A stretch of 64,000 nt of DNA from Spartobacteria bacterium. Its GTDB lineage: Bacteria > Verrucomicrobiota > Verrucomicrobiia > Chthoniobacterales > UBA10450. This document shows, piece after piece, positions 1-64,000 of the stretch (positions within the stretch are counted from its first letter, which is position 1; every line of letters begins with the position of its first letter). The notes below the pieces were generated by a model. The model did no database searches. It was not told the origin of the DNA and was given only the letters and a program-made list of their open reading frames with translations. Location of the stretch: NCBI GenBank assembly GCA_003134765.1, contig PLCM01000031.1, positions 129,540 through 193,539 on the forward strand. Direction: 5' to 3'. The position numbers and the translations under genes are program-made.

Positions 1-546
1 GAGCAGCTCGCGCAGGTTGTCGCGTTTCGCCGAAGCCGCCATCCGCACCAGGGCCGCGATCCGTCGCCGATCCGAGAGGAGCTCGCGGATTTCCTCAACG
101 AACGTTTCGGTCACGAGGGCCTCGTTGAAAAACACCTCCCGCATTTTCGCTCTGAGCCAGGCGCGATCGGGCCGATGCGGCACGTGCCGTTCGTAACCGC
201 GCTCGAAAAGACCCGAGCTCCCGGTCAGAATGAGCCCTGCCACCCGCAACCGGGAACGCAAGGCCACATGCAAGGCCACGTGGCCGCCGAACGAGTTCCC
301 GCCTAAAATCACCCGGTCCATCCCATGGCGATCGAGAAAATCGGTCACATGGCTGACCACATGATCGAGATTGCGTTGGGCGCGGCTGGTTTCCTCCAGC
401 GGCAATCTCGGCGCGAACACCTCGCAGGAGCCGCCGAAATAACGCTAGCATTCATCCCAATCGGCCGGCTTCCCGAAGATGCCGTGAAGCAAAACCATCG
501 GCGGATACTCGCTTGCGCCTGCGCCTTCGCTCAGGTCCTGCCGCAT
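1..546 (-). pseudogene. alpha/beta-fold hydrolase, 3' end beyond window start, interrupted by one in-frame TAG (445-447)
   Basis: The minus-strand frame reads MRQDLSEGAGASEYPPMVLLHGIFGKPADWDEC-stop-RYFGGSCEVF...VILGGNSFGGHVALHVAL... It has an HG oxyanion motif and a GxSxG nucleophile elbow (GNSFG). The ATG is at 544-546. I checked every triplet from 1 to 546 and found only this one stop. The ORF is missing from the track because it runs off the window. Confidence 0.6.
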
Positions 547-678
547 CAGATCAGTAGCAGGACTGCCTCCGCCAAAGTCAAGGTTTTACCCGCGTGACGC
601 GCGGGAAGTTTCGGTGGATTGAGCACCACGCCTTGATTTTACTTCGCGGGCTTCTCTCTTTTTCGCAACACTTCAAAA

Positions 679-2358
679 ATGAAGATCCGAACGATTGCGC
701 TGTTTTCCTTCTTGCTCGCATCCCCCGGCTTCACCTTCGCCCAGAACAAGCCGCAGAATGCCCCGACGGAGTCACTCGATAAGCTAGCGGGAGATTTCTG
801 GGGTTGGCGGGCAAAATACGCACCATTTACAGGGGACGATGTAAATCGGATCGAGCGGCCGGGTGGAAGGCGCGATTGGTCGCGGGCTGCAGTCGACAAT
901 CGCCGGAGAGAGCTGGCGGAGTTCGAAGCGCGCTGGAAAAAAATCGACGCGAGCGGATGGCCTATTCCGCAGCAGGTTGATTATCGCTTGATTGGTTCGG
1001 CCCTGGCCCGGGTGCGGTGGGAGCTGGAGATCAATCCGCGCTGGCAACGCGACCCGACCTTCTACATCGAGCAGACGCTGACGCCACTGGTCGAAGCGCT
1101 GACCGTGCCCGCTCCCTACGATGAGCCCCGCAGTCGTGAAATTCTCACGCGCCTCGAAAACATCCCCGTAATTTTGCAGCAGAGCGAAGCGAATCTCGAA
1201 AAGCCGCCCGCGCCATTTGCGAGTGTCGCGATTCAGACACTCGACGGCGTGCGCGATCGCTTGCACAAAATGGCGGCGGCGTTGCGGAGCTCAACCACGC
1301 TCAAGGAACAGGAGTTAAGCGGCGCGGGCGATCGCGCAGCGGATGCGTTCGATCACTTTCGAGCAGTGCTTCAGGAGAAATTGCCATCGCTCCCGAACGA
1401 AACGGCGCCGGGTCGCGAGGCCTACGTCTTTTTTCTAAAGAACGTGGCCCTGCTTCCCTACTCACCGGAGGAACTTCTCGCGATGGGGCGACAGGAATGG
1501 AACCGCGCGGTCGCGTTTGAAACCTACGAGAAGGAACGCAATCGTGATGTCCCGCCACTCAAATTGGCCGAGAACACGGAGAGCTGGATAAAGGACGCGG
1601 CTGCGAAAGAATCCTCGATTCGCCAATTTCTGGACAAGCGCGGCATCCTGACCGTTCCGGATTGGGTGCAGCATTACACGCTGCGCGCGATGCCGGAGTA
1701 TTTGCACGCGCTCGAAGGCTTCAGCGAGACCGACGACTTCACCTCAGCATCGCGACTGAAAGAAAACTGCATTCGCTACACCGATCCGCCGTCACCGAAC
1801 CTTGGCTATTTCTGGCGTGCGACCGCACAGGATCCGCGGCCGATCATTGTTCACGAAGGAATTCCGGGCCATTATTTTCAGCTTTGTCTTTCCTGGAAAC
1901 ACGAGGACCCGATCCGCCGTCACTACTACGACTCGGGCGCGAACGAAGGCATAGGCTTTTACGCCGAGGAAATGATGTTACAGGCCGGTTTGTTCGACGA
2001 CAGCCCGCACTCTCGCGAGATCATCTACAACTTCATGCGCTTGCGCGCCCTCCGGGTGGAAGTGGACGTGCGCCTCGCGCTCGGCGAGTTCACCCTCGAG
2101 CAAGCTGCGAAATATCTCGAAGAAAAAGTGCCGATGGATCCCAAAACCGCGCGCCAGGAAGCGATCTCCTTCTCCACCGGCCCCGGCCAGGCGATCACCT
2201 ATCAGATCGGCAAACTTCAGATCATGAAATTCCTCGCCGAAGCACGGATGCAGCAGCGCGAGAAATTCAATCTCCGCGCCTTCCACGATTTCCTCTGGAA
2301 AAACGGCAACGTCCCGATCGCGTTGCAACGCTGGGAATATCTGGGCGCTCCCGAATAA
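679..2358 (+). CDS. DUF885-family secreted protein (metallopeptidase-like)
   Basis: 559-aa ORF with signal peptide MKIRTIALFSFLLASPGFTFA. It carries the HEGIPGHYFQ motif that I recognise from DUF885 proteins. Confidence 0.75.
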   Translation: MKIRTIALFSFLLASPGFTFAQNKPQNAPTESLDKLAGDFWGWRAKYAPFTGDDVNRIERPGGRRDWSRAAVDNRRRELAEFEARWKKIDASGWPIPQQVDYRLIGSALARVRWELEINPRWQRDPTFYIEQTLTPLVEALTVPAPYDEPRSREILTRLENIPVILQQSEANLEKPPAPFASVAIQTLDGVRDRLHKMAAALRSSTTLKEQELSGAGDRAADAFDHFRAVLQEKLPSLPNETAPGREAYVFFLKNVALLPYSPEELLAMGRQEWNRAVAFETYEKERNRDVPPLKLAENTESWIKDAAAKESSIRQFLDKRGILTVPDWVQHYTLRAMPEYLHALEGFSETDDFTSASRLKENCIRYTDPPSPNLGYFWRATAQDPRPIIVHEGIPGHYFQLCLSWKHEDPIRRHYYDSGANEGIGFYAEEMMLQAGLFDDSPHSREIIYNFMRLRALRVEVDVRLALGEFTLEQAAKYLEEKVPMDPKTARQEAISFSTGPGQAITYQIGKLQIMKFLAEARMQQREKFNLRAFHDFLWKNGNVPIALQRWEYLGAPE

Positions 2359-2397
2359 TCGGTGGATTAGCATCGTGCGACGAAGCGCACGATCCAA

Positions 2398-2823
2398 CTA
2401 ATCGACGATTTCGAGGCCCATCTGGCGGGCGGTGCCGGCGATGACGCGGAAGCCGGCTTCGTCGCTCCGCGAATTCAGATCTTTGGCCTTCAACTTCACA
2501 ATGTCCATCACCTGCTTGCGGGTCACTTTGCCGACTTTCGTCTTGTTCGGCTCTTTCGAACCGGCGGCGATGTTCGCGGCTTTCTTTAACAGGATCGCGG
2601 CGGGCGGACTCTTGGTGATGAAGGTGAAAGACTTGTCCTTAAAAACAGTGATAACGACGGGCAGAATGTCGCCGGCCTGTTTCTGGGTGGCGGCGTTAAA
2701 TTCCTTGCAGAACGCCATGATGTTGACGCCGCGCGGTCCGAGCGCGGTGCCGACGGGAGGGGCCGGGTTCGCCTGGCCGGCCGGGATCTGCAGTTTGATG
2801 TGAGCTACGATTTCCTTCGCCAT
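2398..2823 (-). CDS. rplK: 50S ribosomal protein L11
   Basis: [44 protein letters not shown] is a canonical L11 N-terminus. It lies in the expected position downstream of nusG. Confidence 0.97.
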
Positions 2824-2833
2824 AAATTATTTT

Positions 2834-2906
2834 GTCATTCCGAGCGCAGTCGAGGAATCCCGTCGCTCGTTCCTCTACGGGATGTCTCGACTTCGCTCGA
2901 CATGAC
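2834..2906. repeat. Palindromic intergenic element, GTCATyCyGAG...CTCGACATGAC family (copy A1)
   Basis: gtcattccgagcgcagtcgaggaatccc ... gggatgtctcgacttcgctcgacatgac forms imperfect inverted halves. Related copies are at 3899-3985 and 44704-44794. Confidence 0.8.
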
Positions 2907-2914
2907 TGGTTGTT

Positions 2915-3484
2915 TTAGCCCCGTTCCACCTGCCAATATTCGAGTTCCACCGGAGTGGCGCGGCCAAAGATGGTGACGGAGACGCGGAGCTTGCCGCGAT
3001 CCGGGTCGATCTCTTCGACGATGCCGTTCTGGTTTTGGAAAGGTCCGTCGGCCACTTTCACGGTCTCGCCGACTTCGAAGCTGACTTTCGGTTTCACCTT
3101 CTCTTCGCGCTCCTGCATCTGGGCGAGCATGTTGTCGACTTCGGTCTTCCGCATCGGGATCGGTTTGTCTTTTGTGCCGGCAAAGCCGATGACGCCGGTG
3201 GTTTCGCGAATGAAATACCAGGTCCGGCCGACGAGCTGATTATTCTCATCGAGCAGGTGCATGTTCACGATCAAATAGCCGGGAAAAAATTTCCGGGTCG
3301 TCTCGCTTTTCTTGCCGCGCTTGATTTCCGAAACGCGCTCCGTCGGGACGAGGACTTTGAAAATCACGTCGCTCATTTCCTCGGTCTTGACGCGCTTCTC
3401 GATGTTGTCGCGCACCTTGTTTTCCTGGCCGGAAAGGACATGGACGACGAACCACTGATCTTTGGGAGCGAGAACGGAGGCCAT
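2915..3484 (-). CDS. nusG: Transcription termination/antitermination factor NusG
   Basis: [24 protein letters not shown]... followed by a KOW-like C-terminus. I chose the ATG at 3482-3484 because the longer ORF extension (to 3523) is encoded by repeat element 3496-3552. Confidence 0.93.
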
Positions 3485-3495
3485 GTCAGTGAAGT

Positions 3496-3552
3496 GGTAG
3501 GGCGCGACCGCTGCGTGCGCCACCGCGGACGCCGCAGCGCGGCGTCCCTACC
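3496..3552. repeat. Palindromic element, GGTAGGG...CCCTACC family (copy B1)
   Basis: ggtagggcgcgaccgctgcgtgcgccaccgcggacgccgcagcgcggcgtccctacc. It is related to the copies at 9300-9372, 53682-53733 and 61636-61687. Confidence 0.75.
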
Positions 3553-3579
3553 ATTTTGGTGGTGAGCGTAGAACCCATG

Positions 3580-3798
3580 TCAGTGAATCCGGGTGAAGAA
3601 GTGGATGAAATTGATCAGAACGAAATCAAAAAGAGCGACGTAACCGCCGAGGAGCAACATCGCGATGATGACGACGAGAGTGGAATCCGTGAGCTCCTTG
3701 AAGCGGCGAATTCCCTTGTCCTTGGATTCCCACGGCCACGACGCCTTCTGCAGCTCGGTGCGGACTTCGCCGAAGAAATTTTTCGTTTTCGTGATCAT
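3580..3798 (-). CDS. secE: Preprotein translocase subunit SecE
   Basis: 72 aa with one C-terminal TM helix (LVVIIAMLLLGGYVALFDFVLI). It occupies the conserved position between tRNA-Trp and nusG. Confidence 0.85.
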   Translation of the reverse strand: MITKTKNFFGEVRTELQKASWPWESKDKGIRRFKELTDSTLVVIIAMLLLGGYVALFDFVLINFIHFFTRIH

Positions 3799-3815
3799 GG
3801 GAACATTTCAAAAAC

Positions 3816-3888
3816 CAGGTCAGGAGGGACTCGAACCCCCAACCGACGGTTTTGGAGACCGCTACTCTACCAATTGAGCTACTGACCT
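3816..3888 (-). tRNA. tRNA-Trp (anticodon CCA)
   Basis: The reverse complement aggtcagtagctcaattggtagagtagcggtctCCAaaaccgtcggttgggggttcgagtccctcctgacctg folds as a cloverleaf. The 7-bp acceptor stem is AGGTCAG/CTGACCT, there is a TPsiC arm GGGGG-TTCGAGT-CCCTC (one T-G wobble), and the anticodon loop is CT-CCA-AA. The 3' CCA is not encoded. Confidence 0.9.
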
Positions 3889-3898
3889 AATTCGTTTT

Positions 3899-3985
3899 GT
3901 CATTCTGAGCGAAGCGTAGCGTAGTCGAAGAATCCCGAGGGCGCCCAGTGTTTCCACGGGATGTCTCGACTTCGCTCGACATGAC
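3899..3985. repeat. Palindromic intergenic element, GTCATyCyGAG family (copy A2)
   Basis: gtcattctgagcgaagcgtagcgtagtcgaagaatccc ... gggatgtctcgacttcgctcgacatgac. It fills the whole tuf to tRNA-Trp spacer. Confidence 0.8.
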
Positions 3986-3986
3986 A

Positions 3987-5180
3987 TTAGTCCAGAATCT
4001 CCGCAACCCGACCGGCGCCGACGGTCTTGCCGCCTTCGCGAATCGCGAACCGGATGGTTTTCTCCATCGCGATCGGTGTGATCAATTCCACCTCGACCGA
4101 AACGTTGTCGCCGGGCATGACCATTTCCACGCCTTCGGCGAGTTTCACGGTCCCGGTCACGTCGGTCGTGCGGAAATAAAATTGCGGCCGGTAATTGGTG
4201 AAGAACGGCGTGTGACGGCCGCCTTCCTCCTTGCTCAGCACGTAAACTTCCGCCTTGAATTTCTTGTGCGGCGTAATGCTGCCGGGCTTGGCGATGACCT
4301 GCCCGCGCATGACGTCTTCCTTCTTCACGCCGCGGAGGAGCACACCGACGTTGTCGCCCGCGCGCGCTTCGTCGAGCAGCTTCCGGAACATTTCGATGTC
4401 GGTCGCGGTCGTCTTCATCGTGTCCTTGAGGCCGACGATCTCGACTTCCTCCATCTTCTTGAGAATGCCGCGCTCGACACGACCAGTCGCGACGGTGCCG
4501 CGGCCTTCAATGTTGAACACGTCTTCGACCGGCATCAGGAACGGCAGGTCGATCGGGCGCTCCGGAACGGGGATGTAATCGTCCACCGCGGCGATCAGAT
4601 CGAGGATGCACTTGGCGTCCGGCGCCGCAGGGTCGCCGGCGGCCAGCGCCTTGGTCGCACTGCCCTTGACGATCGGGATCTTGTCGCCTGGAAATTCATA
4701 TTGGGTGAGCAGATCGCGCACTTCCATCTCGACGAGATCGAGAAGCTCGGGATCGTCCACCATGTCGGTCTTGTTCAGGAACACAACGATGGCTGGCACG
4801 CCGACCTGGCGGGCAAGCAGGATGTGTTCGCGGGTCTGCGGCATCGGCCCGTCGGCCGCCGAGACCACGAGGATCGCACCGTCCATCTGGGCGGCTCCGG
4901 TGATCATGTTTTTGACATAGTCAGCGTGGCCGGGGCAATCGACGTGGGCGTAGTGGCGCTTGTCGCTCTGGTACTCCACGTGCGCGGTGTTGATCGTAAT
5001 CCCGCGCTCTTTTTCCTCGGGCGCGTTGTCGATCGAATCGTAGGCGCGGGCCTCAGCCTGTCCCTTTTTTGACAGCACGGTAGTGATCGCGGCGGTCAGG
5101 GTGGTCTTGCCGTGGTCGACGTGTCCGATTGTGCCGACATTGATGTGCGGCTTGTCGCGTTTAAATGCTTCCTTAGCCAT
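3987..5180 (-). CDS. tuf: Elongation factor Tu
   Basis: [28 protein letters not shown]... over 397 aa. The ATG at 5178-5180 was verified. The 38-codon upstream extension in the ORF track overlaps tRNA-Thr. Confidence 0.98.
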
Positions 5181-5249
5181 CTGGTGTTCCTCTTTTTTAA
5201 AACTAACTGCGTCTTTTTGGGTTTCCTGGCCGGCCGCGAGCCCCACTGC

Positions 5250-5325
5250 TGGAGCCCATGATCGGGATTGAACCGATGACCTCGTCCTTACCAAGGACGT
5301 GCTCTACCAACTGAGCTACATGGGC
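5250..5325 (-). tRNA. tRNA-Thr (anticodon GGU)
   Basis: The reverse complement is gcccatgtagctcagttggtagagcacgtcctTGGTAAggacgaggtcatcggttcaatcccgatcatgggctcca. The acceptor stem is GCCCATG/CATGGGC, the anticodon loop TTGGTAA gives GGT, and the CCA is encoded. Confidence 0.9.
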
Positions 5326-5576
5326 CGCTCCTTCTCATTGCTCGCTCGCCCCGCCGAAGCGGAACGAACCGGTCGCTCCTGCGGTAAGAAGTAAAAGTCC
5401 CAGAGTCGTCAAACTTCCGTTCTGAACGACCATGGGACCTCGTTTCGTTCTCCGAAAAAGCGTCGGCAAGCTAGCAGCGGGCTCGGGGGTGTCAAAGAAA
5501 TTATTGGAACCGGCGCGCTTTGGGTTTGCAAAGTCTCGAAGCCAAACGGCCTGAGGCCAGGCCGTCTCCATTCGCC

Positions 5577-6392
5577 TTAATACCCGCGGTTTTTCCGGCG
5601 CGAGATGATCACAATGATCAGGATAAGCACGACCAAAGCGGCCACGCCGATCCCGATCTTCATCCGCATGTCCATCGGCTCGGGTGCGGGGGCCACGGTC
5701 GGCGAAGGCGCTGGCGCCGGCGCCTGAGCGACCGGCTTCGAGGCGGCCATCTTGGCCCGCACGAACTGAAGCCGCTGCGTCGTGTCGAAATCGTCCGGTT
5801 TCAGTTTTAGCGCCGCTTCGAGATCTGGCAGGGCGCTGGCAAAATCGTTCTTCGCTACGTAGGCGTCGGCCCGTCGATTAAAAGTCAGCGGGTTGGTCTG
5901 AACTTTTTCGATGCTGGCGGTGTAATCTTTGATCGCCTCGTCGTACTTCCTCAAATTGTAGTAAGCGAAACCGCGACGATCGTAACAGATGGGATTGGCG
6001 GGATTCAGCTCGACGGCCTTGTTGTAGTCCACCAGCGCTTCATCGAACTTATTCTGGGACATCTGGGTCTGGCCGCGCTCGATGTAGCCGGTTTCGCTCT
6101 TCGGCGCGAGCGTGATCGCCTTGTCGAAATCGGCGATCGCTTCCACGAATTTGCTCATCGCGCGGTAAACCCGACCCCGGTCATTGTAGAGGCGCGGATC
6201 GCTCGAGCTGAGCTCGATCGCCTTGTTAAATTCGACGATCGCCTCGTCATATTTCGCGGCTTGCGCCAGCTCGTTTCCTTTATTGCCGTGCGCCGCGGCC
6301 GCGGCCGGGTCGGCGCCATACGTGCGATTCGTCGTTGCAAAAATCAGCAGGCCGGCGGCCAGCAACGCAATTGGGTTCTTCGGGATATTCAT
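5577..6392 (-). CDS. TPR-repeat protein with signal peptide and C-terminal TM anchor
   Basis: It has repeated 34-aa A..Y.kAIel.P motifs, a Pro/Ala-rich linker and the terminal helix IGIGVAALVVLILIIVIISRRK. Confidence 0.8.
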   Translation of the reverse strand: MNIPKNPIALLAAGLLIFATTNRTYGADPAAAAAHGNKGNELAQAAKYDEAIVEFNKAIELSSSDPRLYNDRGRVYRAMSKFVEAIADFDKAITLAPKSETGYIERGQTQMSQNKFDEALVDYNKAVELNPANPICYDRRGFAYYNLRKYDEAIKDYTASIEKVQTNPLTFNRRADAYVAKNDFASALPDLEAALKLKPDDFDTTQRLQFVRAKMAASKPVAQAPAPAPSPTVAPAPEPMDMRMKIGIGVAALVVLILIIVIISRRKNRGY

Positions 6393-6557
6393 ATTGCTCC
6401 TTCGGATACGGTGAGGTGAGGGGTCGCCTTTTTAGTCAACGATCTGCGCCACAGGAAGCTTAATCGCTTGCCGTCATCTCGCGCTGTAGTCGCCCGCTTT
6501 GTCGGGGCGTCGGGTTACGCGGCGACAGAGCGCCGCGGCTATAGCGCGTGTTCTCCG

Positions 6558-7454
6558 CTAATGAGGCGAAGCCGCCGGCGGCGCCAGGGAAGGCGCCTTC
6601 GCGGAGGACGTGGCCGGAGCCGTCGTCGGCGCAGGCGGTGCCGCAGGAGACGGGGACGCGTTCGCGCGCGTTTCAAGCGCCTTCAGCCGGCTTTGAGCAT
6701 CGACGTCATCCGGCTTGATTTTCAGGATCGCCCTGAAATCCTCGCCTGCCTTCACACTGTCGCCCGCCATGATGTAAGCCTGGGCCCGGCGCCTATATCC
6801 ATCCGCATCCTTCGGGTCGATCGCGATCGCTTTCGTGTAATCGGCGATTGCTTCCTTAAATTTTTTCAGATTCCGATTGGCAAAGGCGCGTCGTTCCCAG
6901 GCATCCCCGTCGGTTGGGACCTTTTGGACGACCACGCTGTAATCATCGATGGCCTTTTGCCATTCGCTTTTCGAAATATAGACGAACCCACGGAAACGCC
7001 GGGCATTCGGATCGTTCGGGTTGATTTGAAGGGCCTTATCAAAATCCGCCAGGGCGTTGTCCTGCTGCTTTTGCTGAAGCAGCACTTCGCCCCGGCCGAT
7101 GTACCCGGCGACGCTTTGCGGGGCCAGCTCGATCGACTTCGAGTAATCGGTAAAAGCCTCGCTGAATTTATTGAGGCCGCGATAGGCCGTAGCGCGATTG
7201 AAATAGTTCTTCGATTCCTGCGGCGCCGCTTCGATCGCCTTGGTGAATTCTTCGACGGCTTTGTCGTATTCTTTTTTCTTGGCAAACTCCACCCCAAGCG
7301 CCGAATGGCCGCCTGGATCTTTCGGATTCGCCGGCGTGTTTCCCTGCGCCTGCGGCGCCGGCGCACGCTTTTTGGCGGCCTGCAAATTTTCTCCCGGATA
7401 CGCGATGAGGGCGATCGCAAGGCCGACCACGGTCCCGAATCTGTAAGTATTCAT
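6558..7454 (-). CDS. TPR-repeat protein, secreted
   Basis: MNTYRFGTVVGLAIALIAY signal or anchor, several TPR units and a Pro/Ala-rich tail. The ATG at 7452-7454 was verified. Confidence 0.8.
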   Translation of the reverse strand: MNTYRFGTVVGLAIALIAYPGENLQAAKKRAPAPQAQGNTPANPKDPGGHSALGVEFAKKKEYDKAVEEFTKAIEAAPQESKNYFNRATAYRGLNKFSEAFTDYSKSIELAPQSVAGYIGRGEVLLQQKQQDNALADFDKALQINPNDPNARRFRGFVYISKSEWQKAIDDYSVVVQKVPTDGDAWERRAFANRNLKKFKEAIADYTKAIAIDPKDADGYRRRAQAYIMAGDSVKAGEDFRAILKIKPDDVDAQSRLKALETRANASPSPAAPPAPTTAPATSSAKAPSLAPPAASPH

Positions 7455-7546
7455 GTGTGTCTCACCTATTAGAGGGAGACGCAAAACGATTGCAAGCCGG
7501 CGCTACTCTGTTTCGAATGGGTCCCCTTGGCCGAAAGGGGCCGCAA

Positions 7547-8488
7547 ATGATGAAACAGGACAGAGAGACATTCTCGGGTGGCTATTTCGCCGTTTTCGCA
7601 ACGGTCGTCATCTGGTCGACCCCCTCGCTCTTTCAGTTCTATCTCATTCGTTATTATGAACCCTGGTCGCAAAACTTTTACCGTTACCTGGTTGGGTTTC
7701 TGGCGGTCCTGCCTTTCGTGCTGCTGCGATTTCGCCAGGGCGGCCCGCGGTTGAACGCGCAGGTTTTTCTGGCGTGCCTTATTCCTTCGCTGCCCAACGT
7801 TGTCCATCAAATCAGCCAAACCGTCGCGCTCTACCACATGGGGCCCGGCGTCTACGCGATCTTCGGACGCTCCTCCGTTATCTTCACCGCCCTCCTCGCC
7901 CTCGTTTTTTTCCCGGAGGAACGAGGAATCATTCGGCAATGGCAATTTCAACTGGGAACGGGCCTGGGGCTCATCGGGGCAGTCGGCGTGGTTTGCTTTC
8001 AAAAAGGCTGGCAGGCGGGCTCAGTCCCGTTGCGTGGCTTCGCTATCGCCTTCACCGCCAGTTTTTGCTGGGCGCTTTACAGCGTCCTGGTGAAGCGGCC
8101 CTCCGCGCGGCTCGGCCCGATCCGCAGTTTCGGCGTCATCAGTTTCATCACCTCAATGCTGTTGTTGCCGCTCACCCTTGCGTTCGGCCGGATCGAGACT
8201 CCCTTGCGGGTGGACGCCGGCGTAAACATCATCCTGATCGTTTCCGCCGTGACGTGTATCAGTCTGGCCCACGTCTTGTATTACGTGGCAATTCGCAAGG
8301 TCGGCGTCGCCCTGTCCCAGACCCTCCAGCTGATCTGCCCTGCCGGAGCGCTCGGACTTTCCGCTCTCTTTTTTGGCGAACGCCTCACCCAGGGGCAGCT
8401 CTGCAGCGCGGGATTGCTGCTTTTCGGAGCGTATCTTGCCATGCGAGTGAAACCGCCCGCAGACCCGGCGGCGCTGGAGGAAGTTTGA
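7547..8488 (+). CDS. EamA/DMT-family transporter
   Basis: About 10 predicted TM helices arranged in two halves. I chose the ATG at 7547, preceded by aagggg. The upstream extension looks non-coding. Confidence 0.7.
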   Translation: MMKQDRETFSGGYFAVFATVVIWSTPSLFQFYLIRYYEPWSQNFYRYLVGFLAVLPFVLLRFRQGGPRLNAQVFLACLIPSLPNVVHQISQTVALYHMGPGVYAIFGRSSVIFTALLALVFFPEERGIIRQWQFQLGTGLGLIGAVGVVCFQKGWQAGSVPLRGFAIAFTASFCWALYSVLVKRPSARLGPIRSFGVISFITSMLLLPLTLAFGRIETPLRVDAGVNIILIVSAVTCISLAHVLYYVAIRKVGVALSQTLQLICPAGALGLSALFFGERLTQGQLCSAGLLLFGAYLAMRVKPPADPAALEEV

Positions 8489-8506
8489 CTTTCCGTCGAT
8501 GCCGTT

Positions 8507-8570
8507 CAAGGAGCGGCGGTTTGAAACCGCCGTTTGTTTAGGACGGCGATTTTGAAATCGCCGCTCCTTG
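8507..8570. repeat. Long imperfect hairpin between convergent genes (possible bidirectional terminator)
   Basis: caaggagcggcg (8507-8518) pairs with cgccgctccttg (8559-8570). Inner pairing is ccgccgt/acggcgg-like. There is no clear T-run. Confidence 0.5.
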
Positions 8571-8981
8571 AGGCAAGCAAAACGTCCGCCGCGCCAAGTC
8601 GGAACCAAGCTGTTCCGCGCCATACCATTTCTCCAGACAGCGCTTGTCGAAGAGATCGGCATTAGTCCTCTTGAACGCCGGCCAATCTTGCGCATCGCCG
8701 CGCGCGCGGCGTTCGTTGATCAAAGCGAGGGACGCGACCGTGATCGTCTCATGATAAACCTGCGGCCGGCCCGCCTTCGCCGCCAGCAATCTCAGGCCTC
8801 GCGAAAATCGATCCACGGCGACGCCGAAGGAATGGTGACCCAGCATTTCGTAGCCGAGGCGGACGTGCTCTGAGTGCGGAAACCTGGCAGGGTCGAGCGC
8901 GCCTGTTTCGAGTGCGTCCAACTCTTCTGTAGCCGCTTTGCGGCGCAACGCGCCGGCTGTTTGAAACTCAACTCCGGGCAT
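8538..8981 (-). CDS. Hypothetical protein (147 aa)
   Basis: ORF MPGVEFQTAGALRRKAATEELDALETG...HETITVASLALINERRARGD... I recognise no family. It overlaps the stop of the upstream small ORF by 14 nt. Confidence 0.45.
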   Translation of the reverse strand: MPGVEFQTAGALRRKAATEELDALETGALDPARFPHSEHVRLGYEMLGHHSFGVAVDRFSRGLRLLAAKAGRPQVYHETITVASLALINERRARGDAQDWPAFKRTNADLFDKRCLEKWYGAEQLGSDLARRTFCLPQGAAISKSPS

Positions 8982-9246
8982 CGCGCTCCTCGACAAGTTG
9001 GTGGCTGTCCCTCGCCGTCAAAGTCAGTCCGTGAACGGTCTTGAAACGTTTGATGTGCCCGAGCGTCTCGGCCGAAAAAGGGGCTTTGCCTTCCAGGGCG
9101 TGCAGGGTGATTCCCTCCAGGAGATCGCCGAGCGAAAGATCGAGATAGTCGGCCAGCCCGCGCAGGACTTTGACCAGGCTTTTTTCCATGCGCGCCCCGA
9201 CCTGGACTCGTTCGACTCGCTTCGGTGAATGGGTCTTGCTCTTCAT
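8968..9246 (-). CDS. Small putative DNA-binding protein (ribbon-helix-helix-like by eye)
   Basis: 92 aa. KRVERVQVGARMEKSLVKVLRGLADYLDLSLGDLLE resembles a beta-strand plus two-helix RHH pattern. Assignment is weak. Confidence 0.4.
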   Translation of the reverse strand: MKSKTHSPKRVERVQVGARMEKSLVKVLRGLADYLDLSLGDLLEGITLHALEGKAPFSAETLGHIKRFKTVHGLTLTARDSHQLVEERDARS

Positions 9247-9299
9247 CGTGTTACCATGTTACCAAGGTAGCAAAAGAACGCAAATCTTTCTTTTCTTTT

Positions 9300-9372
9300 G
9301 GTAGGGACGGCGCGGTGCGCCGTCCGCCGTGGATCCTCAACCGAGCGGACGCCGCAGCGCGGCGTCCCTACC
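9300..9372. repeat. Palindromic element, GGTAGGG...CCCTACC family (copy B2, long form)
   Basis: ggtagggacggcgcggtgcgccgtccgcc...gagcggacgccgcagcgcggcgtccctacc. It overlaps the stop codon of the VWA gene. Confidence 0.75.
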
Positions 9373-11521
9373 CGAGCGGATTCCGCGGCTTGAGCGACTG
9401 CGCCTTGCGAGCCAGCTCGATAAACCCCGCCCGGTATCCCGCCGTGTCCCGGCCCCTGCCCTCCTGCGCCCACTCGATCACCGCGCCGAAACTCCCCTTC
9501 CCTTTGTACTGCGAGTCGCGCAGCAGCATCCCGAACTCCGCCACCGCGGCCGCGAACTTCAGATCCGGCGCGGCATTCTCGAACTTCGAGCCGTTATCGG
9601 TGAACGACCGCTCGGTCAGTTCGCTCGTCTCGCCATCCGGCTTTTTGTGGCGCAATTTCACCGTCACCATTTCCGGCGAAGCATTGGAATCGTTTTTGGC
9701 CGCCGCCGAAGAACTCGGCGATTGATATTTCAGCGGATCAACCGGCGGCGCGCTCGTCGCCGGATCGGTCGCGCCCGTGCCCGCCGGCACCACTTCATAC
9801 AGCGCGGTCACGGTATGCCCGGCGCCGATCTCACCGGCATCAATCTTGTCGTTGTTAAAATCTTCCTTTCGCAACATTCGCTTCTCGTATCCGATCAAAC
9901 GATACGACGCCACCCGCGCCGGATTGAACTCCACCTGGATCTTCACGTCCTTCGCGATCGTCATCAGGGTCCCGTTGATCTGCTGCACCAGGACCTTGCG
10001 CGCTTCGTCGATTGAATCGAGATACGCGTAGTTGCCGTTCCCCTTGTCGGCGAGCTTCTGCATCGTCGAATCCTTCAGGTTGTCCGTGCCCACGCCGAGC
10101 ACGCTCAGGAACACGCCGGATTTTGCCTTCGCCTCGATCAACCGGATCAGGTCGCCCTGGTTGGTCACGCCGATGTTGAAATCGCCGTCCGTCGCCAGGA
10201 TCACGCGGTTCACCCCGCCCCTGATGAAATTGTCCGCCGCTACCTTATAGGCCAGCTCGATCCCTTCCGCTCCATTGGTCGATCCGCCCGCCTGCAATTC
10301 TTCCAGCGCCCGCAGAATCTTTTCCTTCTCGTTTCCGCTCGTGGAGTTGAGGGCCAGTCCCGACCCGCCGGCGTAGATCACGATCGCCACGCGATCCTTC
10401 TCCGTGAGTTTATCGACGAGCAATCGCATCGCCTGTTTCACCAGCGGCAGCCGCTCCGCGGGCATCATCGAACCGGAAACATCGAGCAGGAACACGAGGT
10501 TGCTGGCCGGGCGATTTTCGTTCGCCACTTCCCGCCCTTTCAAACCGATGCGCAGGAGCCGATGACTCGGGTCCCACGGACAGGCGGTCGAATCCAGGTC
10601 GATCGAGAACGGTTTGTCGCCCTCGGGCTCTCGATAATCGTAGCTGAAGTAGTTGATCATCTCCTCGACCCGCACCGCATCCTTCGGCGGCAGCGATCCG
10701 GAATTGATGAACCGGCGAGCGTTCGAATAGGAGGCCGTGTCCACATCGATTGAGAACGTCGAGAGCGGGTTGTTCGCCGCCGGCAGAAACGGATTTTCCT
10801 CGACCCGATCGTAGGTGGCCGTGTTGAAATCCTGCCGGTAGCGCGAAGGCGCTTCGGCCTCAGTCGTTTCGCCGCCACCGGCCACGTAATTATAGGCCCG
10901 CTTCATCGGCATTGGAGGCGGCGGCGCCGAAGGATTCAAAGCGAGACCGCGGGTTTTCCCGGCGGCCGCCACGTCACGAGACGCACTTTGTTTTTGTTCG
11001 CGCAATTCAGTCGGCGCGCTGGGTGCTGGGGTCGCCTGCGGTTCAACCGGTTGTTGCGCGACCTCCATCTCCACGCTCGGTCCCGGCTCCGCTTCGACGG
11101 TCGTTTCCGGCTCCTTCGACCGAGGCGGCAGGTTCACTGCTTTCGACGGCTTCGGGTTATCCGCGATCCGTTTCTCGAGTCGTCCGGTTTCCCGCTGAAT
11201 GGTTGAAATCACCAACGCTCCCAGCACCGCAAAAATCGCTAGCGCCGCCGCGAGCGATCCCCATTGAAATCTGGAAGACTCGCGGCGCTCCTCTTCCATC
11301 CTCATCAGGTAGGGACGTTTCTCCGAGACGTCCGACTTCGGCAGTTGCCGGTCCGCTTCATATTCCGCCCGCAGAAGCCGCGCGAATTGCTGGGTTTCGG
11401 CAACGAAGGTTTGCGCGTCGGGTGACGCCGCCACCGCTTCCGCCATCTTCGCGTGCTCGTCGGCGGAGAGCTCGCCAAGCGCGAACGCCGTCAGGTTTGG
11501 ATCATCGAGGTTTACTTTCAT
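9368..11521 (-). CDS. Anti-sigma-factor-like membrane protein with periplasmic von Willebrand A (VWA) domain
   Basis: The N-terminus is MKVNLDDPNLTAFALGELSADEHAKMAEAV, followed by one TM helix (LAAALAIFAVLGALVISTI). The VWA MIDAS region is NLVFLLDVSGSM...ILATDGDFN, followed by a YfbK-like C-terminus. The ATG at 11519-11521 overlaps the sigma stop (ATGA). Confidence 0.8.
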   Translation of the reverse strand: MKVNLDDPNLTAFALGELSADEHAKMAEAVAASPDAQTFVAETQQFARLLRAEYEADRQLPKSDVSEKRPYLMRMEEERRESSRFQWGSLAAALAIFAVLGALVISTIQRETGRLEKRIADNPKPSKAVNLPPRSKEPETTVEAEPGPSVEMEVAQQPVEPQATPAPSAPTELREQKQSASRDVAAAGKTRGLALNPSAPPPPMPMKRAYNYVAGGGETTEAEAPSRYRQDFNTATYDRVEENPFLPAANNPLSTFSIDVDTASYSNARRFINSGSLPPKDAVRVEEMINYFSYDYREPEGDKPFSIDLDSTACPWDPSHRLLRIGLKGREVANENRPASNLVFLLDVSGSMMPAERLPLVKQAMRLLVDKLTEKDRVAIVIYAGGSGLALNSTSGNEKEKILRALEELQAGGSTNGAEGIELAYKVAADNFIRGGVNRVILATDGDFNIGVTNQGDLIRLIEAKAKSGVFLSVLGVGTDNLKDSTMQKLADKGNGNYAYLDSIDEARKVLVQQINGTLMTIAKDVKIQVEFNPARVASYRLIGYEKRMLRKEDFNNDKIDAGEIGAGHTVTALYEVVPAGTGATDPATSAPPVDPLKYQSPSSSAAAKNDSNASPEMVTVKLRHKKPDGETSELTERSFTDNGSKFENAAPDLKFAAAVAEFGMLLRDSQYKGKGSFGAVIEWAQEGRGRDTAGYRAGFIELARKAQSLKPRNPLG

Positions 11522-12081
11522 GAGACAATTCGAGGTGTGAACGGCAGAAAATCCCGGGATGTCTGCCCGTAACGCTGCCGCAGGGTTTTGAGGGCGTTGT
11601 GGATCATCACCCCCACGTTGCTGACCGAGAGCTGGGTGATCTCGCTGATCTCCTGGTAGCTCAGGTCGTTTTGAAATTTCAATTGCAGCACTTCCTGTTG
11701 CCGCGGCGGAAGAGTCCCGAGAATTTTCAGGAGAAACCCGCTTGCTTCCTTCGCTTCGAGTCTTTCCGACGGGGCCGGTTGCTCGCTCTCGCGCGCCTCG
11801 AGGAGTTCCTGGTCGAGATACGTCATCCGTTTTTCTTTCCGGCAAATATTGAGCGCGCCGTTGCGGCAAACCGTGAAGAGCCATTTCGCCGGCGCGTCGT
11901 CGAATTGCTGTCGCTTTTCCTTTTGCAGTTTCACAAATGTTTCCTGGACCACGTCGCGCGCCCGGTCGGGGTCGCCCAAAATCCGGGTCGCGTATTGCAA
12001 AAGCGGCCGTTCAAATCGTTGCAGGAGTGCGTCCATCTGCTGGCCATTCATTTTTCCCGCCTCGGCTTCAACGCTTTGCAT
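11518..12081 (-). CDS. ECF (sigma-70 family, group 4) RNA polymerase sigma factor
   Basis: Region 2 is DPDRARDVVQETFVKL and region 4 is LPPRQQEVLQLKFQNDLSYQEISEITQLSVSNVGVMIHNALKTLR. The ATG at 12079-12081 is preceded by aaggaa. The longer ORF-track extension runs through a repeat element. Confidence 0.88.
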   Translation of the reverse strand: MQSVEAEAGKMNGQQMDALLQRFERPLLQYATRILGDPDRARDVVQETFVKLQKEKRQQFDDAPAKWLFTVCRNGALNICRKEKRMTYLDQELLEARESEQPAPSERLEAKEASGFLLKILGTLPPRQQEVLQLKFQNDLSYQEISEITQLSVSNVGVMIHNALKTLRQRYGQTSRDFLPFTPRIVS

Positions 12082-12194
12082 GTTCCTTTCAAGGAGTCTA
12101 ACGCCCGAGCGAGCCGAAATATTAACGGTTATTTTCTGCCGGGCGTGCCGGCCAGACACTAGTTGAGCGGAAGAACTAATCAGTCTCATTCCTC

Positions 12195-12302
12195 CTGTAG
12201 CCGGCGCCCTGCCTGCCACGCCGGAGCCGCGAGAAGGCGGGTGGGCGACGTGAGAGAGGCGGCGCACGGAGGCCCACGCTTCGCGCAGCGAAGCGGCTAC
12301 AG
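12195..12302. repeat. Palindromic element with CTGTAGCC...GGCTACAG termini (copy C1)
   Basis: ctgtagccggcgccctgcc ... cgcagcgaagcggctacag. Related copies are at 27025-27129 and 40866-40975. Confidence 0.7.
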
Positions 12303-12321
12303 AAGAGCGGGCGAAGAGTAC

Positions 12322-12359
12322 AAAAAAAACGCCGGGAACACATGTAGTGTTCCCGGCGT
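12322..12359 (-). terminator. Rho-independent terminator downstream of the outer-membrane protein gene
   Basis: A perfect 13-bp stem acgccgggaacac/gtgttcccggcgt has a 5-nt loop. On the minus strand it is followed by a run of 8 T (A8 at 12322-12329 on plus). Confidence 0.8.
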
Positions 12360-12379
12360 TTAAGATTATACGGCGTTGT

Positions 12380-13057
12380 TTAGAACGCGAAGTTGATACC
12401 GGAGCGGGCCATTCCGAAATTGTTATCGGAGCCCGAGACAACGTTCCAGCTGATGTCGTTGGTCCAGCCGACGTGCGGGGTGAAGCGAACTTCAAACCCA
12501 CCGCCTACCTGGCCGACCGCACGGGTGCGGCTGTCATCAAACTCTCTCCGAACGATCCCCAGCGGTTGGGTGGGATCGAGGACGAAGTCGTGACTGCGGC
12601 CGCCACCGAAGACGCCACCGCCGCCGAGCCACACATAGGGGGCGAAGCGCGAGCAGCTAATCGGGAAGCGCAGCGTGAACGTGCCGAGGACGCCGCCAAT
12701 GGCGTGCGCCTCTTCGCCGCCCCAGACCCGGGTGAAGCCGTTGTCGAGAATTTCATGCGAATCCGCGCGAGCGGCCCAGCCCTGGACACCGAAACCGAAG
12801 TAACGGTGCACAAAGTATTTGGCGTCGAGCGCACCCCCCCAGGCATGATCGACTCCGAAGTAGCGATCATTGCGCCAGTCGTTGCCGGTAGCGACGTAGG
12901 TGCCGCTCAGGGTGAGGTTAAATTCGTTGTCCGCATACCATTGCGGGCAGGGAGGCGGGGTGACGCTCTTCGATTCCTTCGAATAGGTCTCCGTCCCAGC
13001 AACAGCGGCCGAGGCCAGCGCGACTGCCGCGCATAAGCTAAATGTTAGTTTTTTCAT
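12380..13057 (-). CDS. Outer-membrane beta-barrel protein (OmpA-like barrel / porin family)
   Basis: Signal peptide MKKLTFSLCAAVALASAAVAG, alternating aromatic/Gly beta-strand pattern, and the C-terminal ...SGINFAF ending in Phe. The ATG at 13055-13057 is preceded by ggag. Confidence 0.7.
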   Translation of the reverse strand: MKKLTFSLCAAVALASAAVAGTETYSKESKSVTPPPCPQWYADNEFNLTLSGTYVATGNDWRNDRYFGVDHAWGGALDAKYFVHRYFGFGVQGWAARADSHEILDNGFTRVWGGEEAHAIGGVLGTFTLRFPISCSRFAPYVWLGGGGVFGGGRSHDFVLDPTQPLGIVRREFDDSRTRAVGQVGGGFEVRFTPHVGWTNDISWNVVSGSDNNFGMARSGINFAF

Positions 13058-13214
13058 TCGTTTTCTCCTGTTTTGGTTAAGTGCTTCCGTGCATACTTCC
13101 CGTGCAGTTAACACGCATCGTCAAAGAACGCATTCGGCGGTGCTTTTGGATGTCCGCGATCTTGCCACAGGCAAACTATTTTGCAAGGGCTCAATCGTGA
13201 TTTTTTCCCGCCTG

Positions 13215-14789
13215 TCAAGGTTTTAGTTCGGCCCCGGTACTGGCATCGGTAACCACGAATTTTTCGTGGTGATAACTCGGGTCGCCCCGGAACAAAAGGC
13301 GCCCCCCATACCGTCGCTCGAGCTCGATCAAAAACTCTTCATCCTCCTCCTTTAGCCTCTTTAACACGTCAGGATTCAAAATGATGCGCAGTTCGTGCAC
13401 GGTTTCCTGATATTTTCGCATGACGGTGTTGAGCGTGCGGTGCAGCTCCACGCTGGTTGTCATCGAGGTCTTCACCACCCCGCGCCCCTGGCAGTACGGG
13501 CAATTTTCATAAATCGAATCGCTCAGGCTTTCCTGCGCGCGCTGGCGGGTCATTTCCAGCAGGCCGAGGGCGGACAGGGGAAGGACATGGGTCTTGGCCT
13601 TGTCCCGCTTCAAACGCTCTTTCATCAGGCTGTACACGGCCTGCTGGTCCCGGCGGCTTTTCATATCGATGAAATCGCCGATGATCAGTCCTCCGATATT
13701 TCGCAGGCGCAATTGCCGCGCGATTTCGTCCGCCGCTTCCAGGTTCGTTTGCAGAATTGTCTTTTCCACATCGCGCCCGCCCTTGTTTCGGCCGGTATTG
13801 ACGTCGATCGCCACCAGCGCCTCCGTTTCGTCGATTACGATGTAACCGCCGCACTTCAGCCAAACCTGGCGATGGAAGGCGTCATCGATCTGCTTCTGGA
13901 CCCCAAACGTCTCGAAGATCGGCGTCGCGCCATCATAAAACCGGATGCGGTTTCGCGCTCGCCGTGAGATCTGTCCGACCATCGCGTTCATCCGGTCGAT
14001 CGCGGCCCGGTCGTCGCAGACGACTTCGTCGATCTCGTCCGTCAGGAAATCGCGCACCGTTCGCTCGACGAGGTCCGGCTCTTCAAAAACTCGGCAGGGG
14101 GCCGGCTCGTCCCGGATCAATTGCTCAACGCGCGCCCATTGCTCGACGAGAACGCTCAGGTCGCGCACGAAATAACGGGCGCGCTGTCCCTCCCCGACCG
14201 TCCGAATGATCACGCCTACGCCCTCGGGAATTTCGAGACCGCGCAGGATCTTGCGAAGACGGTCCCTCTCCTTGGGATCCTCGATCTTGCGCGAGATGCC
14301 GCTGCGATCGCTGTAGGGCATGAACACCAGGTAGCGCCCGGCGAAGCTCAGGTTCGTCGTCACCCGGGGGCCTTTCGTGCCGATGGGCCCCTTGGTGACC
14401 TGCACAATCACATCCGAGCCCACCGGGTAAATGCTGGGAATGTCCTTGGCCGTGATCCGCTTTTTTGGCCGCCGATCCTTGGGCCGATCGATTTCCTCAA
14501 TTCCGCTATCGAGAGCGGCGGGAATGGCGTCCCAGAAATGAAGGAAGGCGTTTTTCTCGAAGCCGATGTCCACGAACATCGCCTTCAGCCCCATCTCTAT
14601 GTTCTTAACTTTTCCCTTGTAGACGCTGCCGACGATGTTCCGGGAGGTGTTCCGTTCGACGTTATATTCTTCCAGCCGTCCGTTCTCGAGCAACGCCACG
14701 CGGCGCTCGAGTTTCTCGACGCTGATTACCAGTTTGTTGCCGGTCTTGGGCGAACCGAGACCTAAAATGCGTTTTACCTTGTCTATCAT
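13215..14789 (-). CDS. rng: Ribonuclease E/G family endoribonuclease
   Basis: It has an S1 domain (GSVYKGKVKNIEMGLKAMFVDIG) and the catalytic region GGYIVIDETEALVAIDVNTGRNKG. The 524-aa size fits RNase G. Confidence 0.9.
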   Translation of the reverse strand: MIDKVKRILGLGSPKTGNKLVISVEKLERRVALLENGRLEEYNVERNTSRNIVGSVYKGKVKNIEMGLKAMFVDIGFEKNAFLHFWDAIPAALDSGIEEIDRPKDRRPKKRITAKDIPSIYPVGSDVIVQVTKGPIGTKGPRVTTNLSFAGRYLVFMPYSDRSGISRKIEDPKERDRLRKILRGLEIPEGVGVIIRTVGEGQRARYFVRDLSVLVEQWARVEQLIRDEPAPCRVFEEPDLVERTVRDFLTDEIDEVVCDDRAAIDRMNAMVGQISRRARNRIRFYDGATPIFETFGVQKQIDDAFHRQVWLKCGGYIVIDETEALVAIDVNTGRNKGGRDVEKTILQTNLEAADEIARQLRLRNIGGLIIGDFIDMKSRRDQQAVYSLMKERLKRDKAKTHVLPLSALGLLEMTRQRAQESLSDSIYENCPYCQGRGVVKTSMTTSVELHRTLNTVMRKYQETVHELRIILNPDVLKRLKEEDEEFLIELERRYGGRLLFRGDPSYHHEKFVVTDASTGAELKP

Positions 14790-14867
14790 AAGTGGGGAGA
14801 GTGGGTGTGATCATGAGCGAAGCGTGGCGTATTTGGCTTGACGCTAGATTTCGATCAAGAGTTTTTG

Positions 14868-17129
14868 TCATCTGCGCACCGGCCGTTTTGGCGGTGGCGT
14901 GGGGGCTGGCGTCGGCTTCGGGCGGGCGCCAAAAAGTCTTTCAAAAAAGCTGAGCTTGCGAGGTGGCGGCGTGGCCACAACCACGGGACGCATGACCTTT
15001 TTCTGGACCTTGCCGGCGGCGTCGGGATCTGGTTCCACGTCGGGATCGGCGGTAGTGTTTGCCATTTCTGTGTTGGTCGTTCCATCGAGATTTTCTTCAT
15101 CGCTGGCCGCGAGCTTCGGACTGGAATCCTTGAAGTCGACGGCGGGAATCGACTGGAACGGATTCGATTTATGCGCCGGCGCAAGCCAGGCCAGTTTCGG
15201 ATCGAATGTCCCCTGCTCCATGGCCATGGCGCGCTCGAGAATGCGGGTCGCGATCGGCGCGGCGACCGGGCCGCCGTGCCCGCCGTGCTCGCCGCCTTGC
15301 ACCATGACGGCGATCGTGTATTTCGGATTATTATACGGCGCGAAGCAGACGAACCACGCAGTCGTATCATTCTTTCCGTCAGTCATCGCCTGGGCGGTGC
15401 CAGTTTTGCCGGCGACCTGCACGCCTGGCAAGCGCGCCTTGCCTCCGGTGCCGCCATCTTCGTTCACAACTTTCCAGAGACCGCGGCGCACTAATTCGAT
15501 TTGTTGCGGCGGGAAATCGAACCGCAGATCGTGACGCACTTTCGGCTGGGGGGAAACCACCGGTTCCCCTTTTTCGTTCAGGATCGGTTTGCCATCGATC
15601 ATGCTCGTGACGCTTTGGACGAGCTTGGGATAATAGGAGACGCCGCCATTCGCGACGGTCGAATACACCATCGCGAGCTGGAGAGGCGTAACGAGGTCGT
15701 AGCCCTGGCCGATCGAGACGTTCGCGGTGTAGGCCTGCGACCAGCGTTCGCGCGGATAATGAATCCGCATCCACTCCGGTCCCGGCAGGATGCCAGGCGA
15801 CTCGCTCGTGATCTCGATTCCGGAGGTTTTCCCCAGGCCTAACGAGTCGCCGGTTTCATCAATCGCATCGATCCCGGCCGCGTTCCCGAATTGGTAAAAG
15901 AATGAATTGCACGAAACTTTGATCGCGTCCGAGATGCCGATAATTCCGTGGCTCCCGCCTTTTTCACCGATCCAACAATGGAAAAAATGGTCTCCGTAGC
16001 TAACGCCACCGCCGCAGTTAAAGGTTTTGTTCGCCAGACCTTTTCGGAGCCCGGCCAGCGACGTGACCAGCTTGAACGTCGAGCCGGGCGGGAACCCGCT
16101 TACGGCGCGATTCACCATCGGGTTCGCCTCATCCTTTCGCAGCGCTTCCCAATCCTTCGCCTTGATGCTCGGGATAAACGCATTCGGATCGAACGACGGC
16201 ACCGACGCCATCGCCAGAATATTTCCGTTGTTCGGATCGATCACCACCGCGGCCCCGCGCCCGACCGCGCGCAACGCCTCTTCCGCGATCATCTGAATGC
16301 GCGCATCGATCGTGAGATTGACGTTCGCGCCGGCGGTGGGCGGCACTTCCCGCAGGACCCCGTCGATCTGGCCTTTCGCGTTTCGCCGCATGTAACGGAC
16401 GCCGGGTTTCCCCTTTAAATATTCATCCATCGCCTTCTCGACGTTGGATTTTCCTTCCACGTCCGACTGGTAAAACGTGAACTTCTTCGCCTCCTCCTTG
16501 TTCGTATCGTCGGGCGGGCCGACGTAGCCGAGCAAATGCGAGGCGAGCGCGCCATACACATAAGAACGCACCGGCTTGATGGTGATATCGACGCCGGGCA
16601 AACCGACATCATGTTCGGAGAATTTCGCCATCGTTTCGAAATCGATGTCCTTGAGGTAGGAATACGGGACCTCGGTGTTCGTGCGGAAATGGCGCTGGAG
16701 CTGGACCGAATTGTAGTCGCGCGCCAGGTCGAGATCGTCGAGTCGCGGCACAATGCCGGTGTTTACGATTTTGACGATGTCGGGCTCCTTCAGGTCTTTC
16801 GGCATCCCGTTGATCGTGCTGCGATATTCCGTCAACGGCGGCGGCCCGACGCGTTCGCGATAGCCCTTCACCATTTCCGGCAGATAAAAATCGACTTCGT
16901 AGCTGGCGCGGTTTTGCACCAGGGTGGTTCCGTTTCGATCCCTGATTTCGCCGCGGACCGAGGGGATACGCACCGTCGCTTCCGAGCTTCCGCGAATTTT
17001 TTCGGTCCATTCGCGGCCATGCGCGACCTGAACAAACCAAAGCCTCCCGAGAAGCGCGCCGAGTCCGAGCAGGAAGAGGAGTGCGAGAAATTGCAACCGC
17101 CAGCGGGCGTTAAAACGTCTTTGGTTCAT
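14868..17129 (-). CDS. mrdA: Penicillin-binding protein 2 (elongasome transpeptidase)
   Basis: TM anchor, then the STFK, SCN and KTGT motifs. The ATG at 17127-17129 overlaps the mreD stop (ATGA). It has a long Pro-rich C-terminal tail. Confidence 0.92.
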   Translation of the reverse strand: MNQRRFNARWRLQFLALLFLLGLGALLGRLWFVQVAHGREWTEKIRGSSEATVRIPSVRGEIRDRNGTTLVQNRASYEVDFYLPEMVKGYRERVGPPPLTEYRSTINGMPKDLKEPDIVKIVNTGIVPRLDDLDLARDYNSVQLQRHFRTNTEVPYSYLKDIDFETMAKFSEHDVGLPGVDITIKPVRSYVYGALASHLLGYVGPPDDTNKEEAKKFTFYQSDVEGKSNVEKAMDEYLKGKPGVRYMRRNAKGQIDGVLREVPPTAGANVNLTIDARIQMIAEEALRAVGRGAAVVIDPNNGNILAMASVPSFDPNAFIPSIKAKDWEALRKDEANPMVNRAVSGFPPGSTFKLVTSLAGLRKGLANKTFNCGGGVSYGDHFFHCWIGEKGGSHGIIGISDAIKVSCNSFFYQFGNAAGIDAIDETGDSLGLGKTSGIEITSESPGILPGPEWMRIHYPRERWSQAYTANVSIGQGYDLVTPLQLAMVYSTVANGGVSYYPKLVQSVTSMIDGKPILNEKGEPVVSPQPKVRHDLRFDFPPQQIELVRRGLWKVVNEDGGTGGKARLPGVQVAGKTGTAQAMTDGKNDTTAWFVCFAPYNNPKYTIAVMVQGGEHGGHGGPVAAPIATRILERAMAMEQGTFDPKLAWLAPAHKSNPFQSIPAVDFKDSSPKLAASDEENLDGTTNTEMANTTADPDVEPDPDAAGKVQKKVMRPVVVATPPPRKLSFFERLFGARPKPTPAPTPPPKRPVRR

Positions 17130-17677
17130 TCGTAGGCCTGGTAAGCATCCGCGTCCGGACGATAGGGATTTCTCGTTAGGCCGGCGAGCCAATGCAGGAT
17201 CAAGAAGGCGAGAGGTGCCATGATCATCGCGATCACGCCGGGACCCGCGATTTGCCACCATGCTTCCCGGGTGAAGAAAAGCGAGCCGCGCCGAAACGAG
17301 ATCATGAGGTATTGGGAAAGCAGGATCGCGGAGGTGCAAACACCGCTCATTATGCAATGCACTTCCCAGCGTCCCCGGATAAACAAAGGCCTCAGCCCAT
17401 GCATAATCGCCGCCAGCACGGCGTAGAGGAGTATTGACCATCCGACTGAAATTTCAACCCGGCCCCCGAGAACCTGGGCGGTGACCGCATCGAGCATGAA
17501 CCCCGCGAAAAACGCGAGGGCCATGACCGCCGGAAACGGCAGCGCCATCGCGCCGTAAAAAACAATGATCGGCACGATGTAAATGCGCGCGTTGTACATC
17601 CAATCGAGCGGCGGAATAAAAAATTCCACGATCTGCGCGAGGAAGGTCAGGACAAGCAGGATGGCAAAGAAGATCAT
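17126..17677 (-). CDS. mreD: Rod shape-determining protein MreD
   Basis: 183 aa and polytopic. It lies between mreC and mrdA. Confidence 0.8.
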   Translation of the reverse strand: MIFFAILLVLTFLAQIVEFFIPPLDWMYNARIYIVPIIVFYGAMALPFPAVMALAFFAGFMLDAVTAQVLGGRVEISVGWSILLYAVLAAIMHGLRPLFIRGRWEVHCIMSGVCTSAILLSQYLMISFRRGSLFFTREAWWQIAGPGVIAMIMAPLAFLILHWLAGLTRNPYRPDADAYQAYE

Positions 17678-17687
17678 TGGCGCGGCC

Positions 17688-17822
17688 GAAATGACGAAGG
17701 TCGAATGTCGAATGTCGAAACAAGCCCCAATGACGAATGACCAAAGGCCAATCGATACGGTTTCATTCGAATTTCGAGCTTTGTCATTCTTGCGACATTC
17801 GTCATTCGGATTTCGTCATTTT
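17688..17822. repeat. Low-complexity palindromic spacer element (aatgacgaa / ttcgtcatt arms)
   Basis: gaaatgacgaa (17688-17698) and ttcgtcatttc (17811-17821) are reverse complements. There are internal cgaatgtcgaatgtcg repeats. It fills the mreC-mreD spacer. Confidence 0.55.
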
Positions 17823-18619
17823 CTTCCCGTCACCACGAACACGTCCTCGAGATGCGACAAGTCGACGGCCGGCGTCACCCGCGCCTGGCCATCCAGCTCC
17901 CGCACGCGGAAACTCTGGATCGTGCCGACGAGCAATCCGGAGGGAAAAACTCCGCCCACTCCTGAGGTATAAACCTTCGCGCCCGGATTCAGGTTCGCCT
18001 GTTTCGAGAGAAAATTCAGGTCGAGCATCGGCGTAACGGAGCCGGTCACGCGCTCGCCCGAAACGATCCCCTGCTCCCGCGTTCCTTCCACGGAGCACGC
18101 GACCTTGCAGTTCTCGTCCGAAATCAAAAGGACCACGGTGATGTTATCGCCCACGGTGGCGGTCTTGCCCACGAGGCCTTCGTCGGTCACCACCGGCTGG
18201 TCGGGTTCGATGTGATCGTTTTTCCCGCGATTGATTGTGATCGTGCGCCACCAGGTCGAGGAATCGCGCGCGAGAATTTCCGCCGGCACCAGCCGGAAGA
18301 GCGCCCGCTCCCGGTAGGCCAGCGCCTGCCGCAGCCGATTGACTTCATGCTCGACATCGCGCAACGCCTGGTTCGTCGCCTTGAGCGAGCGGTTCTCGAC
18401 TTTCAACGAGGCATTGTCCCGCTCCAGTTCCTCCAGGGTTTGCAACCCGCTGCTGACCGACGTGAACTGCTTTTTCAACCCGGACCCGCTCGAAAGAAAG
18501 GGGGAAATCACCTTGTAAAAGCCAGCCTGGAGCGTGCGCGTCCCCTCCGCGCCGAGAGTCAGAAAATAGGCCAGGACCGCACCGAGAACCGCGAGCGCAA
18601 TGATACTCGAACGGTTCAT
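17816..18619 (-). CDS. mreC: Rod shape-determining protein MreC
   Basis: TM helix, then a coiled coil (LEELERDNASLKVENRSLKATNQALRD), then beta-barrel domains. The ATG at 18617-18619 was verified. Confidence 0.88.
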   Translation of the reverse strand: MNRSSIIALAVLGAVLAYFLTLGAEGTRTLQAGFYKVISPFLSSGSGLKKQFTSVSSGLQTLEELERDNASLKVENRSLKATNQALRDVEHEVNRLRQALAYRERALFRLVPAEILARDSSTWWRTITINRGKNDHIEPDQPVVTDEGLVGKTATVGDNITVVLLISDENCKVACSVEGTREQGIVSGERVTGSVTPMLDLNFLSKQANLNPGAKVYTSGVGGVFPSGLLVGTIQSFRVRELDGQARVTPAVDLSHLEDVFVVTGRK

Positions 18620-18627
18620 GACGACTG

Positions 18628-18709
18628 CGAAATGGGGAATGGGGAATGCGGAATGGAAAGAAAAGCTGCGCGATCGGAATGCATTCCGCATTCCGCATTC
18701 CCGATTTCG
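18628..18709. repeat. Low-complexity palindromic spacer element (ggaatgcggaatg / cattccgcattcc)
   Basis: The inverted repeats fill the mreB-mreC spacer. Confidence 0.55.
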
Positions 18710-18718
18710 AATTTGTTC

Positions 18719-19756
18719 CTACCGCCAGTTTCGATCGCTCGAGGCCACCTGACGCAAAAATTTAAGTTCATTGAGGCATTTGCCGGTTCCTTCCGCGACG
18801 GCGCTCAGTGGATCTTCGGCAACATGGACAGGCAAACCGGTTTCTTCGCTCAAAAGTTTGTCGAAGCCGCGGAGAAGGGCGCCGCCACCGGCCAGAACGA
18901 GCCCGCGGTCGACCAGGTCGGCAGACAACTCGGGCGGACAGCGTTCGAGTGTAATCCGAACCGAATCGACGATCGTTGAGATCGGTTCGAGCAATGCCTC
19001 CCGCACTTCCTGCGACGTGATCATTAACGTCTTCGGCAACCCGGCCACGAGATCGCGACCCTTCACTTCCACGCTCGTTTCCTTTTCGCTCGGATAAGCG
19101 GAACCGATTTTGATTTTGATTTCTTCCGCGGTGCGCTCGCCGATCATCAGGTTGTAGGCCCGCTTCATGTATTGCACGATCGCTTCGTCGAGCTCGTCGC
19201 CCGCGACCCGGACGCTGCGGCTGAAGACGATCCCGGAAAGCGAAATCAATGCGACTTCGGTCGTGCCGCCGCCGATATCGATGATCATGTTGCCCGCCGG
19301 ATCCTGGACCGGCAGACCCACTCCGATCGCGGCCGCCATCGGTTCTTCGATCAAATAAACTTCTCGCGCCCCGGCGTGGGTGGCGGATTCGCGGACGGCG
19401 CGCTTCTCGACTTCCGTGATGCCGGATGGGACCGCGATCACTACCCGGGGTTTGGCGCGGACGCGGCGTCCATGCACTTTCGTGATGAAATGCCGGAGCA
19501 TCGCTTCCGTTACTTCGAAGTCTGCGATGACGCCGTCTTTCAACGGGCGGACCGCGACAATATTCGACGGGGTGCGGCCGAGCATGCGCTTCGCCTCATC
19601 GCCCACCGCGAGCACCTTGTTCGTGCCGGCCTGGACCGCGACCACCGATGGTTCACGCAGGACGATGCCCTGGTCTTTTACATAGACGAGCGTGTTGGCC
19701 GTCCCGAGATCGATGCCGATGTCGCTGGATAACCAGCCGAAGAGTCCATTAAACAT
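18719..19756 (-). CDS. mreB: Rod shape-determining actin homologue MreB
   Basis: [15 protein letters not shown]...[11 protein letters not shown]... are canonical MreB motifs. Confidence 0.97.
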
Positions 19757-19962
19757 GAAATTTTAGATTAGTCGTTCAACCACGTTCCAGTCGAGCGTGC
19801 TGGCCTGCGAGCGCGATAACGGCCGGCTGAAACGCCGTAACATGAAACGCGGCCCCATATCGTCAAGGGAGAATCACAGGGCGAGATGGAGTAATTGAGT
19901 CCTGGAGTAATGGAAAAACGGCGATTCGACATTCCCCCATTACTCCACTAATCCATTAATTC

Positions 19963-20622
19963 ATGCCGGCAGTCCTCGTCGCTCCATCCATTCTCGCGGC
20001 TGATTTCTCCCATCTCGAAACCGAAATCCATCGTGCGGAAGAAGCCGGAGCGGACTGGCTCCACCTCGATATTATGGATGGGCATTTCGTCGATAACATT
20101 TCGTTCGGGCCCGCGGTCGTCGCCACGGTGCGCAAACACACGCGGCTGCTGCTCGACGTTCATCTCATGATCGAGCACCCGGATCATTATCTGCCGCGTT
20201 TTCTCGAGGCCGGCGCGAATTCAATCACCGTCCATGTCGAAGCGGAAGCGAAACACGACGTGGCGCAAACGCTCGCGGCAATTCGCGCCGCGGGTTGCGG
20301 TGTCGGATTAACCCTGAATCCCGCGACGCCGTTCGAAGCCGTGGCACCCTATCTCGGCACGATCGATCTGCTCCTCATCATGACGGTGCATCCGGGTTTC
20401 GGCGGCCAGGTTTTCCGGCCCGAGATGATGGACAAGGTTCGGCGCGCCAGGCAATGGCGCGAGGCGAACGGCGGCAAACTGCATATCGAAGTCGACGGCG
20501 GCATCAAACCCGAGACCGCGGGCACCTCGATCGAGAACGGCGCGAACATTCTCGTCGCCGGCACCTCGATCTTCCGCGCGCCAGATTACGCCGCGGCGAT
20601 CCGTGAACTGCGCGGGGAATAG
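19963..20622 (+). CDS. rpe: Ribulose-phosphate 3-epimerase
   Basis: VAPSILAADFSHLETEI...LHLDIMDGHFV...MTVHPGFGGQ...VDGG. Confidence 0.95.
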   Translation: MPAVLVAPSILAADFSHLETEIHRAEEAGADWLHLDIMDGHFVDNISFGPAVVATVRKHTRLLLDVHLMIEHPDHYLPRFLEAGANSITVHVEAEAKHDVAQTLAAIRAAGCGVGLTLNPATPFEAVAPYLGTIDLLLIMTVHPGFGGQVFRPEMMDKVRRARQWREANGGKLHIEVDGGIKPETAGTSIENGANILVAGTSIFRAPDYAAAIRELRGE

Positions 20623-20641
20623 TTATCTCGCCACGAAAATT

Positions 20642-20808
20642 GCATGTCATCCCGAGGCTGGCGCAGCGCGCCGAGGGACCTCACAGTTGGAAATTGCGCG
20701 GTCGCGAGACACGACGCGTTATCTGACGTGAGGGCCTTTTGTCACGCGAAAGCGATTGACCGCTTGTGAGGTCCCTCGGCGCGCTGCGCCAGCCTCGGGA
20801 TGACATGC
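20642..20808. repeat. Perfect 44-bp inverted repeat pair (GTCATCCCGAGG termini) with 79-nt spacer
   Basis: The left arm gcatgtcatcccgaggctggcgcagcgcgccgagggacctcaca (20642-20685) is the exact reverse complement of 20765-20808. Confidence 0.9.
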
Positions 20809-20846
20809 GTCAGAAATTCAGACGCCGCGATCGAAGAGCTCTTGTC

Positions 20847-21116
20847 CTAAATCCTTCCACAATGGATTCTTCGTCCGAACCAAATCGTTCTTTTTTCCCG
20901 GCGCCAACCTTTGATTTCCTTCTCGCGTGAAATTGCGTCGCGGGCGGTGTTGAAGCACTCGTAGTAAACAAGCCGGTCACAACGATATCGTTTGACGAAG
21001 CTCCCGGGCTTTGCGTTCGCGTGAAACCAGAGGCGACGTTCAATGCTTTTCGTGACTCCGGTATACAAAACGGTTCGACTGCGGTTGGAGACCATGTAGA
21101 CGTAGAACGTTTTCAC
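20847..21116 (-). CDS. GIY-YIG nuclease superfamily protein (small UPF0213-like); C-terminus probably frameshifted
   Basis: KTFYVYMVSNRSRTVLYTGVTKSIERRLWFH...AISREKEIKGWRREK. A GTG start at 21114-21116 is preferred because the upstream 16 codons of the ORF-track call are encoded by repeat copy 21124-21163. Confidence 0.75.
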   Translation of the reverse strand: MKTFYVYMVSNRSRTVLYTGVTKSIERRLWFHANAKPGSFVKRYRCDRLVYYECFNTARDAISREKEIKGWRREKRTIWFGRRIHCGRI

Positions 21117-21123
21117 TGCGACT

Positions 21124-21163
21124 GGGAGGTCCCTCGGCGTGCTTCGCCAGCCTCGGGATGACA
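21124..21163. repeat. Third copy of the 44-nt GTCATCCCGAGG arm
   Basis: gggaggtccctcggcgtgcttcgccagcctcgggatgaca. It has the same orientation as arm 20765-20808, with a few mismatches. Confidence 0.8.
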
Positions 21164-21355
21164 ACGCTTTTTCTTATCTCATCCTCAAAGGCCAAAACAC
21201 ATAAAGCAACCACTCCAAATCATACTCTTCCACCACGGCCGGCCCTTGTGCCGTCGTTCACGCCGCGCACCGCGCAGGGCAGGCGCCCAGCGGAACGCTG
21301 CGAACGATCAATGGTAAAAGGATTACCTGACACTCTTCACGTCCTTCCTGGCTCC

Positions 21356-21397
21356 AAAAAAATCGGGCCCAGCAGCGCGTAACGCGGCTGGGCCCGA
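21356..21397 (-). terminator. Rho-independent terminator after the 87-aa secreted protein gene
   Basis: An 11-bp stem tcgggcccagc/gctgggcccga is followed on the minus strand by T7. Confidence 0.75.
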
Positions 21398-21419
21398 ATC
21401 AGTTTCTCGTTGTCGTTAA

Positions 21420-21683
21420 TTAATGACGATCGTCAGACCGAACATCCACGTGCCGGCGATGCTCGCCCTTGCGATAATGGCCATGGATCCAATGATGACC
21501 GTGTTCCGACCAATGGCCGGGCACCCAAATCATCTCGTAATCGCCTTCCCAATAGCGAGGGCCATGGTTGTAGAATGGCCGGTCGCCGATTTCGATACGG
21601 AGTTCCTCCGCCTGAACGGCGGTCCCTAAAGTAAGGCTCGCAGCGGCAATCGCTGCGAACAGCATTGTTCTTGTTATACTCAT
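21420..21683 (-). CDS. Small secreted His/Trp-rich protein (YXWGXW-like repeats)
   Basis: Signal peptide MSITRTMLFAAIAAASLTLGTAVQA, then ...WVPGHWSEHGHHWIHGHYRKGEHRRH... It has its own terminator. Confidence 0.6.
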   Translation of the reverse strand: MSITRTMLFAAIAAASLTLGTAVQAEELRIEIGDRPFYNHGPRYWEGDYEMIWVPGHWSEHGHHWIHGHYRKGEHRRHVDVRSDDRH

Positions 21684-21780
21684 TTCTTCTGATTCGGATG
21701 CGGAAGGTAAAAAGTCGGGTCGAAGGAAAAATTAGAGACCGAGTGCCGGATCTCGAAAACCGAAGAAAGACCGTAAATTT

Positions 21781-23544
21781 CTACGGGAGCCGGTAGGCTT
21801 CGACGAGGGCGACGCCGGTAGTGTCGGCCTTGCCGCGGACAACGGCGGTATAATTCCCGGGCGGAGTAAAGGCGACGATGACCGCTTCCCGGTCGTCCCC
21901 GGGCGCGAGCTGCGTGGCGATGACTGATTGCGACTGGCCGTCTTTCCAGTTGTCGTTAAAGGCTATGACGGCGCCATTTTGGTCGTGCAGCTCGATGGTG
22001 GGATCGAGCAGCGGATTGGCAACGCCGGCGGCGCTAAGAGTAGGCCCCAGCGCCCGCAGGACGACGATGGGGTTATCTCCGCTGCCAATGATAAAGCCGC
22101 CGATCATGGCGTTGTCGCCGGCGCCGACGAAGCCGCGTGTGCTGACGTTCCCCAGCGTGGAACTGCTGCCCGACGCGAGATCGTAAACTTCAACGAGCCC
22201 GTTGCCAATGCCCGCATTCTTCCCAGCGAGCGAAGCGGAATAATTTCCCGGCGCAAGGCTGGCGATGATCGCCGATTCAAAGTCGTTCTTCGGCGCGATG
22301 CCCGTGCTCATGATTTCAGCGGCATCGGGGGAATTTTTCCAATCGTCGTTTGTCATCACGACGTTCCCGGCGCCGTCGAACAACGTCAGCGTGGGGTTGG
22401 CGAGTGGGGTCGGGACGCCGTTTGCGGCAAGCGATGGTCCGATGCCACGAATCAGGACCTTCTTCGAGACAGTGCCAGTAACGATGAAGCCCGCGATAGC
22501 GACGCGCTCACCGGTATCAACAAAGACGCGGGTGGCGAGATTGACCGCTTTGCCAGGCGGAGTGAAAGGCAGCGTCACCGCATTATTGGCACCCTTGGCT
22601 GTCTGGTAATGTCCCGCGGTGGTCGGATGTTTATTGTCCCAGAACAGATACTGGTCTGGATTCACGCTCGAATTGCCCTGGGATGAGCGACTGATATCAA
22701 CGAAGCCATACTTAGAGGGATACGTCATGACGCGAATTGTGTTCGTCCAGACATCCACGGGGTACAGCGTCGGAGTAATCCCCTGCGAGGCGAGGTCGCT
22801 CAGGCTCGCCGTGAGGTCGGCGCTCAGCTCGTCGCGATATTGCGCGGCGGCGGCGCTGAGCGATTTCTGTTTCGCCGAATCGCCCGCGTATTCCGGAATG
22901 AGGCCAAGCGGCGGGACGTTCGGCACCATGATGTATTTCGCGCCGATCTCGGCGAGCCGGCTCATCAACGCCGTCGCGCGTTTGGCGGTCGCGGTAACGT
23001 TCGCCGAGCTGTCGTCATTGAAAAGATCGTTGCCACCGCCCCACACTATATAGAGCGCGTTAGGGTCAACCAGGTGGGAAGCGAGGTAATCGTCCATCTG
23101 CTTGCCCATGTCGTCGATGGTAACAGTGACGTCGCCGAAGGGAGTTGAGACGACGGTCTCATCGTGGGTCCCGTTGTTTGTCGTCGCACCACCAAAGGCG
23201 TAATCCATCCCGCCCCCAAGGCTGTAAGTTGCTGGTGGAATTTTCAAAAACAGGTTGGCCAGCTGTTCATGCCAGACCCCCACATACGTGCTCGACGCCG
23301 GATCGGTGACGTTGCTATTGGTCCAGCGGCCATTGCTGTAGTTAAAAGTGCGGCTCGGGTAATCGACGGTTCCTCCGCTCTTGGAATGAGTCCGGTCCCG
23401 AACGTTACCGGTATCGGAGAGGCTATCGCCGAAGACGACGATTTGGCTAAAGGCTGGCGCAATTTGGGCGCAGGCGGAGGCGCTGGCGAACGAGACGCAG
23501 ATGAACGACAAAAGCAAATTGGCAAGGCGGCGTGTTGTAATCAT
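21781..23544 (-). CDS. Secreted SGNH/GDSL hydrolase with two C-terminal ~120-aa modules
   Basis: Signal peptide, GDSL block IVVFGDSLSDTGN, GGND block, and DxxH-like FWDNKHPT. Residues about 333-456 and 465-587 are tandem copies of the NxSTR...LVEAY module. Confidence 0.85.
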   Translation of the reverse strand: MITTRRLANLLLSFICVSFASASACAQIAPAFSQIVVFGDSLSDTGNVRDRTHSKSGGTVDYPSRTFNYSNGRWTNSNVTDPASSTYVGVWHEQLANLFLKIPPATYSLGGGMDYAFGGATTNNGTHDETVVSTPFGDVTVTIDDMGKQMDDYLASHLVDPNALYIVWGGGNDLFNDDSSANVTATAKRATALMSRLAEIGAKYIMVPNVPPLGLIPEYAGDSAKQKSLSAAAAQYRDELSADLTASLSDLASQGITPTLYPVDVWTNTIRVMTYPSKYGFVDISRSSQGNSSVNPDQYLFWDNKHPTTAGHYQTAKGANNAVTLPFTPPGKAVNLATRVFVDTGERVAIAGFIVTGTVSKKVLIRGIGPSLAANGVPTPLANPTLTLFDGAGNVVMTNDDWKNSPDAAEIMSTGIAPKNDFESAIIASLAPGNYSASLAGKNAGIGNGLVEVYDLASGSSSTLGNVSTRGFVGAGDNAMIGGFIIGSGDNPIVVLRALGPTLSAAGVANPLLDPTIELHDQNGAVIAFNDNWKDGQSQSVIATQLAPGDDREAVIVAFTPPGNYTAVVRGKADTTGVALVEAYRLP

Positions 23545-23689
23545 TTTCCTTCATTTGAATCGATAGGGGCGCCGTTGATTCGAAGCTCACACGCTCCTTG
23601 CGTGGAAATTATTTGGCATTCCTTGCTGAAATTCCTTCTCCGGGCGTGACAAAGGCGGGCCCCGGCCGCTAGAATCGCGGCTCAACGCC

Positions 23690-24106
23690 ATGAAAACGTT
23701 GCAACTGGCTCTGGCGCCTGGCGCTGTTGCGGGGATCATTTCGATCTTCACCAGCTGGCTTTGGATGGGCGTGGTGTTTCATCGCTTTCAAATGCGAACG
23801 CCGAATACCTGGAGGCCGGAAAATAACCGCAGCTATGCGCTGTCGTCGGCGATCCATTTTCTGACCTGCATTGGGATCGCGACGGTGTTCCTCCTCGTTG
23901 CGCGCATGGGCGGCGTGTTTGCCGGCGGGCTACCGGGGGCGTTGCGATTCGCCGCCGTAGCCTGGATGGCACTCGCGGCGCCGGTCCTGATTGATGCGGC
24001 CGTTTTTATCAACCTGAATCCATGGGTGGTGATGGGACAGGTGGTGGATTCGTTGACGACATCGATCCTCGCCTGCGGAATCGCAGCGTGGTGGCGAGGG
24101 ACATGA
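23690..24106 (+). CDS. Hypothetical membrane protein (about 4 TM)
   Basis: 138 aa and hydrophobic throughout. I cannot confidently recognise a family. Confidence 0.5.
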   Translation: MKTLQLALAPGAVAGIISIFTSWLWMGVVFHRFQMRTPNTWRPENNRSYALSSAIHFLTCIGIATVFLLVARMGGVFAGGLPGALRFAAVAWMALAAPVLIDAAVFINLNPWVVMGQVVDSLTTSILACGIAAWWRGT

Positions 24107-24118
24107 AGAAAAGGACAA

Positions 24119-24896
24119 ATGAGAAACCGAAACATTCGTGCGGTGCGCGGTCTTCTCGGCGCGGTACTGTGGGCATGAAGTAAGAGCGCCATCGATGCGG
24201 CCGAGCCGGCGCTGACGGCCGGCAACCCGGTAAGCATCGGAACGCCGACGCTATTCGGCGGCACGGGCGGAACGAATACCAGCGTGACATCCGGCACAGC
24301 CAATTTCGCTTTGACTGCATTCGAGGCTGCCATCGTCGGCGCCAATAACGGAGCGAATCCGCCGCCAAAGACAAACGGGTTCCGTGTGATCAACTGGGAT
24401 GGCGTCGCCCTCGATGGGACTGATTTCGGCGGAGTCGCGACCGTGATCAACAACGGCAAGGTGGTGGGAATTTCACTCAATCGCTTCCAGGAACGCGGCG
24501 TGTTTTTCGAAGAGATCTATGCCGTCAGCGGCGCCGCAAGCCCGACCGACCAATCCACCTTCTCGACGGTTAATCCCAATGTCGCGAACCTGTTTCCGGC
24601 CTTCAGCCCGGTCGAGACTTTCGCGATGTTCAACGATAACACCATTGGACTTAGCTTCGTGCTCGCGGCCGCGCACACCACCACGCCGGCGCCCGCGGCG
24701 ACGCGGGGATTCGGTGCGATCTTTCGCAACGTCCGGCTGGCCAACATGACGAGCATTGAATATTTCAATGGCGTCCGCAGTCTCGGAAAATTTTTTGTGG
24801 CAAATGGAACGCAAGGGCAACTACACCGCCATTGTTCGGGGAAAAAATGACGGTGCCGGGGTCGCTCTCGTCGAAGTCTATAATCTCCTTCAGTGA
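24119..24896 (+). pseudogene. Decayed secreted-protein gene: in-frame TGA after the signal peptide and a frame-shifted stub of the NxSTR...LVEAY module
   Basis: ATG 24119 gives MRNRNIRAVRGLLGAVLWA, then TGA (24176-24178), then the same frame continues SKSAIDAAEPALTAGN... into ORF 24284-24850. A different frame from 24804 reads ERKGNYTAIVRGKNDGAGVALVEVYNLLQ-stop (24894-24896). Confidence 0.55.
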
Positions 24897-25021
24897 TGGA
24901 GCCGGCGCGCCCTCGCGCCGGTTGATCGACGCTCGTAAACGGCTCGGGGGCAAGCCGTCTCCAAAGCTCGCAAGGCAAACTGTGGATTGCTATACGACCG
25001 CGCCACGTGATTGGATACAGC

Positions 25022-26137
25022 ATGAATAGACGCCGTTTTGTGCAGTCGACTGTGGCGGGTGGATTAACCCTCGCCGTCGCGCCTCGCGCGCTTTTGGGAC
25101 AGGCTCCTACCGTTATGAATTCGAAATCAGTCAAGCCGGCCGTGATCGCTTCGGCGAACGGGAACAAATTCAAAAATGGCGGGGAGATGACCTGCGTTCA
25201 GAAGGCGTTCACGATGATGACCCAGGGCGGCGCGGACGTGCTCGACGCGTTGATTGCGGGCGTCAACATCGTCGAGCTGGATCCGCTCGACGACAGCGTC
25301 GGCTACGGCGGATTGCCGAACGCGGACGGTGTGGTCCAACTCGATTCCTGTTGCATGCACGGCCCGAAACGACGGGCAGGCGGGGTGGCGTGTATCGAGG
25401 GGGTGCGGACGCCGTCGCTCGTGGCGAAGGCTGTGATGGAACAGACGGACCATCATTTGATCGTCGGCAAAGGCGCGCAGGAATTTGCGCGCGGGCTTGG
25501 TTTCAAGATCGAGGACGATCTGAATACGGAGCACTCACGGAAGGTCTGGCTCGAATGGAAACGGCGGATGGATCCATCCCATTACCTCGATCCCGAGAAG
25601 CGCGCCGAAGCCCGCCGGAAAGTGATGCGCGAGATGGTCGCGGAAGGGATGCTCGATCCGCGGCACATCTACGGGACGATCAATTGCGATGGGATCAATG
25701 CGAAGGGCGAGATCTGCGGCGTGACCACGACCAGCGGGCTGGCGTGGAAGATTCCGGGACGGGTCGGTGATTCACCAATCCTCGGCGCGGGACTCTATGT
25801 GGATGGGGAAATTGGCGCGGCCGGTTCCACGGGACGGGGTGAGGCGAATCTCTACAACCTTTGTTCGTTCCTGATCGTGGAGAACATGCGACGTGGAATG
25901 CACCCGAAGGACGCGGGGCTCGATGCGTGCAAGCGAATCAAGGCAAACACCGTCGAGAAGCGGCTGCTCAACAGCAAAGGCAAACCGAATTTCGGAATCA
26001 ATTTCTACGCATTGAACGCGAAGGGCGAATACGCGGGAGTGTCGATGTATCCCGGCGCGAGTTACGCCGTCTGCACGGAGAAAGGGCCGGAGACTTTGCC
26101 GTGCGAGCCGTTGCTTGAGGGTAAGGCAGACGAATAG
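25022..26137 (+). CDS. Ntn-hydrolase of the asparaginase-2 / glycosylasparaginase family, Tat signal
   Basis: MNRRRFVQSTVAGGLTLAVAP twin-arginine signal. It also has GTINCDG (putative Thr nucleophile) and TTTSGLAWKIPGRVGDSPILGAGLYVD. Confidence 0.85.
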   Translation: MNRRRFVQSTVAGGLTLAVAPRALLGQAPTVMNSKSVKPAVIASANGNKFKNGGEMTCVQKAFTMMTQGGADVLDALIAGVNIVELDPLDDSVGYGGLPNADGVVQLDSCCMHGPKRRAGGVACIEGVRTPSLVAKAVMEQTDHHLIVGKGAQEFARGLGFKIEDDLNTEHSRKVWLEWKRRMDPSHYLDPEKRAEARRKVMREMVAEGMLDPRHIYGTINCDGINAKGEICGVTTTSGLAWKIPGRVGDSPILGAGLYVDGEIGAAGSTGRGEANLYNLCSFLIVENMRRGMHPKDAGLDACKRIKANTVEKRLLNSKGKPNFGINFYALNAKGEYAGVSMYPGASYAVCTEKGPETLPCEPLLEGKADE

Positions 26138-26330
26138 CGCTGGAGCCGCCCCGTCCGCCGATGGACGGACTGGCCGTGGCGAGCTCTGTCGGGGCGTGGC
26201 GGGAGTCGAATGGCACGGCGACGGAGCGCCGTGACTACGGCGGATTCACCCGCTTGCAGCCGGCTCCGTTCATCAACATTGCTCTCAGTCCCTGGGCCAG
26301 ATAGAACCATTTCCCACAACAACCCTACGT

Positions 26331-26873
26331 ATGAAAAACAAATCCCACCTCCTCACGGCCTGCATCGCGGCCCTCGCCTGCTGTGCGCCTTTGGCAGCAA
26401 GTGCCGCGAAAAAAGCTCCATCGCCTTCACCCAGCCCGACCGCATCGGCGACGCCCAAGACCACGGCCACTCCAAAAGCCAAACCAACGAGCTCGCCGGC
26501 GGCCAACAGCACGACGGACGTCACGAAGGCCCGCGCCATTCCCTTCCACGGAATGATTTCCGCGGTCGACCAGAAGGCGAAGACTTTCACCATCGCGGGG
26601 AAAGAGAAATCGCGCGTGTTCAAGATCACGGACAAGAGTGTGATCACCAAAGCCGGCGCCGCCGCGACGATGAAAGATGCGGTGGTGAACGAGGAAGTTC
26701 GAGGATCTTACTGGAAGGTGACGGACGGAACATTGGAAGCAAAGAGCGTGAAGCTCGGACCGAAAACGGATGCCGAAAAGGCAGCCGACGAGAAGCGCAA
26801 GATGAAGAAGGCGGCCAAGACCGAGCCTTCATCGGCACCCAGCGCTTCGCCTTCGGCATCACCGAAGCCGTAG
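26331..26873 (+). CDS. Secreted hypothetical protein with Pro/Ser/Thr-rich linkers
   Basis: Signal peptide MKNKSHLLTACIAALACCAPLAASA with low-complexity flanks around a core of about 80 aa. Confidence 0.55.
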   Translation: MKNKSHLLTACIAALACCAPLAASAAKKAPSPSPSPTASATPKTTATPKAKPTSSPAANSTTDVTKARAIPFHGMISAVDQKAKTFTIAGKEKSRVFKITDKSVITKAGAAATMKDAVVNEEVRGSYWKVTDGTLEAKSVKLGPKTDAEKAADEKRKMKKAAKTEPSSAPSASPSASPKP

Positions 26874-26909
26874 AGAAGTAGGACGAGCGAAAGTTGGTCT
26901 TCGAGGTGG

Positions 26910-26940
26910 ATCGAGCCGCTCCGTCGCTCGATGCTTTTTT
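26910..26940 (+). terminator. Possible rho-independent terminator
   Basis: The stem atcgagc/gctcgat is followed by gctttttt, 37 nt after the stop at 26873. Confidence 0.45.
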
Positions 26941-27024
26941 GCGCAGCGGAGCCGCGACTATTTTGGCATCGCGCGCGGAGCGCCCGATCCACCCCGTAGT
27001 GACTGCGCCATTCAAACGAACGAC

Positions 27025-27129
27025 CTGTAGCCGCTTCGCTGTGCGCAGCGAAAACAGGGCGTGATTATCCGGCCGTCGCCCACCCGCCTTCGCGTAGCTT
27101 CGGCGTGGCAGGCAGGGCGACGGCTACAG
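27025..27129. repeat. Palindromic element CTGTAGCC...GGCTACAG (copy C2)
   Basis: ctgtagccgcttcgctgtgcgcagcg ... gcagggcgacggctacag. It overlaps the UDG stop codon. Confidence 0.7.
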
Positions 27130-27759
27130 GGCTTTCAAGGCCACGCGCAGGTCGGCGACGAAAAGTTTGTATTCGCGCTCGCGCGCTTCTTCGTCGGGTT
27201 GACGGAGAAGTGAAGAAGGATGAACGGTCGCCATCACTTTCGGCGCGAGTTCCGCTTCAAGGACTCTTCCTCGATCACGCGTCACCCGAAACGCCGGGCC
27301 GAAGACGGCCTGGGCCGCGGTCGCGCCAAGGCAGACGAGGAGCCCCGGCCTGACGACTCGCAGCTCCGCCTCAAGCCACGGGCGACAGGCCGCGATCTCG
27401 CGCGAGTTCGGCTTTTTATGAATTCGGCGTTTGCCACGCGGCTCCCATTTGAAGTGCTTCACGGTATTCGTCACATAGACTTTGCGGCGATCGATTCCCG
27501 CGTCTTCGAGAGCGCGGTCGAGGATCTTGCCAGCGGGGCCGACGAAGGGTTTCCCCGTGAGATCTTCCTGGTCGCCCGGCTGTTCGCCCAGCAGCATGAG
27601 CGTCGCGCCTTCCGGTCCTCCGCCGAAGACGGTTTGAGTGGCGTGGCGGAAAAGATGGCAGGCGGTGCAGGCCTTCGCCGCTTTCTTCAGGGTCGCCAGA
27701 CTCGACGTCTCCGGTGCCGGCGCGGGCTGCCAGTCGCGTTCAATAATTTTCGATCCCAC
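27124..27759 (-). CDS. Family-4-type uracil-DNA glycosylase of the UdgX subgroup
   Basis: CxxC (CTACHL), motif A GEQPGDQEDL, PFVGPAG, and the insertion WEPRGKRRIHKKP containing KRRIH. Motif B is VHPSSLLR. Confidence 0.85.
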   Translation of the reverse strand: MGSKIIERDWQPAPAPETSSLATLKKAAKACTACHLFRHATQTVFGGGPEGATLMLLGEQPGDQEDLTGKPFVGPAGKILDRALEDAGIDRRKVYVTNTVKHFKWEPRGKRRIHKKPNSREIAACRPWLEAELRVVRPGLLVCLGATAAQAVFGPAFRVTRDRGRVLEAELAPKVMATVHPSSLLRQPDEEAREREYKLFVADLRVALKAL

Positions 27760-27944
27760 AACAATTGTTCGCCCCTTCCACTTCTCGCGCGCGTAATTTT
27801 TCCAAGGCAGGGACGCCTTTCCGAGGCGTCCGACTTTATTAGCGCTTCGGTTCCCTCCACAGAATTAGTCGGACGCGTCGGAAAAGCGTCCCTGCCTGTG
27901 AAGTTTGCTGGGCTGTCTGACGATTTCTTGTTATAAAAACACCG

Positions 27945-28337
27945 ATGCATCGCCTCGATTATTGGCTCGTGGCCGGCGGCGGCGCGTTGGGGAGCGTCGC
28001 GCGTTACTGGCTCTCCGGCGTGATCGGCCGACGTTTCGGCGAGACTTTTCCCTACGGAACCCTGCTTGTGAATGTCAGTGGCTGTCTCGTGATCGGATTT
28101 TTCGCCGCGTATACTGGACCCGAAGGGCGTTTGCTCATCCGGCCGGAGTGGCGGCTCGCGTTCATGGCGGGCGTGTGCGGCGGGTACACGACGTTTTCTT
28201 CCTTCAGCCTCCAAACCTTGAACCTGACGATGGAAGGCGATTGGTTGCGCGCGGCCGCGAACGTAATCCTCTCTGTGCTCCTTTGCCTTGGTGCTGTCTG
28301 GATTGGCCATCTTTGCGCAGCCGCCATCAGCCGGTGA
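27945..28337 (+). CDS. crcB: Fluoride channel CrcB/FluC
   Basis: GGALGSVARYWLSGVI...GTLLVNVSGCLVIGF...GGYTTFSSF. Confidence 0.92.
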   Translation: MHRLDYWLVAGGGALGSVARYWLSGVIGRRFGETFPYGTLLVNVSGCLVIGFFAAYTGPEGRLLIRPEWRLAFMAGVCGGYTTFSSFSLQTLNLTMEGDWLRAAANVILSVLLCLGAVWIGHLCAAAISR

Positions 28338-28344
28338 GAAGCAC

Positions 28345-28863
28345 ATGCCCACTCTGCATACGCCGCGTCTGCTCCTGCGCTCCTTTGCCACGGAAGACCT
28401 TGAGCAAATGGCAGAGCTGATGGCGGACAAGGATTTTATGCGTTTTTCCTTTGGAGTTTTTTCTCGTGAGCGCACCGCAGAATTTCTCGAAAAAATGCGC
28501 GCTCGCGATCGGGCGAACCTCCCGTCACAATTCGGCGTGATCTCTCGTGAAGATAATCGCCTCATCGGCTACTGCGGATTCTTCTCCCAGACCGTGGACG
28601 ACATCGAAGAGCTGGAGATCGGTTACCGGATCGATCCCGCCTATTGGGGCCGGGGCCTCGCCACGGAGGCCGCGCGCGCGGTTCGCGATCACGGCTTCCA
28701 CGAACTCCAACTATCGCGCCTCATTTCGCTCATCCACCTCGAGAATCTCGCCTCGCGCCGCGTCGCCGAGAAAAATGGAATGACGCCGGAGAAGGAAACA
28801 GTCTTTCGCGGCTTTCCCACGATCGTGTTTGGCGCGCACCCCGCGGAACGAAACGGCCGCTAA
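28345..28863 (+). CDS. GNAT-family N-acetyltransferase (RimJ/RimL-like)
   Basis: TPRLLLRSFATEDLEQMAEL...YWGRGLATEAARAVRDHGF...NLASRRVAEKNGM. The ATG at 28345 was verified. Confidence 0.85.
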   Translation: MPTLHTPRLLLRSFATEDLEQMAELMADKDFMRFSFGVFSRERTAEFLEKMRARDRANLPSQFGVISREDNRLIGYCGFFSQTVDDIEELEIGYRIDPAYWGRGLATEAARAVRDHGFHELQLSRLISLIHLENLASRRVAEKNGMTPEKETVFRGFPTIVFGAHPAERNGR

Positions 28864-29213
28864 TGGAAATTCCTCACGAAGCCACCCTGCTGCGGATCTT
28901 CATCGGAGAGAGCGACCGCTACGAGCACCGCCCGCTTTACGAAGCGATCATATTAAAAGCGCGCGAAATGCACCTCGCCGGCGCCACCGCCTTGCGGGGC
29001 CCGATCGGTTTCGGCAAATCGAGCCGGATGCACACGTCGAAAATTCTCCGGCTCTCGATGGACCTGCCGATGATCATCGAGATCGTGGACAGCGAGGAGA
29101 AGATCCAGGGCTTCCTCCCCGTCCTCGACGGCATGATCACCGGCGGGTTGGTGACGATGGAAAAAATCCGCGCCCTGCACTATCGCGGCGCGATCAGCGG
29201 TGGCGTTCCATGA
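28863..29213 (+). CDS. DUF190 (PII-like) protein, commonly linked to crcB
   Basis: MEIPHEATLLRIFIGESDRYEHRPLYEAIILKAREMHLAGATALRGPIGFG... The start overlaps the GNAT stop (TAATG). Confidence 0.8.
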   Translation: MEIPHEATLLRIFIGESDRYEHRPLYEAIILKAREMHLAGATALRGPIGFGKSSRMHTSKILRLSMDLPMIIEIVDSEEKIQGFLPVLDGMITGGLVTMEKIRALHYRGAISGGVP

Positions 29214-29961
29214 ATTCTTTCGCGAGAGCGCGATAGGCGCGCGCGCCGGTTCCGTTCGGATCGTGTTCGAGGATCGATTTGCCGAAACTGGGCGCTTCGC
29301 TCAGGCGGACGGTCCGCGGAATGACGGTTTCGTAAACGCGCTCGCCGAAATGGGCGCGGACATCAGCGACCACCTGCGCGCTGAGGTTGGTCCGGCTGTC
29401 GAACATCGTCATGACGATGCCGCCAATCTCAAGCCGGTCGTTCGCGCCGGACTCGCGGACCTGCTCGATGATGCGGACGATTTTCACCAGGCCTTCGAGC
29501 GCGAAATATTCGCATTGAATCGGCGTGAGGAGTTCGTCAGCGGCGGCGAGCGCATTCGTCATGAGAATGCCGAGCGAGGGCGGGCAATCCAGCAGGACAA
29601 AATCGAAGGTGTTGTCGGAACGGAGCGGAACGAGGGTTTCGGCCAGGCGGGTGAGGTGATTGTCGAGCCGCGCGATTTCCACTTCGGCCCCGGCGAGATC
29701 GAGGTCGGCGGGCACGAGGAAAACGCGCTCGACGCGGGTGGGCAGAATTTTGTCGACGATCGCAGCGGAGCCGAGGAGAGGATCGTACAAGCTCTCGCCC
29801 TCCAGTTCCTGCAAGCCGAACGAGCTGGTCGCGTTCCCCTGCGGATCGAGATCGATGATCAGGATGCGCAAGCCTTCCTCGGCCAACGCGCAGCCGAGAT
29901 TGACCGCGGTGGTCGTTTTCCCCACGCCGCCTTTCTGGTTCGCGATGGCGATAATCCTCAT
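29194..29961 (-). CDS. parA: ParA/Soj-family ATPase
   Basis: Deviant Walker A MRIIAIANQKGGVGKTTTAVNLG...IIDLDPQGNAT. No parB is adjacent. Confidence 0.92.
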   Translation of the reverse strand: MRIIAIANQKGGVGKTTTAVNLGCALAEEGLRILIIDLDPQGNATSSFGLQELEGESLYDPLLGSAAIVDKILPTRVERVFLVPADLDLAGAEVEIARLDNHLTRLAETLVPLRSDNTFDFVLLDCPPSLGILMTNALAAADELLTPIQCEYFALEGLVKIVRIIEQVRESGANDRLEIGGIVMTMFDSRTNLSAQVVADVRAHFGERVYETVIPRTVRLSEAPSFGKSILEHDPNGTGARAYRALAKEFMERHR

Positions 29962-29968
29962 GGGAAGA

Positions 29969-30095
29969 AAATTCGAAATCCGAAGCGCGAAACTCGAAAC
30001 AAATCCGAATTACGAATGGGGGAAAACGCAGTGTCTGCATTTCGGAATTTTTCCTCGGTCATTGTTTCGAGTCTCGTGCTTCGGATTTCGAAATT
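29969..30095. repeat. Long imperfect hairpin element (cgaaatccgaag arms) between the LanB-like gene and parA
   Basis: aaattcgaaatccgaagcgcgaaactcgaaaca (29969-30001) pairs with tgtttcgagtctcgtgcttcggatttcgaaatt (30063-30095). Confidence 0.7.
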
Positions 30096-32586
30096 ATCCA
30101 GGAACAATCTGGGTGCGAAGTTCGAAAGTCCTGCGCCCGTCCGCCTCCTGCCAAAGCAAATGATCCGGATTCGGAAGCATCTCGGTGACCTCGAGCTCAC
30201 CGGCTTTCGTCAGCCAGCCATGAAAGACTTCGAGGAACAAATAACTCTCGAGGTCGATGAAGACCGGTTTGGTATCCTTGTCGCGGCCTTCGGCGCCGCT
30301 GCGGCGAAGCGCCTGTTCACTGGGCCGAATGTAGACGTGGCGCGGCCAGCCCTTTGCCGCGCGCAGGCGTTCGATCGCCGCGACGAGGTTCCGGGCAACG
30401 CCGGTGTAATTTCCCGCCGGCAATTCCTCCAGTGTCACGGTCCACGAACGGCGTTGCACAATCACTTTGCCGCAACGTAACCGCGGCATGTGCGGCGTCC
30501 GCCCAAATAGAAACGGATGGAACCCAAGCGGAATCACCCAGGCGCGGGCGAAGGAGCCAAGGTATTCGTGCGACTCGCGCGTGCGCAAGCCGACGTCGCC
30601 GCTGGCCTCATCCGCAAACACCTCGATCTCGGCCGGCGGGATGAGCCGCCAGCGCGGATCGCCCCGTTGCGGCGCGACGAAACTCGTCAGGCCGGGCATG
30701 GCATCGAGCACTCTCACGGCCGTCGTCGCGGTGAAATCGATCGCGAAAAAGCCGAAGTGAAAAGTCGGCCGGCCTTTTGTCGTGCTCGCGAGCGCCCGGC
30801 CCAGTCCCTCCTTGTCGGGACACGCCCAGTAAAAGCCGTGATGCAACAACGCGACCGGCGGATGGAGTTCGGCCAGGACCCAGTCGTACTCACCCCGGCC
30901 GACGGCGTCCACGGACTTCGCAGAAATCTGCATGTCGGCCGAGGGATAAGTGTATTCGTCGAACTTCGGATACTGGAGATTTTTGCGAACGAAGTGGCAA
31001 TCATCGGCGGTGAGCTGCCATTCGTCGGCATCCGGCCGATGCGCGACCTGTTGGCGAAAGGCGGCTTTTACCTCCTGGAAGGCCATGTGCGCCAGCCCGA
31101 CCATTGCCGGTCCCGTAAGCGGCATTCGCAATTGCTCACAAACGTGCAGAAATGCGGGAAGGGGCAGAGCGCCATTTCGGGTCGGCGCCTTTTCGAGAAG
31201 TCCGCGCAAACCGGCGGAGACGCGGCTCGCCACGAAGGCGTAGCAATCGCGCCACAGATCGATCCACGGGGCGGCATCGCGCACGACTTCTCCGACGAGA
31301 TCTTCACCGATGGTGAAACCGCATTCGCGGAAACATTCTTCACCGATCGGATTGGCGGCGGAATACAAAAAACGTGTCCCGGTTTTCGGCAACGCGCCGA
31401 GCCGTTGCAAACGGTCGTCCGCCTCATCGATGATCCGGGTCCGCGCCGCCGTTTCGTCAGTCTCGGCAAACTTTCGCGGTAATTGCGCGAGGGGCTGAAG
31501 CCGCTCGAGCCACCGTGCGCGGACCGCGTTATCGCGCCACGCCGCGACATCGGCGACCAGGACATCGAAGGCGTGGGGCTCGAGCGCGGGAACCTCGACT
31601 TCCCAGCGGATGATCTTTTGCCGGGCCAGTTGCTCGAGAGGAGTCATTTCGACGCCTAACGAGTATGCGGGTGTTTTCGAATCAATCTGGCGAAGAAGGT
31701 CCCGGGTCGCGTCGTCAAGCGCGACCGTTTCACCAGTGTCGGCAAAGACGAAACGGTTTCCTTCGATCCGGCCATTTGGATTCAAGCGCGGCGCCAGTTC
31801 CGCGCGAACCTCCGGATCGCCATTCAACGCGGCGGCCAGGCCGTGCGCGGTCCAACGCTCGAGAAAAGTTTCGCGGGCCGCGATGCCGGGCCGCGGCGAG
31901 AGCGTCAAACTTGCCGGCGCTCCTCCAATTGTCCCCCACCCTTCCGGGCCAAACGCGCTCAGCGAATCGTTCTTCGCCGCGATGCGTTGCAAATAAAGAA
32001 GCAGATGCCGCTCATGAGCGCGCGACGATTTGTTGCGCGGCGGCAGGGCACCGGTGGCCGCGGATTGTTTCGCGAGGCGTTCGCGCAATCCTTCGGACGT
32101 GAAGACCAGATAGGGCGGCAAAACTGTCCGCGCCGCTTCGAGCAGATTGCTCCGCGCGGCCGCCAGTTCGCGCTGCAACGATTCCTCCAAGCGCGTTTCA
32201 GCCGCGGCCAGCTGCGACGCGCATTCCCAGCAATGGGCGAAAGCGCGCGAAGGAGCGTCGCCTGCCGGCGGCACCGCCCCGGAGCGAATCGCCTTCCGCC
32301 AGGCGCGAAATAAATCCTCGGAGAGCCCGTGGCCGCGGTGACGAAGAAGTTCTTCCACTTCCACCCTGGCTTGCGCGAACTCATCCTGCCTGACCACCAA
32401 TTCGCGGGCCAGTGCCGCCGTTTCGATCGTGACAAGTTTTTCGACGGCATCGAAGGGCACGCCGGCCATTCGGAGCAAAAATATGGGGGCAACGCGGTAC
32501 GACGAGTCAGACACTTGTCCAACAGAACGGAAGCCGTAGGCAGTGACAAGTGAAAGTCTACGCTCCGAAGGGACGTGCTTCCGCAC
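30094..32586 (-). CDS. Lantibiotic-dehydratase N-terminal (glutamylation) domain family protein; stand-alone LanB / PEARL-like
   Basis: 830-aa ORF with VAPIFLLRMAGVPFD, HLLLYLQRIAAKNDSLSAFGPEGWGTIG and the C-terminal KPVFIDLESYLFLEVF...ELEVTEMLP...GRRTFELR. The ORF-track start is a GTG inside a hairpin arm, so the true start may be the GTG at 32512-32514. The family call is from memory of motifs and no HMM was run. Confidence 0.6.
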   Translation of the reverse strand: MRKHVPSERRLSLVTAYGFRSVGQVSDSSYRVAPIFLLRMAGVPFDAVEKLVTIETAALARELVVRQDEFAQARVEVEELLRHRGHGLSEDLFRAWRKAIRSGAVPPAGDAPSRAFAHCWECASQLAAAETRLEESLQRELAAARSNLLEAARTVLPPYLVFTSEGLRERLAKQSAATGALPPRNKSSRAHERHLLLYLQRIAAKNDSLSAFGPEGWGTIGGAPASLTLSPRPGIAARETFLERWTAHGLAAALNGDPEVRAELAPRLNPNGRIEGNRFVFADTGETVALDDATRDLLRQIDSKTPAYSLGVEMTPLEQLARQKIIRWEVEVPALEPHAFDVLVADVAAWRDNAVRARWLERLQPLAQLPRKFAETDETAARTRIIDEADDRLQRLGALPKTGTRFLYSAANPIGEECFRECGFTIGEDLVGEVVRDAAPWIDLWRDCYAFVASRVSAGLRGLLEKAPTRNGALPLPAFLHVCEQLRMPLTGPAMVGLAHMAFQEVKAAFRQQVAHRPDADEWQLTADDCHFVRKNLQYPKFDEYTYPSADMQISAKSVDAVGRGEYDWVLAELHPPVALLHHGFYWACPDKEGLGRALASTTKGRPTFHFGFFAIDFTATTAVRVLDAMPGLTSFVAPQRGDPRWRLIPPAEIEVFADEASGDVGLRTRESHEYLGSFARAWVIPLGFHPFLFGRTPHMPRLRCGKVIVQRRSWTVTLEELPAGNYTGVARNLVAAIERLRAAKGWPRHVYIRPSEQALRRSGAEGRDKDTKPVFIDLESYLFLEVFHGWLTKAGELEVTEMLPNPDHLLWQEADGRRTFELRTQIVPG

Positions 32587-32648
32587 GTGCCGTTATTCGC
32601 GGCGCTTGAGGAGAGCCAAAAAAATCGGACGTGCGGAAGCACGTCCCT
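32569..32648. repeat. 19-bp perfect-stem hairpin with 42-nt loop in the kinase to LanB-like spacer
   Basis: agggacgtgcttccgcacg (32569-32587) is the reverse complement of cgtgcggaagcacgtccct (32630-32648). Confidence 0.8.
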
Positions 32649-32666
32649 CCGAAGGAAAAACGCCGC

Positions 32667-33815
32667 CTAGTTGTTGAGCAGCGGCAGGCGGATCGTGAAG
32701 GTAGTCCCGACCTGGGGAGTGCTGTCGACCTTGATCGAGCCGTTGTGGTCTTCCACCACCTTTTTGGTGATGTAGAGACCGAGACCGGTGCCGCTTTTGC
32801 CTTGCTTCGTCGTGAAATAGGGATCGAAAATTTTCGCCATCTGCGCGGGCGCAATCCCGTATCCGGTATCTTCGACGCGCACGTCGACGTAGAAATCCTT
32901 GCGCACGCAGCTCACTGTCACCGTCCCCTTTTTTTCGCTGACCGCCTGGACCGCGTTGATGATTACGTTCTGGATGGCACGCGTCATCTGCGTGGAATCG
33001 CCGAGAAGAGTGCAGGCGTCATCGCATAGATTGGATTTCAGCTCGACGCCATTTTGGGCGGCCATCGCGGTCACGCCTTTCACAACCTCGCGGACGAGGG
33101 CGGAAACGGAGATCGGCTTGTGCGGCGTGGCTTCGACGCTGCCATAGCTCTGCCACATTGTCAGGAGCTCGCGACAGAGCCGGACATTCTGCTCGATGAT
33201 CTGGAGTTCCTTTGCGTTCTGGCTCTTCGCTCCATTATCTTTTTCCGACTCCTCGAGCTTCTTGGCAAGGAGTTGAACGTACCCCCAAACAATCGTGAGG
33301 GGATTGCCGAGGTCGTGCACAAACTCCGCCGAGGCCTGGCCTAACGAGGCCAGCCGCTCCTTTTGCGCCAGCTCTTTCAGGAGCCGATTGTTGAGTTCCT
33401 TGATTTCCTCCGCCGCATTCACGCCGGTGCGGTGAAGACGGGTCCGTTCCACATTGCGGCCGATCACCTCCCGCATTTCTCGCGCGTCAAAAGGCTTGTT
33501 GATGTAATCGTTGGCGCCGAGCCGGAGCGCTTCCTGCGCAGTCTCGAGCGCGCCGAACCCGGTCAGCATGATGACCGCCACGTGCGGATCGATTTCCCGG
33601 ATGCGCCGCAAACCATCGATGCCGCTGGCGCCGGGCATGCGAATGTCGGTAATCACGGCGTCGGGATGTTTTTCCTTCAAGAGCTTGATCCCGGCCTCGA
33701 CGCAATCGGCCGTGTAGACCTGATAATTCGGCTTCAACAGCATGCGCAAACTTTCGCGAGGCCCCATCTCGTCATCGATCACGAGGACTTGGGGAAGGTC
33801 GGAGGCAGCTGTCAT
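32667..33815 (-). CDS. Hybrid response-regulator receiver / histidine kinase (REC-HisKA-HATPase)
   Basis: REC: VLVIDDEMGPRESL...DAVITDIRMPGASG...NKPF. H-box: SAEFVHDLGNPL. G-boxes are in the C-terminus (GTGLGLYI). The ATG at 33813-33815 was verified. Confidence 0.88.
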   Translation of the reverse strand: MTAASDLPQVLVIDDEMGPRESLRMLLKPNYQVYTADCVEAGIKLLKEKHPDAVITDIRMPGASGIDGLRRIREIDPHVAVIMLTGFGALETAQEALRLGANDYINKPFDAREMREVIGRNVERTRLHRTGVNAAEEIKELNNRLLKELAQKERLASLGQASAEFVHDLGNPLTIVWGYVQLLAKKLEESEKDNGAKSQNAKELQIIEQNVRLCRELLTMWQSYGSVEATPHKPISVSALVREVVKGVTAMAAQNGVELKSNLCDDACTLLGDSTQMTRAIQNVIINAVQAVSEKKGTVTVSCVRKDFYVDVRVEDTGYGIAPAQMAKIFDPYFTTKQGKSGTGLGLYITKKVVEDHNGSIKVDSTPQVGTTFTIRLPLLNN

Positions 33816-33934
33816 GGCGCGTAAGAGAAAGCTAAGGCTGTACCGCGTAACGAACGTATAGTGAGCTGCCCCTCGCCTCAAATGGCGTGTCTGTGAAGTG
33901 TGAAACTTTTTTTTGATGGCACAAGAAGCAACTT

Positions 33935-33963
33935 GTGAATAAGTCGGAAATTTGGTGAATAAG
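33935..33963. promoter_or_regulatory. Direct repeat GTGAATAAG-N11-GTGAATAAG in AT-rich divergent control region
   Basis: The exact 9-mer occurs at 33935-33943 and 33955-33963 (20-nt period). It lies between divergent genes starting at 33815 and 34059. A role as a regulator binding site is inference. Confidence 0.3.
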
Positions 33964-34058
33964 GTGGAGACAGAGAGCCACAAAAACATAATGACTGGAT
34001 TTAGCGTAATCACTAGAATGTCCGCCTCTTCCTCCAAATCCGAATCACAAATGGAGCC

Positions 34059-35297
34059 ATGTTAAAGCGGAATCGCGTCGTTGTTACCGGCATGGGCGTC
34101 ATCGCGCCGAATGGAATCGGACTAGAAGCCTTTTGGGATTCGATCGTGTCCGGACGGAGCGGCGTGGGTCCGATTACCCACTTCGACGCGAGCGCCTTCA
34201 AAAGCCGGATCGCCGGTGAAGTGAACGGATTTGAACCACTGGATTACATCGATCCAAAGTTCAAGCCGAAACGGATGGCGCGACACACGCAGTTCGCTTT
34301 CGCGGCCATGAAAATGGCGCTGGCGGATGCGGATTTCGACCCGTCCAAACATTCGGTCGATCATCCAATTCCTGTCATGCTGGGCGTGAGCACCACCGCG
34401 ATGGAAATTCTTGAAAGCGGCTGGGAGGATCTTTCGCGGCGCGGCCCCCGCGGCGTGAGTGCTGGAGTCGTCGATTGTCAGCCGCAGGCGGCCACGCAGG
34501 TGTTAACGATGGCGTTGGGAATCTCGGCCCGGGCCACCACAATTTCTTCAGCCTGTCCATCGGGTCTGGATGCGATCGCGGCGGCGGCCACCATGATCCG
34601 CCATGGAGAAGCGGATATCGCGGTGGCGGGCGGGACGGACGCGACGATCACGCCTTTGTCGATGGCGAGCTTCGCCACGGCGGGATTGAGTTCGACGCGG
34701 AATTCAGACCCGGAAAGGGCGAGCCGGCCATTCGACCTCCAGCGGGATTCCGGCGTCATTTCGGAGGGCGCGGGCATCGTAATCCTGGAGAATTATGAGA
34801 GCGCTATCGCCCGGGGCGTTTCGCCTTACCTCGAAATCACGGGCTACGGCACGCAGGGGGATGATTACGCCAGCGGTGAGCTGTTCGGATTGGGGCAAAC
34901 CATGCGGGCAGCGTTGAACAGCGCGGGCAAATCGCCCGAGGATGTCGATTACATTTGCGCCTACGGCCCGGGCCATCCCGCGCTCGACATTGTCGAGACG
35001 GATATGGTGAAGCGCGTTTTTGGGCGGCGCGCCTACAGCATTCCGATGAGCTCAATCAAGGGCGTGACCGGCAACGCCCTCTCCGCGGCGGGTCCGCACC
35101 AGGTGATCACGTGCGGTTTATGCTTTAAGCATGGGATCATCCCGCCTACCGCCAACTACGAAGTGCCCGATCCGCGTTGCGACCTCGACTACGTACCAGG
35201 CCGTTTTCGGAATCGACGGATCAACACCGCGCTGATCAATGTGCGCGGCCTGGGCGGAGGCAACAGCAGCCTGGTGGTGGAACGCGTTCGCGAATGA
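34059..35297 (+). CDS. FabF-like beta-ketoacyl synthase with non-canonical active site
   Basis: MLKRNRVVVTGMGVIAPNG, ISSACPSGLDAI (active-site Cys), DPERASRPFD, and C-terminal GLGGGNSSLVVE. The His positions are substituted (see findings). Confidence 0.88.
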   Translation: MLKRNRVVVTGMGVIAPNGIGLEAFWDSIVSGRSGVGPITHFDASAFKSRIAGEVNGFEPLDYIDPKFKPKRMARHTQFAFAAMKMALADADFDPSKHSVDHPIPVMLGVSTTAMEILESGWEDLSRRGPRGVSAGVVDCQPQAATQVLTMALGISARATTISSACPSGLDAIAAAATMIRHGEADIAVAGGTDATITPLSMASFATAGLSSTRNSDPERASRPFDLQRDSGVISEGAGIVILENYESAIARGVSPYLEITGYGTQGDDYASGELFGLGQTMRAALNSAGKSPEDVDYICAYGPGHPALDIVETDMVKRVFGRRAYSIPMSSIKGVTGNALSAAGPHQVITCGLCFKHGIIPPTANYEVPDPRCDLDYVPGRFRNRRINTALINVRGLGGGNSSLVVERVRE

Positions 35298-37807
35298 ACG
35301 CCGCCAATATTTCCCTCTGGCTGGCCCTGCTCATTCAGTTTGGGCTTGGACTGGCCGTCTACCGCGCCAATTCGCGCAACCACGCAAATCAAAGTTTTCT
35401 CATTGTCTCTTTTTTTATCTCGGCATGGCTCCTCTTCCTGCAATTCGCATTCGACGCCACGGATCCCGTAAAGGCCGCGCTCTGGATTCGCAGTGCTTGG
35501 GCCAGCGGGGTCCTGATGGTGAATGGATTCAACCTGCTCCGGCTCGGCATTCTCTGCCGGGACGGCGGGTGGAAGGAAATCGGGCGCAGGTGCGCCGGCC
35601 TCGCGATTCCGAGCCTGGTCGCCATCGCGGGCTGCTACACGCCTTTCTTCCTGCGATCGGCCGAGATCCGCCGGGCGAGCGGTCATGAACTAATTCCGCT
35701 GCCGGTTTACGGTCCACTCTTTCCCGTTTTCGGGGCCCTGCTCGCGAGTTCGGTCGTCATCCTGATCATCTTCTATGTGCGGGACCTCCGGCGCACCGCC
35801 GGAGTGCAGAAGGTCGAACTCCAGTTCATCGTCGCGGGCGGAGTCGCACTCGCCATTCTGGTCGCGCCCACCCAATTTGTGGATCGCGCGATCGCGATGC
35901 AGTTCGCGCCGTTCCGGATCGTTGTCTTCAGCCTGATCATTGCCTACGGCATCTCAACCCGGAAGATCATGGATGTCGGATTTTTCTTCCGGCGCATCAC
36001 ATCCTACGCCGTCCTCGCGGCCTACTTGCTGGTGCTTTACGCTCTGGTTTGGTGGCTGGTTTCGACGGCGTCCAGACCGCTTTTTGCAACCGAAAGCCGC
36101 ACTTTCGGGCACGTGGCGGCGGCCCTCGTCGTCGCCTTCGCGATGGCGCCGGCCCGTGGAATTTCTCAGCGCTTCGCCAACCGCCTTTTCATCGGCTCGC
36201 GCGGGATTGATTTCCAATCGACGATGAACCAGGCGGCCAGCATCCTGAAATCGGTCGCCACCCTGCAGGACTTGCTCGATCGCTTCGCGAAAACGATCGG
36301 GGAAGCAGTCGGGACGGATCGCGTTTTCATCCTGCTGCCCGAGAAGGACGCCTACGTGCAGCATTACCCCGCGGTCCATCCGGATTCCGACACGCCTGCC
36401 CTGCGGTTGAACCGGAGCGATCCCACAATTTCCTACCTCCAGACCCATCAGGAAGTGCTCGTCCTGGATGAGCTCCATCGTATTCGCAAAACGCCGGAGA
36501 TGGAGCGGGCCGCGAAAGAGATGGAGCGTCTGAAAACTGCCGTCGCTCTCGGCTTTTTCTCGCGGCAACATCTGGCGGGCGTCATGTTCCTGGGCCCGCG
36601 GCTCTCGGGCCGCATCTATGGCGCGGTCGAACAGAACGCCCTCCAGGTCCTCTGCGGCCAGTTGGCGGTGGCGATCGACAACGCCCAACTCTTCACCGAG
36701 GTCGAGAACGCGAGAATCTACAACGAAACCCTGCTGGAAAATCTGACGACCGGCGTGATCGCAGCCGGGGCCGACGAGCGGGTCACGGTATTTAATAGTG
36801 AGGCCGGGCAAATTACGGGGCTCAATCCGCGTGAAATCATCGAGCATTCGCTGGATCGCCTGCCCGCCGGGCTGCGCGCAATCCTGTGCGAGACGCTGCG
36901 CACCGGCAGCCGGCAGGAAAACAGCGAATTGGTTCTATCGCTCGGCGATCATAACGCGGTCGTTCGCGCCAGCAGCTCGATCTTTCACGGCCAACAAGGC
37001 GAGATGCTCGGCGCGCTCGTCGTGCTGACTGACATCACCGCGCTCAAACGCCTCGAATTACAGATCCGCCGGAGCGACCGGCTCGCCAGCCTCGGCACAC
37101 TCTCCGCCGGCATGGCGCACGAGATTAAAAATCCGCTGGTCTCGATCAAGACTTTTGCGCAGCTGTTGCCCGAGCGTTATCAGGACTCCGATTTCCGCGA
37201 AACCTTTTCGAACCTGATCGGGCACGAGATCGATCGGATCGATTCGCTGGTGAACCAGCTCCTCCGTTTTGCGCGGCCGGCCAAGCCAGTTCTGAGGCCA
37301 ATGCACGTGCACGAAGTCCTGGAAAAATCGCTCCAGCTCGTGGGCCACCGCCTCTACCAGAAGGAAATCAAATTAGCTCGTTCCTGGCAGGCCGATGTGG
37401 ATACTATCCGCGCCGATGCCGACCAGCTCGAACAGGTTTTCCTCAACTTCTTCCTCAACGCCATGGACGCCATGAAGCACGGCGGAGAACTGAGCGTGGC
37501 GACGGAGATCCACGCGGGAACGGAATGGGTGGCGGCCATCTCTGGGACCAATGGCGATTCTCACGAAGTCCTGCGGGTGACGATTCGCGACGACGGCGAA
37601 GGCATTCGCAAGGAAGATATCCCCCACGTCTTCGATCCGTTCTTTACCACGAAAGACTACGGCACGGGACTCGGGCTTTCGGTTGTGCACGGCATCATCC
37701 AGGAACATGGCGGACAGATCGAAGTGGAAAGCGAGATCAGGAAAGGAACATCATTTCACATTCTTCTGCCGCTGGTTCGTTTCGCGGAGGGGGTTGTCGC
37801 GGCATGA
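35294..37807 (+). CDS. Sensor histidine kinase, multi-TM N-terminal domain + GAF + PAS + HisKA + HATPase
   Basis: About 8-9 TM helices at the N-terminus. The H-box is SAGMAHEIKNPL and the ATP-lid is DDGEGI...GTGLGLSVV. ATG 35294 overlaps the KS stop (ATGA). Confidence 0.88.
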   Translation: MNAANISLWLALLIQFGLGLAVYRANSRNHANQSFLIVSFFISAWLLFLQFAFDATDPVKAALWIRSAWASGVLMVNGFNLLRLGILCRDGGWKEIGRRCAGLAIPSLVAIAGCYTPFFLRSAEIRRASGHELIPLPVYGPLFPVFGALLASSVVILIIFYVRDLRRTAGVQKVELQFIVAGGVALAILVAPTQFVDRAIAMQFAPFRIVVFSLIIAYGISTRKIMDVGFFFRRITSYAVLAAYLLVLYALVWWLVSTASRPLFATESRTFGHVAAALVVAFAMAPARGISQRFANRLFIGSRGIDFQSTMNQAASILKSVATLQDLLDRFAKTIGEAVGTDRVFILLPEKDAYVQHYPAVHPDSDTPALRLNRSDPTISYLQTHQEVLVLDELHRIRKTPEMERAAKEMERLKTAVALGFFSRQHLAGVMFLGPRLSGRIYGAVEQNALQVLCGQLAVAIDNAQLFTEVENARIYNETLLENLTTGVIAAGADERVTVFNSEAGQITGLNPREIIEHSLDRLPAGLRAILCETLRTGSRQENSELVLSLGDHNAVVRASSSIFHGQQGEMLGALVVLTDITALKRLELQIRRSDRLASLGTLSAGMAHEIKNPLVSIKTFAQLLPERYQDSDFRETFSNLIGHEIDRIDSLVNQLLRFARPAKPVLRPMHVHEVLEKSLQLVGHRLYQKEIKLARSWQADVDTIRADADQLEQVFLNFFLNAMDAMKHGGELSVATEIHAGTEWVAAISGTNGDSHEVLRVTIRDDGEGIRKEDIPHVFDPFFTTKDYGTGLGLSVVHGIIQEHGGQIEVESEIRKGTSFHILLPLVRFAEGVVAA

Positions 37808-39804
37808 TTCCATCGCCCCCCATTTGCATCCTCTACTCGCAGGATGCCGATCTCGTCCGCCGCGTGAAGGCATTCCTGAGCGCGCTCGCGCAAGTGCGCC
37901 ATGTCAGCTCGCCGGACCGTCTCGACGCCGTGCTGCAACAGAATAGTCCCGCCATTCTCGTCCTGGATTTACGGGCCAAGGAAGCACGCGATCTTCTCGA
38001 ACAAATCCAGACCGCGCTGCCTGAGATCCTCGTCATTGCGCTGGGGACGTTGCGCTCGGAGCCGTTGCGCGAAGTCGAGCATTCTGGCATTTACGCTGCG
38101 GAAGATTTGCAGATCGATCGACGTCGTTTGCAGGGGCTGGTCTCGCGCGGGTTCGATCATTTGCGCGTCCTGCAGGAAAATCGCGATTTACGCGATCATG
38201 CGTTGGTGCCGTTCGCCGCTGAGCCGCTGCGGCGCGTCGAGGCGCCGCCCGAACGACGCGAGGCGTCGATGCCGCTTCTGCGTTTCCCACGCGTGTTCCG
38301 TCGGTTCGATAACGTCGAGGCACTCCTCGCCAGCGTCGTGGAAAATGTAGCTGACGCGACCGGTGTGGGCCGGGTGGGAATCTTTTCCAAAATCAGGCAG
38401 AGCGATCGCTACCGTTTGCGCGCCGGCCTGCGTTGTCTGCCCGAGACCTATGACATTGAATATGGCGAGCGCGATGCCCTCGTGCGCTGGTTTGAGCTGC
38501 ATGCGCACCTGATTTGCCGGGCAAATCTTCCGCAGGTCGATCCGGCACAGCGCGCGATCATGCGGCGCGCGCTCGATACCTTTGCGGCTGAAGTAATCGT
38601 CCCCCTCCACGCCGCCGGCCGAATTATCGGATGGGTCTTTTTTGGCCATCGAGTGACCGGTCAACGCTTCGAGTCGTCCGATCTCGAAGCGCTGATGGTT
38701 CTCGCGGAACACGTTTCAACGGTCCTGGAGAATGCGTTGCTCAATGAAGAAGTGAGAGTGCAAAAAACACTCGCGGAGACGTTGCTCAAATCTATTCCGC
38801 CGGGGATCGTCGCGACCGACCAAGAGGCGAACATCCGCTGGTTCAATCCGACGGCCGAACAAATTCTCGGCGTTGACGCCCAGGATGCCCTCAATCACCC
38901 CATCGAGGCGGTCGGCGGCCGGCTCGCGGCTTTTTTGCGCGAAACCCTGGATGCGCACGAAAATCTGCCGGCCCGCCAATGGATCGATCCCAACACCCGG
39001 CGATCGCTTTCGGTGGAAACGCGGCGTTTGGTCGACGAGAAAACTCCGCTCGGGGCCGTGGCCGTCGTCCACGATCTGACGACGGAGGACAACCTCCGGC
39101 AGAAGCAGGACCTGGTGGATCGTGCTGCCTTCTGGACGGATCTCGCCGCCAGCATGTCACACGAAATCCGCAACCCACTCGTGGCGATCAAAACATTCGC
39201 CCAGCTTCTCCCGGAGCGATTCGAAGACCCGGATTTTCGCAAGGATTTCAACGAGATCGTCGTCCAGGAAATCGACCGACTCGACAAGATCATCACTCAA
39301 ATCAACAACTTCGCGCATCCCTCCGAGCTGGTGATGAAGCCGGTCGACCTTCGAGGCCCCCTCAAGAAAGCGATCGAGTTGGCCAAAGGACGCGTGACAA
39401 AGAACGGCGTCGCCATCGACACGACTTTGCCCAACGACCTGCCGCGCGTCCTCGGCGACGAAGATGCCCTCACCGAAGCGTTCGCCCATATTGTGGCCAA
39501 TGCTGCCGAAGCGACCTCGGGCCAATCCAAACCGCGCATCACCCTGGCTGCCAAATCAATCCACGAAGGGGGCCGAACCAGCGGAGTGGTGATCACCGTT
39601 CAGGACAACGGCCGCGGGATTTCCGCGGACCTCCGCGAGAAAATCTTCTCGCCGTTTTGCACCACGAAAGCGCGCGGAATGGGCCTCGGGTTGCCAATCG
39701 TGAAACGCACCGTGTTCGACCATAACGGGCGCGTCGACATCGACTCGAATCCCCACGGGACCTCTGTGAGCATTATGCTCCCGGCGACCACGATCGCGAA
39801 ATAG
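37804..39804 (+). CDS. Cytoplasmic histidine kinase, receiver-like N-terminus + GAF + PAS + HisKA + HATPase
   Basis: The N-terminal ICILYSQDADL...AILVLDLRAKEARDLL looks receiver-like. The H-box is ASMSHEIRNPL, followed by DNGRGI...GMGLGLPIV. ATG 37804 overlaps the previous stop (ATGA). Confidence 0.85.
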   Translation: MIPSPPICILYSQDADLVRRVKAFLSALAQVRHVSSPDRLDAVLQQNSPAILVLDLRAKEARDLLEQIQTALPEILVIALGTLRSEPLREVEHSGIYAAEDLQIDRRRLQGLVSRGFDHLRVLQENRDLRDHALVPFAAEPLRRVEAPPERREASMPLLRFPRVFRRFDNVEALLASVVENVADATGVGRVGIFSKIRQSDRYRLRAGLRCLPETYDIEYGERDALVRWFELHAHLICRANLPQVDPAQRAIMRRALDTFAAEVIVPLHAAGRIIGWVFFGHRVTGQRFESSDLEALMVLAEHVSTVLENALLNEEVRVQKTLAETLLKSIPPGIVATDQEANIRWFNPTAEQILGVDAQDALNHPIEAVGGRLAAFLRETLDAHENLPARQWIDPNTRRSLSVETRRLVDEKTPLGAVAVVHDLTTEDNLRQKQDLVDRAAFWTDLAASMSHEIRNPLVAIKTFAQLLPERFEDPDFRKDFNEIVVQEIDRLDKIITQINNFAHPSELVMKPVDLRGPLKKAIELAKGRVTKNGVAIDTTLPNDLPRVLGDEDALTEAFAHIVANAAEATSGQSKPRITLAAKSIHEGGRTSGVVITVQDNGRGISADLREKIFSPFCTTKARGMGLGLPIVKRTVFDHNGRVDIDSNPHGTSVSIMLPATTIAK

Positions 39805-39882
39805 GCATTTTCGATTTCCGATTTTGGATTTATGGTTGCGTCCCCCGTCGGGCGCAATTCAACCATCAATCTCCAAAATCGA

Positions 39883-40836
39883 ATGATCGTCACCACTGCT
39901 CAACTTTATAAACACGCCTACGGCAAATACGCCGTCGGGGCCTACAACATTAATAACATGGAGCAGCTCCTCGGGCTCTTCAGCGGCAACGTCCGGAGCA
40001 AAGCGCCGTTCATTATCCAGCTTTCCAAGGGCGCCCGGAAATATGCCGACAAGCGGATGCTCGAAGCCATGATCCGTACCGCCGAAGAGATGTTTCCCGA
40101 GGCCGTATTCGCGGTCCACCTCGACCATGGCGACGAGGAGACCTGCTATGATTGCATTGCCTCGGGGTTCTACAGCTCGGTGATGATCGATGCGAGCCAC
40201 GAGGCGTTCGACGAGAACGTTGCCATCACGAAGCGCGTGGTGGAAAAGGCGCATCCCAAAGGCATCAGCGTCGAAGCGGAGCTGGGTCAACTGGGAGGCG
40301 TGGAGGAGGACATCAAGGTCGATGAAGGACATGCTTCGCTCACGAATCCGCTCGAGGCCGTGGAATTCGTGAAGCAGACCGGGTGCGATTCACTGGCGGC
40401 CGCGATCGGCACCAGCCATGGCGCCTACAAGTTCAAGGGCCAGCAAAGCCTTCATTTCGACGTGATCGAGGACATCCAGAAATTGATCCCCGGCATGCCG
40501 ATCGTGATGCACGGCAGCTCGAGCGTCCCGATCGAAGAAGTGCAGCGGATCAATGCGGCCGGCGGAAAGCTCGATCCTTCAGCGCGGGGCGTGAACGAAG
40601 AAGAATATTTGCCTGCGGCCAAACTGGGCGTCACCAAGGTAAACATCGATACTGATGGGCGCCTGGTCTGGACGAGGGTCCATCGCGAATACTTCCGGGA
40701 CCACCCCGCCGAATTCGATTTCCGCCCGCCGGGAAAAATCTTCGTCGAGGAATACGCCAAATTTATCGCCCACAAGAATGGCAAGCTTGGCTCGGCTGGC
40801 CAGCTCGACGGCGTTCGGGAGAGTCTGAAGGGATAG
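39883..40836 (+). CDS. fba: Class II fructose-bisphosphate aldolase
   Basis: YAVGAYNINNMEQ...HLDHG...AIGTSHGAYKF...MHGSSSVP. Confidence 0.93.
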   Translation: MIVTTAQLYKHAYGKYAVGAYNINNMEQLLGLFSGNVRSKAPFIIQLSKGARKYADKRMLEAMIRTAEEMFPEAVFAVHLDHGDEETCYDCIASGFYSSVMIDASHEAFDENVAITKRVVEKAHPKGISVEAELGQLGGVEEDIKVDEGHASLTNPLEAVEFVKQTGCDSLAAAIGTSHGAYKFKGQQSLHFDVIEDIQKLIPGMPIVMHGSSSVPIEEVQRINAAGGKLDPSARGVNEEEYLPAAKLGVTKVNIDTDGRLVWTRVHREYFRDHPAEFDFRPPGKIFVEEYAKFIAHKNGKLGSAGQLDGVRESLKG

Positions 40837-40865
40837 CGAGCTTTCAGCTTATCTTGGACTCCGAC

Positions 40866-40975
40866 CTGTAGCCGCTTCGCTGTGCGAAGTGCCGGATCCG
40901 CCCAGATTGCTCACCGATGCGCCGCCTGCTCCCTTCGCGAAGCTTCGGCGCGGGAGGCTGGGCGACTGCTACAGA
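40866..40975. repeat. Palindromic element CTGTAGCC...GCTACAG (copy C3)
   Basis: ctgtagccgcttcgctgtgcgaagtg ... ggctgggcgactgctacag. Confidence 0.7.
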
Positions 40976-41096
40976 AGAGACGCGGCAATCACCCCAGGTG
41001 CCCTGATCGGGTCACGGCGGGCGGAGAATTTCAGCCCCATTTCGGCGTTGGCAAGCTTAGTGCTTATAGTTATTATAGTAATTATAACAGAGCACT

Positions 41097-41543
41097 ATGA
41101 AAATCCTTGCCCGCGATACCGTCGAGTTCCTCCTTATCGATGACGACCCAGCCATTACCAAATTCCTCGTCACCTACCTCAAACAAAAAGGGCACACCTG
41201 CGAATACCTCACCGAGGGTTTCAAGACCGCGGCCTGGCTCGAGTATCACCGCTGCGACGTGGCGGTGGTCGATCTCAACATGCCCAAAGTAGATGGCATT
41301 TCCCTTATTTCGTTCATCCGCGAGATGAGCCAGACCCTCCCGATTATCGTCTTCACCGGCGTCGGTTACGACGAAGACCGAATGCACGCCGCCCTCCGCG
41401 CCGGAGCCAACGGTTACGTCAGCAAAAATCTTCCGATCGAACAGCTTTACTGCGTCCTGTCACGCGTCCTGGCGACTTGCCAGCAGCGGGCCAGGCGCGA
41501 GTCTCTGGCCCGCCCCCAACAGGTGTTGGCCGGCGCCGCCTAA
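41097..41543 (+). CDS. Single-domain CheY-like response regulator
   Basis: FLLIDDDPAI...CDVAVVDLNMPKVDG...IIVFTGVG...GANGYVSKN. There is no output domain. Confidence 0.88.
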   Translation: MKILARDTVEFLLIDDDPAITKFLVTYLKQKGHTCEYLTEGFKTAAWLEYHRCDVAVVDLNMPKVDGISLISFIREMSQTLPIIVFTGVGYDEDRMHAALRAGANGYVSKNLPIEQLYCVLSRVLATCQQRARRESLARPQQVLAGAA

Positions 41544-41561
41544 GAGTCCGCCGATCGGGAA

Positions 41562-41966
41562 TTATTTCGGGGATGCTTCCTCGAGAAGCCAGCGCAACGC
41601 TTCCGCCGAAATACATTCCGCGCCACACGCGCTCGCGGTTTCCTGTTCCAGAACATCGCTCGTCGCAACGAGCAGCTTGAATCGGCCTCCATACTTGCTC
41701 GCGAGGCGTTCGATGATTGAATCGGCCGTTTGTCCGGCGCGCGAATAAAAAACCTGGATTTCTCCGGGATCGGAACTGACGCTAACCGACTGTCCCTTTC
41801 CGTCGAAAACTACCGCGACGCGCGTTCCGGTCCAATCCTGGTAATCCCGAAGCTTTTTGGCCAGGGCCTCCCGCGCGAGCGAGGTCCGACGGGCATGGAG
41901 CTTGCGCAATTCCGGCCAGGCGAAGATGACGCTGTGTCCGTCAACAATAAGGTACTCCGCGCGCAC
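41562..41966 (-). CDS. NYN-domain (YacP/Rae1-like) putative RNase
   Basis: EYLIVDGHSVIFAWPEL...VAVVFDGKG...VFYSRAGQTADSIIERL...LLVATSDVLEQ. The start is GTG. Confidence 0.75.
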   Translation of the reverse strand: MRAEYLIVDGHSVIFAWPELRKLHARRTSLAREALAKKLRDYQDWTGTRVAVVFDGKGQSVSVSSDPGEIQVFYSRAGQTADSIIERLASKYGGRFKLLVATSDVLEQETASACGAECISAEALRWLLEEASPK

Positions 41967-42294
41967 TACCTGGAGAAGGGCCGGCTTGCCAGACCGAAGG
42001 GCGTCCGCAAAGCGCTATGCTTCGCTCGGAGCCGCCGCCGGTTTCTTTGCTTTCGCCTTGGACGGCTTCGGCGCTTCCCGCCGGACCGGTGCAGTTTTCG
42101 CCGCCACTTTCTTTCGATCCAAATAAGCCGCGCGCCGACGCCGCTTCACTCTCACCCGATGTTGCTGGCCCATATTCGCGTTCTATAGGGCGGAAGTACG
42201 GAGGGCGCAACGCGAAATCCTGAATGAGGGTTGCCATGGACCCGCCGGATTTTATAGGATCCGATTCATCAGCGCGTTTTCTCTTCCACGTTTC

Positions 42295-43092
42295 GTGATC
42301 ACGTCCCGTCAACTCATTCTCATTTCGGTGGCATTGCTTACCCTGTCCGCGATCTTCGCCGTCCTTAATCTGCAAAAGACCCGCGGCTTGCGCACGGAGG
42401 TGGTGCAAAGTGAAACCGCCCGGCAATCGGCGGACCAGCAGCGAATCTCACGCGAGAAACAACTTAAGGACCGGGAAGCGGCGGTGGCGGCCGCGAATGC
42501 AAAATTCGGCGACACCCAAAACAAAGTCGCGAGCGCCGAAGCCGAGCTGGTCAAAGTGCAGGCAGAAAAAAATGACCTGCAGGCGAAGCTGCACGCGAAC
42601 GAGACGGAGATTGCCGAGTTGCGCAAACGGATCGACACCGCGGTCACGAAGCCGGCGACAGGCGCTTCTCCTTCGGCCTCAACCACCGATCTGCAGGCCC
42701 AGCTGGAAGATGCCAAGAAGCAGCTCGACGCCGCCGAGCGCGAAAAAATCCTTCTTTCGGACAAAATGAAAGGCACGCAGGAGAAAACCACCCAGCTCGA
42801 AACGGAGAAAAAACACCGGCCCGCGGCCGGCGGAAACAACCCCGGCATCCGCGGCACGGTCCTCGCCGTGAACCCGGCCTACAATTTTGTCGTCCTCAGT
42901 CTTGGCGCCCGCCACGGGGTCGAGTCCAACAGCGAGATGCTGGTTCTGCGGGGCGGTTCGTTCATCGGAAAGATCCGCATTTCGTCGGTTGAACCGGCCA
43001 CCGCCATCGGCGATATCATTACGAGCACTCTGGCCCGAGGGGTCCAGGTGCAACCTGGAGACACCGTCGTTTATGCTGGTAACAATTCGTAA
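42295..43092 (+). CDS. Membrane-anchored coiled-coil protein, hypothetical
   Basis: N-terminal TM helix LILISVALLTLSAIFAVL and long heptad-like region. GTG start. Confidence 0.55.
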   Translation: MITSRQLILISVALLTLSAIFAVLNLQKTRGLRTEVVQSETARQSADQQRISREKQLKDREAAVAAANAKFGDTQNKVASAEAELVKVQAEKNDLQAKLHANETEIAELRKRIDTAVTKPATGASPSASTTDLQAQLEDAKKQLDAAEREKILLSDKMKGTQEKTTQLETEKKHRPAAGGNNPGIRGTVLAVNPAYNFVVLSLGARHGVESNSEMLVLRGGSFIGKIRISSVEPATAIGDIITSTLARGVQVQPGDTVVYAGNNS

Positions 43093-43288
43093 GCCGATTC
43101 AGTTCAGGAGCCTTGCCCTGGCGCTGCTTCTCTGCTCCGCCGCCGCCCTGGTTTCATGCGCGACCAAAGATTCCGGAGTGCTCATTAACGATCCCACCGC
43201 CAAACGCGAGACTGCCCTCCCCTGGAACGAACAAACGGATTGGGAGCGCGAAGGCGAAGGAGCTGCCCTCAATCAGCAGCACCGGTAG
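43073..43288 (+). CDS. Small putative lipoprotein (71 aa)
   Basis: MLVTIRKPIQFRSLALALLLCSAAALVSC with lipobox LVSC. ggag lies 10 nt upstream. It overlaps the previous gene end by 20 nt. Confidence 0.45.
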   Translation: MLVTIRKPIQFRSLALALLLCSAAALVSCATKDSGVLINDPTAKRETALPWNEQTDWEREGEGAALNQQHR

Positions 43289-43300
43289 TGCGCCGCTCAC

Positions 43301-44629
43301 CTAGATCCAAAACCCGGCCGGGATTACGGCGTTTTTCGGCACGACCACGATTCCGTCGCGGATAAAATAATTTCCCGCGTCGAGGTCCGCCGGTTTTCCT
43401 TCCGGGGTGATCACGACCCCATCGGCGATCCGCGCGTTTTTGTCGATGATTGCCCGGTCGATCACGCAATTGCGCCCGATCCCGATTGGCGGGATCCGAT
43501 CCCGTTCGCTCGGCGGATCGGTTTCATAGTAATCGGCTCCCATCACGATGCTGTTGCGGATCGTCGCGCCGCTTTCGATCGTGCTGCGGACGCCGATCAC
43601 CGAGCGCTCGATGTGGGCGTCCGAAATAATGCAGCCGTCCGCGATGATCGCCTGGCGCAACGTTGCGCCGTTGATTTTGCTGCCGGGCAGGAAACGCGGA
43701 TGCGTGTAGATGGGCGCGGCGGCTTCGAAGAAACTATACTGCGGCAACAGGTCGGTCAGGTCGAGGTTTGCCTCGTAAAAGGCGCGGATCGTTCCGATGT
43801 CTTCCCAATACCCGTTGAAAATATAACCGCTCACCAGCCGTTGCTCGATCGATTGCGGGATGATGTGTTTGCCAAAATCCACCAGGTCGTTGTCCAGGCA
43901 TTCCACGAGCACGTCGCGATTGAAAACGTAAATGCCCATCGAGGCCTGATACAATTCCTCCTCGGGACCCGAACCGACTGAGGCCAGGAGTTCCGGGCCC
44001 ATTCGGAATTCACTCAAAACGGCTGGGTCCTTCGGTTTCTCGACGAACTTCGTCACCCGGCGGTTCGCATCGCTCTGCATGATCCCGAAGTCCGCGACCA
44101 GTCCCCGCTCGACGGGCTTGATCGCAAGAGTGATATCGGCGCCGGAGCGAATGTGCTGGTGCAGCAGCGCCCGAAAATCCATCCGGTAAAGCTGATCGCC
44201 GCTGAGGATTATGTAATAATCGAACGGCCGTTCGAGGAAGTAGCGCATGTTTTGCCGGACGGCGTCGGCCGTGCCCTGGTACCATTGCGATCCCTCCGGA
44301 GTTTGCTGCGCCGCGAGAATGTCCACGAAGCTGCGCGAGAAATTGTCGAACTTGTAGCTCGCCTGGATGTGGCGATGGAGCGACATGCTGTTGAATTGCG
44401 TCAGGACATAAATCGAGCGCAGCCCGGAGTTGAGGCAATTGCTAATCGGAATATCGACCAGGCGATATTTTCCGCCCAGCGGAACCGCCGGCTTCGCGCG
44501 GTCCTTTGTCAGCGGGAACAAACGGGTGCCGGCCCCGCCTCCCATGATGACCGCGAGCGTCCGCTCCGTTGTCCCAGGTGGAAGCGCCGGAGTGGGAGCC
44601 ACCGCTGCCAATGATTCCCGGCTTTTCAT
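43301..44629 (-). CDS. glgC: Glucose-1-phosphate adenylyltransferase
   Basis: AVIMGGGAGTRLFPLTKDRAKPAVPLGGKYRLVDIPISNC and a left-handed beta-helix C-terminus. Confidence 0.93.
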   Translation of the reverse strand: MKSRESLAAVAPTPALPPGTTERTLAVIMGGGAGTRLFPLTKDRAKPAVPLGGKYRLVDIPISNCLNSGLRSIYVLTQFNSMSLHRHIQASYKFDNFSRSFVDILAAQQTPEGSQWYQGTADAVRQNMRYFLERPFDYYIILSGDQLYRMDFRALLHQHIRSGADITLAIKPVERGLVADFGIMQSDANRRVTKFVEKPKDPAVLSEFRMGPELLASVGSGPEEELYQASMGIYVFNRDVLVECLDNDLVDFGKHIIPQSIEQRLVSGYIFNGYWEDIGTIRAFYEANLDLTDLLPQYSFFEAAAPIYTHPRFLPGSKINGATLRQAIIADGCIISDAHIERSVIGVRSTIESGATIRNSIVMGADYYETDPPSERDRIPPIGIGRNCVIDRAIIDKNARIADGVVITPEGKPADLDAGNYFIRDGIVVVPKNAVIPAGFWI

Positions 44630-44703
44630 TTCGATAACTCAATTAACGCAGAATGCCCCTGCGACCATCAACCTTTTTGCGCGGAGCCTCGCATAAGTAA
44701 GAT

Positions 44704-44794
44704 GTCATCCCGAGTACCGCGGCCGCGGGATCGAGGGACCCCGTGGAGCATCGGTCGACATGCCACGGGATCCTTCGACTTCGCTCAGGATGAC
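44704..44794. repeat. Palindromic intergenic element, GTCATCCCGAG...CTCAGGATGAC (copy A3)
   Basis: gtcatcccgagtaccgcggccgcgggatcgaggg ... gggatccttcgacttcgctcaggatgac. Confidence 0.8.
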
Positions 44795-44852
44795 GGCACC
44801 GAACGCCTCGCCCGGTTGCGCCCCCCGCCCCTTAATGCCACGATCCCCTGTC

Positions 44853-46748
44853 ATGTGCGGCATTGTTGGCTATGTCGGGCGATCCGAAGCGGCGCCCATC
44901 CTCCTGGATGGTCTGCGCCGGCTGGAATATCGCGGCTACGATTCCGCCGGAGTCGCGATCGTCGATGGTGATAAGGTCGAAACCCGTAAATGCGCGGGGC
45001 GGATCGCCGAGCTCGGAAAGTTGATGGCCGAGCGCCCGCCAACCGGGACGTTTGGGATTAGTCACACCCGATGGGCCACGCACGGCAAACCGACGGACCA
45101 GAACGCTCATCCTCACTTCGACGCAACGGGCCGTCTCGCCCTCGTCCATAACGGCGTCATTGAAAATTATCAGGCGCTCAAGGATCAACTCATTCGCGAC
45201 GGCGATCGCAACTTTTCTTCCGACACGGACACCGAAGTTCTCGCCCACCTGATTGGGAAGCTGTACGACGCATCGATGGCCGTGGATCCCGGTTCGAACG
45301 GGAAAACCAAGGCGTCGTTGCCTAACAAAAAGGGGCGACTGGTGGAAGCGGTCCGCACGGCCTTGCGCCAGGTGATCGGCACTTATGGCATTGCGCTCGT
45401 CCATCAGGATATTCCTGATTTCATCGTCGGAGCGCGACGGGGCAGCCCGCTCGTTCTCGGCGTGGGCAAGGATGAGAATTTTCTCGCGAGCGACGTGAGC
45501 GCGATCGTCGCCTACACCCGCGACGCCGTTTACCTGAACGACTTCGACGTCGTCGCCGTCGAGCGCGACAAATTCGAGATCAGCTCGGTCGCCGGCGAAG
45601 CAGGCAATTATCAATTGAGCAAAGTCGAGTTCACCGACGCCGACATCAAGAAGGGCGATTACCCCTATTACATGCTCAAGGAGATCTTTGAGCAGCCCGG
45701 GTCGGTCCGCGACGCCATGCGCGGCCGGCTCAGCCACGAGGAATGCACCGCGAAGCTCGGCGGCCTCAATATGTCGCCGGCGCAGTTGCGCGATGTCGGC
45801 CGTGTCGTCTTGACCGGGTGCGGGACGGCGCTCCATGCCGCGATGATCGGCGAATATCTGATCGAACAGCTCGCGCAGATCCCGACCGAGGTGGAATACG
45901 CGAGCGAATTCCGCCATCGCAATACGCCGATGACGCGCGACACCCTTGTCTTAGCCATCAGCCAGAGCGGCGAAACCGCCGACACGCTCGGCGCGCTCCG
46001 CGAGAGCCGGCGCAAGGGCTATCGCACCCTCGGCATTTGCAACAATGTCGCCAGCACCATCGCGCGGGAAAGCGACGGCGGCGTTTACATGCATGCCGGC
46101 CCCGAGATCGGCGTCGCGGCCACGAAATCCTTCACTTCGCAGGTCGCAATCCTGACTGCGATCGGTCTCCTTCTCGGCCGGATGCGGCATCTCTCCACTT
46201 CCGAGGGAACGCGGATCATCGATGCGCTCGAAGCACTCCCGGATCAGATCGAGCAGGTTTTGAAACTGAGCGATCAGATGAAAGCGATCGCCCGGAAATA
46301 CGCTTCCGTGAACGGCATGCTCTTTTTCGGCCGCCAGTTCAATTTCCCCATCGCACTCGAGGCGGCGCTGAAGATGAAAGAGATCACCTATCTTTTCGCC
46401 GAAGGCCATCCCAGCGCCGAGCTAAAGCACGGCATCATTGCCCTCGTCCGTCCGGATCTGCCCTCGGTCTTTATCACCCCGGACGACGCCGTCTTTTCGA
46501 AAAACCTGAACAACATCGAGCAGGTCCGGGCGCGGAAGGGCCCGGTCATCGCCATTACCTCTGGAACCGGCGCCGATCGTCTGGCCAAAATCGCCGACGA
46601 CATCGTTACGATCCCGGCGGTGCCTGATTACGTCAGCCCGATTCTGACCGTCATTCCGCTTCAACTGCTTGCCTACCACCTCGCCGTCGAGCTTGGCCGC
46701 GACGTCGACAAGCCGCGCAATCTCGCGAAGAGCGTGACCGTTGAGTAG
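44853..46748 (+). CDS. glmS: Glutamine--fructose-6-phosphate aminotransferase
   Basis: MCGIVGYVG N-terminal Cys nucleophile, two SIS domains, and a C-terminal ...NLAKSVTVE. The ATG at 44853 was verified. Confidence 0.97.
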   Translation: MCGIVGYVGRSEAAPILLDGLRRLEYRGYDSAGVAIVDGDKVETRKCAGRIAELGKLMAERPPTGTFGISHTRWATHGKPTDQNAHPHFDATGRLALVHNGVIENYQALKDQLIRDGDRNFSSDTDTEVLAHLIGKLYDASMAVDPGSNGKTKASLPNKKGRLVEAVRTALRQVIGTYGIALVHQDIPDFIVGARRGSPLVLGVGKDENFLASDVSAIVAYTRDAVYLNDFDVVAVERDKFEISSVAGEAGNYQLSKVEFTDADIKKGDYPYYMLKEIFEQPGSVRDAMRGRLSHEECTAKLGGLNMSPAQLRDVGRVVLTGCGTALHAAMIGEYLIEQLAQIPTEVEYASEFRHRNTPMTRDTLVLAISQSGETADTLGALRESRRKGYRTLGICNNVASTIARESDGGVYMHAGPEIGVAATKSFTSQVAILTAIGLLLGRMRHLSTSEGTRIIDALEALPDQIEQVLKLSDQMKAIARKYASVNGMLFFGRQFNFPIALEAALKMKEITYLFAEGHPSAELKHGIIALVRPDLPSVFITPDDAVFSKNLNNIEQVRARKGPVIAITSGTGADRLAKIADDIVTIPAVPDYVSPILTVIPLQLLAYHLAVELGRDVDKPRNLAKSVTVE

Positions 46749-46756
46749 CGTGCAGG

Positions 46757-47134
46757 TCAGCGCAGGCCGCTGTCACCCGTCCACTGCACCTTCGTTATTT
46801 TCCCCGCCACCACGTCGGTTTCGAAATACCAACGGCCTATCCGACCAGCGTCCGGCCTGAAGACGACGTAATGGCCCGGCGGCAATAAAATTCGAAACCC
46901 GCCCCCCGCATCCGTGGTGAAGGACGCCACCTTTTCTTCTTCCTTCTTCACCCCGAATTCAATGTTCCCAGCCGGGGCCGTATTGGGAATGTCTTCTCTC
47001 GCCGGACCACCATGACTTGGCGAGATCGAAATGACACCCTCGATTCCGCTCGTGGATGGGGGCGGTGTTTCTGCCGACGCGACAAAGCGGAGAAGGCTCA
47101 ATAGCAGGGCACAGAAAGAAAGACGAGACAGCAT
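46757..47134 (-). CDS. Small secreted protein (carboxypeptidase-regulatory-like fold suspected)
   Basis: Signal peptide MLSRLSFCALLLSLLRFVASA, then ...TDAGGGFRILLPPGHYVV... Confidence 0.5.
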   Translation of the reverse strand: MLSRLSFCALLLSLLRFVASAETPPPSTSGIEGVISISPSHGGPAREDIPNTAPAGNIEFGVKKEEEKVASFTTDAGGGFRILLPPGHYVVFRPDAGRIGRWYFETDVVAGKITKVQWTGDSGLR

Positions 47135-47299
47135 ACGCCTGACATCCTATTCGGGCCTTGCTTTCATTGCACGGCCGTCGTTCGGCCGGTTGCGCTTCCC
47201 GGAATCAGCCCGATCGAGCAAGTTTCCGTTCCAATATCGCGACGTTCTTTGACAAGCGGGCGGTTGGTCTGCAAAGCTCGCTCTCCCGAACTTGTCGAC

Positions 47300-47986
47300 A
47301 TGTCGAGCCCGCGAATTCTAATCATCGAGGACGAACAGGACGTGATCGATCTGCTTACGCTTCATCTGCGCAAAGCCGGCTTCGCCTTGAGCACCGCGAC
47401 GGATGGAGCCGTGGGACTCCGCAAGGCGAGGGAAGAATCGCCGGCGTTGATCATTCTCGATCTGCTCCTGCCGAAAATGCCCGGGCTAGAGATCTGCAAG
47501 GTGCTCAAGACCGACATCGCCACCCGGCAGATTCCCATTCTCATGTTGACCGCGAAGGCGGAGGAAATCGACCGCATTATCGGGTTGGAATTCGGCGCCG
47601 ACGATTACGTCACGAAGCCATTCAGCCCTCGCGAACTGGTTCTCCGCGTGAACGCCATTCTCCGGCGGGGAAAAGGCGAAGCGGGCGATGAGAAAAAATT
47701 GTCAATTGGACAGATCACCCTCGATCCCTCCCGCCATCATGTGACCGTGGGGGACAAATCGGTGCGATTGACCAGCGTAGAATTCAAATTGCTCAGCATG
47801 CTCATGCGGCGCCAGGGACGGGTGCAGGAGCGCGACCGTTTGCTGAACGAAGTCTGGGGATACGAAAGCGTCATCGACACGCGCACCGTCGATACTCACA
47901 TCCGACGGCTCCGCAAGAAATTGGGCAAGGCATCCTCCGCCATCGAAACAGTCCGCGGCTTCGGGTACCGCATTCGGGAAAGCTAA
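47300..47986 (+). CDS. phoB: OmpR/PhoB-family response regulator
   Basis: RILIIEDEQDV...LIILDLLLPKMPG...KPF and a winged-helix C-terminus ...VRGFGYRI. It is adjacent to phoR and pst. Confidence 0.9.
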   Translation: MSSPRILIIEDEQDVIDLLTLHLRKAGFALSTATDGAVGLRKAREESPALIILDLLLPKMPGLEICKVLKTDIATRQIPILMLTAKAEEIDRIIGLEFGADDYVTKPFSPRELVLRVNAILRRGKGEAGDEKKLSIGQITLDPSRHHVTVGDKSVRLTSVEFKLLSMLMRRQGRVQERDRLLNEVWGYESVIDTRTVDTHIRRLRKKLGKASSAIETVRGFGYRIRES

Positions 47987-47991
47987 GCCGG

Positions 47992-49266
47992 ATGGGTTGG
48001 CTCGCCTTTTCCCTGTTGCTGGGGCTCCTGCTCGCGATCGGTTTCGCGGTGTGGCACAAATGGATCGCGCCGTGGAAAGATGTGGAGCAATTGGCTGACG
48101 ACATCGTAGGAAGTCGTCCTCCGCGGAAATTTCTCATCAGCGGCAACCTGCATGCGCGCCGGATCGGACTGGCGCTCGAAAGCCTGACCGATCGCCGGCG
48201 CGAGCTCGAGCAACGGGTGCGCGAGGGGGAGCTCAGCGTCCAGGCTGTCTTCGGCGCGATGCTCGATGGACTGGTGGTGGTGGACGATCTCCGCCGCGTC
48301 CGTCTCATGAATCGCGAATTCCGGACCGTTTTCGGTATCGAACAAAGTATCTCCGGCGGAACCCTCCTGGAGCTGATTCGGCACGCTTCGGTCGATCGCC
48401 TGGTCATGGAAGCGATCCGCAGCAGGCAACCAAAGCGGGAATCGATTCAACTTTCCCGCGGCACCAGCGACGGCCGGGAAATGGAAGTAAGCGCCGTCCC
48501 TTTGGGAGAGAATTCCGCCCAAATGGAAGGCGCCGTCGTGTTGTTTCGCGACGTTACGCAACTGCGGCAGGTGGAGGAAATGCGCCGGGAATTTGTCGCC
48601 AACGTTTCGCATGAGCTGCGAACGCCGCTCTCGATCTTCCGCGGATATCTCGAGACGTTGCTCGACGACCCACACCAGCCGCCGGGCGAACTGCTGCGCA
48701 TCCTTGAAATTATGGAGCGCCATTCCGATCGGTTGAATGCGCTGGTCGAAGATGTGCTCAGCCTGGCCCGGCTCGAGTCGCCGGGGATGGAACTTAATCT
48801 GGCGGAGGTCGATCTTCCCGAGCTGCTCCACTCGATCATGCGAGATTGGGAGAAACGCTTTGCCACCAAGCAGCTCAAATCGCATCTCAATTTCCCGGGA
48901 AATCTTCCGCTCCTCGAGGCGGACGAGAGCCGTCTTCAAGAAGTCATTTACAACCTTCTCGATAATGCCGTGAAATATTCCAAACCCGGCGGGACCGTCT
49001 CTCTTCGTGCTGAAATCGAGGGCGAGCGCGTTCGTATTAGCGTGACCGATCAGGGCGTCGGGATTCCCGAGTCCGATCTGCCCCGTATCTTCGAGCGCTT
49101 CTATCGCGCCGATAAGGCGCGCAGTCGCGAACTCGGCGGGACGGGCCTGGGCCTGTCGATCGTCAAGCACATCATCCAACTCCATGGCGGCGCCGTGGAG
49201 GCGAGGAGCGAACTCGATAAGGGAACGACGATCAGCGTGCTGGTGCCAATCACGCGCAGAGCGTGA
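47992..49266 (+). CDS. phoR: Phosphate-regulon sensor histidine kinase
   Basis: TM helix, PAS domain, H-box FVANVSHELRTPL, then DQGVGI...GTGLGLSIVKHI. Confidence 0.88.
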   Translation: MGWLAFSLLLGLLLAIGFAVWHKWIAPWKDVEQLADDIVGSRPPRKFLISGNLHARRIGLALESLTDRRRELEQRVREGELSVQAVFGAMLDGLVVVDDLRRVRLMNREFRTVFGIEQSISGGTLLELIRHASVDRLVMEAIRSRQPKRESIQLSRGTSDGREMEVSAVPLGENSAQMEGAVVLFRDVTQLRQVEEMRREFVANVSHELRTPLSIFRGYLETLLDDPHQPPGELLRILEIMERHSDRLNALVEDVLSLARLESPGMELNLAEVDLPELLHSIMRDWEKRFATKQLKSHLNFPGNLPLLEADESRLQEVIYNLLDNAVKYSKPGGTVSLRAEIEGERVRISVTDQGVGIPESDLPRIFERFYRADKARSRELGGTGLGLSIVKHIIQLHGGAVEARSELDKGTTISVLVPITRRA

Positions 49267-49274
49267 ATCCGCTC

Positions 49275-49408
49275 TGGGGAGCGCAGGCCGCCAGCCTGCC
49301 GCAGCCGGCAGCTTGCCGGCTGCACTTTCGGCGAAGCCGATTCCCATTATCGCGCGATACGTCTCGGCAAGCTGCCGAGACGAGCAGGCTGGCAGCCTGC
49401 GATCCCCA
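49275..49408. repeat. Palindromic element with TGGGGAGCGCAGGC...GCCTGCGATCCCCA termini (family D)
   Basis: tggggagcgcaggccgccagcc (49275-49296) pairs with ggctggcagcctgcgatcccca (49387-49408). It sits in the phoR-pstC spacer. Confidence 0.75.
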
Positions 49409-49487
49409 GAAACGGAATCCGCGTCACACAAACGTTACACTAAACCCGTTGCCGGACCCCGCGCGGTTCCACGAAACTTGGTTCCGC

Positions 49488-51080
49488 ATGGAAGGTCTCG
49501 CCGACTCCCGCATTCTCATTCCCGCCCGAACAAAATCGCGCCGCACGCAGGCTGCGATCGAACAAGGCATCAAGGCATTCTTCGGTGGCAACGCCCTGGT
49601 CGCCGTCATCGTCCTGGCGTTGATCACGATTTTTCTTTTCCGCGAAGGCTTCGGTTTCTTCGGGCAAAACCTGGCAAACCTTCGCCTTTATCGGCAGGCC
49701 GGCCTGGAATACGTCGATATTATTCGCGCAACGGCGGCGCAGCACGAAGCGCTCTCCCGAAAATTGAGCGAAATCCGTTTGCGGCAGGTGCGGGTCATGG
49801 AAAAGCGAAACGCGCCGCTCGACGAAATCAACGCCGCTCTCGCTTCCTTCGATCAATTCGCTTCCGCTTTCAGCGATACCGCGGAGAATTTGCACGGCTT
49901 GGTTTCCGATCTGACGGAGCAGGCGAGCGGCTTGAAGGAACGGCTTTTTGCGCGTGCGGAACTGTTAGCGCAGCGCTCGCAGTTGGAACAAAACGGTGAA
50001 CACGATGCCGCGGCGAAGATCGTCCTGCCCGAGATCGACAGGAAGAGCGCGTTCGACTCTTTGCATCAGGGAGCCGCCACCTTCGAATCGGTCAGCGCCG
50101 AGATGACAGCGAAGCTTTACAATCTTCTCGCAACGGCGCCACCGCTGCCGGACCCGGGCGGGCAAAAAGCTTTCGAACAATGGAAAACGCAGACGCGGGA
50201 GTATCTCGCCGGTTTGCCGGCCGCTTCTGAGAAACTGCGAAGCTGGTCACCGGATACGGCCATCCCCTGGTATCGATCGATCAGCTCCTTTCTCTTCGGG
50301 CGCGAATGGGTAACGGCGAGTTTCTGGCAGGATTGGTACGGGATCGTGCCGTTGCTGGTCGGCTCGGTGATGGTATCGCTCGTGGCGCTTTTGATTGCGG
50401 TCCCGCTCGGCGTCGCTTCCGCTATTTACGTGAGCGAGGTCGCTTCGCGTCATGAAAAACGCCTGATCAAACCCTACATCGAATTCATCTCCGCGATCCC
50501 GTCGGTCGTCCTCGGATTTTTCGGAATTGCCGTGGTTGGCCAGGCCGTTCGGGCCGCGTCGCAATCCTCGTTCTTCAAGTGGGTCTCGTTTTTTCCGATC
50601 AGCGAACGCCTGAATATTTTCACGGCCGGATGTCTCCTGGCGCTCATGGCGGTGCCGACGATTTTCACGCTCGCGGAAGACGCTTTGCGCAACGTCCCGC
50701 GGGGATTCAAGGAAGCCTCCTACGCCATGGGAGCGAACCGCCTTCAGACCATCGCGCGCGTCATCGTGCCGGCCTCGCTCTCCGGCATTGTGTCCGCGAT
50801 TCTCCTGGGACTTGGCCGCGTCATCGGCGAAACGATGGTGGTCCTGCTCTGCGCGGGGAACCGCATCGCCATCCCGGATTTCACCCAGGGTCTCGGCACC
50901 ATCTTCCAGCCGGTGCACACCATGACCGGGATCATCGCGCAGGAGATGGGCGAAGTGGTGCGGGGCAGCACCCATTATCGCGCGCTCTTCATGGTGGGCC
51001 TGGTGCTTTTCACGATCACGCTGGGAATTAATTATCTCGCGCAGAAGTTCGTCGCGCGGTTCCGCATGAGCATTGGATAG
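49488..51080 (+). CDS. pstC: Phosphate ABC transporter permease PstC (long form with extra N-terminal domain)
   Basis: The C-terminal half has the EAA-type permease core ([20 protein letters not shown]). ATG 49488 was chosen because the upstream ORF-track extension is encoded by repeat D. Confidence 0.88.
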
Positions 51081-51087
51081 GACCTAT

Positions 51088-52110
51088 ATGACCCATCCGA
51101 CACATAGGACCTATCAGCGAAGCGTTGAACGCCTCGTATTCTGGCTCTTCCGCCTGGCGACTTACCTCGTCCTAGCGGCCGCGACTTATATTTTTCTCGA
51201 TATCGGAATCAAAGGGGGACGCACCGTTTTCACCAGCACGCCGCCGTTCATCAACGTCCCGTTTCTGACCGAGCCGCCCCAGACACTCTACGTCTTTGAT
51301 TTCGAGGGGAAAAAGATGACGCTGGGCGACCGTGAATTCCGCCAGTGGAAGACCGCGCATCCCGGAGTTGAAGTGGAAGCGACCAGTATCGCCTACTCCG
51401 CGGGTGGCATCTGGCCCTGCATCGTCGGCACCGCCCTGCTCGTGATCGGTTCGATGGTGCTCGCGCTGGGGATCGGAATCAGCAGCGCGATTTATCTGAG
51501 TGAATACAGCCGGAACGGTCCCCTCATCCGGCTGGTTCGCATCGCGATCCTCAATCTGGCCGGTGTGCCCTCAATCGTCTTCGGGCTTTTCGGCTTTGGC
51601 CTGTTCGTCATTTTCTTCGGCTGGAATGTCTCGCTCATCGCCGGGTGGTTCACGCTCGGACTCATGGTCCTCCCGGCCATCATCACCGCGAGCGAGGAAT
51701 CGCTTCGCGCCGTGCCGCAAGGTTTGCGCGAGGGTTCGCTCGCGCTGGGCGCCAGCAAATGGCAGACGATCCGCAAAAACGTCCTGCCCTATGCGCTGCC
51801 GGGAATCCTGACGTCATCCATCCTCGGGATCGCCCGCGTCGCGGGCGAAACGGCGCCGATCATGTTCACCGCGGCCTACGCGATGAAAGACGAAATGCCC
51901 TGGCAGGTGGCGAAGTTTACGGATTTCTTTTTCCAGGGCGTAATGGCGCTGCCCTATCACATTTACGTCGTCAGCTCGAAGATCCCGCAAAACGAATACA
52001 CGGAGCGGGTCCAGTACGGCGGCGCCTTCGTATTTCTTTTCCTCGTGATGCTCATCGCGTTAACCTCGATCGTGCTGCGAGAACGAAGCAGGAGTCGTTT
52101 ATCATGGTAA
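51088..52110 (+). CDS. pstA: Phosphate ABC transporter permease PstA
   Basis: [29 protein letters not shown]. Confidence 0.9.
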
Positions 52111-52943
52111 CCGTCCTCGAAATGCCGGAAATAACTTCACCGATCACCGTCAACCAGCCAGCGACGGCCCCGATCCCGGAAGTCGAGCGCGGTATCATCG
52201 AAATCGAGAGCGTCGATTTCGCATACGGAACCAACAAGGTCCTGCACGATATCAGCCTGAACATTCCCCCGCGGTCGGTCACCGCCTTCATCGGACCATC
52301 CGGTTGCGGCAAGACCACCTTGCTCCGCTGCCTGAATCGCATGAACGACCTTATTGATGGCGCGGGGATCACGCGAGGTTCCATCAAAATCGAGGGCCTC
52401 GACATCAACGCTCCCCACCTCGACGTCGTCGACCTCCGGCGGCGCGTTGGCATGGTCTTCCAAAAATCGAACCCGTTTCCGAAATCAATTTACGACAACG
52501 TCGCCTACGGTTTGCGGATCGCAGGCATCACGAAGCGGACCTTGATCGACGAAGCCGTCGAGAAGAGTCTGCGTTCCGCCGCGCTCTGGGATGAAGTGAA
52601 AGACCGGCTCCACGTCAGCGGCTACGGGCTTTCCGGCGGCCAGCAGCAACGCCTCTGCATCGCGCGCGCCCTCGCCGTCGAGCCGGAGATCGTTCTCATG
52701 GATGAGCCCTGCTCCGCGCTCGACCCGATCGCAACCGCGAAAGTGGAAGAGCTCATCCGGCAATTGAAAGAGCAATACACCATCGTCATAGTCACTCACA
52801 ACATGCAACAGGCCGGCCGCTGCTCCGATGTCACCGCTTTCTTCTATCTTGGCCGCCTGATCGAGTTCGATCGCACCACCAAAATCTTTTCAAATCCAGC
52901 CCAGCGTCAGACGGAGGAATACATCACCGGCCGCTTCGGTTGA
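52104..52943 (+). CDS. pstB: Phosphate ABC transporter ATP-binding protein
   Basis: Walker [10 protein letters not shown], signature LSGGQQQR, Walker B VLMDEP. Confidence 0.96.
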
Positions 52944-52992
52944 TACCATTGTAACGATTCAACGCTCAACGCTTCAACAATTTACGTCCGCA

Positions 52993-53679
52993 ATGATCGC
53001 ACCCAAACATATCCTGGGAACCTTCGACGAAGCGCTCGCCACCTTGCGCGACAACGTCCTCATGATGTCGAGCCTCACGGAGCGCAGCCTCGAGCGCGCC
53101 ATCACTGGCCTTCTCCAGCGCGATGACGAGCTTTGTGCCATCGCGATTGCCGACGACGAGGAGATCGACCAGCTCGAAAAGCAGGTGGATAAGGACGGGA
53201 TCGATCTGCTCCTGCGTTTCCAGCCGGTCGCGTCCGATCTGCGCCGCGTGGTTTCCGCGATGAAACTCTCCTCGAATCTCGAGCGGATGGCCGACCAGGG
53301 CACCAACATCGCCCGGCGCGCACGCAAGTTGAACCAGCATCCCGTCCTGCCGGAGACAGAATTGATCCGGCCGATGTATGTCCACGCCATGGCCATGTTC
53401 AAGGACTCCATCGACGCCTTCGTCCGCGAAGACGTGCAGCTGGCGCGATCGGTGGTCCCGCGAGACCACGGCCTTGACGACATGAACAGCTCGGCCAGCC
53501 GCCGTCTCATCGAACGAATGGCCGAAGATCCGGCCCAGCTTCGTGGGTATCTGAATCTCATTTTTATCTCCCGCTGTCTCGAACGCGTCGGCGATCACGC
53601 CACGAACATGGCGGAGGACGCCGTTTACGCCGCCGCCGCCGAAGACATCCGCCACCAGCATTTGGTCCCGGCAGAATAA
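52993..53679 (+). CDS. phoU: Phosphate signalling complex protein PhoU
   Basis: Two-repeat PhoU pattern, ...LERVGDHATNMAE... Confidence 0.93.
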   Translation: MIAPKHILGTFDEALATLRDNVLMMSSLTERSLERAITGLLQRDDELCAIAIADDEEIDQLEKQVDKDGIDLLLRFQPVASDLRRVVSAMKLSSNLERMADQGTNIARRARKLNQHPVLPETELIRPMYVHAMAMFKDSIDAFVREDVQLARSVVPRDHGLDDMNSSASRRLIERMAEDPAQLRGYLNLIFISRCLERVGDHATNMAEDAVYAAAAEDIRHQHLVPAE

Positions 53680-53681
53680 TT

Positions 53682-53733
53682 GGTAGGGACGCCGCGCTGC
53701 GGCGTCCGGACGGCGCAGCGCGCCATTCCTACC
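53682..53733. repeat. Palindromic element GGTAGGG...CCTACC (copy B3)
   Basis: ggtagggacgccgcgctgcggcgtccggacggcgcagcgcgccattcctacc. Its reverse complement differs from copy B4 at one position. Confidence 0.85.
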
Positions 53734-53734
53734 A

Positions 53735-54667
53735 TTAATTCAAAACCGGAGCTCTCTTTCCGCTCGTTGGGCCACAGCGCGCTTTCGCCGTTTCCCATTC
53801 GGAAAAATATTCGGAGATTCGTCGCGCGAATTGGCGGGGCCGCTCGGCATAAAACCGTTCACCCAATGCCATCGCCGTGTATTCCAACTCGTCCTTTCTG
53901 GACGCTATGATCGCGTTGAGAATCCCGTGACCTTGTTGGCTCGCCGGCCCGATCGAGGAGAGGCGCTGCGCCACAAACGCCAGATCGTGAACCTGCCCAA
54001 GATAATCGCCAATCGTCCTTAACTCGTCGTTCAACTCCGTGAAAACGGCGGGGGCGAGCGGACGCAACAGCCGAAGCTGATGCCAAAGCTCCTTCACCCG
54101 CTTCCGGAACGAATGCAGGTTCTTCGTGCTCGTCTTTTTGATCGCCCTTTCCAGAACCCGGCGCCCGCGCTTGTAGGTCTTCTGCACGTTTTCCCGCAAG
54201 CGTTTGCCGCCCAGGTCCTCCAACGGCCACTCCCGGATGTGCTCGAGCGTCTCGCCCAATCGCTCTTCCGCCTCCTGGGGCCATTCGGAAAACGCCGCCA
54301 GAAAGCTGTCGAGCTCAAAGGCGAGAAGCTCCTCCGTTTCCTCGAAGCTCCGTTTTTTTCCACGGGCGAATTCACGGAGCTGCCGGACCGTTTGCAAACG
54401 CACTTCCGCATCTCGGACTTCCGAAATCAGCCGGGCGACTTTGGCCAGGCATCGGTCTTCTCGTTTCCAGTCATGCCGGTCTCTTTCACCACGAACGAGA
54501 CGAAGTGCCGCCCGCGCCTTCTTCAAATGTTTCCGGGTTTCATGCACGGGTGACCCCCTGCCGTTCTGCTTCGCCCTGCTCGCTCCGATCGCCGCGTCGA
54601 TTTGGTGACAGACGATTCGGCGAATGCCATCGCCCAGGGTTTCATCAGCTCGTAGTTCGTTGCTCAT
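53735..54667 (-). CDS. CHAD-domain protein
   Basis: VHETRKHLKKARAALRL...HSFRKRVKELWHQLRLL are helical His/Arg/Lys-rich repeats typical of CHAD. The ATG at 54665-54667 is preceded by ggag. Confidence 0.8.
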   Translation of the reverse strand: MSNELRADETLGDGIRRIVCHQIDAAIGASRAKQNGRGSPVHETRKHLKKARAALRLVRGERDRHDWKREDRCLAKVARLISEVRDAEVRLQTVRQLREFARGKKRSFEETEELLAFELDSFLAAFSEWPQEAEERLGETLEHIREWPLEDLGGKRLRENVQKTYKRGRRVLERAIKKTSTKNLHSFRKRVKELWHQLRLLRPLAPAVFTELNDELRTIGDYLGQVHDLAFVAQRLSSIGPASQQGHGILNAIIASRKDELEYTAMALGERFYAERPRQFARRISEYFSEWETAKARCGPTSGKRAPVLN

Positions 54668-54678
54668 GAGTTCTCCGG

Positions 54679-55191
54679 TCAATCGTGCGCCAGAGCAACG
54701 TTGCTATACTTCGGTTTGCTGGTGACATCCCGGCCGATCCAATCGGGCGGCTCGAAAGCAGCGCAGCTTCTCAGATTATCGAACTCCACTTCCGCGACGA
54801 CGAGCCCGTCGTGCCGGCCCCGATAAACATCGATCTCGATCGTGTGCGTTTTCCAGGGCACGTCGTACCGGACTTTGCTCAATCTCCGGCCGGCCGTCGC
54901 GGGCCAGAGGGCATTGAACTGCTCCACGCTCAGACGAATCTCGCGCTCCTCGCGCTCGCCTTTCGTTCCCTCCTTGTAGGTGAGTGATCGAACCGAGCCC
55001 TTCTTGCGCAACCGAACCTGCAGGCCGCCCCGTCCGACCGCGAGATATCCCTGCTCGATGAGGTCGTGCGGAAACTTTTTCAAGTTGGGCGGAAACCGCT
55101 TCAAAAGAAATTTCCTTTCGATTTCCCGCAGAGAAACTTTCTTCGACGCACCTCGATTCGTCGATCGTACTTTAGTGAACGAGAAAAACAT
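54679..55191 (-). CDS. CYTH-domain (triphosphate tunnel metalloenzyme) protein
   Basis: REIERKFLL signature ExExK at the N-terminus of the domain, then ...VRLRKKG...EREEREI...VAEVEF. The start is uncertain (ORF open to 55356). Confidence 0.72.
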   Translation of the reverse strand: MFFSFTKVRSTNRGASKKVSLREIERKFLLKRFPPNLKKFPHDLIEQGYLAVGRGGLQVRLRKKGSVRSLTYKEGTKGEREEREIRLSVEQFNALWPATAGRRLSKVRYDVPWKTHTIEIDVYRGRHDGLVVAEVEFDNLRSCAAFEPPDWIGRDVTSKPKYSNVALAHD

Positions 55192-55358
55192 TACCGGAAC
55201 TTGCTTCTGTTTCGGCTCGCGGCGGAAGATCGTCAAAATCTTTCCTGTGACATTTCCGTGGCGACCGGTTTGTAACGCACAGATGGCAATCAGGTAACGT
55301 TCTTGTAACACGGGCATCCAGCAGGTGGACGCGATCCGTTGCGAGGTTTGGCTCACCT

Positions 55359-56687
55359 ATGCGCTTACTCTATCGCTTCGCTATTTACGCCTCCCTGCTG
55401 GCTTCCTTCGCGGCGTCGGTCGAACAGACGCGCGCGCAAACGCCGCTGCCGCCGCCGGAAACCGCCGGGTTCGAGCATGTCATTGTCGTGATGATGGAGA
55501 ACCGCTCGTTCGATCATTTTCTCGGTTGGATGCCCGGTGCGAATGGCAAACAGATCGGCCTCACTTATCTGGACAGCAAAGGCGCCGCGCATCTCACGCA
55601 CCCACTCGCTCCGGACTATCAGGGCTGCGGGTTTCTCGATCCGGGACATTCCTACAACGACGGCCGGGTGCAGTATGACAATGGCGGGGCCGATGGCTGG
55701 CTGCTCGATGGCTCGGACGAAGACCTAACCAACAACCCGAAGCAGGCCAATGATATTTACGCGATCGGGTATTACGGAAAGGACGATCTCGCTTTTCTCG
55801 GCCAGGCCGGTCCGGCCTTCACCGTTTGCGACAATTATTTTTCGGCCATCCTCTCCGCGACTTATCCGAACCGGTTTTACATGCACGCCGCGCAGACCGA
55901 CCGGCTTTCGAATACGAGCACCACATCGACGTTACCCACGATTTGGAGTCGGCTCGAGGAAAAGGGATTGTCGGGCCGATACTATTTCAGCGATCTGCCC
56001 TTCCTCGCGTTATGGGGGACGCGCTACGCGAACATCAGCAAGCCGTTCTCACAATTTCTCGCCGATGCCATGGCCGGAACTTTGCCGAACGTGGCTTTTA
56101 TCGATCCCCGTTTTGAAGACGAGGGCAGCGGCACTTCGGGCGACGATCATCCCCATGCCGACATTCGCACGGGCGAGGCATTCCTGAACCAGATTTACGA
56201 TGCTCTGCGCGGCAGCCCGGACTGGTCGAAGACCGTTCTCATTATCACTTACGATGAATGGGGCGGATTTTTCGATCACGTGCCCCCGCCGCTCGCGCCG
56301 ATCCCGACAGCTACCGCAACGGCCGGCGACGCGGATGGACGGCTCGGCTTTCGCGTTCCGTGCGTTATTATTTCGCCGTACGCGCGGCGTGGCGCCATCC
56401 CGCACGGACAATACGATCACACCTCGATCCTGAAGATGATCGAGTGGCGGTTCGGATTACCCGCGCTGTCGAACCGCGACTCGAGCGCGAACAATCTGGC
56501 AGAAGTGCTGACTTTGTCCGCGCCCGATTCTAACGCTCCCGCCTTTACCGTGCCGACTGGCCCGTTTAATCCGGCCTGTCCTCCAGCGGGCGTCGCGGCG
56601 AACGACCCTGAGGCCGCTGAATGGAAGGATGATCTCGCCGCGCTTCGCTCCCTCGCTCTTCAATCCGGCTTCAAAGGAGTGAAATGA
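55359..56687 (+). CDS. Secreted phosphoesterase-family protein (phospholipase C / acid phosphatase type)
   Basis: Signal peptide, then HVIVVMMENRSFDHFLGW, DPGHSYND and ITYDEWGGFFDHVPPP. Confidence 0.85.
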   Translation: MRLLYRFAIYASLLASFAASVEQTRAQTPLPPPETAGFEHVIVVMMENRSFDHFLGWMPGANGKQIGLTYLDSKGAAHLTHPLAPDYQGCGFLDPGHSYNDGRVQYDNGGADGWLLDGSDEDLTNNPKQANDIYAIGYYGKDDLAFLGQAGPAFTVCDNYFSAILSATYPNRFYMHAAQTDRLSNTSTTSTLPTIWSRLEEKGLSGRYYFSDLPFLALWGTRYANISKPFSQFLADAMAGTLPNVAFIDPRFEDEGSGTSGDDHPHADIRTGEAFLNQIYDALRGSPDWSKTVLIITYDEWGGFFDHVPPPLAPIPTATATAGDADGRLGFRVPCVIISPYARRGAIPHGQYDHTSILKMIEWRFGLPALSNRDSSANNLAEVLTLSAPDSNAPAFTVPTGPFNPACPPAGVAANDPEAAEWKDDLAALRSLALQSGFKGVK

Positions 56688-59143
56688 TGAAACGCGGATT
56701 AGTTCTTCTTCTCACCGTCGTTTCCTCATTCGCGGGGCTGGAAAACGCCATGGCGCTCCCGCGTCCCGATCATGTCGTCATCGTGATCATGGAAAATCAT
56801 TCGTTTAATCAGATCATCGGCAGTGCCGCCGCGCCGAACATCAACGCGCTCGCTAACGCCGGCGCTCTTTTCGTTCCCGCTTCGACCGATCCGACCGCAG
56901 CGCGTAGCGGCTCGCATGCCCTGCGGCATCCAAGCCAGCCGAATTACCTCGAGTTCTATTCCGGAAACAACCAGGGCACTCTTCAGGATGGTTATCCCGG
57001 ATCGTCGTCCGAACCGCTCGCGCCGACCCCGCCATTCAACCCGGCGAACCTCGGCGCGCAGTTGCTCGCGAAAGGATTCCGCTTCGCCACTTACTCGGAA
57101 AGTCTGCCAGCGGTCGGCTCAAATCTGGAAGCATTCACGACCGATCCCACGCAAACCCAATACCAGCGAAAGCATAACCCGGCGGTCAATTGGCAGGCCA
57201 GCGACGCGCCTGCGAATAATCATCTCGCGCCAGTTCTCAATCAGCCGTTCTTCCCGCTGGCGGGCCAGCCGGGCACAGGATTTCCCGCGGATTTCTCAGC
57301 GCTGCCGACGGTCTCAATCGTGGTGCCGAATCAACAGAACGACATGCACGACGGTACGATCCAGCAGGGTGACGCGTGGCTGAAGAAAAATATCATCGAC
57401 CCTTATCTGGCGTGGGCGCAGACGCACAACAGCCTGCTCATTGTCACGTTCGACGAAGATGGCGACGACACGCCTTCGAACCTGATCACGACAATCTTCG
57501 CCGGGCCAATGATCAAGCCGGGAAAATATACCGAGCTGGATCTGAACGCAGGGATGCCGGACGTGCGGCCGCCCGACGGGCTGATCACGCCGACCGGCAC
57601 CGCGATGAATCATTACAACATTCTCGCCACGATCGAGGACTTCTTTGGTTTGACCCACATCGGCGGCGCCGCCGGCCGGCCGGCCATCACGGACATCTTT
57701 CAAACTGTCTCCGCCGGTCCCCTGGTCGTGCCAACTGGCCTAACGAGTGTCCAGGGCGACACGGGCAATTTGTTCCCGCTCTTTTCGCAACAGCCCATCC
57801 GCTATCAGCAGGTTTACGATAAATCGCAGTTCGGCGGGACGCGGCAAACGATCAATTCGATCGCGTTTCGCGCGCATTCACCCGGCATTGCGTTCAGCGG
57901 CACGATTCCGCAATTGCAGGTTAGTTTATCAACCACGGCGAAGGCGCCGGACGGGCTCAGCTCGATCTTCGCGGATAACGCAGGCGCTGATAACACGCAG
58001 GTCTTTAGTGGTCCGCTGACGGTCGCGGTGAATAATTCGAGCACGCCCGGCGCGGTGAACAGCTTCGACATCGTCATCACTTTCACCACACCGTTCCTCT
58101 ACGATCCGTCTCGAGGCAATCTCCTTGTAGACATCCGTAATCTTCAGGGCGGCACTGAGGTCCCGCCGCTCGATCAGGAAATCGATGCAACGAACGCTCT
58201 CGGTGATTCGGTTTCGCGTGTCTATAATTACGGCGACGCGAACGCAACCGCGGCCGGCCAGACCGGGAGCACACCGGAAAAAGATACGGTGGGTTTGGTG
58301 ACGCAGTTCGGCACGACCGCAGTGCCAGCGCCTTCGCCCAGCCCTACGCCGGTTCCGAACGTGGTTCTCGCGAACATCTCTACCCGGATGGTCACAGGCG
58401 TCGGCGATAATGTGATGATCGGCGGCTTGATTATCGGAGGATCCGCGAAGAAGAAAGTCGTCGTGCGCGGTCTTGGGCCGTCGATCAGCGTCGGTGGCAA
58501 ACCAGTTGCCGGCACGGTGCAGGATCCCGTGCTCGAGTTGCACAAAGGTGACGGCAGCGTGTTGGCCGCGAACGACGATTGGAAACAAACGCAGCAGGCC
58601 GAGATCGAGCAAAGTGGGCTTGCGCCAAAAGACGATCGGGAATCGGCGATCTCGATCTCGCTCGACCCCGGAAATTACACCGTCGTAGTTTCAGGCAAGG
58701 GACAGACAAGCGGCATCGCGCTGGTGGAAGCCTACGATGTCGACCAACCCGCGGCGTCGAAACTGTTGAACATCTCGACCCGGGGCAATGTCCAGACGGG
58801 CGACAATGTGATGATCGGCGGTCTCATCATTGGCGGCTCAGATTATGGGCGCGTGATTTTCCGCGGCCTCGGACCATCGCTGAACGTGAATGGAGTTCCT
58901 GTTCCCAATCGGCTGGCTGACCCGACACTGGACCTGCGCGATGGCAACGGCGCTCCGCTCGCCTTCAACGACAACTGGAAAGATTCGCAGCAGGCCGAGA
59001 TCCAGCAGAGTGGCCTCGCGCCGGCCAACGACAGCGAAGCCGCGATCATCGGCAGTTATCCGCCGGGAAATTACACGGTGATTTTGCGCGGCAAAAATGA
59101 CACCACCGGCATTGGTCTCGTCGAAGCCTACAAACTGAACTAG
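56684..59143 (+). CDS. Secreted phosphoesterase-family protein with central unknown domain and two C-terminal ~120-aa modules
   Basis: HVVIVIMENHSFNQIIG, NQQNDMHDG, LLIVTFDEDGD. Residues about 560-686 and 693-819 are tandem NISTR...LVEAY modules. ATG 56684 overlaps the upstream stop (ATGA). Confidence 0.8.
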   Translation: MMKRGLVLLLTVVSSFAGLENAMALPRPDHVVIVIMENHSFNQIIGSAAAPNINALANAGALFVPASTDPTAARSGSHALRHPSQPNYLEFYSGNNQGTLQDGYPGSSSEPLAPTPPFNPANLGAQLLAKGFRFATYSESLPAVGSNLEAFTTDPTQTQYQRKHNPAVNWQASDAPANNHLAPVLNQPFFPLAGQPGTGFPADFSALPTVSIVVPNQQNDMHDGTIQQGDAWLKKNIIDPYLAWAQTHNSLLIVTFDEDGDDTPSNLITTIFAGPMIKPGKYTELDLNAGMPDVRPPDGLITPTGTAMNHYNILATIEDFFGLTHIGGAAGRPAITDIFQTVSAGPLVVPTGLTSVQGDTGNLFPLFSQQPIRYQQVYDKSQFGGTRQTINSIAFRAHSPGIAFSGTIPQLQVSLSTTAKAPDGLSSIFADNAGADNTQVFSGPLTVAVNNSSTPGAVNSFDIVITFTTPFLYDPSRGNLLVDIRNLQGGTEVPPLDQEIDATNALGDSVSRVYNYGDANATAAGQTGSTPEKDTVGLVTQFGTTAVPAPSPSPTPVPNVVLANISTRMVTGVGDNVMIGGLIIGGSAKKKVVVRGLGPSISVGGKPVAGTVQDPVLELHKGDGSVLAANDDWKQTQQAEIEQSGLAPKDDRESAISISLDPGNYTVVVSGKGQTSGIALVEAYDVDQPAASKLLNISTRGNVQTGDNVMIGGLIIGGSDYGRVIFRGLGPSLNVNGVPVPNRLADPTLDLRDGNGAPLAFNDNWKDSQQAEIQQSGLAPANDSEAAIIGSYPPGNYTVILRGKNDTTGIGLVEAYKLN

Positions 59144-59209
59144 AAAACGCCGCTATCCGGCGTTCGTCACCTGATTGTAACTTGGCCTCTGTCCAATGTG
59201 GGATCGAAT

Positions 59210-60034
59210 ATGAGTAACCACATGAAAACAACCTTCATCATTCTCCTGTTTGCCGGCCTCTTCGCCTCCACTTCAGCGCATGCGGAGCGCCTCGTCATCA
59301 AAGGATCGGACACGCTCGGCGCGAAGCTCGTGCCGCAACTGGCGGAGCAATTCAAATCGGATCATCCCGATGCCACTTTCGATATCGCCGCGGAAGGATC
59401 CACCACCGGGTTCGCGGCGCTCATTGACGGCACCGCCCCGATCGGCATGGCCAGCCGGCCGGCGAAGACTGAAGAGATCGCGGCCGCCAAGGCGAAAGGT
59501 GTGACGTTGAAAGAGACCACGGTCGCGTATGACGGCATCGCCGTGATCGTCAACGCAGCCAACCCGATCAAGAACCTGACCAAAAAGCAGGTCGAACAAA
59601 TTTTCACCGGCGAAGTGAGTGATTGGAGCGCGGCCGGCGGTTCCGGCGGCGCCATTTCCATTTATACGCGCAACACTTCCTCCGGGACTTATTCTGAATT
59701 CAAGGAACTCGCGATGAAGAAGCGCGATTACGCACCGAGCGCACAAAAAATGGCCGGCAACGAACAGATCGCCGCCGAGGTCGGCAAGAACCCGAATGGT
59801 GTCGGCTATGTCGGGCTCGCCTACACCAAGGCGCAGGGAATCAAAGTAGTGCCAATCGATGGCGAGTCGCCGTCGAACGACAGCGTCCAGCAGAAAAAAT
59901 ATCCGTACTCCCGACCGACATTCTTCTACACGAACGGCGAGCCGGTCGGTTTGGTAAAGCAGTTCGTCGACTTCACGCTCAGCCCGGCGGGCCAGAAGAT
60001 CGTGGCGCAAGTGGGATTTGTGCCGATCAAGTAG
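59210..60034 (+). CDS. pstS: Phosphate ABC transporter substrate-binding protein
   Basis: Signal peptide, then IKGSDTLGAKLVPQLAEQF...AAEGSTTGFAAL...GYVGLAY. The start could be 59198, 59210 or 59222. Confidence 0.93.
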   Translation: MSNHMKTTFIILLFAGLFASTSAHAERLVIKGSDTLGAKLVPQLAEQFKSDHPDATFDIAAEGSTTGFAALIDGTAPIGMASRPAKTEEIAAAKAKGVTLKETTVAYDGIAVIVNAANPIKNLTKKQVEQIFTGEVSDWSAAGGSGGAISIYTRNTSSGTYSEFKELAMKKRDYAPSAQKMAGNEQIAAEVGKNPNGVGYVGLAYTKAQGIKVVPIDGESPSNDSVQQKKYPYSRPTFFYTNGEPVGLVKQFVDFTLSPAGQKIVAQVGFVPIK

Positions 60035-60052
60035 GCTGGCGATATTTCCGGC

Positions 60053-60484
60053 GTGAAATCGAACGTCCTGTTCATCTGCGTCCATAACAGCGCCCGCAGC
60101 CAGATGGCGGAGGCGTGGCTGAATCAGATCTGCGGCGATTCATTCGCCGCCGAAAGCGCGGGATTGGAGCCCGGCACTTTGAATCCGCTCGTCGTCGAGG
60201 CGATGCAGGAAGTCGGCATCGACATTTCGAACAAAGAAACGCGAGCGGTCTTCGACGTCTTCAAATCGGGCAAACTCTTCGGCCATGTCATTACCGTTTG
60301 CGATGAAACCAGCGCCGAGCGTTGCCCGATCTTTCCCGGCGTCACCAAACGTCTTCACTGGAGTTTTCGCGATCCCTCCGCCCTGATTGGCACGCATGAA
60401 GAAAAAATGGCCGGCGTGCGAGAAATCCGGGACGAAATCCGGGAAAAAATCGAAGTGTGGTGCGCCGAAATCCGCTCCCTGTAG
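60053..60484 (+). CDS. arsC: Arsenate reductase, thioredoxin-coupled LMW-PTP type
   Basis: P-loop CVHNSARS (CX5R) plus the downstream Cys pair [14 protein letters not shown] start. Confidence 0.85.
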
Positions 60485-60663
60485 CCGGGTCGCTGCTCCC
60501 GGCAGGTTAGCATCCGTCGAAAAGGCGAACGAACCGGGGTTGCCACGGATATTCTGTAATTTCGTCTTGAGGCTCTTTTGATGGGTTTGATAAGCCCGCC
60601 TCGTCATTCGGCGTTTTTCCAGGGCCGCCTCGAGGAAACCGAAGCTCAGGGGCAACATCAATT

Positions 60664-60981
60664 ATGCGCACGAATGCCGAACAGTTTTTCACCGCATTGC
60701 GTGTTTCACTTGGATCATTTCGATGTTTAGCCATCGCGACGGTCTTCGTTTTCGCGAGCTGGGAGCTCGGTCAGGCCCAATGCACCATCGTCAATACGTT
60801 CTCGAACACCAATAGCATCGCCATCCCGGCGAGCGGAAACGCTACGCCGTATCCCTCAACCCTCACAGTGGCGGGACTGGGACTGATTTCCAGCGCGCAG
60901 GGCAGCGTGCAAGTCGCGATCAACAACTTCAGCAACGGCACCGGTGTCGGACTCGTGGAAGTTTACGACCTGGGCAAGTAG
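60664..60981 (+). pseudogene. Stub ORF: signal peptide + start of a P-domain-like segment fused in frame to the last ~12 residues of the NxSTR...LVEAY module
   Basis: ...CTIVNTFSNTNSIAIPASGNATPYPSTLTVAGLG...VQVAINNFSN joined to GTGVGLVEVYDLGK-stop. Confidence 0.4.
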
Positions 60982-61002
60982 CGAATCGCCAACGGGCGCG
61001 CT

Positions 61003-61365
61003 TTACCGCCCGTCGAACAGCGATTGCTTGCGCGATTCCTGGAGCGCGCGTTCCGCGTTTCGATAATCCTGCGTCAGATAACTGGGCGTGAAGAAAAGTG
61101 ACGAATCGCTCGAGGACGATTCAAGCCGCATCGGGATGTAGTTCCAGAACCGTGCATTGAAAAAGGGCGCACGCGCCGTCGCTTCTTCCAGCGCTCGTTT
61201 TGCTTCAATCTGTCTCTGCAAATGAAGCGTGAACAGATCCACGACCGACGGCTGCTGACGAAGCTCAAACGTTCCGCTCACGACGATCGGTGGCAGCGTC
61301 ACTTCCTGCGCGCGCGCCACGACAAGACTCAGCGCGAAAAGCACAGCGGTAGACAGCACCTTCAC
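61003..61365 (-). CDS. Hypothetical secreted protein
   Basis: A GTG start at 61363-61365 gives the signal peptide (M)KVLSTAVLFALSLVVARA. The ORF-track extension to 61467 looks non-coding. Confidence 0.4.
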   Translation of the reverse strand: MKVLSTAVLFALSLVVARAQEVTLPPIVVSGTFELRQQPSVVDLFTLHLQRQIEAKRALEEATARAPFFNARFWNYIPMRLESSSSDSSLFFTPSYLTQDYRNAERALQESRKQSLFDGR

Positions 61366-61635
61366 ATTGTCACGTTGCGGCAATCCGAAGAAAAAGGGAA
61401 ATCGATTAATCCGCCGCGAGCAAATGCTGGTGGCGGATGTCTCCGGCGGCAGCGGCGCAAACGGCATCCTCCGCCATCTTCGTCTAGCTTCTTTTTCCTC
61501 TGACGGGAGCCAGCGATTGAATTTCCTCTGTTAAGCACCAAAGGCGCGATATCGTCCAAGCTTGGGGCATCGCCCCAGGGATTTCGGTCGGAGGGGTAAT
61601 CAAGCGCTGAAGGCGCACTCCGATCTTAAATTAAT

Positions 61636-61687
61636 GGTAGGGATGGCGCGCTGCGCCGTCCGGACGCCGCAGCGCGGCGTCCCTACC
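61636..61687. repeat. Palindromic element GGTAGGG...CCCTACC (copy B4)
   Basis: ggtagggatggcgcgctgcgccgtccggacgccgcagcgcggcgtccctacc. Confidence 0.85.
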
Positions 61688-61694
61688 AATCGTG

Positions 61695-61817
61695 CTGTAG
61701 CAACGGCGCTCTGTCGCCGTTCGCCCCCAACGCCTCGACAGAGCTCGCCACGGCTAGTCCGCCCTCGCCACGGTGAGTTCGTCCAACGGCGAACATCGGC
61801 GGACGAGGCGGCTACAG
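61695..61817. repeat. Element with CTGTAGC...GCTACAG termini (variant of family C)
   Basis: ctgtagcaacggcgctctgtcgccgttcgcc ... ggcgaacatcggcggacgaggcggctacag. The termini are shared with family C but the interior differs. Confidence 0.55.
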
Positions 61818-61978
61818 CACGGAAGAAATCTACGCGTTCTTTGCCTGAACCTTGATCTCGGAATGAATCGTCCCGCGCCTGCGGGACTGGCATTTGGCAT
61901 TGCCCGAATACTCGCCGCGGCGAGCTAATCCTGATTACGCGACTTTGGCGCTAAGAGAGGTGTGCACGGCGCCCCGCC

Positions 61979-62578
61979 TTATTCCGCGCGCGCGAGAAGG
62001 CTTGGCTCTTCCGGCGGAAGGAAGCTCGCGAGCGGCTTTTCCGAAATTCGGACGTGCGTCCCGATATGAACGAGATTGTAGAGGGCGATGACATCCCTGG
62101 AGCGCATGCGAATGCAACCAAAGCTGGCCCGCCGCCCGATGCTTCGCTCCTCGGCCGTCCCATGAATGTAGATACAGCGATCGCGGGCATTCGTCGTCGT
62201 ACCGTCCATCCCTCGGAGCCAGATCACGCGCGAGACAATGGCATCGCGCCCCGGCGCATTCGCCGACACGATCTCGCCGGTCGCATTTCGATTCCTGATC
62301 ACCGCGCCGGACGGCAGGCCATCGCCAATCTTCGCGCTGACGAAGGTCTCGCCAAGCGGCGTCCTATAACTGCCGACCGCGTCACCGTTGCCGAATTTCG
62401 AGGTCGAGACGCGAAACCTCCTCAAGACTCTTCCATGCGCGATCAAGGCCATCTCCTGATCCGCGATGCTTACGACGATCCCCTCGACCGCTTTGTCGGC
62501 GCGGCAATTTGACGATCCCGCTCCGCTCCAAAAAAGGGCGAATGTTAGAGCGGAAACGAGAAAGGTCTTCGAAATCAC
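61979..62578 (-). CDS. L,D-transpeptidase (YkuD domain)
   Basis: Signal peptide, then ...CIYIHGTAEERSIGRRASFGCIRMRSRD (HG...S.GC.R catalytic motif). Confidence 0.85.
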   Translation of the reverse strand: MISKTFLVSALTFALFWSGAGSSNCRADKAVEGIVVSIADQEMALIAHGRVLRRFRVSTSKFGNGDAVGSYRTPLGETFVSAKIGDGLPSGAVIRNRNATGEIVSANAPGRDAIVSRVIWLRGMDGTTTNARDRCIYIHGTAEERSIGRRASFGCIRMRSRDVIALYNLVHIGTHVRISEKPLASFLPPEEPSLLARAE

Positions 62579-62582
62579 GCCA

Positions 62583-62930
62583 TTAGCGTTTGGCCTTGTC
62601 CGGCACCAGCAATTGCAGGTCCTCGATCAGCGAATCGATTTTTCGCAGATCTTTTCGCCGGCCCTTTTCCGGCTTCAATTTCCTTTTTCGGACATGGATC
62701 ATCAGATCGCGCAGTTCATTCAGCCGTTCGCGCGATAATTCTTCGGCTGGCTTGAGTGACCCGAGGGCTGCCCGGCTTTCCGCCAGATTAATTTCGAGCC
62801 GGGCCGCGTAAGCCCGGACCGTGGCGCGCAAATCCTGCCGAAGCTTTTCCAGTTCAGTTTCGAGCACCTTCACCGGCGAAGTGCTGACGGAGCGAGGACG
62901 GGCATTTTTTTTGTTCTTCATTGAGGTCAT
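62583..62930 (-). CDS. Hypothetical basic coiled-coil protein
   Basis: 115 aa. The start overlaps the upstream stop (ATGA at 62927-62930). Confidence 0.5.
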   Translation of the reverse strand: MTSMKNKKNARPRSVSTSPVKVLETELEKLRQDLRATVRAYAARLEINLAESRAALGSLKPAEELSRERLNELRDLMIHVRKRKLKPEKGRRKDLRKIDSLIEDLQLLVPDKAKR

Positions 62931-63769
62931 ACTGAGGCTCCTGCGAGTTCGGTTTTTTTAGCCGGCGTTGCTCCCGGCAGATGTGGGTCGAAATTAACCA
63001 GTTCAATTTCGCCATCGAAATTCTCCACCAACGCCGAGCAGGACTCCACCCAGTCGCCGCAATTGTAGTAGGTGATGGCGCCGATCTGCCGGACCCCGGC
63101 GCTATGAACGTGCCCGCAGAGCACCGCTTCAACGGCGTGGCGCTCGGCGTAACGAACGATCGCCGTCTCAAATTTTCCGATGAAATTAACCGCGTCCTTG
63201 ACCCGTTTCTTGGCGTAGGCGCTGAGCGACCAGTAGCCCAGGCCGAACCGCCGCCGCACAAAGTTAATGACCGGATTGAGCGCGAGCAAGGATTGGTAAC
63301 CAAGGTCGCCCGCGAAGGCGAGCCAGCGCGCGTTTTGGACGACCGTATCCAGCTCGTGGCCGTGAATGACCAGAATACGCCGTCCATCGGCGGTCAGGTG
63401 GATCGCGCTTTTCTGAATGGCGATGTGACCGTAGAAGCCACAGAAGGCGCCGACGAATTCATCGTGGTTCCCCGGGATGTAAACGATCCGCGTTCCTTTG
63501 CGCGCTTTGCGCAGCAATTTCTGGATGACGTCGTTATGCTGCTGCGGCCAGTAAATCCCCCGCCGCATCTGCCAGACATCAATGAGGTCGCCGACGATGT
63601 AGAGCGTCTCGACTGCGTAATCGCGGAGAAAATCGAGCAACGCCCCGGCGTTGCTGCTCCGCGTCCCGAGATGTACGTCGGAAATCCACGCCGTCCGCAG
63701 GCGCCGCGGAATGGGCGTTTTGACGATGCGAAGATTCCGAAAGCGAGGTGGTGATTCGACCGTCTCCAT
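62927..63769 (-). CDS. Metallophosphoesterase of the YbbF/LpxH (UDP-2,3-diacylglucosamine diphosphatase) family
   Basis: ISDVHLG...YIVGDLIDVW...IPGNHDEF...VIHGHELD...CGHVH. Confidence 0.8.
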   Translation of the reverse strand: METVESPPRFRNLRIVKTPIPRRLRTAWISDVHLGTRSSNAGALLDFLRDYAVETLYIVGDLIDVWQMRRGIYWPQQHNDVIQKLLRKARKGTRIVYIPGNHDEFVGAFCGFYGHIAIQKSAIHLTADGRRILVIHGHELDTVVQNARWLAFAGDLGYQSLLALNPVINFVRRRFGLGYWSLSAYAKKRVKDAVNFIGKFETAIVRYAERHAVEAVLCGHVHSAGVRQIGAITYYNCGDWVESCSALVENFDGEIELVNFDPHLPGATPAKKTELAGASV

Positions 63770-63820
63770 TTACAAACCCAAAATAGCAGGCGCGGTCTGG
63801 CAGAGACAAAGCGAGTTTTG

Positions 63821-64000
63821 TTACGTTTGTGTGGCAAACCACGCCACCGCCGTGATGAGGGCAGTGACGAGAGTCCACCCGTGCAGAATGACGTGCTCGA
63901 GGTTCGGGACAATTCCTCCTGCCCGTGCCGGGAGGAAGCTAATCGTGCCCTGATAGAGCCTGCGGTGAATCGCCTCCCAGCGATTGAGCGTATCTCCTTT
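63821..64000 (-). CDS. C-terminal fragment of an unidentified protein (5' end beyond window)
   Basis: 60 open codons ...NRWEAIHRRLYQGTISFLPARAGGIVPNLEHVILHGWTLVTALITAVAWFATQT-stop. I recognise no family. Confidence 0.3.
   Translation of the reverse strand, partial: KGDTLNRWEAIHRRLYQGTISFLPARAGGIVPNLEHVILHGWTLVTALITAVAWFATQT

Follow-up and report, generated by a model that had tools for sequence, protein, structure and literature searches.

Enzymes built on the N-terminal domain of the class I lanthipeptide dehydratases (LanBs) are known in several architectures. NisB, MibB and MadB are about 1000 aa long and carry a PF14028 elimination domain in addition, and such full-length LanBs work alongside a cyclase (LanC) and a precursor (LanA). 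In TbtB (thiomuracin) and GodF (goadsporin) the domain stands alone, and the genes belong to thiopeptide or linear azole peptide clusters. Split LanBs of this kind use Glu-tRNA without ATP and require a separate eliminase. The peptide aminoacyl-tRNA ligases, or PEARLs (TglB, TmoB, BhaB1, BhaB5, BhaB7, AmmB2 and AmmB3), about 800 aa in size, also consist of the LanB N-terminal domain only. SnaE of Stackebrandtia nassauensis is a PEARL-type enzyme without a ribosomal precursor peptide; its gene belongs to an NRPS-PKS cluster, and the enzyme elongates a product of the assembly line. To our knowledge, all PEARL/LanB-type enzymes studied so far are found in biosynthetic gene clusters, with their substrates encoded alongside.

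The locus described here departs from this pattern. Its predicted enzyme is encoded by a single-copy gene in a core chromosomal block and is coupled to soj/parA. We consider it fairly likely that the protein is a catalytically competent, PEARL-type "small LanB" that has been recruited to a core function, and whose substrate is not encoded beside the gene.

Gene model, family and fold

The first-pass annotation had described an open reading frame of 830 codons at positions 30094-32586 of the window (the whole 64-kb stretch of DNA analysed). Extent and length of this uninterrupted frame stood, and the strand and start had to be revised. The frame lies on the minus strand, and the plus-strand translation of the same interval is riddled with stops. 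The maximal ORF reaches 32586, beyond the likely start. Based on an alignment of orthologues, GTG 32514 is likely the true start codon, which places the gene at 30094-32514 (minus strand) and gives a protein of 806 aa with an N-terminus that begins VSDSSYRVAPIF. In many database models the start is placed at ATG 32469 instead (791 aa), which trims away the initial beta-strands together with the conserved Arg15. The three motifs quoted in the first-pass annotation, VAPIFLLRMAGVPFD, HLLLYLQRIAAKNDSLSAFGPEGWGTIG and KPVFIDLESYLFLEVF...ELEVTEMLP...GRRTFELR, were all present in the ORF. Comparison with nine orthologues gave dN/dS values of 0.08-0.13, and the ORF is a genuine coding sequence.

A Pfam scan of the 806-aa protein matched Lant_dehydr_N (PF04738) in three stretches (E = 3.5e-17, 62.3 bits, cut-off 28), and did not match the elimination domain Lant_dehydr_C (PF14028) at E <= 0.01, in agreement with the earlier assignment to the LanB N-terminal family without an elimination domain. 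NCBIfam and PADLOC returned no matches for the protein. A single-sequence phmmer search of the PDB gave no relevant match either, and a profile was required. The profile of 27 homologues matched TbtB (6EC7, E = 3.7e-26) and GodF (E = 9e-14), but did not detect NisB, MibB or MadB in the PDB. The TbtB match spans both the N-terminal and the C-terminal parts, and the 806-aa protein terminates where TbtB terminates.

The AF2 model of the protein (pLDDT 91.6, pTM 0.90) extended this picture, and the suggested comparison with NisB, MibB and TbtB returned all three. The significant Foldseek matches were TbtB, GodF, MibB, NisB and MadB only (E = 1e-17 to 4e-25, TM at most 0.69), all of them LanB glutamylation domains. 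TbtB and GodF were the closest solved structures (TM 0.63-0.69, and 0.65-0.69 for TbtB), and they resemble the 806-aa protein in size, stand-alone domain and helical insertion. NisB, MibB and MadB share the fold of the N-terminal domain (E = 1e-17 to 2e-19), but the elimination domain that they carry is absent from the protein described here. A helical bundle (residues 30-152) and an RRE-like beta-beta-beta-alpha-alpha-alpha unit (residues 248-298), both features of PEARLs, were modeled with high confidence. The profile and Foldseek searches found no solved PEARL structure in the PDB, and a 2026 review states that none has been reported. The protein is a member of the LanB N-terminal superfamily.

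Catalytic signature of the protein

In the published alignment, PEARLs are characterized by Y-x-Q-R-x3-K-N-[DE]-T...F and by a C-terminal E-[LI]-R (PMC11212132 Fig. S12). The E-x-R residues are counted among those required for ATP-dependent phosphorylation (PMC11212132 Fig. S12 legend). The motif appears as ELRTTF or EIRTTF in BhaB1 and TglB, and dehydratases retain the Glu alone (PMC11212132 Fig. S12). In TglB numbering, the two residues are Glu801 and Arg803. An Arg/Lys pair that binds tRNA is common to PEARLs and dehydratases, and the absence of a co-occurring elimination domain serves as a PEARL criterion (PMC11212132).

The 806-aa protein carries LYLQRIAAKNDSLSAF and, at its C-terminus, RRTFELRTQ. 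The motif for binding the tRNA 3' end, YxQRxxxKN[DE], is present as LYLQR177IAAK181ND, and the Glu-x-Arg as F-E798-L-R800-T. Both are shared with PEARLs. Among the 27 homologues, down to 24% identity, R177, K181, E798, R800, D527 and E549 were invariant, and R15, Y174, Q176 and H551 nearly so. Only R177/K181 and E798/R800 were compared directly with the published alignment (PMC11212132). By position and spacing, the residues map to BhaB7 Arg34, Tyr205, Arg208, Asp558, Glu575, His577, Glu813 and Arg815. For D527, E549, H551 and R15, whose order and spacing are right, the putative correspondence with TglB E542/BhaB7 D558, the Glu/His Mg site, and TglB R10 is one of position only. As the PDB searches found no solved PEARL structure, the assignment of the ATP site rests on motifs and positions. 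In 145 unique orthologues, the catalytic segments were the best-conserved parts of the protein, and the RRE-like segment was among the less conserved ones (mean conservation 0.54-0.64).

The dehydratase motif R-x3-[RK]-[ST]-[ST]-P-[FY] is not borne by the protein, which has the PEARL forms QRIAAKNDSLSAF and FELR instead. As judged from these motifs, its signature is PEARL-specific and not that of a glutamylating dehydratase. This bears on the idea that the protein acts like a split LanB, by glutamyl-tRNA-dependent O-glutamylation of Ser or Thr in a protein or peptide. The closest solved structures, TbtB and GodF, are indeed glutamylation proteins, and the tRNA-binding Arg/Lys pair is found in both enzyme types. 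However, TbtB and GodF have RxxxK-TSP and lack the Arg of E-x-R, whereas the 806-aa protein has QRxxxKND, and both D527 and the PEARL-specific Arg required for phosphorylation are invariant. Moreover, the sister clade is found in tgl-like pearlin clusters rather than in thiopeptide or lanthipeptide ones, and no eliminase was detected among the larger ORFs of the window or within 10 kb on either side in the inspected orthologous loci. Because no eliminase follows, a glutamate ester would have to be the end product. We regard O-glutamylation as quite improbable.

By analogy with the PEARL family, ATP would be bound in an ATP-grasp-like pocket and a carboxylate of the substrate would be phosphorylated, most likely the one at the C-terminus of a peptide or protein made by the ribosome. 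An aminoacyl-tRNA, held by its CCA end, would then attack the acyl-phosphate with its amino group, and final hydrolysis of the tRNA would leave the substrate one residue longer.

Conservation and composition of the locus

We examined 159 orthologous loci, all from Chthoniobacterales or Verrucomicrobiota where named. The conserved block comprises, on one strand, the genes for a REC-histidine kinase, the PEARL-type protein and a Soj-type ParA, and in its divergent half those for a FabF-like protein without the catalytic His residues, two kinases and an aldolase. The PEARL-type gene is present as a single copy, and about 150 loci contain intact full-length ORFs with 53-89% identity. A further homologue search and a metagenome scan with seeds from outside the Chthoniobacterales recovered almost entirely the same clade, which enlarged the set of loci but brought in few distant contexts. 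The PEARL clade is vertically inherited in a large lineage of the Chthoniobacterales and is under purifying selection. Because all loci are from one order, part of the synteny could stem from phylogenetic inertia and not from functional coupling.

The nearest relatives outside the clade are Myxococcota proteins with at most 47% identity. Unlike the Chthoniobacterales genes, these are located in pearlin-type clusters: one locus (L170) has two Lant_dehydr_N genes and a TglH-like MNIO, another (L085) four paralogues, and a third (L171) a methyltransferase gene next to those for aconitase, LeuD and HMGL-like proteins. Since these relatives are cluster enzymes, the ancestor was probably acquired from a natural-product cluster. 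The same observation would suit a functionless leftover or hitch-hiker of a decayed cluster. That idea is effectively refuted by the low dN/dS, by the intact ORFs, and by the fixed position and translational coupling to parA. True orthologues were never found in lanthipeptide or thiopeptide clusters, and purifying selection together with the fixed position shows that the gene is not a relic, the outcome that would have counted against the first interpretation of the locus.

The claim that no RiPP gene cluster surrounds the gene also held. Neither an eliminase nor a LanC, peptidase, peptide exporter or LanA precursor was found among the larger ORFs of the 64-kb window, or in the 10 kb flanking the gene on each side in the inspected orthologous loci. 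In contrast to PEARL loci, the genes that define a pearlin cluster, for a scaffold peptide, an MNIO or another tailoring enzyme, a protease or a transporter, are missing beside the gene here, as are the LanC and LanA partners of full-length LanBs. The precursor search was extended below 60 aa, and among ORFs of 15 aa or more none was conserved as coding sequence. Between the divergent operons, two small ORFs of 49 aa (33832-33981, minus strand) and 37 aa (33952-34065, plus strand) seemed conserved in about 20 loci. They were rejected as precursors, since elsewhere their frames shift and are broken by stops, which points to conservation at the DNA level, likely of promoter motifs, and not to peptides. 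Two such motifs (about 33922-33963 and 33979-34020) and sigma-70-like sites lie in this intergenic region (33816-34058), and the motifs are probably promoters or operators of both operons.

The tightest partner of the PEARL-type gene is the Soj-type parA, the gene of the chromosome-partition ATPase, and not the kinase. In the window, parA (29194-29961, minus strand; AAA_31 and CbiA domains) is located 132 nt downstream of the PEARL-type gene. Among solved structures, the encoded protein is closest to a "ParA family protein" (8RAY, E = 3e-73) and to Soj of T. thermophilus (1WCV, E = 7.5e-68). parA is directly downstream in 129 of 135 loci, and in about 50 loci its start codon overlaps the stop of the PEARL-type gene in an ATGA. 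This overlap indicates translational coupling of parA to the PEARL-type gene in most orthologous genomes. The pair persists in L165, where the kinase/KS block is lost. In one locus (L046) the two genes appear to be fused in frame, although a single wrong base in the assembly of a long-read MAG may account for this. The 132-nt spacer (29962-30093, minus strand) folds into a single long hairpin (MFE -65.5 kcal/mol, z -8.6) without a match in Rfam, and is missing wherever the two genes overlap. Junctions in other lineages contain different palindromic inserts or none. A conserved structured RNA between the genes was therefore rejected, as the hairpin is lineage-specific and the other inserts are unrelated to it.

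Orphan ParA ATPases are usually encoded beside the protein that they position. The PEARL-type protein could thus be a non-catalytic structural partner, cargo or regulator of ParA, in line with the translational coupling, the retention of the pair after loss of the rest of the block, the apparent fusion, and a parB motif search of the window that yielded nothing convincing. However, the residues tied to PEARL catalysis show no or almost no variation, and no part of the protein is better conserved than the catalytic segments, a pattern unexpected for a pseudoenzyme. The fusion may be the assembly error mentioned above, and the ParA is a canonical Soj type, for which ParB is the usual partner. 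A purely structural role is, in our view, very unlikely.

The remaining neighbors are as first annotated: a REC-kinase upstream on the same strand and, across the divergent region, a FabF-like gene followed by two histidine kinase genes. Pfam places kinases on both sides of this region, confirming the context of a two-component signaling locus. The hybrid REC-HisKA-HATPase_c kinase (32667-33815, minus strand) has generic NCBIfam matches below their cut-offs and is directly upstream of the PEARL-type gene in 109 of 113 loci. Its stop at 32667 is 80 nt from the first GTG of the ORF and 152 nt from the likely start. A terminator-like GC hairpin with T-run (32646-32627, minus strand) lies just past this stop, and an inverted copy (32571-32590, minus strand) lies ahead of the PEARL start. 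The FabF-like gene (34059-35297, plus strand) overlaps with its stop the start of a gene for a membrane histidine kinase with GAF, PAS, HisKA and HATPase_c domains (35294-37807, plus strand), to which orthologues add HisKA_7TM. The stop of that gene in turn overlaps the start of a second histidine kinase gene (37804-39804, plus strand; GAF-PAS-HisKA-HATPase_c, 666 aa). A class II fructose-bisphosphate aldolase (39832-40836, plus strand; F_bP_aldolase in orthologous loci), present in 49 of 68 loci, ends the block. A REC-only single-domain response regulator (41097-41543, plus strand) follows, which also occurs in L001 and L002.

The FabF-like protein raises the question of a SnaE-like ligase, which would attach an amino acid, at a carboxylate, to a small molecule or an acyl compound and not to a peptide. 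Some homologues of PEARLs act on NRPS-PKS products, and peptide-acting PEARLs cannot be distinguished from them by sequence (PMC11212132). SnaE itself has the same motifs as the protein described here. Such a role would fit with the lack of a precursor peptide nearby, the relatively weak conservation of the RRE-like region, and two neighbors that could participate: the atypical KS-like protein, encoded divergently beside the PEARL-type gene in 93 of 96 loci, and a Methyltransf_2-type O-methyltransferase, inserted between the PEARL-type gene and parA in seven loci of one subclade. The product might then be a signal sensed by the adjoining kinases. However, no assembly line is present, and the block lacks carrier protein, NRPS, PKS, CoA-ligase and exporter genes. 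The KS-like protein scores 366 bits with the FabF model, under the cut-off of 494. In alignment with B. subtilis FabF (4LS5), it keeps the catalytic Cys, but Tyr and Asn replace both catalytic His residues, with identical replacements in about 97 orthologues. As both are missing, it is unlikely to make a product. Its gene is on the opposite strand and coupled to a kinase rather than to the PEARL-type gene, the PEARL-ParA pair is kept without the KS block in L165, and the RRE-like fold is nonetheless modeled with high confidence. Overall, we consider small-molecule ligation unlikely.

Possible cellular substrates and meaning

We return to the favored reading of a PEARL-type enzyme in a core function, which would be expressed in an operon behind the REC-histidine kinase and coupled to the chromosomal Soj/ParA. 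The PF04738 match, the PEARL motifs and the context of the locus support the original reading of an aminoacyl-tRNA-dependent enzyme family outside a bacteriocin cluster. A more specific version, which we consider unlikely and put forward only as a tentative idea, is a housekeeping enzyme that uses tRNA and ATP for the non-templated addition of one residue to a carboxylate, for example the C-terminus, of a cellular protein. Conceivable targets are Soj/ParA, which is translated together with it, the REC-kinase encoded upstream, or some unlinked protein. The C-termini of both encoded neighbors are unconserved: ParA orthologues have variable tails of 0-40 residues, and those of the REC-kinase end in LLNN, LPE, LAE, AGS, HDK and others. 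This variability makes classic C-terminal recognition, and with it a role of either protein as a classic C-terminal PEARL substrate, unlikely.

Non-templated addition of single residues to protein termini is known from other enzymes. The L/F-transferase Aat and ATE1 use an aminoacyl-tRNA donor, and tubulin tyrosine ligase (TTL) activates a carboxylate at the C-terminus in an ATP-grasp-like manner. If the substrate of the PEARL-type protein were a cellular protein, the outcome would be analogous. The folds and families are unrelated, and the likeness is one of analogy only. If the housekeeping reading is true, bacteria would have a C-terminal counterpart to tubulin tyrosination or to the N-terminal tagging by L/F- and Arg-transferases, carried out by a modification enzyme that evolved from a natural-product enzyme.

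At least 150 Chthoniobacterales genomes at species level have this whole PEARL-type clade fixed among their core genes, in a single copy. For genome mining, this means that a Lant_dehydr_N match in this lineage is not a marker of a lanthipeptide cluster. For experiments, the locus offers a testable entry point, with one enzyme, few neighboring candidates and clear residues to mutate. Should the enzyme be active, ligation with aminoacyl-tRNA would have moved from secondary metabolism into core physiology, where its target would be a peptide, protein or metabolite, and the formation of peptide bonds by tRNA-dependent means without the ribosome would have a broader biological scope. The Chthoniobacterales include some of the most abundant soil bacteria. 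In the case of a housekeeping modification, the enzyme would tune chromosome segregation or signaling in an abundant soil lineage.

Reading frame, fold and catalytic motifs

The first-pass annotation had placed a stand-alone LanB-type gene at 30094-32586. A frame of 830 codons without interruption is indeed present, but it lies on the minus strand; the plus-strand frame contains many stops, and all three motifs quoted in the annotation were found in the minus-strand ORF. In the orthologue alignment, conservation starts at VS(D/E)-SYRVAPIFL, which makes GTG 32514 the likely start and predicts a protein of 806 aa (30094-32514, minus strand). Many or most public gene models of the PEARL (peptide aminoacyl-tRNA ligase) clade (791-796 aa; for example the related database protein P0001) start at an internal ATG 15 codons downstream (32469). 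Models without the first 15 residues lose two beta-strands that are modelled with confidence, and also the conserved Arg15, which matches by position an essential Arg of TglB. The dN/dS ratio against nine orthologues was 0.08-0.13, slightly above that of the neighbouring genes, and the ORF is a real coding sequence.

The Pfam scan identified Lant_dehydr_N (PF04738, E 3.5e-17, 62.3 bits, cut-off 28) as the sole domain of the window protein and found no elimination domain. No NCBIfam model was found for the protein, and as a single-sequence query it matched no solved structure. A profile built from 27 full-length homologues with identities as low as 24% matched TbtB, the thiomuracin glutamylation protein (6EC7, E 3.7e-26), and GodF (9JHQ, E 9e-14), in each case across the N-terminal and C-terminal parts. 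An AlphaFold2 model built on the 27-homologue alignment (mean pLDDT 91.6, pTM 0.90) had significant Foldseek matches in the PDB to TbtB, GodF, MibB, NisB and MadB only (E 1e-17 to 4e-25, TM <=0.69). The earlier assignment to the LanB family was therefore correct by Pfam, profile and Foldseek matches.

PEARLs differ from tRNA-dependent dehydratases in having extra residues required to phosphorylate the substrate carboxylate with ATP, and in lacking an eliminase nearby (PMC11212132). The PEARLs TglB, BhaB1/5/7, AmmB2 and SnaE carry the motif Y-x-Q-R-x3-K-N-[DE]-T-x-x-F at the site where dehydratases have R-x3-[RK]-[ST]-[ST]-P-[FY], and a C-terminal E-[LI]-R of which dehydratases retain the Glu alone (PMC11212132 Fig. 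S12). At these two sites, the window protein has LYLQRIAAKNDSLSAF and RRTFELRTQ. R177, K181, E798, R800, D527 and E549 are invariant in the 27 diverse homologues, and R15, Y174, Q176 and H551 almost so. In order and spacing, the key residues match positions modelled or mutated in BhaB7/TglB (Arg34/Arg10, Tyr205, Arg208, Asp558/Glu542, Glu575, His577, Glu813/Glu801, Arg815/Arg803), where the direct comparison with published sequence covers the two motif blocks and the other residues are mapped by position.

The model also contains a helical bundle (residues 30-152) and a beta-beta-beta-alpha-alpha-alpha unit (residues 248-298) with a ...LL.RCDG.TPA..LG pattern, both features described for split LanBs and PEARLs. 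We take this unit and its pattern to be typical of a RiPP recognition element (RRE). Among 145 unique orthologues, the catalytic blocks were the most conserved segments, and the helical bundle and the RRE-like unit the least conserved. Judged by its motifs, the window protein is a PEARL-type enzyme, and very probably an active one. Both the PEARL motifs and the selection data speak against a glutamylating, inactive or relic enzyme.

Gene neighbourhood and its conservation

Domain scans placed the PEARL gene on the minus strand between an upstream REC-HisKA-HATPase hybrid kinase (32667-33815) and a downstream ParA of 255 aa (29194-29961). A divergent group on the plus strand starts with a FabF-like, ketosynthase (KS)-like gene (34059-35297) and continues, each time with a stop-start overlap, into a membrane GAF-PAS histidine kinase (35294-37807) and a second GAF-PAS histidine kinase (37804-39804); then come a gene for a class II aldolase and one for a single-domain response regulator. 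The FabF-like protein retains the active-site Cys and has both catalytic His replaced (AHGTST to AYGPGH and TGHLLG to TGNAL), as is also the case in about 97 orthologues. Its role may be that of a sensor-like protein that binds acyl groups without condensing them.

On similarity, the ParA protein can be assigned to the chromosomal partition type: its best solved relatives are 8RAY (E 3e-73), entered as "ParA family protein", and Soj of Thermus (1WCV, E 7.5e-68). A motif search of the 64-kb window did not find a parB motif. The remaining ORFs that were scanned or recognised in the window are housekeeping genes (EF-Tu, nusG, mreB, PBP2, RNase G, pst and glmS), with no LanC, eliminase, peptidase or peptide exporter among them. 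Those scanned or recognised at 1-20000 and 43000-60000 are core chromosome genes, including tRNA-Trp, tRNA-Thr and glgC as well as two genes of the phosphoesterase family and components of a pst-like ABC transporter; none is mobile or cluster-like.

The window protein has hundreds of close relatives (72-89% identity), and where these are named, the label is always Chthoniobacterales or Verrucomicrobiota. Scanning one genome per species yielded 152 relatives, the best 80 of which were all from Chthoniobacterales (54-86% identity), and 78 further loci of this clade came from metagenomes. Synteny was counted over 159 orthologous loci, using those with sufficient flanking DNA only. ParA was directly downstream of PEARL in 129 of 135 loci and the REC-kinase upstream in 109 of 113; the KS-like gene (93/96), the first kinase (78/81), the second kinase (68/71) and the aldolase (49/68) were likewise in place. 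Outside this block, gene content differed between loci.

In about 50 loci, the PEARL stop overlaps the parA start in an ATGA, a sequence signature that points to translational coupling. In the six loci where ParA is not the immediate neighbour, an O-methyltransferase (Methyltransf_2) lies between PEARL and parA. Insertion of an O-methyltransferase (Dimerisation + Methyltransf_2) at this place was seen in one subclade (loci L025, L026, L029, L030, L033, L039 and L064 from other genomes; for example 12719-13867 in L030), and four of the subclade's loci have a duplicate fragment of the PEARL 3' end (66-178 aa) between the O-methyltransferase and parA. In the rearranged locus L165 (8577-13221), a pilT-like ATPase and an RND efflux pump stand upstream in place of the kinase/KS block, and the PEARL-parA overlap is kept despite this loss. 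In L046 (12400-12430), the PEARL ORF continues in frame into ParA (…RTLIVTSHMKIVAIANQKGG…), either as a natural fusion or through a one-base assembly error in this long-read MAG. PEARL and ParA thus form the most tightly linked pair of the block.

Intergenic elements and the search for a substrate gene

The 132-nt PEARL-parA spacer of the window (29962-30093, minus strand) is a lineage-specific insertion; its predicted structure, at -65.5 kcal/mol (z -8.6), is one long hairpin. Related copies are present at this junction in L001, L007, L008, L010 and L056, and unrelated GC-rich palindromes in L005, L067, L078 and L081; most genomes lack the spacer altogether. The junction looks to have been repeatedly invaded by small palindromic elements. 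At 32571-32646 (minus strand), a perfect 8-bp GC hairpin plus T7 (GGACGTGCTTCCGCACGTCC GATTTTTTT) lies 21 nt past the REC-kinase stop, with an inverted copy 37 nt further on, before the PEARL start. The element may act as terminator or attenuator, or be a further palindromic insert.

The spacers flanking PEARL in other genomes go down to 53 nt upstream and -4 nt downstream. Every ORF of 15-120 aa between the block genes was compared with 164 loci, and only two matched beyond the closest relatives. Both were rejected as precursor peptides, because stops and frame shifts elsewhere identify them as conserved DNA motifs of the divergent promoter region. This region between the KS-like and REC-kinase genes (33922-34020) holds two DNA motifs of about 40 nt, conserved in 20-40 genomes, which read as the pseudo-ORFs LIHQISDLFTSCFL and KNIMTGFSVITRM and contain stops in other genomes; they probably act as promoter or operator sites for the two operons. 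Comparison of orthologues revealed no C-terminal conservation in either REC-kinase or ParA. With short spacers, no conserved small ORF and unconserved REC-kinase and ParA C-termini, nothing encoded in cis appears to resemble a PEARL scaffold candidate.

Retention of the RRE-like unit favours as substrate a ribosomal peptide or protein whose gene lies elsewhere. A small-molecule substrate is possible too, given the precedent of SnaE, the unusual KS-like neighbour and the O-methyltransferase inserted at some loci. The substrate would be processed by analogy with TglB and BhaB, for which the steps are established: its carboxylate would be phosphorylated at the expense of ATP, the amine of an aminoacyl-tRNA would attack the phosphorylated carboxylate, and the tRNA would then be hydrolysed off.

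Relatives outside the clade and support for the first-pass reading

A search of the whole library returned 1772 representatives at E<=0.001, of which 164 were at E<=1e-30. Full-length relatives beyond the clade are about 785-840 aa long and at most 47% identical, and the named ones are Myxococcota (Kofleriaceae, Anaeromyxobacter), where the contexts are natural-product clusters. Among these related loci, L085 (1-9469) has four PEARL paralogues on one contig, L089 two tandem copies and a MatE exporter, L088 an amidase and small ORFs, and L171 a methyltransferase accompanied by aconitase, LeuD and HMGL-like genes. In the Kofleriaceae locus L170 (3327-12409), a TglH-type MNIO enzyme and an amino-acid permease accompany two Lant_dehydr_N genes, and with these components the locus resembles the 3-thiaglutamate tgl cluster. 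The L085 and L170 arrays appear to be uncharacterised pearlin-type clusters. Since the out-of-clade relatives sit in natural-product clusters, the Chthoniobacterales clade looks like a derived singleton descended from cluster enzymes.

The first-pass reading, an aminoacyl-tRNA-dependent modifying enzyme in a signalling locus rather than a bacteriocin cluster, is supported and sharpened by the PEARL motifs, the soj/parA coupling and the absence of cluster partners, which are directly established together with family, fold, purifying selection and fixed synteny. In the library searched, no paper was found that connects a lantibiotic dehydratase or lanthipeptide to Chthoniobacterales or Udaeobacter, and the PEARL papers and reviews consulted place these enzymes within biosynthetic gene clusters only. 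The observation of a soj-coupled PEARL in a core rather than a cluster context is robust and wide, extending over 159 loci.

Follow-up and report, generated by a model that had tools for sequence, protein, structure and literature searches.

A block of neighbouring genes encoding three histidine kinases, a ketosynthase-like protein, a LanB-like protein and a ParA ATPase has been identified as a real, order-specific, core-genome neighbourhood of Chthoniobacterales. The same order of genes is found in more than 100 soil Chthoniobacterales genomes and the block is therefore not a chance juxtaposition. On the basis of sequence comparisons we favour, with some reserve, an organisation in two coupled modules lying side by side: one (module A) with three kinases and a KS-like accessory protein, and the other (module B) an operon of a PEARL-like enzyme and parA.

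Gene content of the locus

The window, that is, the whole stretch of 64,000 nucleotides analysed, is a housekeeping region that also encodes EF-Tu, NusG, RNase G, PBP2, MreBC, glgC and glmS. All the components listed in the initial annotation have been recovered in the sequence by Pfam and motif reading (Table 1). The KS gene is followed by HK1, HK2 and fba, and diverges from REC-HK, the LanB-like gene and parA. The annotation had reported an orphan ParA with no parB inside a locus starting at 30094; both the ATPase and the lack of parB stand, but the gene falls outside that start. It had also taken fba to be the sole housekeeping gene, which is incorrect since ParA is of the canonical Soj type, an ATPase of chromosome partition. 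The two ATGA overlaps that it described are present at 35294-35297 and 37804-37807, and the divergent spacer is indeed AT-rich (GC 0.457 as against 0.593 for the window). Nothing relevant to this locus in Chthoniobacter or Udaeobacter was found in the literature searched.

Table 1. Features of the locus, with positions in the window
Feature	Position	Strand	Description
ParA	29194-29961	-	Soj-type ATPase, 255 aa; Pfam AAA_31 and CbiA
Inverted repeat pair, 34 nt	29969-30095		Fills the LanB-like/ParA spacer
LanB-like, PEARL-like protein, ~806 aa	30094-32514, probable start (ORF 30094-32586)	-	Pfam Lant_dehydr_N, E = 3.5e-17
Terminator-like hairpin and T-run	32627-32646	-	Between REC-HK stop and LanB-like start
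REC-HK hybrid kinase, 382 aa	32667-33815	-	Pfam Response_reg 1e-28, HATPase_c 2e-27
Divergent control region, AT-rich	33816-34058		Palindrome CACAAG-N6-CTTGTG at 33920-33937
FabF-derived ketosynthase-like protein (KS)	34059-35297	+	Pfam ketoacyl-synt N and C domains
HK1	35294-37807	+	Multi-pass membrane, GAF, PAS, HisKA, HATPase (Pfam)
HK2	37804-39804	+	Cytoplasmic, probable pseudo-receiver, GAF, PAS, HisKA, HATPase (Pfam; receiver by profile/structure)
fba, class II fructose-bisphosphate aldolase	39832-40836	+	Pfam F_bP_aldolase 1e-79; 27 nt after HK2
CheY-like protein	41097-41543	+	Single-domain receiver; Pfam Response_reg 2e-23

Conservation of the gene order

The relatives considered comprise 80 species-level Chthoniobacterales genomes (the best 80 of 302 loci, all of this order) and about 75 metagenome contigs; the metagenome scan was seeded with outgroup sequences and still gave mostly Chthoniobacterales. 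Wherever the contig is long enough the order and orientation of the block are constant (about 150 genome and metagenome loci), and they persist down to 53-55% identity of the LanB-like protein. The initial annotation had proposed chance juxtaposition should the genes not be syntenic in any relative, and syntenic they are. Among the best 80 of 302 loci the members are present as follows: REC-HK in 69/69, KS in 63/63, HK1 in 60/60, HK2 in 55/58, fba after HK2 in 51/57 and ParA after the LanB-like gene in 70/72. The KS/HK1 and HK1/HK2 genes overlap by about 4 nt across genomes (range for KS/HK1, -4 to +2 nt), and the gap between the LanB-like gene and parA has a median of -1 nt, a start/stop overlap being usual among the relatives.

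As only a single order has been sampled and the flanking genes too are kept in part (63%), phylogenetic inertia contributes to this synteny. It is unlikely, in our estimate, that inertia is the whole account, with a two-component cluster, fba, a stray PEARL-like gene and parA carried along as unrelated units in a slowly rearranging core region. The housekeeping surroundings, a flank marker retained in 39/62 loci, the lack of the association in the outgroup loci from outside Chthoniobacterales and the breakpoints between REC-HK and the LanB-like gene described below are consistent with such an account. Set against it are the core genes, which are 95-100% present in order, with core adjacency at 100% as against 63% for the flank, and the conservation of start/stop codon overlaps at three junctions. 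Furthermore, the divergent KS/REC-HK pair is unseparated in all 63 genome-set loci that have it (best 80 of 302), with conserved motifs in its spacer, and the left flank shows several different neighbours across loci while the block is unbroken.

The LanB-like protein

The true start of the LanB-like protein is probably the GTG at 32514; public gene calls use the ATG at 32469, a Met that follows the N-terminal YRVAPIFLxR. A search of the PDB with the single sequence gave no match and a profile was required, which matched TbtB (6ec7) with an E-value of 2e-23. The AF2 model (pLDDT 87.7) has full-length Foldseek matches to TbtB (TM 0.68), GodF, MibB and NisB. The glutamylation-domain fold is present and the elimination domain is absent (AF2/Foldseek, Pfam). 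Lant_dehydr_C is found neither in this protein nor in neighbouring genes, and no elimination domain, precursor peptide or cyclase is encoded among the genes of the window locus or of L001.

PEARLs are characterised by a diagnostic Asp and a Glu-x-Arg (PMC11117183, PMC11962472). In TglB the C-terminal Glu-x-Arg is E801/R803, its Arg being reportedly replaced by Leu in the split LanBs (PMC11117183), and the Asp of the ATP site is D542, accompanied by E564 and a conserved His (PMC11962472, PMC11117183). In the 153 orthologues of the LanB-like protein the residues Y159, R162, D512, E534, H536, E783 and R785 are invariant, E783 and R785 in 151/151 ungapped sequences. These make up a Tyr-x-x-Arg helix, an Asp, a Glu-x-His and a Glu-x-Arg that appear to match the reported tRNA-CCA and ATP sites (PMC11962472, PMC11117183). 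E783 aligns at E851 of TbtB by offset from the TbtB alignment, and the spacing of 22 from D512 to E534 equals that of TglB, the site being assigned by spacing only; the PEARL residues as a whole are assigned by motif, spacing and the TbtB alignment.

The glutamylation fold, the missing elimination domain and the apparent retention of the residues that distinguish PEARLs suggest that this protein probably acts as a carboxylate-aminoacyl-tRNA ligase, its gene having passed to the core genome from biosynthetic clusters. To our knowledge, the descriptions of PEARLs and LanB-like enzymes all come from natural-product gene clusters. Here such a gene is a fixed part of the core genome in a soil order that is abundant and for the most part uncultured; its predicted catalytic residues are intact and it overlaps parA, which points to a physiological, non-antibiotic role of aminoacyl-tRNA-dependent ligation.

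The ketosynthase-like protein

The KS protein is closest in the PDB to FabF of B. subtilis (4ls5, about 40% identical), and scores 366.5 bits with the fabF model TIGR03150, under the cutoff of 493.75. The His-less character ascribed to it has been confirmed: in E. coli FabF numbering His304 is replaced by Tyr and His341 by Asn, so that Cys-Tyr-Asn stands in place of the Cys-His-His catalytic triad in the window and in 64/64 orthologues. The signature Cys-Tyr-Lys-Asn-Arg, as against Cys-His-Lys-His-Phe of FabF, is likewise identical in all 64. As FabF needs both His for the decarboxylation of malonyl-ACP, the protein is probably incapable of chain elongation. It keeps the acyl-accepting Cys, and could be an accessory protein that binds acyl thioesters or transfers acyl groups and informs the membrane kinase HK1 of lipid or acyl-ACP status. 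A protein of this kind, translationally coupled to a sensor kinase, is a candidate enzyme-derived co-sensor of lipid status, of a new type.

Kinases, receivers and the control region

HisKA and HATPase_c domains are assigned by Pfam to all three kinases, in agreement with the initial annotation, and their H, N and G boxes read as intact. The receiver-fused kinase is REC-HK, with an N-terminal NtrC-type receiver followed by HisKA and HATPase; it is 68-96% identical across loci and, with ParA and fba, is among the best conserved proteins of the block. HK2 is a tandem paralogue of HK1, and the first DHp helix is nearly the same in both; a precomputed annotation of one HK1 relative is HisKA_7TM. 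Pfam gave no significant match for the N-termini of HK1 and HK2. The receiver-like domain proposed for a second kinase is seen as a fold in the N-terminal 120 residues of HK2 (hhalign probability 79%; top Foldseek matches to the receivers of NtrC1, HupR and NtrX at TM 0.73-0.79, with a low-confidence model), but its acidic pair and conserved Lys are missing, and it is thus probably a pseudo-receiver.

The receivers of a phosphorelay that Pfam assigns are the Response_reg domains of REC-HK and of the CheY-like protein, in which the phospho-acceptor Asp reads as present. The latter is the single-domain orphan that had been described; it is peripheral and occurs in just a subset of loci. No cognate output response regulator with a DNA-binding domain is encoded in the locus, which has just this variably conserved receiver; the OmpR-type pair closest to it (47249-49266) forms a PhoR/PhoB-like unit of its own. 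The divergent spacer has conserved blocks, including the palindrome, across 105 distinct orthologous spacers, together with promoter-like hexamers.

Module A would comprise an operon of KS, HK1 and HK2 (with fba) and the divergent REC-HK, sharing one conserved AT-rich control region. HK1 and HK2, whose first DHp helices are almost identical, probably feed one receiver; that of REC-HK, of the NtrC type, is the most plausible candidate, and the result would be a network in which kinases act on a kinase.

ParA and the intergenic regions

Module B would be the operon of the PEARL-like gene and parA. The ParA protein scores 250 bits with PDB 8ray and 232 bits with Thermus Soj. No parB has been detected, whether in the window or up to 10 kb from parA in about 165 related loci (tblastn with an approximate Spo0J query). 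The C-terminus of ParA was considered as a substrate of the PEARL-like enzyme and is unlikely to be one, since the tails following EF[LI]xRH vary (115 distinct sequences).

The spacers flanking the LanB-like gene are short, 132 nt with the inverted repeat on one side and about 150 nt with hairpins on the other. The arms of the repeat (29969-30002 and 30062-30095) are 91% complementary; it is seen only in L002, L003 and L008 and is probably a recent small insertion. The motif GGATTTCGAA is not enriched across the window, its two perfect copies belonging to one local inverted repeat. In the hairpin at 32627-32646, 6 of the pairs of the 8-bp stem are GC and GATTTTTTTG comes next. Conservation of a terminator at the junction of REC-HK and the LanB-like gene was not upheld: the hairpin is strong in the window and the signal inconsistent among relatives, in a scan where T-rich codons for the conserved LanB N-terminus (PIFLIR) interfered. 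The spacer is about 95 nt in most genomes, and since it is short and the terminator is not consistently conserved, REC-HK, the LanB-like gene and parA could form a single operon, in which case modules A and B would be less separate.

Three observations argue for separability of the modules. In one rearranged locus (L168) the LanB-like gene and parA are retained without the signalling genes, in L019 and L107 an insertion of 4.5 kb separates REC-HK from the LanB-like gene, and the window has the terminator-like hairpin at the same junction. The proposed organisation builds on gene content, folds, residue conservation and synteny, which are observed directly; the functional steps throughout, and any cross-talk between the modules, we infer.

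Relatives outside the order and the question of a joint chemistry

The co-occurrence of these genes across Verrucomicrobiota and other phyla, recommended as a check, holds within Chthoniobacterales and was looked for and not found elsewhere, in ten outgroup loci of which nine are independent (L084-L088, L115, L152 and its tandem paralogue, L169 and L170). The LanB-like relatives in these are 37-47% identical and their loci resemble biosynthetic clusters, with no kinase, ParA or FabF-like gene in any of the ten. L088 has just two flanking genes, both uncharacterised. The P0123 clade has two members only.

The initial annotation viewed the ketosynthase and the LanB-like enzyme as a chemical pair under the phosphorelay. 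Developed further, one integrated system would control, or sense the product of, a joint KS and PEARL chemistry, a reading that we hold to be doubtful, as is its example of an N-acyl amino acid or lipopeptide-like signal detected by HK1. In nearly every genome examined the parts all lie next to one another, and REC-HK, the LanB-like gene and parA run in one direction with short gaps between them. In other phyla, thiolase-superfamily (ACP_syn_III) genes in L085 and L086 and AMP-ligase genes in L085, L086 and L115 lie beside the LanB-like relatives, and acyl chemistry beside a PEARL therefore recurs; those thiolase-superfamily partners are, however, FabH-type and unlike the FabF-derived C-Y-N protein. 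Translational coupling joins KS to HK1 and the PEARL-like gene to parA, the L019/L107 insertions and the L168 rearrangement (which lacks KS and kinases alike) split the signalling genes from LanB-ParA, and none of the ten outgroup loci has this composition. The genes of the block include no ACP, transporter, precursor peptide, tailoring enzyme or candidate PEARL substrate. A joint acyl-plus-peptide chemistry is not supported.

It is more speculative still, and in our view improbable, that a PEARL-type ligase has been domesticated as a housekeeping enzyme of Chthoniobacterales, with the kinase module tying its activity to lipid or metabolic state. Such an enzyme may transfer the amino acid of an aminoacyl-tRNA onto the C-terminal end of a cellular protein or peptide of ParA-driven chromosome segregation, by analogy a bacterial counterpart of tubulin tyrosination that may compensate for the missing adjacent ParB. 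Otherwise, the PEARL-like and His-less KS proteins may make an N-acyl amino acid signal sensed by HK1.

Comparison with known systems

The two-module organisation resembles several known systems in part. The PEARLs (LanBC: TglB, BhaB, AmmB) share with the LanB-like protein a length of about 800 residues, the LanB glutamylation-domain fold without an elimination domain, and, as far as motif, spacing and the TbtB alignment indicate, the invariant Tyr-x-x-Arg helix, Asp, Glu-x-His and C-terminal Glu-x-Arg. Unlike theirs, its gene belongs to the core genome of an entire order, where it lies near kinases in translational coupling with parA, and the neighbouring genes include no scaffold peptide, tailoring enzymes or transporter. 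The split LanBs, TbtB of thiomuracin and GodF of goadsporin, are its best profile and structure matches (6ec7, 9jhq); it differs from them in having no elimination partner, cyclase or precursor among the neighbouring genes, in its E-x-R against their reported E851-x-L and in its invariant Asp against their reported Tyr.

As in chromosomal ParABS (Soj/Spo0J), the locus has a ParA that is closely homologous to Soj and carries KGGVGKT as its deviant Walker A motif, but none of the loci searched has a parB downstream of parA or at most 10 kb away, and the upstream operon partner of parA is a PEARL-like enzyme. Like FabF/KAS II and the non-elongating KS0 domains, the KS protein has a full-length FabF fold with the active-site Cys and Lys; unlike FabF, it has both His replaced (Tyr, Asn) and the gatekeeper Phe changed to Arg in 64/64 orthologues, and it heads a kinase operon rather than lying in a fab or PKS cluster.

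Multikinase networks with REC-HK hybrids and NtrB/AtoS-type kinases also combine several kinases with PAS and GAF sensors, an N-terminal receiver on one kinase and a stand-alone CheY-like receiver, and the best NCBIfam similarities of the locus kinases are AtoS and ZraS, all below cutoff. The present locus differs from these in lacking any output regulator, such as a sigma-54 activator, in the probable pseudo-receiver of HK2 and in the translational coupling of a KS-like gene to the lead kinase.

Gene content and genomic context

ORF listing together with Pfam and NCBIfam scans of the window has recovered the gene content proposed in the initial annotation. The gene for ParA, which had been placed within this content, is present, yet it lies just outside the coordinates initially given. 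ParA is a canonical Soj-type ATPase. A tblastn search with Spo0J detected no ParB, either in the window or across some 165 related loci. The two ATGA overlaps described earlier, KS/HK1 and HK1/HK2, are both genuine and the divergent promoter region is AT-rich, its spacer having a GC content of 0.457 where the window as a whole has 0.593. Core chromosome makes up the remainder of the window and surrounds the locus; it encodes EF-Tu, NusG, tRNAs, RNase G, PBP2, MreC, MreB, Rpe, glgC and glmS, as well as a PhoR/PhoB-like pair with ABC-transporter permease genes after it.

Features of the locus, its surroundings and related loci (window coordinates unless a locus is named)
Feature	Position	Strand	Description
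EF-Tu, NusG, tRNA-Trp, tRNA-Thr	2915-5325		
RNase G, PBP2, MreC, MreB	13215-19756		Cell-shape cluster, ~10 kb from parA
ParA	29194-29961	-	Just outside the initially annotated start, 30094
34-nt inverted repeat	29969-30095		Arms 91% complementary, 59 nt apart
LanB-like ORF	30094-32586	-	Pfam Lant_dehydr_N, 3.5e-17
Two palindromes	32570-32646	-	Similar hairpin in L117
REC-HK	32667-33815	-	REC-HisKA-HATPase hybrid kinase
CACAAG-N6-CTTGTG	33920-33937		Perfect palindrome
KS	34059-35297	+	FabF-like ketosynthase; fabF model 366 bits, cutoff 494
HK1	35294-37807	+	Multi-pass membrane GAF-PAS kinase
HK2	37804-39804	+	Cytoplasmic GAF-PAS kinase
fba	39832-40836	+	Class II aldolase
CheY-like	41097-41543	+	Single-domain receiver
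OmpR-type regulator, PAS kinase, two ABC permeases (BPD_transp_1)	47249-52110		Resembles phoB/phoR with pst genes; unrelated to the kinase/PEARL-like block
CHAD-domain protein	53735-54682		
Radical-SAM, DUF4130-UDG	L001 13483-16167; L168 13738-16424		Immediately 3' of parA in many relatives; place taken by a stand-alone family-4-like UDG in the window lineage
Split KS orthologue	L001 7267-8506		Two ORFs, 89 and 340 aa, on a 3.98-Mb MAG chromosome; probably a long-read assembly frameshift, not a genuine pseudogene
Outgroup locus L084			M20 peptidase, pyruvyl transferase, GNAT
Outgroup locus L085	1256-12262		PALP, M28 peptidase, ACP_syn_III (KAS III-like), PEP mutase, AMP-ligase
Outgroup locus L086 (Kofleriaceae)	1-7265		AMP-ligase, ACP_syn_III (KAS III-like), RidA, methyltransferase, MatE
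Outgroup locus L087			Amidase
Outgroup locus L088			Short contig; two uncharacterised flanking genes
Outgroup locus L115			AMP-ligase
Outgroup locus L152	650-5565		Two LanB-like paralogues in tandem
Outgroup locus L169	2329-9469		Three LanB-like genes in tandem
Outgroup locus L170	382-6910		Methyltransferase, LeuCD-like, HMGL-like

Conservation in Chthoniobacterales

Close relatives of the LanB-like protein number in the hundreds, and all those with a named source are labelled Chthoniobacterales or Verrucomicrobiota. A scan of the genome collection seeded with the LanB-like family alignment gave 302 relatives; the best 80 of these 302 loci, used here, all belong to Chthoniobacterales or 'Spartobacteria' MAGs, with LanB-like identities of 55-86%. 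In tblastn searches with the window proteins, every sufficiently long locus agrees with the window in gene order and orientation: fba, HK2, HK1 and KS form one arm, KS being innermost, and REC-HK, the LanB-like gene and parA follow on the divergent arm. The order is likewise kept in about 75 further loci from a metagenome scan. The genes, for which chance juxtaposition had been envisaged, are therefore syntenic in relatives, and the block is a conserved neighbourhood specific to the order.

Among the best 80 loci, where the contig permits, REC-HK is found in 69/69, KS in 63/63, HK1 in 60/60, HK2 in 55/58, fba in 51/57 and ParA in 70/72. The KS/HK1 and HK1/HK2 overlaps of ~4 nt are conserved in this set. 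The KS/REC-HK spacer is ~240 nt long across loci; the LanB/ParA gap has a median of -1 nt and measures 132 nt in the window.

Two probable modules within the block

Breakpoints sit between REC-HK and the LanB-like gene. A 4.5-kb insertion separates the two in L019 and L107. In L168 the LanB-ParA pair is retained and is followed, as in L001, by radical-SAM and DUF4130-UDG genes, and genes for PilT-like, AcrB, HlyD, PMT and NusA (unrelated to NusG) proteins replace the signalling genes upstream. Ten loci outside Chthoniobacterales (nine independent, the L152 paralogue being counted) encode LanB-like proteins of 37-47% identity with biosynthetic-looking or uncharacterised neighbours. Kinase, ParA and FabF-like genes are absent from all ten, of which L088 displays two flanking genes.

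The initial annotation had proposed one system with joint ketosynthase and PEARL (peptide aminoacyl-tRNA ligase) chemistry. The conserved neighbourhood agrees with it, but the evidence favours two modules, KS-HK1-HK2 with REC-HK and the PEARL-like gene with parA, and a single integrated system appears unlikely. That the arrangement reflects phylogenetic inertia alone is similarly improbable; de novo ORF clustering finds the flanks less conserved than the block, with a marker downstream of ParA in 39/62 loci and several alternative neighbours beyond fba. The combination is of interest chiefly for a PEARL-like enzyme that is encoded in the core genome and coupled to parA, and for a conserved His-less ketosynthase coupled to a sensor kinase. 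A literature search on this locus found no paper.

Ketosynthase and kinases

KS is ~40% identical to B. subtilis FabF. At C164/H304/K336/H341/F399 of E. coli FabF, KS and 64/64 orthologues read C/Y/K/N/R, and the 4ls5 alignment shows these substitutions independently. FabF requires its two His for malonyl-ACP decarboxylation and condensation. KS can probably be acylated and, lacking both, probably cannot elongate. It has a fixed place at the head of the kinase operon, which suggests that it may act as an accessory protein or co-sensor.

HK1 and HK2 are tandem paralogues (31% overall identity) with a near-identical first DHp helix (HEIxNPLVxIKTFAQLLPER); the DHp of REC-HK is different. In NCBIfam the kinases come closest to AtoS and ZraS, with every score under the cutoff. 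The receiver-like domain noted earlier on the second kinase does have a receiver fold: the N-terminal 120 residues of HK2 match a CheY profile (hhalign, 79% probability), and a single-sequence AF2 model (pLDDT 62.7) gives a (beta-alpha)5 fold with the NtrC1, HupR and NtrX receivers as top Foldseek matches. With neither the acidic pair nor the conserved Lys, it is probably a pseudo-receiver. The receiver of REC-HK appears from its sequence to resemble NtrC-type receivers. HK1 and HK2 may converge on this receiver; no output regulator is encoded within the block.

Elements in the spacers

Conserved blocks recur in the KS/REC-HK spacer across 105 distinct sequences. Its CACAAG-N6-CTTGTG palindrome is kept across ~100 orthologous spacers and is a candidate regulator binding site.

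The 34-nt inverted repeat takes up the LanB-like/ParA spacer and extends into the stop codon of the LanB-like gene. It is found only in L002, L003 and L008, the two genes overlapping in most relatives, and resembles a small hairpin or MITE-like element recently inserted at the operon junction.

A strong terminator-like hairpin is present at the REC-HK/LanB-like junction of the window; a scan of relatives gave no consistent signal, T-rich codons of the LanB N-terminus being a confounder. Two related palindromes occur here. One, GGACGTGC-TTCC-GCACGTCC, precedes a T-run; the other, GCACGTGC-GGAA-GCACGTCC, lies ~40 nt further downstream, where the long LanB-like ORF has its GTG. Since the two are approximate reverse complements, alternative structures could arise between them, possibly an attenuator.

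The LanB-like protein and known PEARLs

The LanB-like family profile matches TbtB (6ec7, E = 2e-23) and GodF. An AF2 model (pLDDT 87.7, pTM 0.86) matches TbtB (TM 0.68), GodF, MibB, NisB and MadB along its entire length; the protein has no elimination domain.

Public gene calls start at an internal ATG, at 32469, and give 791 residues. They thereby cut off the conserved N-terminal segment YRVAPIFLxR, one Arg of which corresponds to a residue whose functional importance in PEARLs has been reported. Translation probably begins at the GTG at 32514.

PEARLs such as TglB keep an ATP-grasp-like site, D542, E801 and R803 in TglB (PMC11117183, PMC11962472). The CCA end of the tRNA is reported to be bound by a Tyr-x-x-Arg helix, and the substrate carboxylate to have an N-terminal Arg close by (PMC11962472). 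TbtB reportedly has Leu at the position of the Arg of the PEARL Glu-x-Arg (PMC11117183). In 153 distinct LanB-like orthologues Y159, Q161, R162, D512, E534, H536, R663, R673, E783 and R785 are invariant. D512 and E534 are 22 residues apart, as are D542 and E564 of TglB. By the offset of the TbtB alignment, E783 falls at TbtB E851 and R785 therefore at the reported Leu of TbtB. Inferred from motifs, these assignments point to an active ligase of the PEARL type rather than to a dehydratase.

Follow-up and report, generated by a model that had tools for sequence, protein, structure and literature searches.

A FabF-fold protein with a rebuilt active site is genetically linked to sensor kinases and may make or handle a lipid-like signal

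The KS0 domains of polyketide synthases (PKSs) keep the active-site Cys and have lost the first catalytic His; they lie within PKS modules beside ACPs, and the second His is normally kept. In chain-length factors (CLFs, KS-beta) the active-site Cys is replaced (by Gln), and the protein is paired with an adjacent KS-alpha. Asn at the second His position is the solution found in FabH and CHS. Among signal synthases, CqsA and LqsA are PLP-dependent enzymes and belong to another family than the ketosynthases. The cqsA and lqsA synthase genes are found clustered with genes for sensor kinases, and LuxO works with RpoN (PMC3376566). The phcBSRQ operon of Ralstonia encodes a synthase, a sensor histidine kinase, a protein with receiver and histidine kinase domains, and a lone receiver (PMC8578825).

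The window (the whole 64-kb stretch of DNA that was analyzed) carries a gene for a ketosynthase-like protein, hereafter KS (Table 1), which is publicly annotated as 3-oxoacyl-ACP synthase II. Pfam matches were restricted to the N-terminal and C-terminal ketoacyl-synt domains (PF00109, 1e-45, and PF02801, 2e-23) and Thiolase_N, with no KAS III or type III PKS scaffold, and HMMER aligned KS with Bacillus subtilis FabF (4ls5) with an E value of 6e-91, the identity to FabF being ~40%. The AlphaFold model (pLDDT 95.7) superposed on B. subtilis FabF (4ls7) with a TM score of 0.95. The earlier note had described a FabF-like ketosynthase, and the full FabF fold found by these three approaches bears that out: KS shares with FabF/KAS II the two-domain thiolase fold and the Cys nucleophile motif. 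The best PDB matches were canonical KAS II/FabF enzymes (32-41% identity), with no solved structure for any member of the KS clade among the top matches. FabF was also the top NCBIfam match; however, KS scored 366.5 against the FabF equivalog model TIGR03150, for which the cut-off is 493.75, and it reached the cut-off of none of the NCBIfam ketosynthase families. For ten relatives of the 'AHGPSD' type, the broad PRK07314 subfamily was the sole cut-off reached, and by only two of them. KS is a member of an uncharacterized clade with the KAS I/II (FabF) fold, and the clade is at present mis-annotated as 'FabF'.

Table 1. Positions in the window of KS, its active-site residues and the neighboring features
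Feature	Position	Strand	Remarks
KS, KS-like FabF-fold protein, 412 aa	34059..35297	+	ATG start; GGAG 5' of start
KS Cys166	34554-34556	+	
KS Tyr302	34962-34964	+	
KS His306	34974-34976	+	
KS Lys334	35058-35060	+	
KS Asn339	35073-35075	+	
KS Arg396	35244-35246	+	
KS Leu398	35250-35252	+	
HK1, histidine kinase, 837 aa	35294..37807	+	~7 N-terminal hydrophobic segments, GAF, PAS, HisKA, HATPase
HK2, soluble histidine kinase, 666 aa	37804..39804	+	Receiver-like N terminus (by eye), GAF, PAS, HisKA, HATPase
RR-HK, receiver-HisKA-HATPase hybrid, 382 aa	32667..33815	-	Divergent from KS
Lone receiver-domain protein, 148 aa	41097..41543	+	Downstream, after class II aldolase
Divergent intergenic region, RR-HK/KS	33816..34058		Conserved elements
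Promoter-like site	33991-34019	+	Conserved
Direct repeat, two copies	33935-33943 and 33955-33963		Conserved

The active-site residues were mapped using the HMMER alignment to 4ls5 and a MAFFT alignment with Escherichia coli FabF, for which the reference sequence used aligned with 6okg_A from end to end (911 bits). The two alignments agreed that Cys166 (codon TGT) corresponds to the FabF nucleophile Cys163. Tyr302 (TAC) occupies the position of the first catalytic His, His303, and is followed four residues later by His306, at the position of Thr307; Lys334 is equivalent to Lys335, and Asn339 (AAC) occupies the position of the second catalytic His, His340. The by-eye assignments made previously for all five residues were therefore upheld, the Cys being present and neither of the canonical His positions holding a His. 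In place of the Cys-His-His triad of FabF, KS has Cys166-Tyr302-Asn339. This is also distinct from the Cys-His-Asn triad of FabH and CHS, which is absent from KS itself and is present in its relatives P0111, P0120, P0121, P0315 and others. By alignment, these close relatives would carry Cys, His and Asn at three structurally equivalent positions, the triad positions of FabF and FabH being ones that we take to be equivalent; KS differs from FabH and CHS in its scaffold, which is of the KAS I/II and not the KAS III type, and in having Tyr for His.

Gating in FabF involves a GFGG motif (residues 399-402) containing Phe400, and a loop 2 of the form D-A-Y-H-x-T-A-P containing His268 and Thr270 (bioRxiv 10.1101/644518). 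All 33 family sequences aligned here had GLGG together with a four-residue deletion in loop 2 that covers the positions of the aromatic residue 267, His268 and Thr270, and KS accordingly has Leu where FabF has the Phe400 gate. Other changes in KS relative to FabF are Thr305 to Pro, Phe229 to Gly and Arg206 to Gly, while the equivalents of Asp311, Glu314 and Asn396 are kept. Of the residues that contact the ACP in FabF, Arg206 and Thr270 are lost and the basic patch of the Lys65/Arg68/Lys69 type is kept.

The distribution of these substitutions was then examined across the clade, which is large and whose named members so far come from Verrucomicrobiota and Kiritimatiellae only. Across 86 orthologues taken from genome loci, positions 166, 302, 306, 334 and 339 read CYHKN (70 sequences), CYDKN (8), CHHKN (4), CWHKN (2) or CYSKN (2). 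The KS genes showed a dN/dS of 0.03-0.07 and are under purifying selection; KS is no decayed orphan. Since the residue pattern is shared across the 86 orthologues and is accompanied by such low dN/dS values, it is not the product of error or chance. Compared with canonical FabF, the clade-wide changes are His340 to Asn, Thr307 to His or Asp, Thr305 to Pro, GFGG to GLGG and the shortening of gating loop 2, and Cys166, Lys334, Asp310 and Glu313 are kept. All 33 aligned family sequences carry Asn339, and 29 carry His306. The 18 non-Tyr sequences of alignment A4 all have His at position 396, where those of the Tyr type that were listed have Arg. High conservation of the replacement residues His306, Asn339 and Arg/His396 indicates that the active site appears to have been re-engineered and not to have decayed. 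Position 302 alternates between His, Tyr and Trp, and His re-emerges within the Tyr clade, which argues for a role open to all three residues, for example that of a hydrogen-bond donor. The ancestral state of the clade was probably the FabH/CHS-like Cys-His-Asn. The earlier conclusion that loss of both His residues leaves the protein unable to condense is consequently not established, given that Asn339 is clade-wide, that relatives have Cys-His-Asn and that position 302 varies among His, Tyr and Trp. We know of no demonstration that an enzyme with Tyr or Trp in place of the first His is catalytically competent for decarboxylation.

The genetic surroundings of KS were inspected in the window. 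The ATG of HK1 overlaps the stop codon of KS in an ATGA sequence, and the ATG of HK2 overlaps the stop codon of HK1 in the same way. KS had been called an orphan; it instead leads a KS-HK-HK operon whose genes are coupled in translation. The H-box His of HK1 is residue 609 and its orthologues carry a HisKA_7TM domain, and the HisKA His of HK2 is residue 453. The RR-HK of the window is orthologous, over its full length, to the hybrid encoded in distant modules (51% identity), and comparison with locus L004 gave full-length orthologues at 51% (RR-HK), 47% (HK1) and 49% (HK2) identity. The lone receiver is retained downstream in most Chthoniobacterales loci and is a possible phosphorelay partner, its membership of the module being uncertain. 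When the whole 64 kb were searched by tblastn using the ACP and FabF sequences of E. coli, no ACP and no second ketosynthase came up, and Pfam analysis of the non-nested, real-looking ORFs of at least 200 aa between 21.7 and 51 kb revealed no fatty-acid or polyketide genes. Within that scope, the reported lack of nearby ACP, acyltransferase, reductase and dehydratase genes held. Genes for a FadL, a VAO-type flavoprotein, an O-methyltransferase or a sigma54 regulator were likewise not found in the 64-kb window.

A 7TM (HisKA_7TM-type) kinase gene lies immediately after KS in all of the ~170 loci with enough downstream sequence, down to 41% identity, with the exception of L091, in which an O-methyltransferase gene is located between KS and the kinase. 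The second kinase gene usually comes next, and the receiver-kinase hybrid is divergent upstream. The KS-HK1-HK2 order, with KS as the leading gene, was observed in the genome and metagenome loci with enough downstream sequence, including all of the distant members checked (41-55% identity: P0121, P0129, P0271, P0315, P0140, P0127, P0123 and P0143). The linkage of KS to the kinase therefore persists to 41% identity while every other neighbor varies, and the conserved core contains no other lipid-pathway gene. A clade with conserved kinase neighbors, proposed earlier as something to look for, was thus recovered, and far more strongly than expected, which makes the suggested role in handling an acyl signal plausible. 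Distant modules also encode an O-methyltransferase, a FadL-type channel, a VAO/PCMH-type flavoprotein (1wve, E value 2e-53) and a sigma54 response regulator. These additions point to a hydrophobic small molecule that is made or transported; since the Chthoniobacterales version, that of the window included, is without all four genes within 64 kb, such 'biosynthetic' accessory evidence comes from the relatives only. Full-text literature searches returned no published description of the KS-kinase module.

The layout of the KS module was compared with that of described signalling operons. Like phcBSRQ (PMC8578825), it combines an enzyme that acts (putatively, for KS) on a fatty-acyl intermediate with a sensor histidine kinase, a soluble protein with receiver and histidine kinase domains, and a lone receiver, DNA-binding domains being absent. 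However, PhcB is a methyltransferase and not a ketosynthase, and the likeness of the kinases to PhcS and PhcR is drawn here from layout. CqsA-CqsS and LqsA-LqsS are similar in that a synthase gene lies by a membrane sensor-kinase gene and in that their output regulator, LuxO, is sigma54-dependent, distant KS modules likewise ending in a sigma54 response regulator; they differ in enzyme family and in sensor domain, and the sigma54 regulator is absent from the window. In effect, the module would be analogous in layout to phcBSRQ or cqsA-cqsS. As in those cases, the putative synthase is found beside a membrane kinase gene across taxa, and with its KAS I/II fold KS belongs to none of the known autoinducer-synthase families (PhcB, CqsA/LqsA, LuxI and RpfF). 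The KS0 domains of trans-AT PKSs, to which KS had been likened, resemble it in having lost the first His and kept the Cys; the analogy fails at the second His, normally kept in KS0 and Asn in KS, and KS is a free-standing protein of 412 aa with no ACP or PKS genes nearby. It is not a chain-length factor either, as Cys166 is invariant and the 64 kb contain no second ketosynthase.

For a ketosynthase with a rebuilt pocket at the head of a two-kinase operon, the most likely role is the making or handling of a lipid-like signal and not of membrane fatty acids. The reading that we favor, with a confidence a little short of even, is that KS serves a two-component network of several kinases as its dedicated enzyme, or as the partner that handles its small-molecule ligand, the whole forming a lipid-signal synthase and sensor module. 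Here, Cys166 would be acylated by a fatty-acyl thioester, either acyl-ACP or acyl-CoA, within a pocket rebuilt around Asn339, Lys334, His306, an aromatic hydrogen-bond donor at position 302 (His, Tyr or Trp) and also Arg/His396, with a short gating loop 2 and Leu at the gate. The acyl group may then be converted to a hydrophobic product by FabH/CHS-like condensation or by acyl transfer. The product would be sensed by the membrane domain of HK1 or by the GAF/PAS domains, after which HK2, the receiver-kinase hybrid and the lone receiver would pass the signal on, perhaps as far as the sigma54 activator in other lineages. Against a synthase, it is not obvious how KS, which stands alone with no ACP, thioesterase or release enzyme of its own, would let a product go, and the Arg206 and Thr270 ACP contacts are lost.

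The main rival, which we regard as possible but doubtful, is that the protein performs no turnover and acts as an acyl-sensing pseudoenzyme. It would bind acyl-ACP or acyl-CoA, or be acylated by them at Cys166, dock on HK1 or HK2 and tune their kinase/phosphatase balance, so coupling the status of lipid synthesis, or imported fatty acid, to the phosphorelay. The ATGA overlaps suggest roughly one-to-one co-production with the kinases, the universally retained core consists of KS and kinases, and the window has no release or tailoring genes; moreover, both canonical His residues are gone in the lineage of the window and the gating machinery of elongating ketosynthases is dismantled, while conservation extends to the Cys and to the basic patch for ACP contact. 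Pseudoenzymes, however, commonly have no nucleophile left or show drift in the residues of the pocket, and Asn339, His306, Lys334 and Arg/His396 are near-invariant. No fusion of KS to a kinase or receiver was present among the best 150 50%-cluster representatives, the longer proteins among which all kept the second His (Cys-His-His in 28 of 31), and tailoring-type enzymes and an outer-membrane channel occur in distant modules, all of which also count against a pseudoenzyme. A picture of a FabF-fold protein turned into either a kinase regulatory subunit or a dedicated ligand factory, acylated at Cys166 by the acyl-ACP pool and signalling directly to the 7TM kinase, is judged rather unlikely.

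Two-component genes frequently adjoin their targets, so KS could alternatively be an output of the network and not the source of its input, namely a specialized enzyme that condenses or transfers acyl groups in making a membrane or storage lipid, and that is co-expressed with the adjacent two-component genes and under their control. The conserved promoter-like elements and direct repeat 5' of KS are in keeping with such a regulated metabolic enzyme, and the Cys-His-Asn relatives could, judging by their residues, be competent condensing enzymes. We consider it improbable: KS comes first in the operon, its end overlapping the start of the kinase gene, their linkage is maintained to 41% identity while other neighbors vary, and the conserved core never includes a further lipid-pathway gene. 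Far less probable still is that KS is an ordinary FabF paralogue, an inactive relic or a CLF-like partner of another ketosynthase, as its annotation and its best PDB and NCBIfam matches might imply. We reject a housekeeping FabF on the basis of the triad, the altered GFGG and loop-2 gating elements, the TIGR03150 score and the genomic context, in which KS, unlike FabF, is surrounded by kinases and not by fab genes. A relic is excluded by the dN/dS values, and CLFs lack the Cys that is invariant in the KS clade; no partner ketosynthase lies nearby.

Chthoniobacterales rank with the most abundant soil bacteria and with those least cultured and, to our knowledge, almost nothing is known of their signalling. 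The KS family is large and strongly conserved, with an active site that has been systematically rebuilt and a gene that is genetically locked to sensor kinases. Were KS a signal synthase, it would represent a new class of enzyme for bacterial lipid signals and a testable synthase-receptor pair in PVC bacteria, while an acyl-sensing pseudoenzyme would constitute a new input of lipid metabolism into two-component signalling. As a regulatory subunit or ligand factory, it would wire fatty-acid status, or a new KS-made lipid autoinducer, into a phosphorelay across Verrucomicrobiota and Kiritimatiellae, groups to which some of the most abundant bacteria of soil belong. On either reading, Cys-(His/Tyr/Trp)-Asn can take the place of the Cys-His-His of the KAS I/II fold while purifying selection remains strong, which is relevant to the annotation of ketosynthases and to their engineering.

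Finally, the intergenic region 5' of KS was inspected for regulatory elements. No sigma54 -24/-12 element was found there in the window, and the 11 related loci contained one weak match. The region does contain the promoter-like site ATGACT-17-TAGAAT and two copies of the direct repeat GTGAATAAG.

The FabF-like ketosynthase (KS) carries both ketoacyl-synthase Pfam domains, and its residues were mapped by HMMER alignments to solved FabFs and by a MAFFT alignment with E. coli FabF (reference chain 6okg_A over its full length, 911 bits). Both placed the same residues as an earlier by-eye motif alignment, which had read the nucleophilic Cys as retained and both catalytic His residues as lost; that alignment was therefore right. 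An AlphaFold2 model built from a 63-sequence alignment was confident (pLDDT 95.7, pTM 0.95) and superposed on B. subtilis FabF with a TM of 0.95 at 40% identity, a comparison of the whole fold only. By fold, KS is a KAS I/II protein. Assignment as FabF, FabH/CHS, CLF or KS0 was tried and rejected by membership tests.

The genomic surroundings of KS are the key result. KS shares an operon with two histidine kinases, HK1 and HK2, and is divergent from a hybrid kinase, RR-HK. HK1 has about seven N-terminal hydrophobic segments followed by GAF, PAS, HisKA and HATPase domains, and the H-box His is intact in all three kinases. The direct repeat and promoter-like element between RR-HK and KS are kept across orthologous loci at ~77–95% protein identity, and may possibly be a regulator-binding site and the promoter of the operon. 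The start of HK2 (ICILYSQDADL...ILVLDLR...ILVIALG) resembled a degenerate receiver domain when read by eye, and no Pfam model reports a receiver there; if it is one, HK2 would be a second receiver–kinase hybrid. The HK2 orthologues of loci L006 and L088 gave no HATPase match.

Features of the KS locus and its surroundings
Feature	Position	Strand	Description
GDSL-type lipase/acylhydrolase	21781-23544	-	587 aa
ParA/MinD-type ATPase	29194-29961	-	after the 830-aa protein
LanB-N-like protein	30094-32586	-	830 aa; weak, partial Lant_dehydr_N match (62 bits, best stretch residues 695-760)
RR-HK	32667-33815	-	receiver-HisKA-HATPase hybrid; start 243 bp upstream of KS
Direct repeat GTGAATAAG	33935-33943, 33955-33963		two copies whose starts are 20 bp apart
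Promoter-like ATGACT-17-TAGAAT	33991-34019		RR-HK/KS intergenic region
KS	34059-35297	+	412 aa; GGAG lies a few bases ahead of its ATG start
HK1	35294-37807	+	837-aa histidine kinase; start overlaps KS stop (ATGA, 35294-35297)
HK2	37804-39804	+	soluble 666-aa kinase; start overlaps HK1 stop (ATGA, 37804-37807)
HK2 N-terminal stretch	37804-38160	+	first ~120 aa
Class II fructose-bisphosphate aldolase	39832-40836	+	start 28 bp past HK2
Lone receiver protein	41097-41543	+	after aldolase
NYN/YacP-like nuclease	41562-41966	-	after lone receiver
Response regulator and histidine kinase pair	47249-49266	+	~8 kb downstream of module

Among 80 genome and 80 metagenome loci, the four-gene core was present in each one that was long enough, and HK1 orthologues were recognized as HisKA_7TM. 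Eight distant members of His-, Trp- and Asp306-types were examined (P0121, P0129, P0271, P0315, P0140, P0127, P0123 and P0143; 41–55% identity), and in seven of them KS lies immediately upstream of a HisKA_7TM-type kinase gene. In the eighth, P0127 at locus L091, an opposite-strand O-methyltransferase gene stands between the two, which is the sole variation of the core. Full-length identities between the window and locus L004 are similar (KS 54%, RR-HK 51%, HK1 47%, HK2 49%), so the four proteins have stayed together, diverging at like rates. The KS–kinase linkage is more than shared ancestry inside one order, and KS is obligately coupled in its operon to a multi-pass membrane kinase.

The neighbours around this core change. 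In distant modules HK2 is followed by a sigma54-dependent response regulator; further additions are a FadL/Toluene_X outer-membrane channel and a flavoprotein (~530 aa) belonging to the p-cresol methylhydroxylase/vanillyl-alcohol oxidase family (1wve, E 2e-53), in some cases with an O-methyltransferase. We take this combination to be reminiscent of phenolic-lipid operons. Accessory genes were seen at loci L004, L006, L088, L089, L090, L091, L094 and L100. The flavoprotein is of VAO/PCMH type and 4-alkylphenol-oxidase-like, the nearest NCBIfam families of the O-methyltransferase are BchU/CrtF (TIGR02716) and FlxJ, and the kinases and regulator score best, under cut-off, against AtoS and AtoC. 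All four accessory genes are absent within reach of the Chthoniobacterales loci, including the window. Essentially all of these loci instead have the LanB-N-like protein and the ParA-like ATPase downstream of RR-HK on the same strand; neither occurs in the distant modules, where the FadL-type channel and flavoprotein hold their place. The LanB-N-like protein had no PDB or NCBIfam match, and that it is related to peptide aminoacyl-tRNA ligase-like enzymes is no more than a guess. Many Chthoniobacterales loci keep the trio of aldolase, lone receiver and nuclease behind the kinases, with the aldolase sitting where distant modules have the sigma54 regulator. Farther downstream, the response-regulator and kinase pair is separate and apparently classical, as judged from tblastn similarity to receiver and kinase domains only. 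The GDSL-type protein is the sole other lipid-related gene product within ~12 kb and lies outside the conserved neighbourhood.

Orthologues of KS (55–98% identity) were found in 80 MAGs, each representing a species and each labelled as Chthoniobacterales, Spartobacteria or Verrucomicrobia, and pairwise dN/dS against eight orthologues was 0.03–0.07. KS scored below the FabF equivalog cut-off (366.5 versus 493.75 bits) and fell within no other curated ketosynthase family. A search across 1.84 billion cluster representatives gave nearest relatives (40–54% identity) that were nearly all Cys/His/Asn, with motifs AHGP(G/S)(H/D) and KGxxGNPL, and canonical Cys-His-His FabFs appeared only from ~43% identity downward. 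KS is a functional gene from a clade of its own rather than a FabF that has decayed. Features of this clade, defined by Asn at the second catalytic His and a loop-2 deletion, were compared between 33 members and 22 canonical FabFs; the deletion spans aromatic267, His268 and Thr270 of the D-A-Y-H-x-T-A-P motif. The FabF residues concerned have roles in ACP docking and a two-loop gate (bioRxiv 10.1101/644518). KS combines a FabF fold and an invariant nucleophilic Cys with an altered, conserved pocket, and its gene is under strong purifying selection. Named members come solely from Verrucomicrobiota, Chthoniobacterales and Kiritimatiellae, all with generic annotation, and the most distant loci are metagenome contigs.

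Residues of E. coli FabF and their counterparts in KS and its clade
E. coli FabF	KS	Clade
Lys65/Arg68/Lys69 basic patch		kept
Cys163	Cys166	kept
Arg206		Gly in those sequences shown
Phe229		Gly, 33/33
Gating loop 2		4-residue deletion, 33/33
His303	Tyr302	His, Tyr or Trp
Thr305		Pro
Thr307	His306	His (29/33) or Asp
Asp311, Glu314		kept
Lys335	Lys334	kept
His340	Asn339	Asn, 33/33
Asn396		kept
Phe398		Arg or His
Phe400 (GFGG)		Leu, Val or Ile (GLGG)

The earlier note had asked whether the variants form a clade with conserved kinase neighbours. In a neighbour-joining (distance-based) tree rooted on E. coli FabF, in which the branching order is approximate, the clade was monophyletic, with Asp306-type, Trp-type and His-type groups as its earliest branches and the Tyr clade of Chthoniobacterales nested in the His-type; together with the locus survey, this places the Tyr clade within a monophyletic, kinase-linked clade. 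In the same tree His is back at position 302 inside the Tyr clade in P0111, P0120 and P0311, and Trp has at least two separate origins. Tyr302 is a lineage-specific twist on a site already non-canonical. The interchange of His, Tyr and Trp suggests that residue 302 fills a role open to all three, perhaps hydrogen-bond donation or stacking, and that it would not act as an indispensable general base. At KS position 396 the Tyr clade, His revertants included, has Arg, and His is found elsewhere. By the same pattern, Asn339, His306 and Arg/His396 would themselves be under selection; the site looks re-engineered rather than inactivated.

We tentatively favour KS as the synthase of a hydrophobic ligand sensed by HK1. 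An acyl thioester would acylate Cys166, and KS would turn the acyl group into the ligand, either by FabH/CHS-like decarboxylative condensation, with Asn339 and the residue-302 side chain as the oxyanion hole, or by acyl transfer. HK1 would then sense the ligand and signal to HK2, RR-HK and a receiver, the pathway in relatives presumably ending at the sigma54 activator. A small hydrophobic product is favoured because relatives carry the channel, flavoprotein and methyltransferase, and because the layout parallels both phcBSRQ, which comprises an enzyme, a sensor kinase, a receiver+kinase protein and a lone receiver (PMC8578825), and cqsA-cqsS/lqsA-lqsS with LuxO-RpoN (PMC3376566). The layout is similar to that of signal-synthase/sensor-kinase modules, but the enzyme family to which KS belongs is not known in such a role.

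The main rival, that KS is a non-turnover acyl sensor directly regulating the kinases, would account both for the stop–start codon overlaps and for the bare four-gene core in the window lineage; it fits the conserved replacement residues less well. We consider it less likely than the synthase reading. It is less probable still that KS is a regulated lipid enzyme, forming the output of the kinase system rather than its input, and an ordinary FabF, a relic or a CLF is very improbable. The family has many members and sharp limits, and a synthase–receptor or sensor–kinase pairing is a hypothesis for its function that can be tested directly. Neither the ketosynthase–kinase module nor the Cys-(His/Tyr/Trp)-Asn KAS II clade was found described in the full-text literature searched, which was not exhaustive for subscription journals.

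Among unrelated FabF-like representatives, P0243, P0261 and P0269 have Tyr at the first catalytic His, and P0183 and P0218 have Phe there, with the second His kept or replaced by Gln in this group; the clade is thus not alone among KAS II-fold proteins in having its first His replaced. P0243 and P0261 also bear N-terminal extensions of ~150–190 aa.
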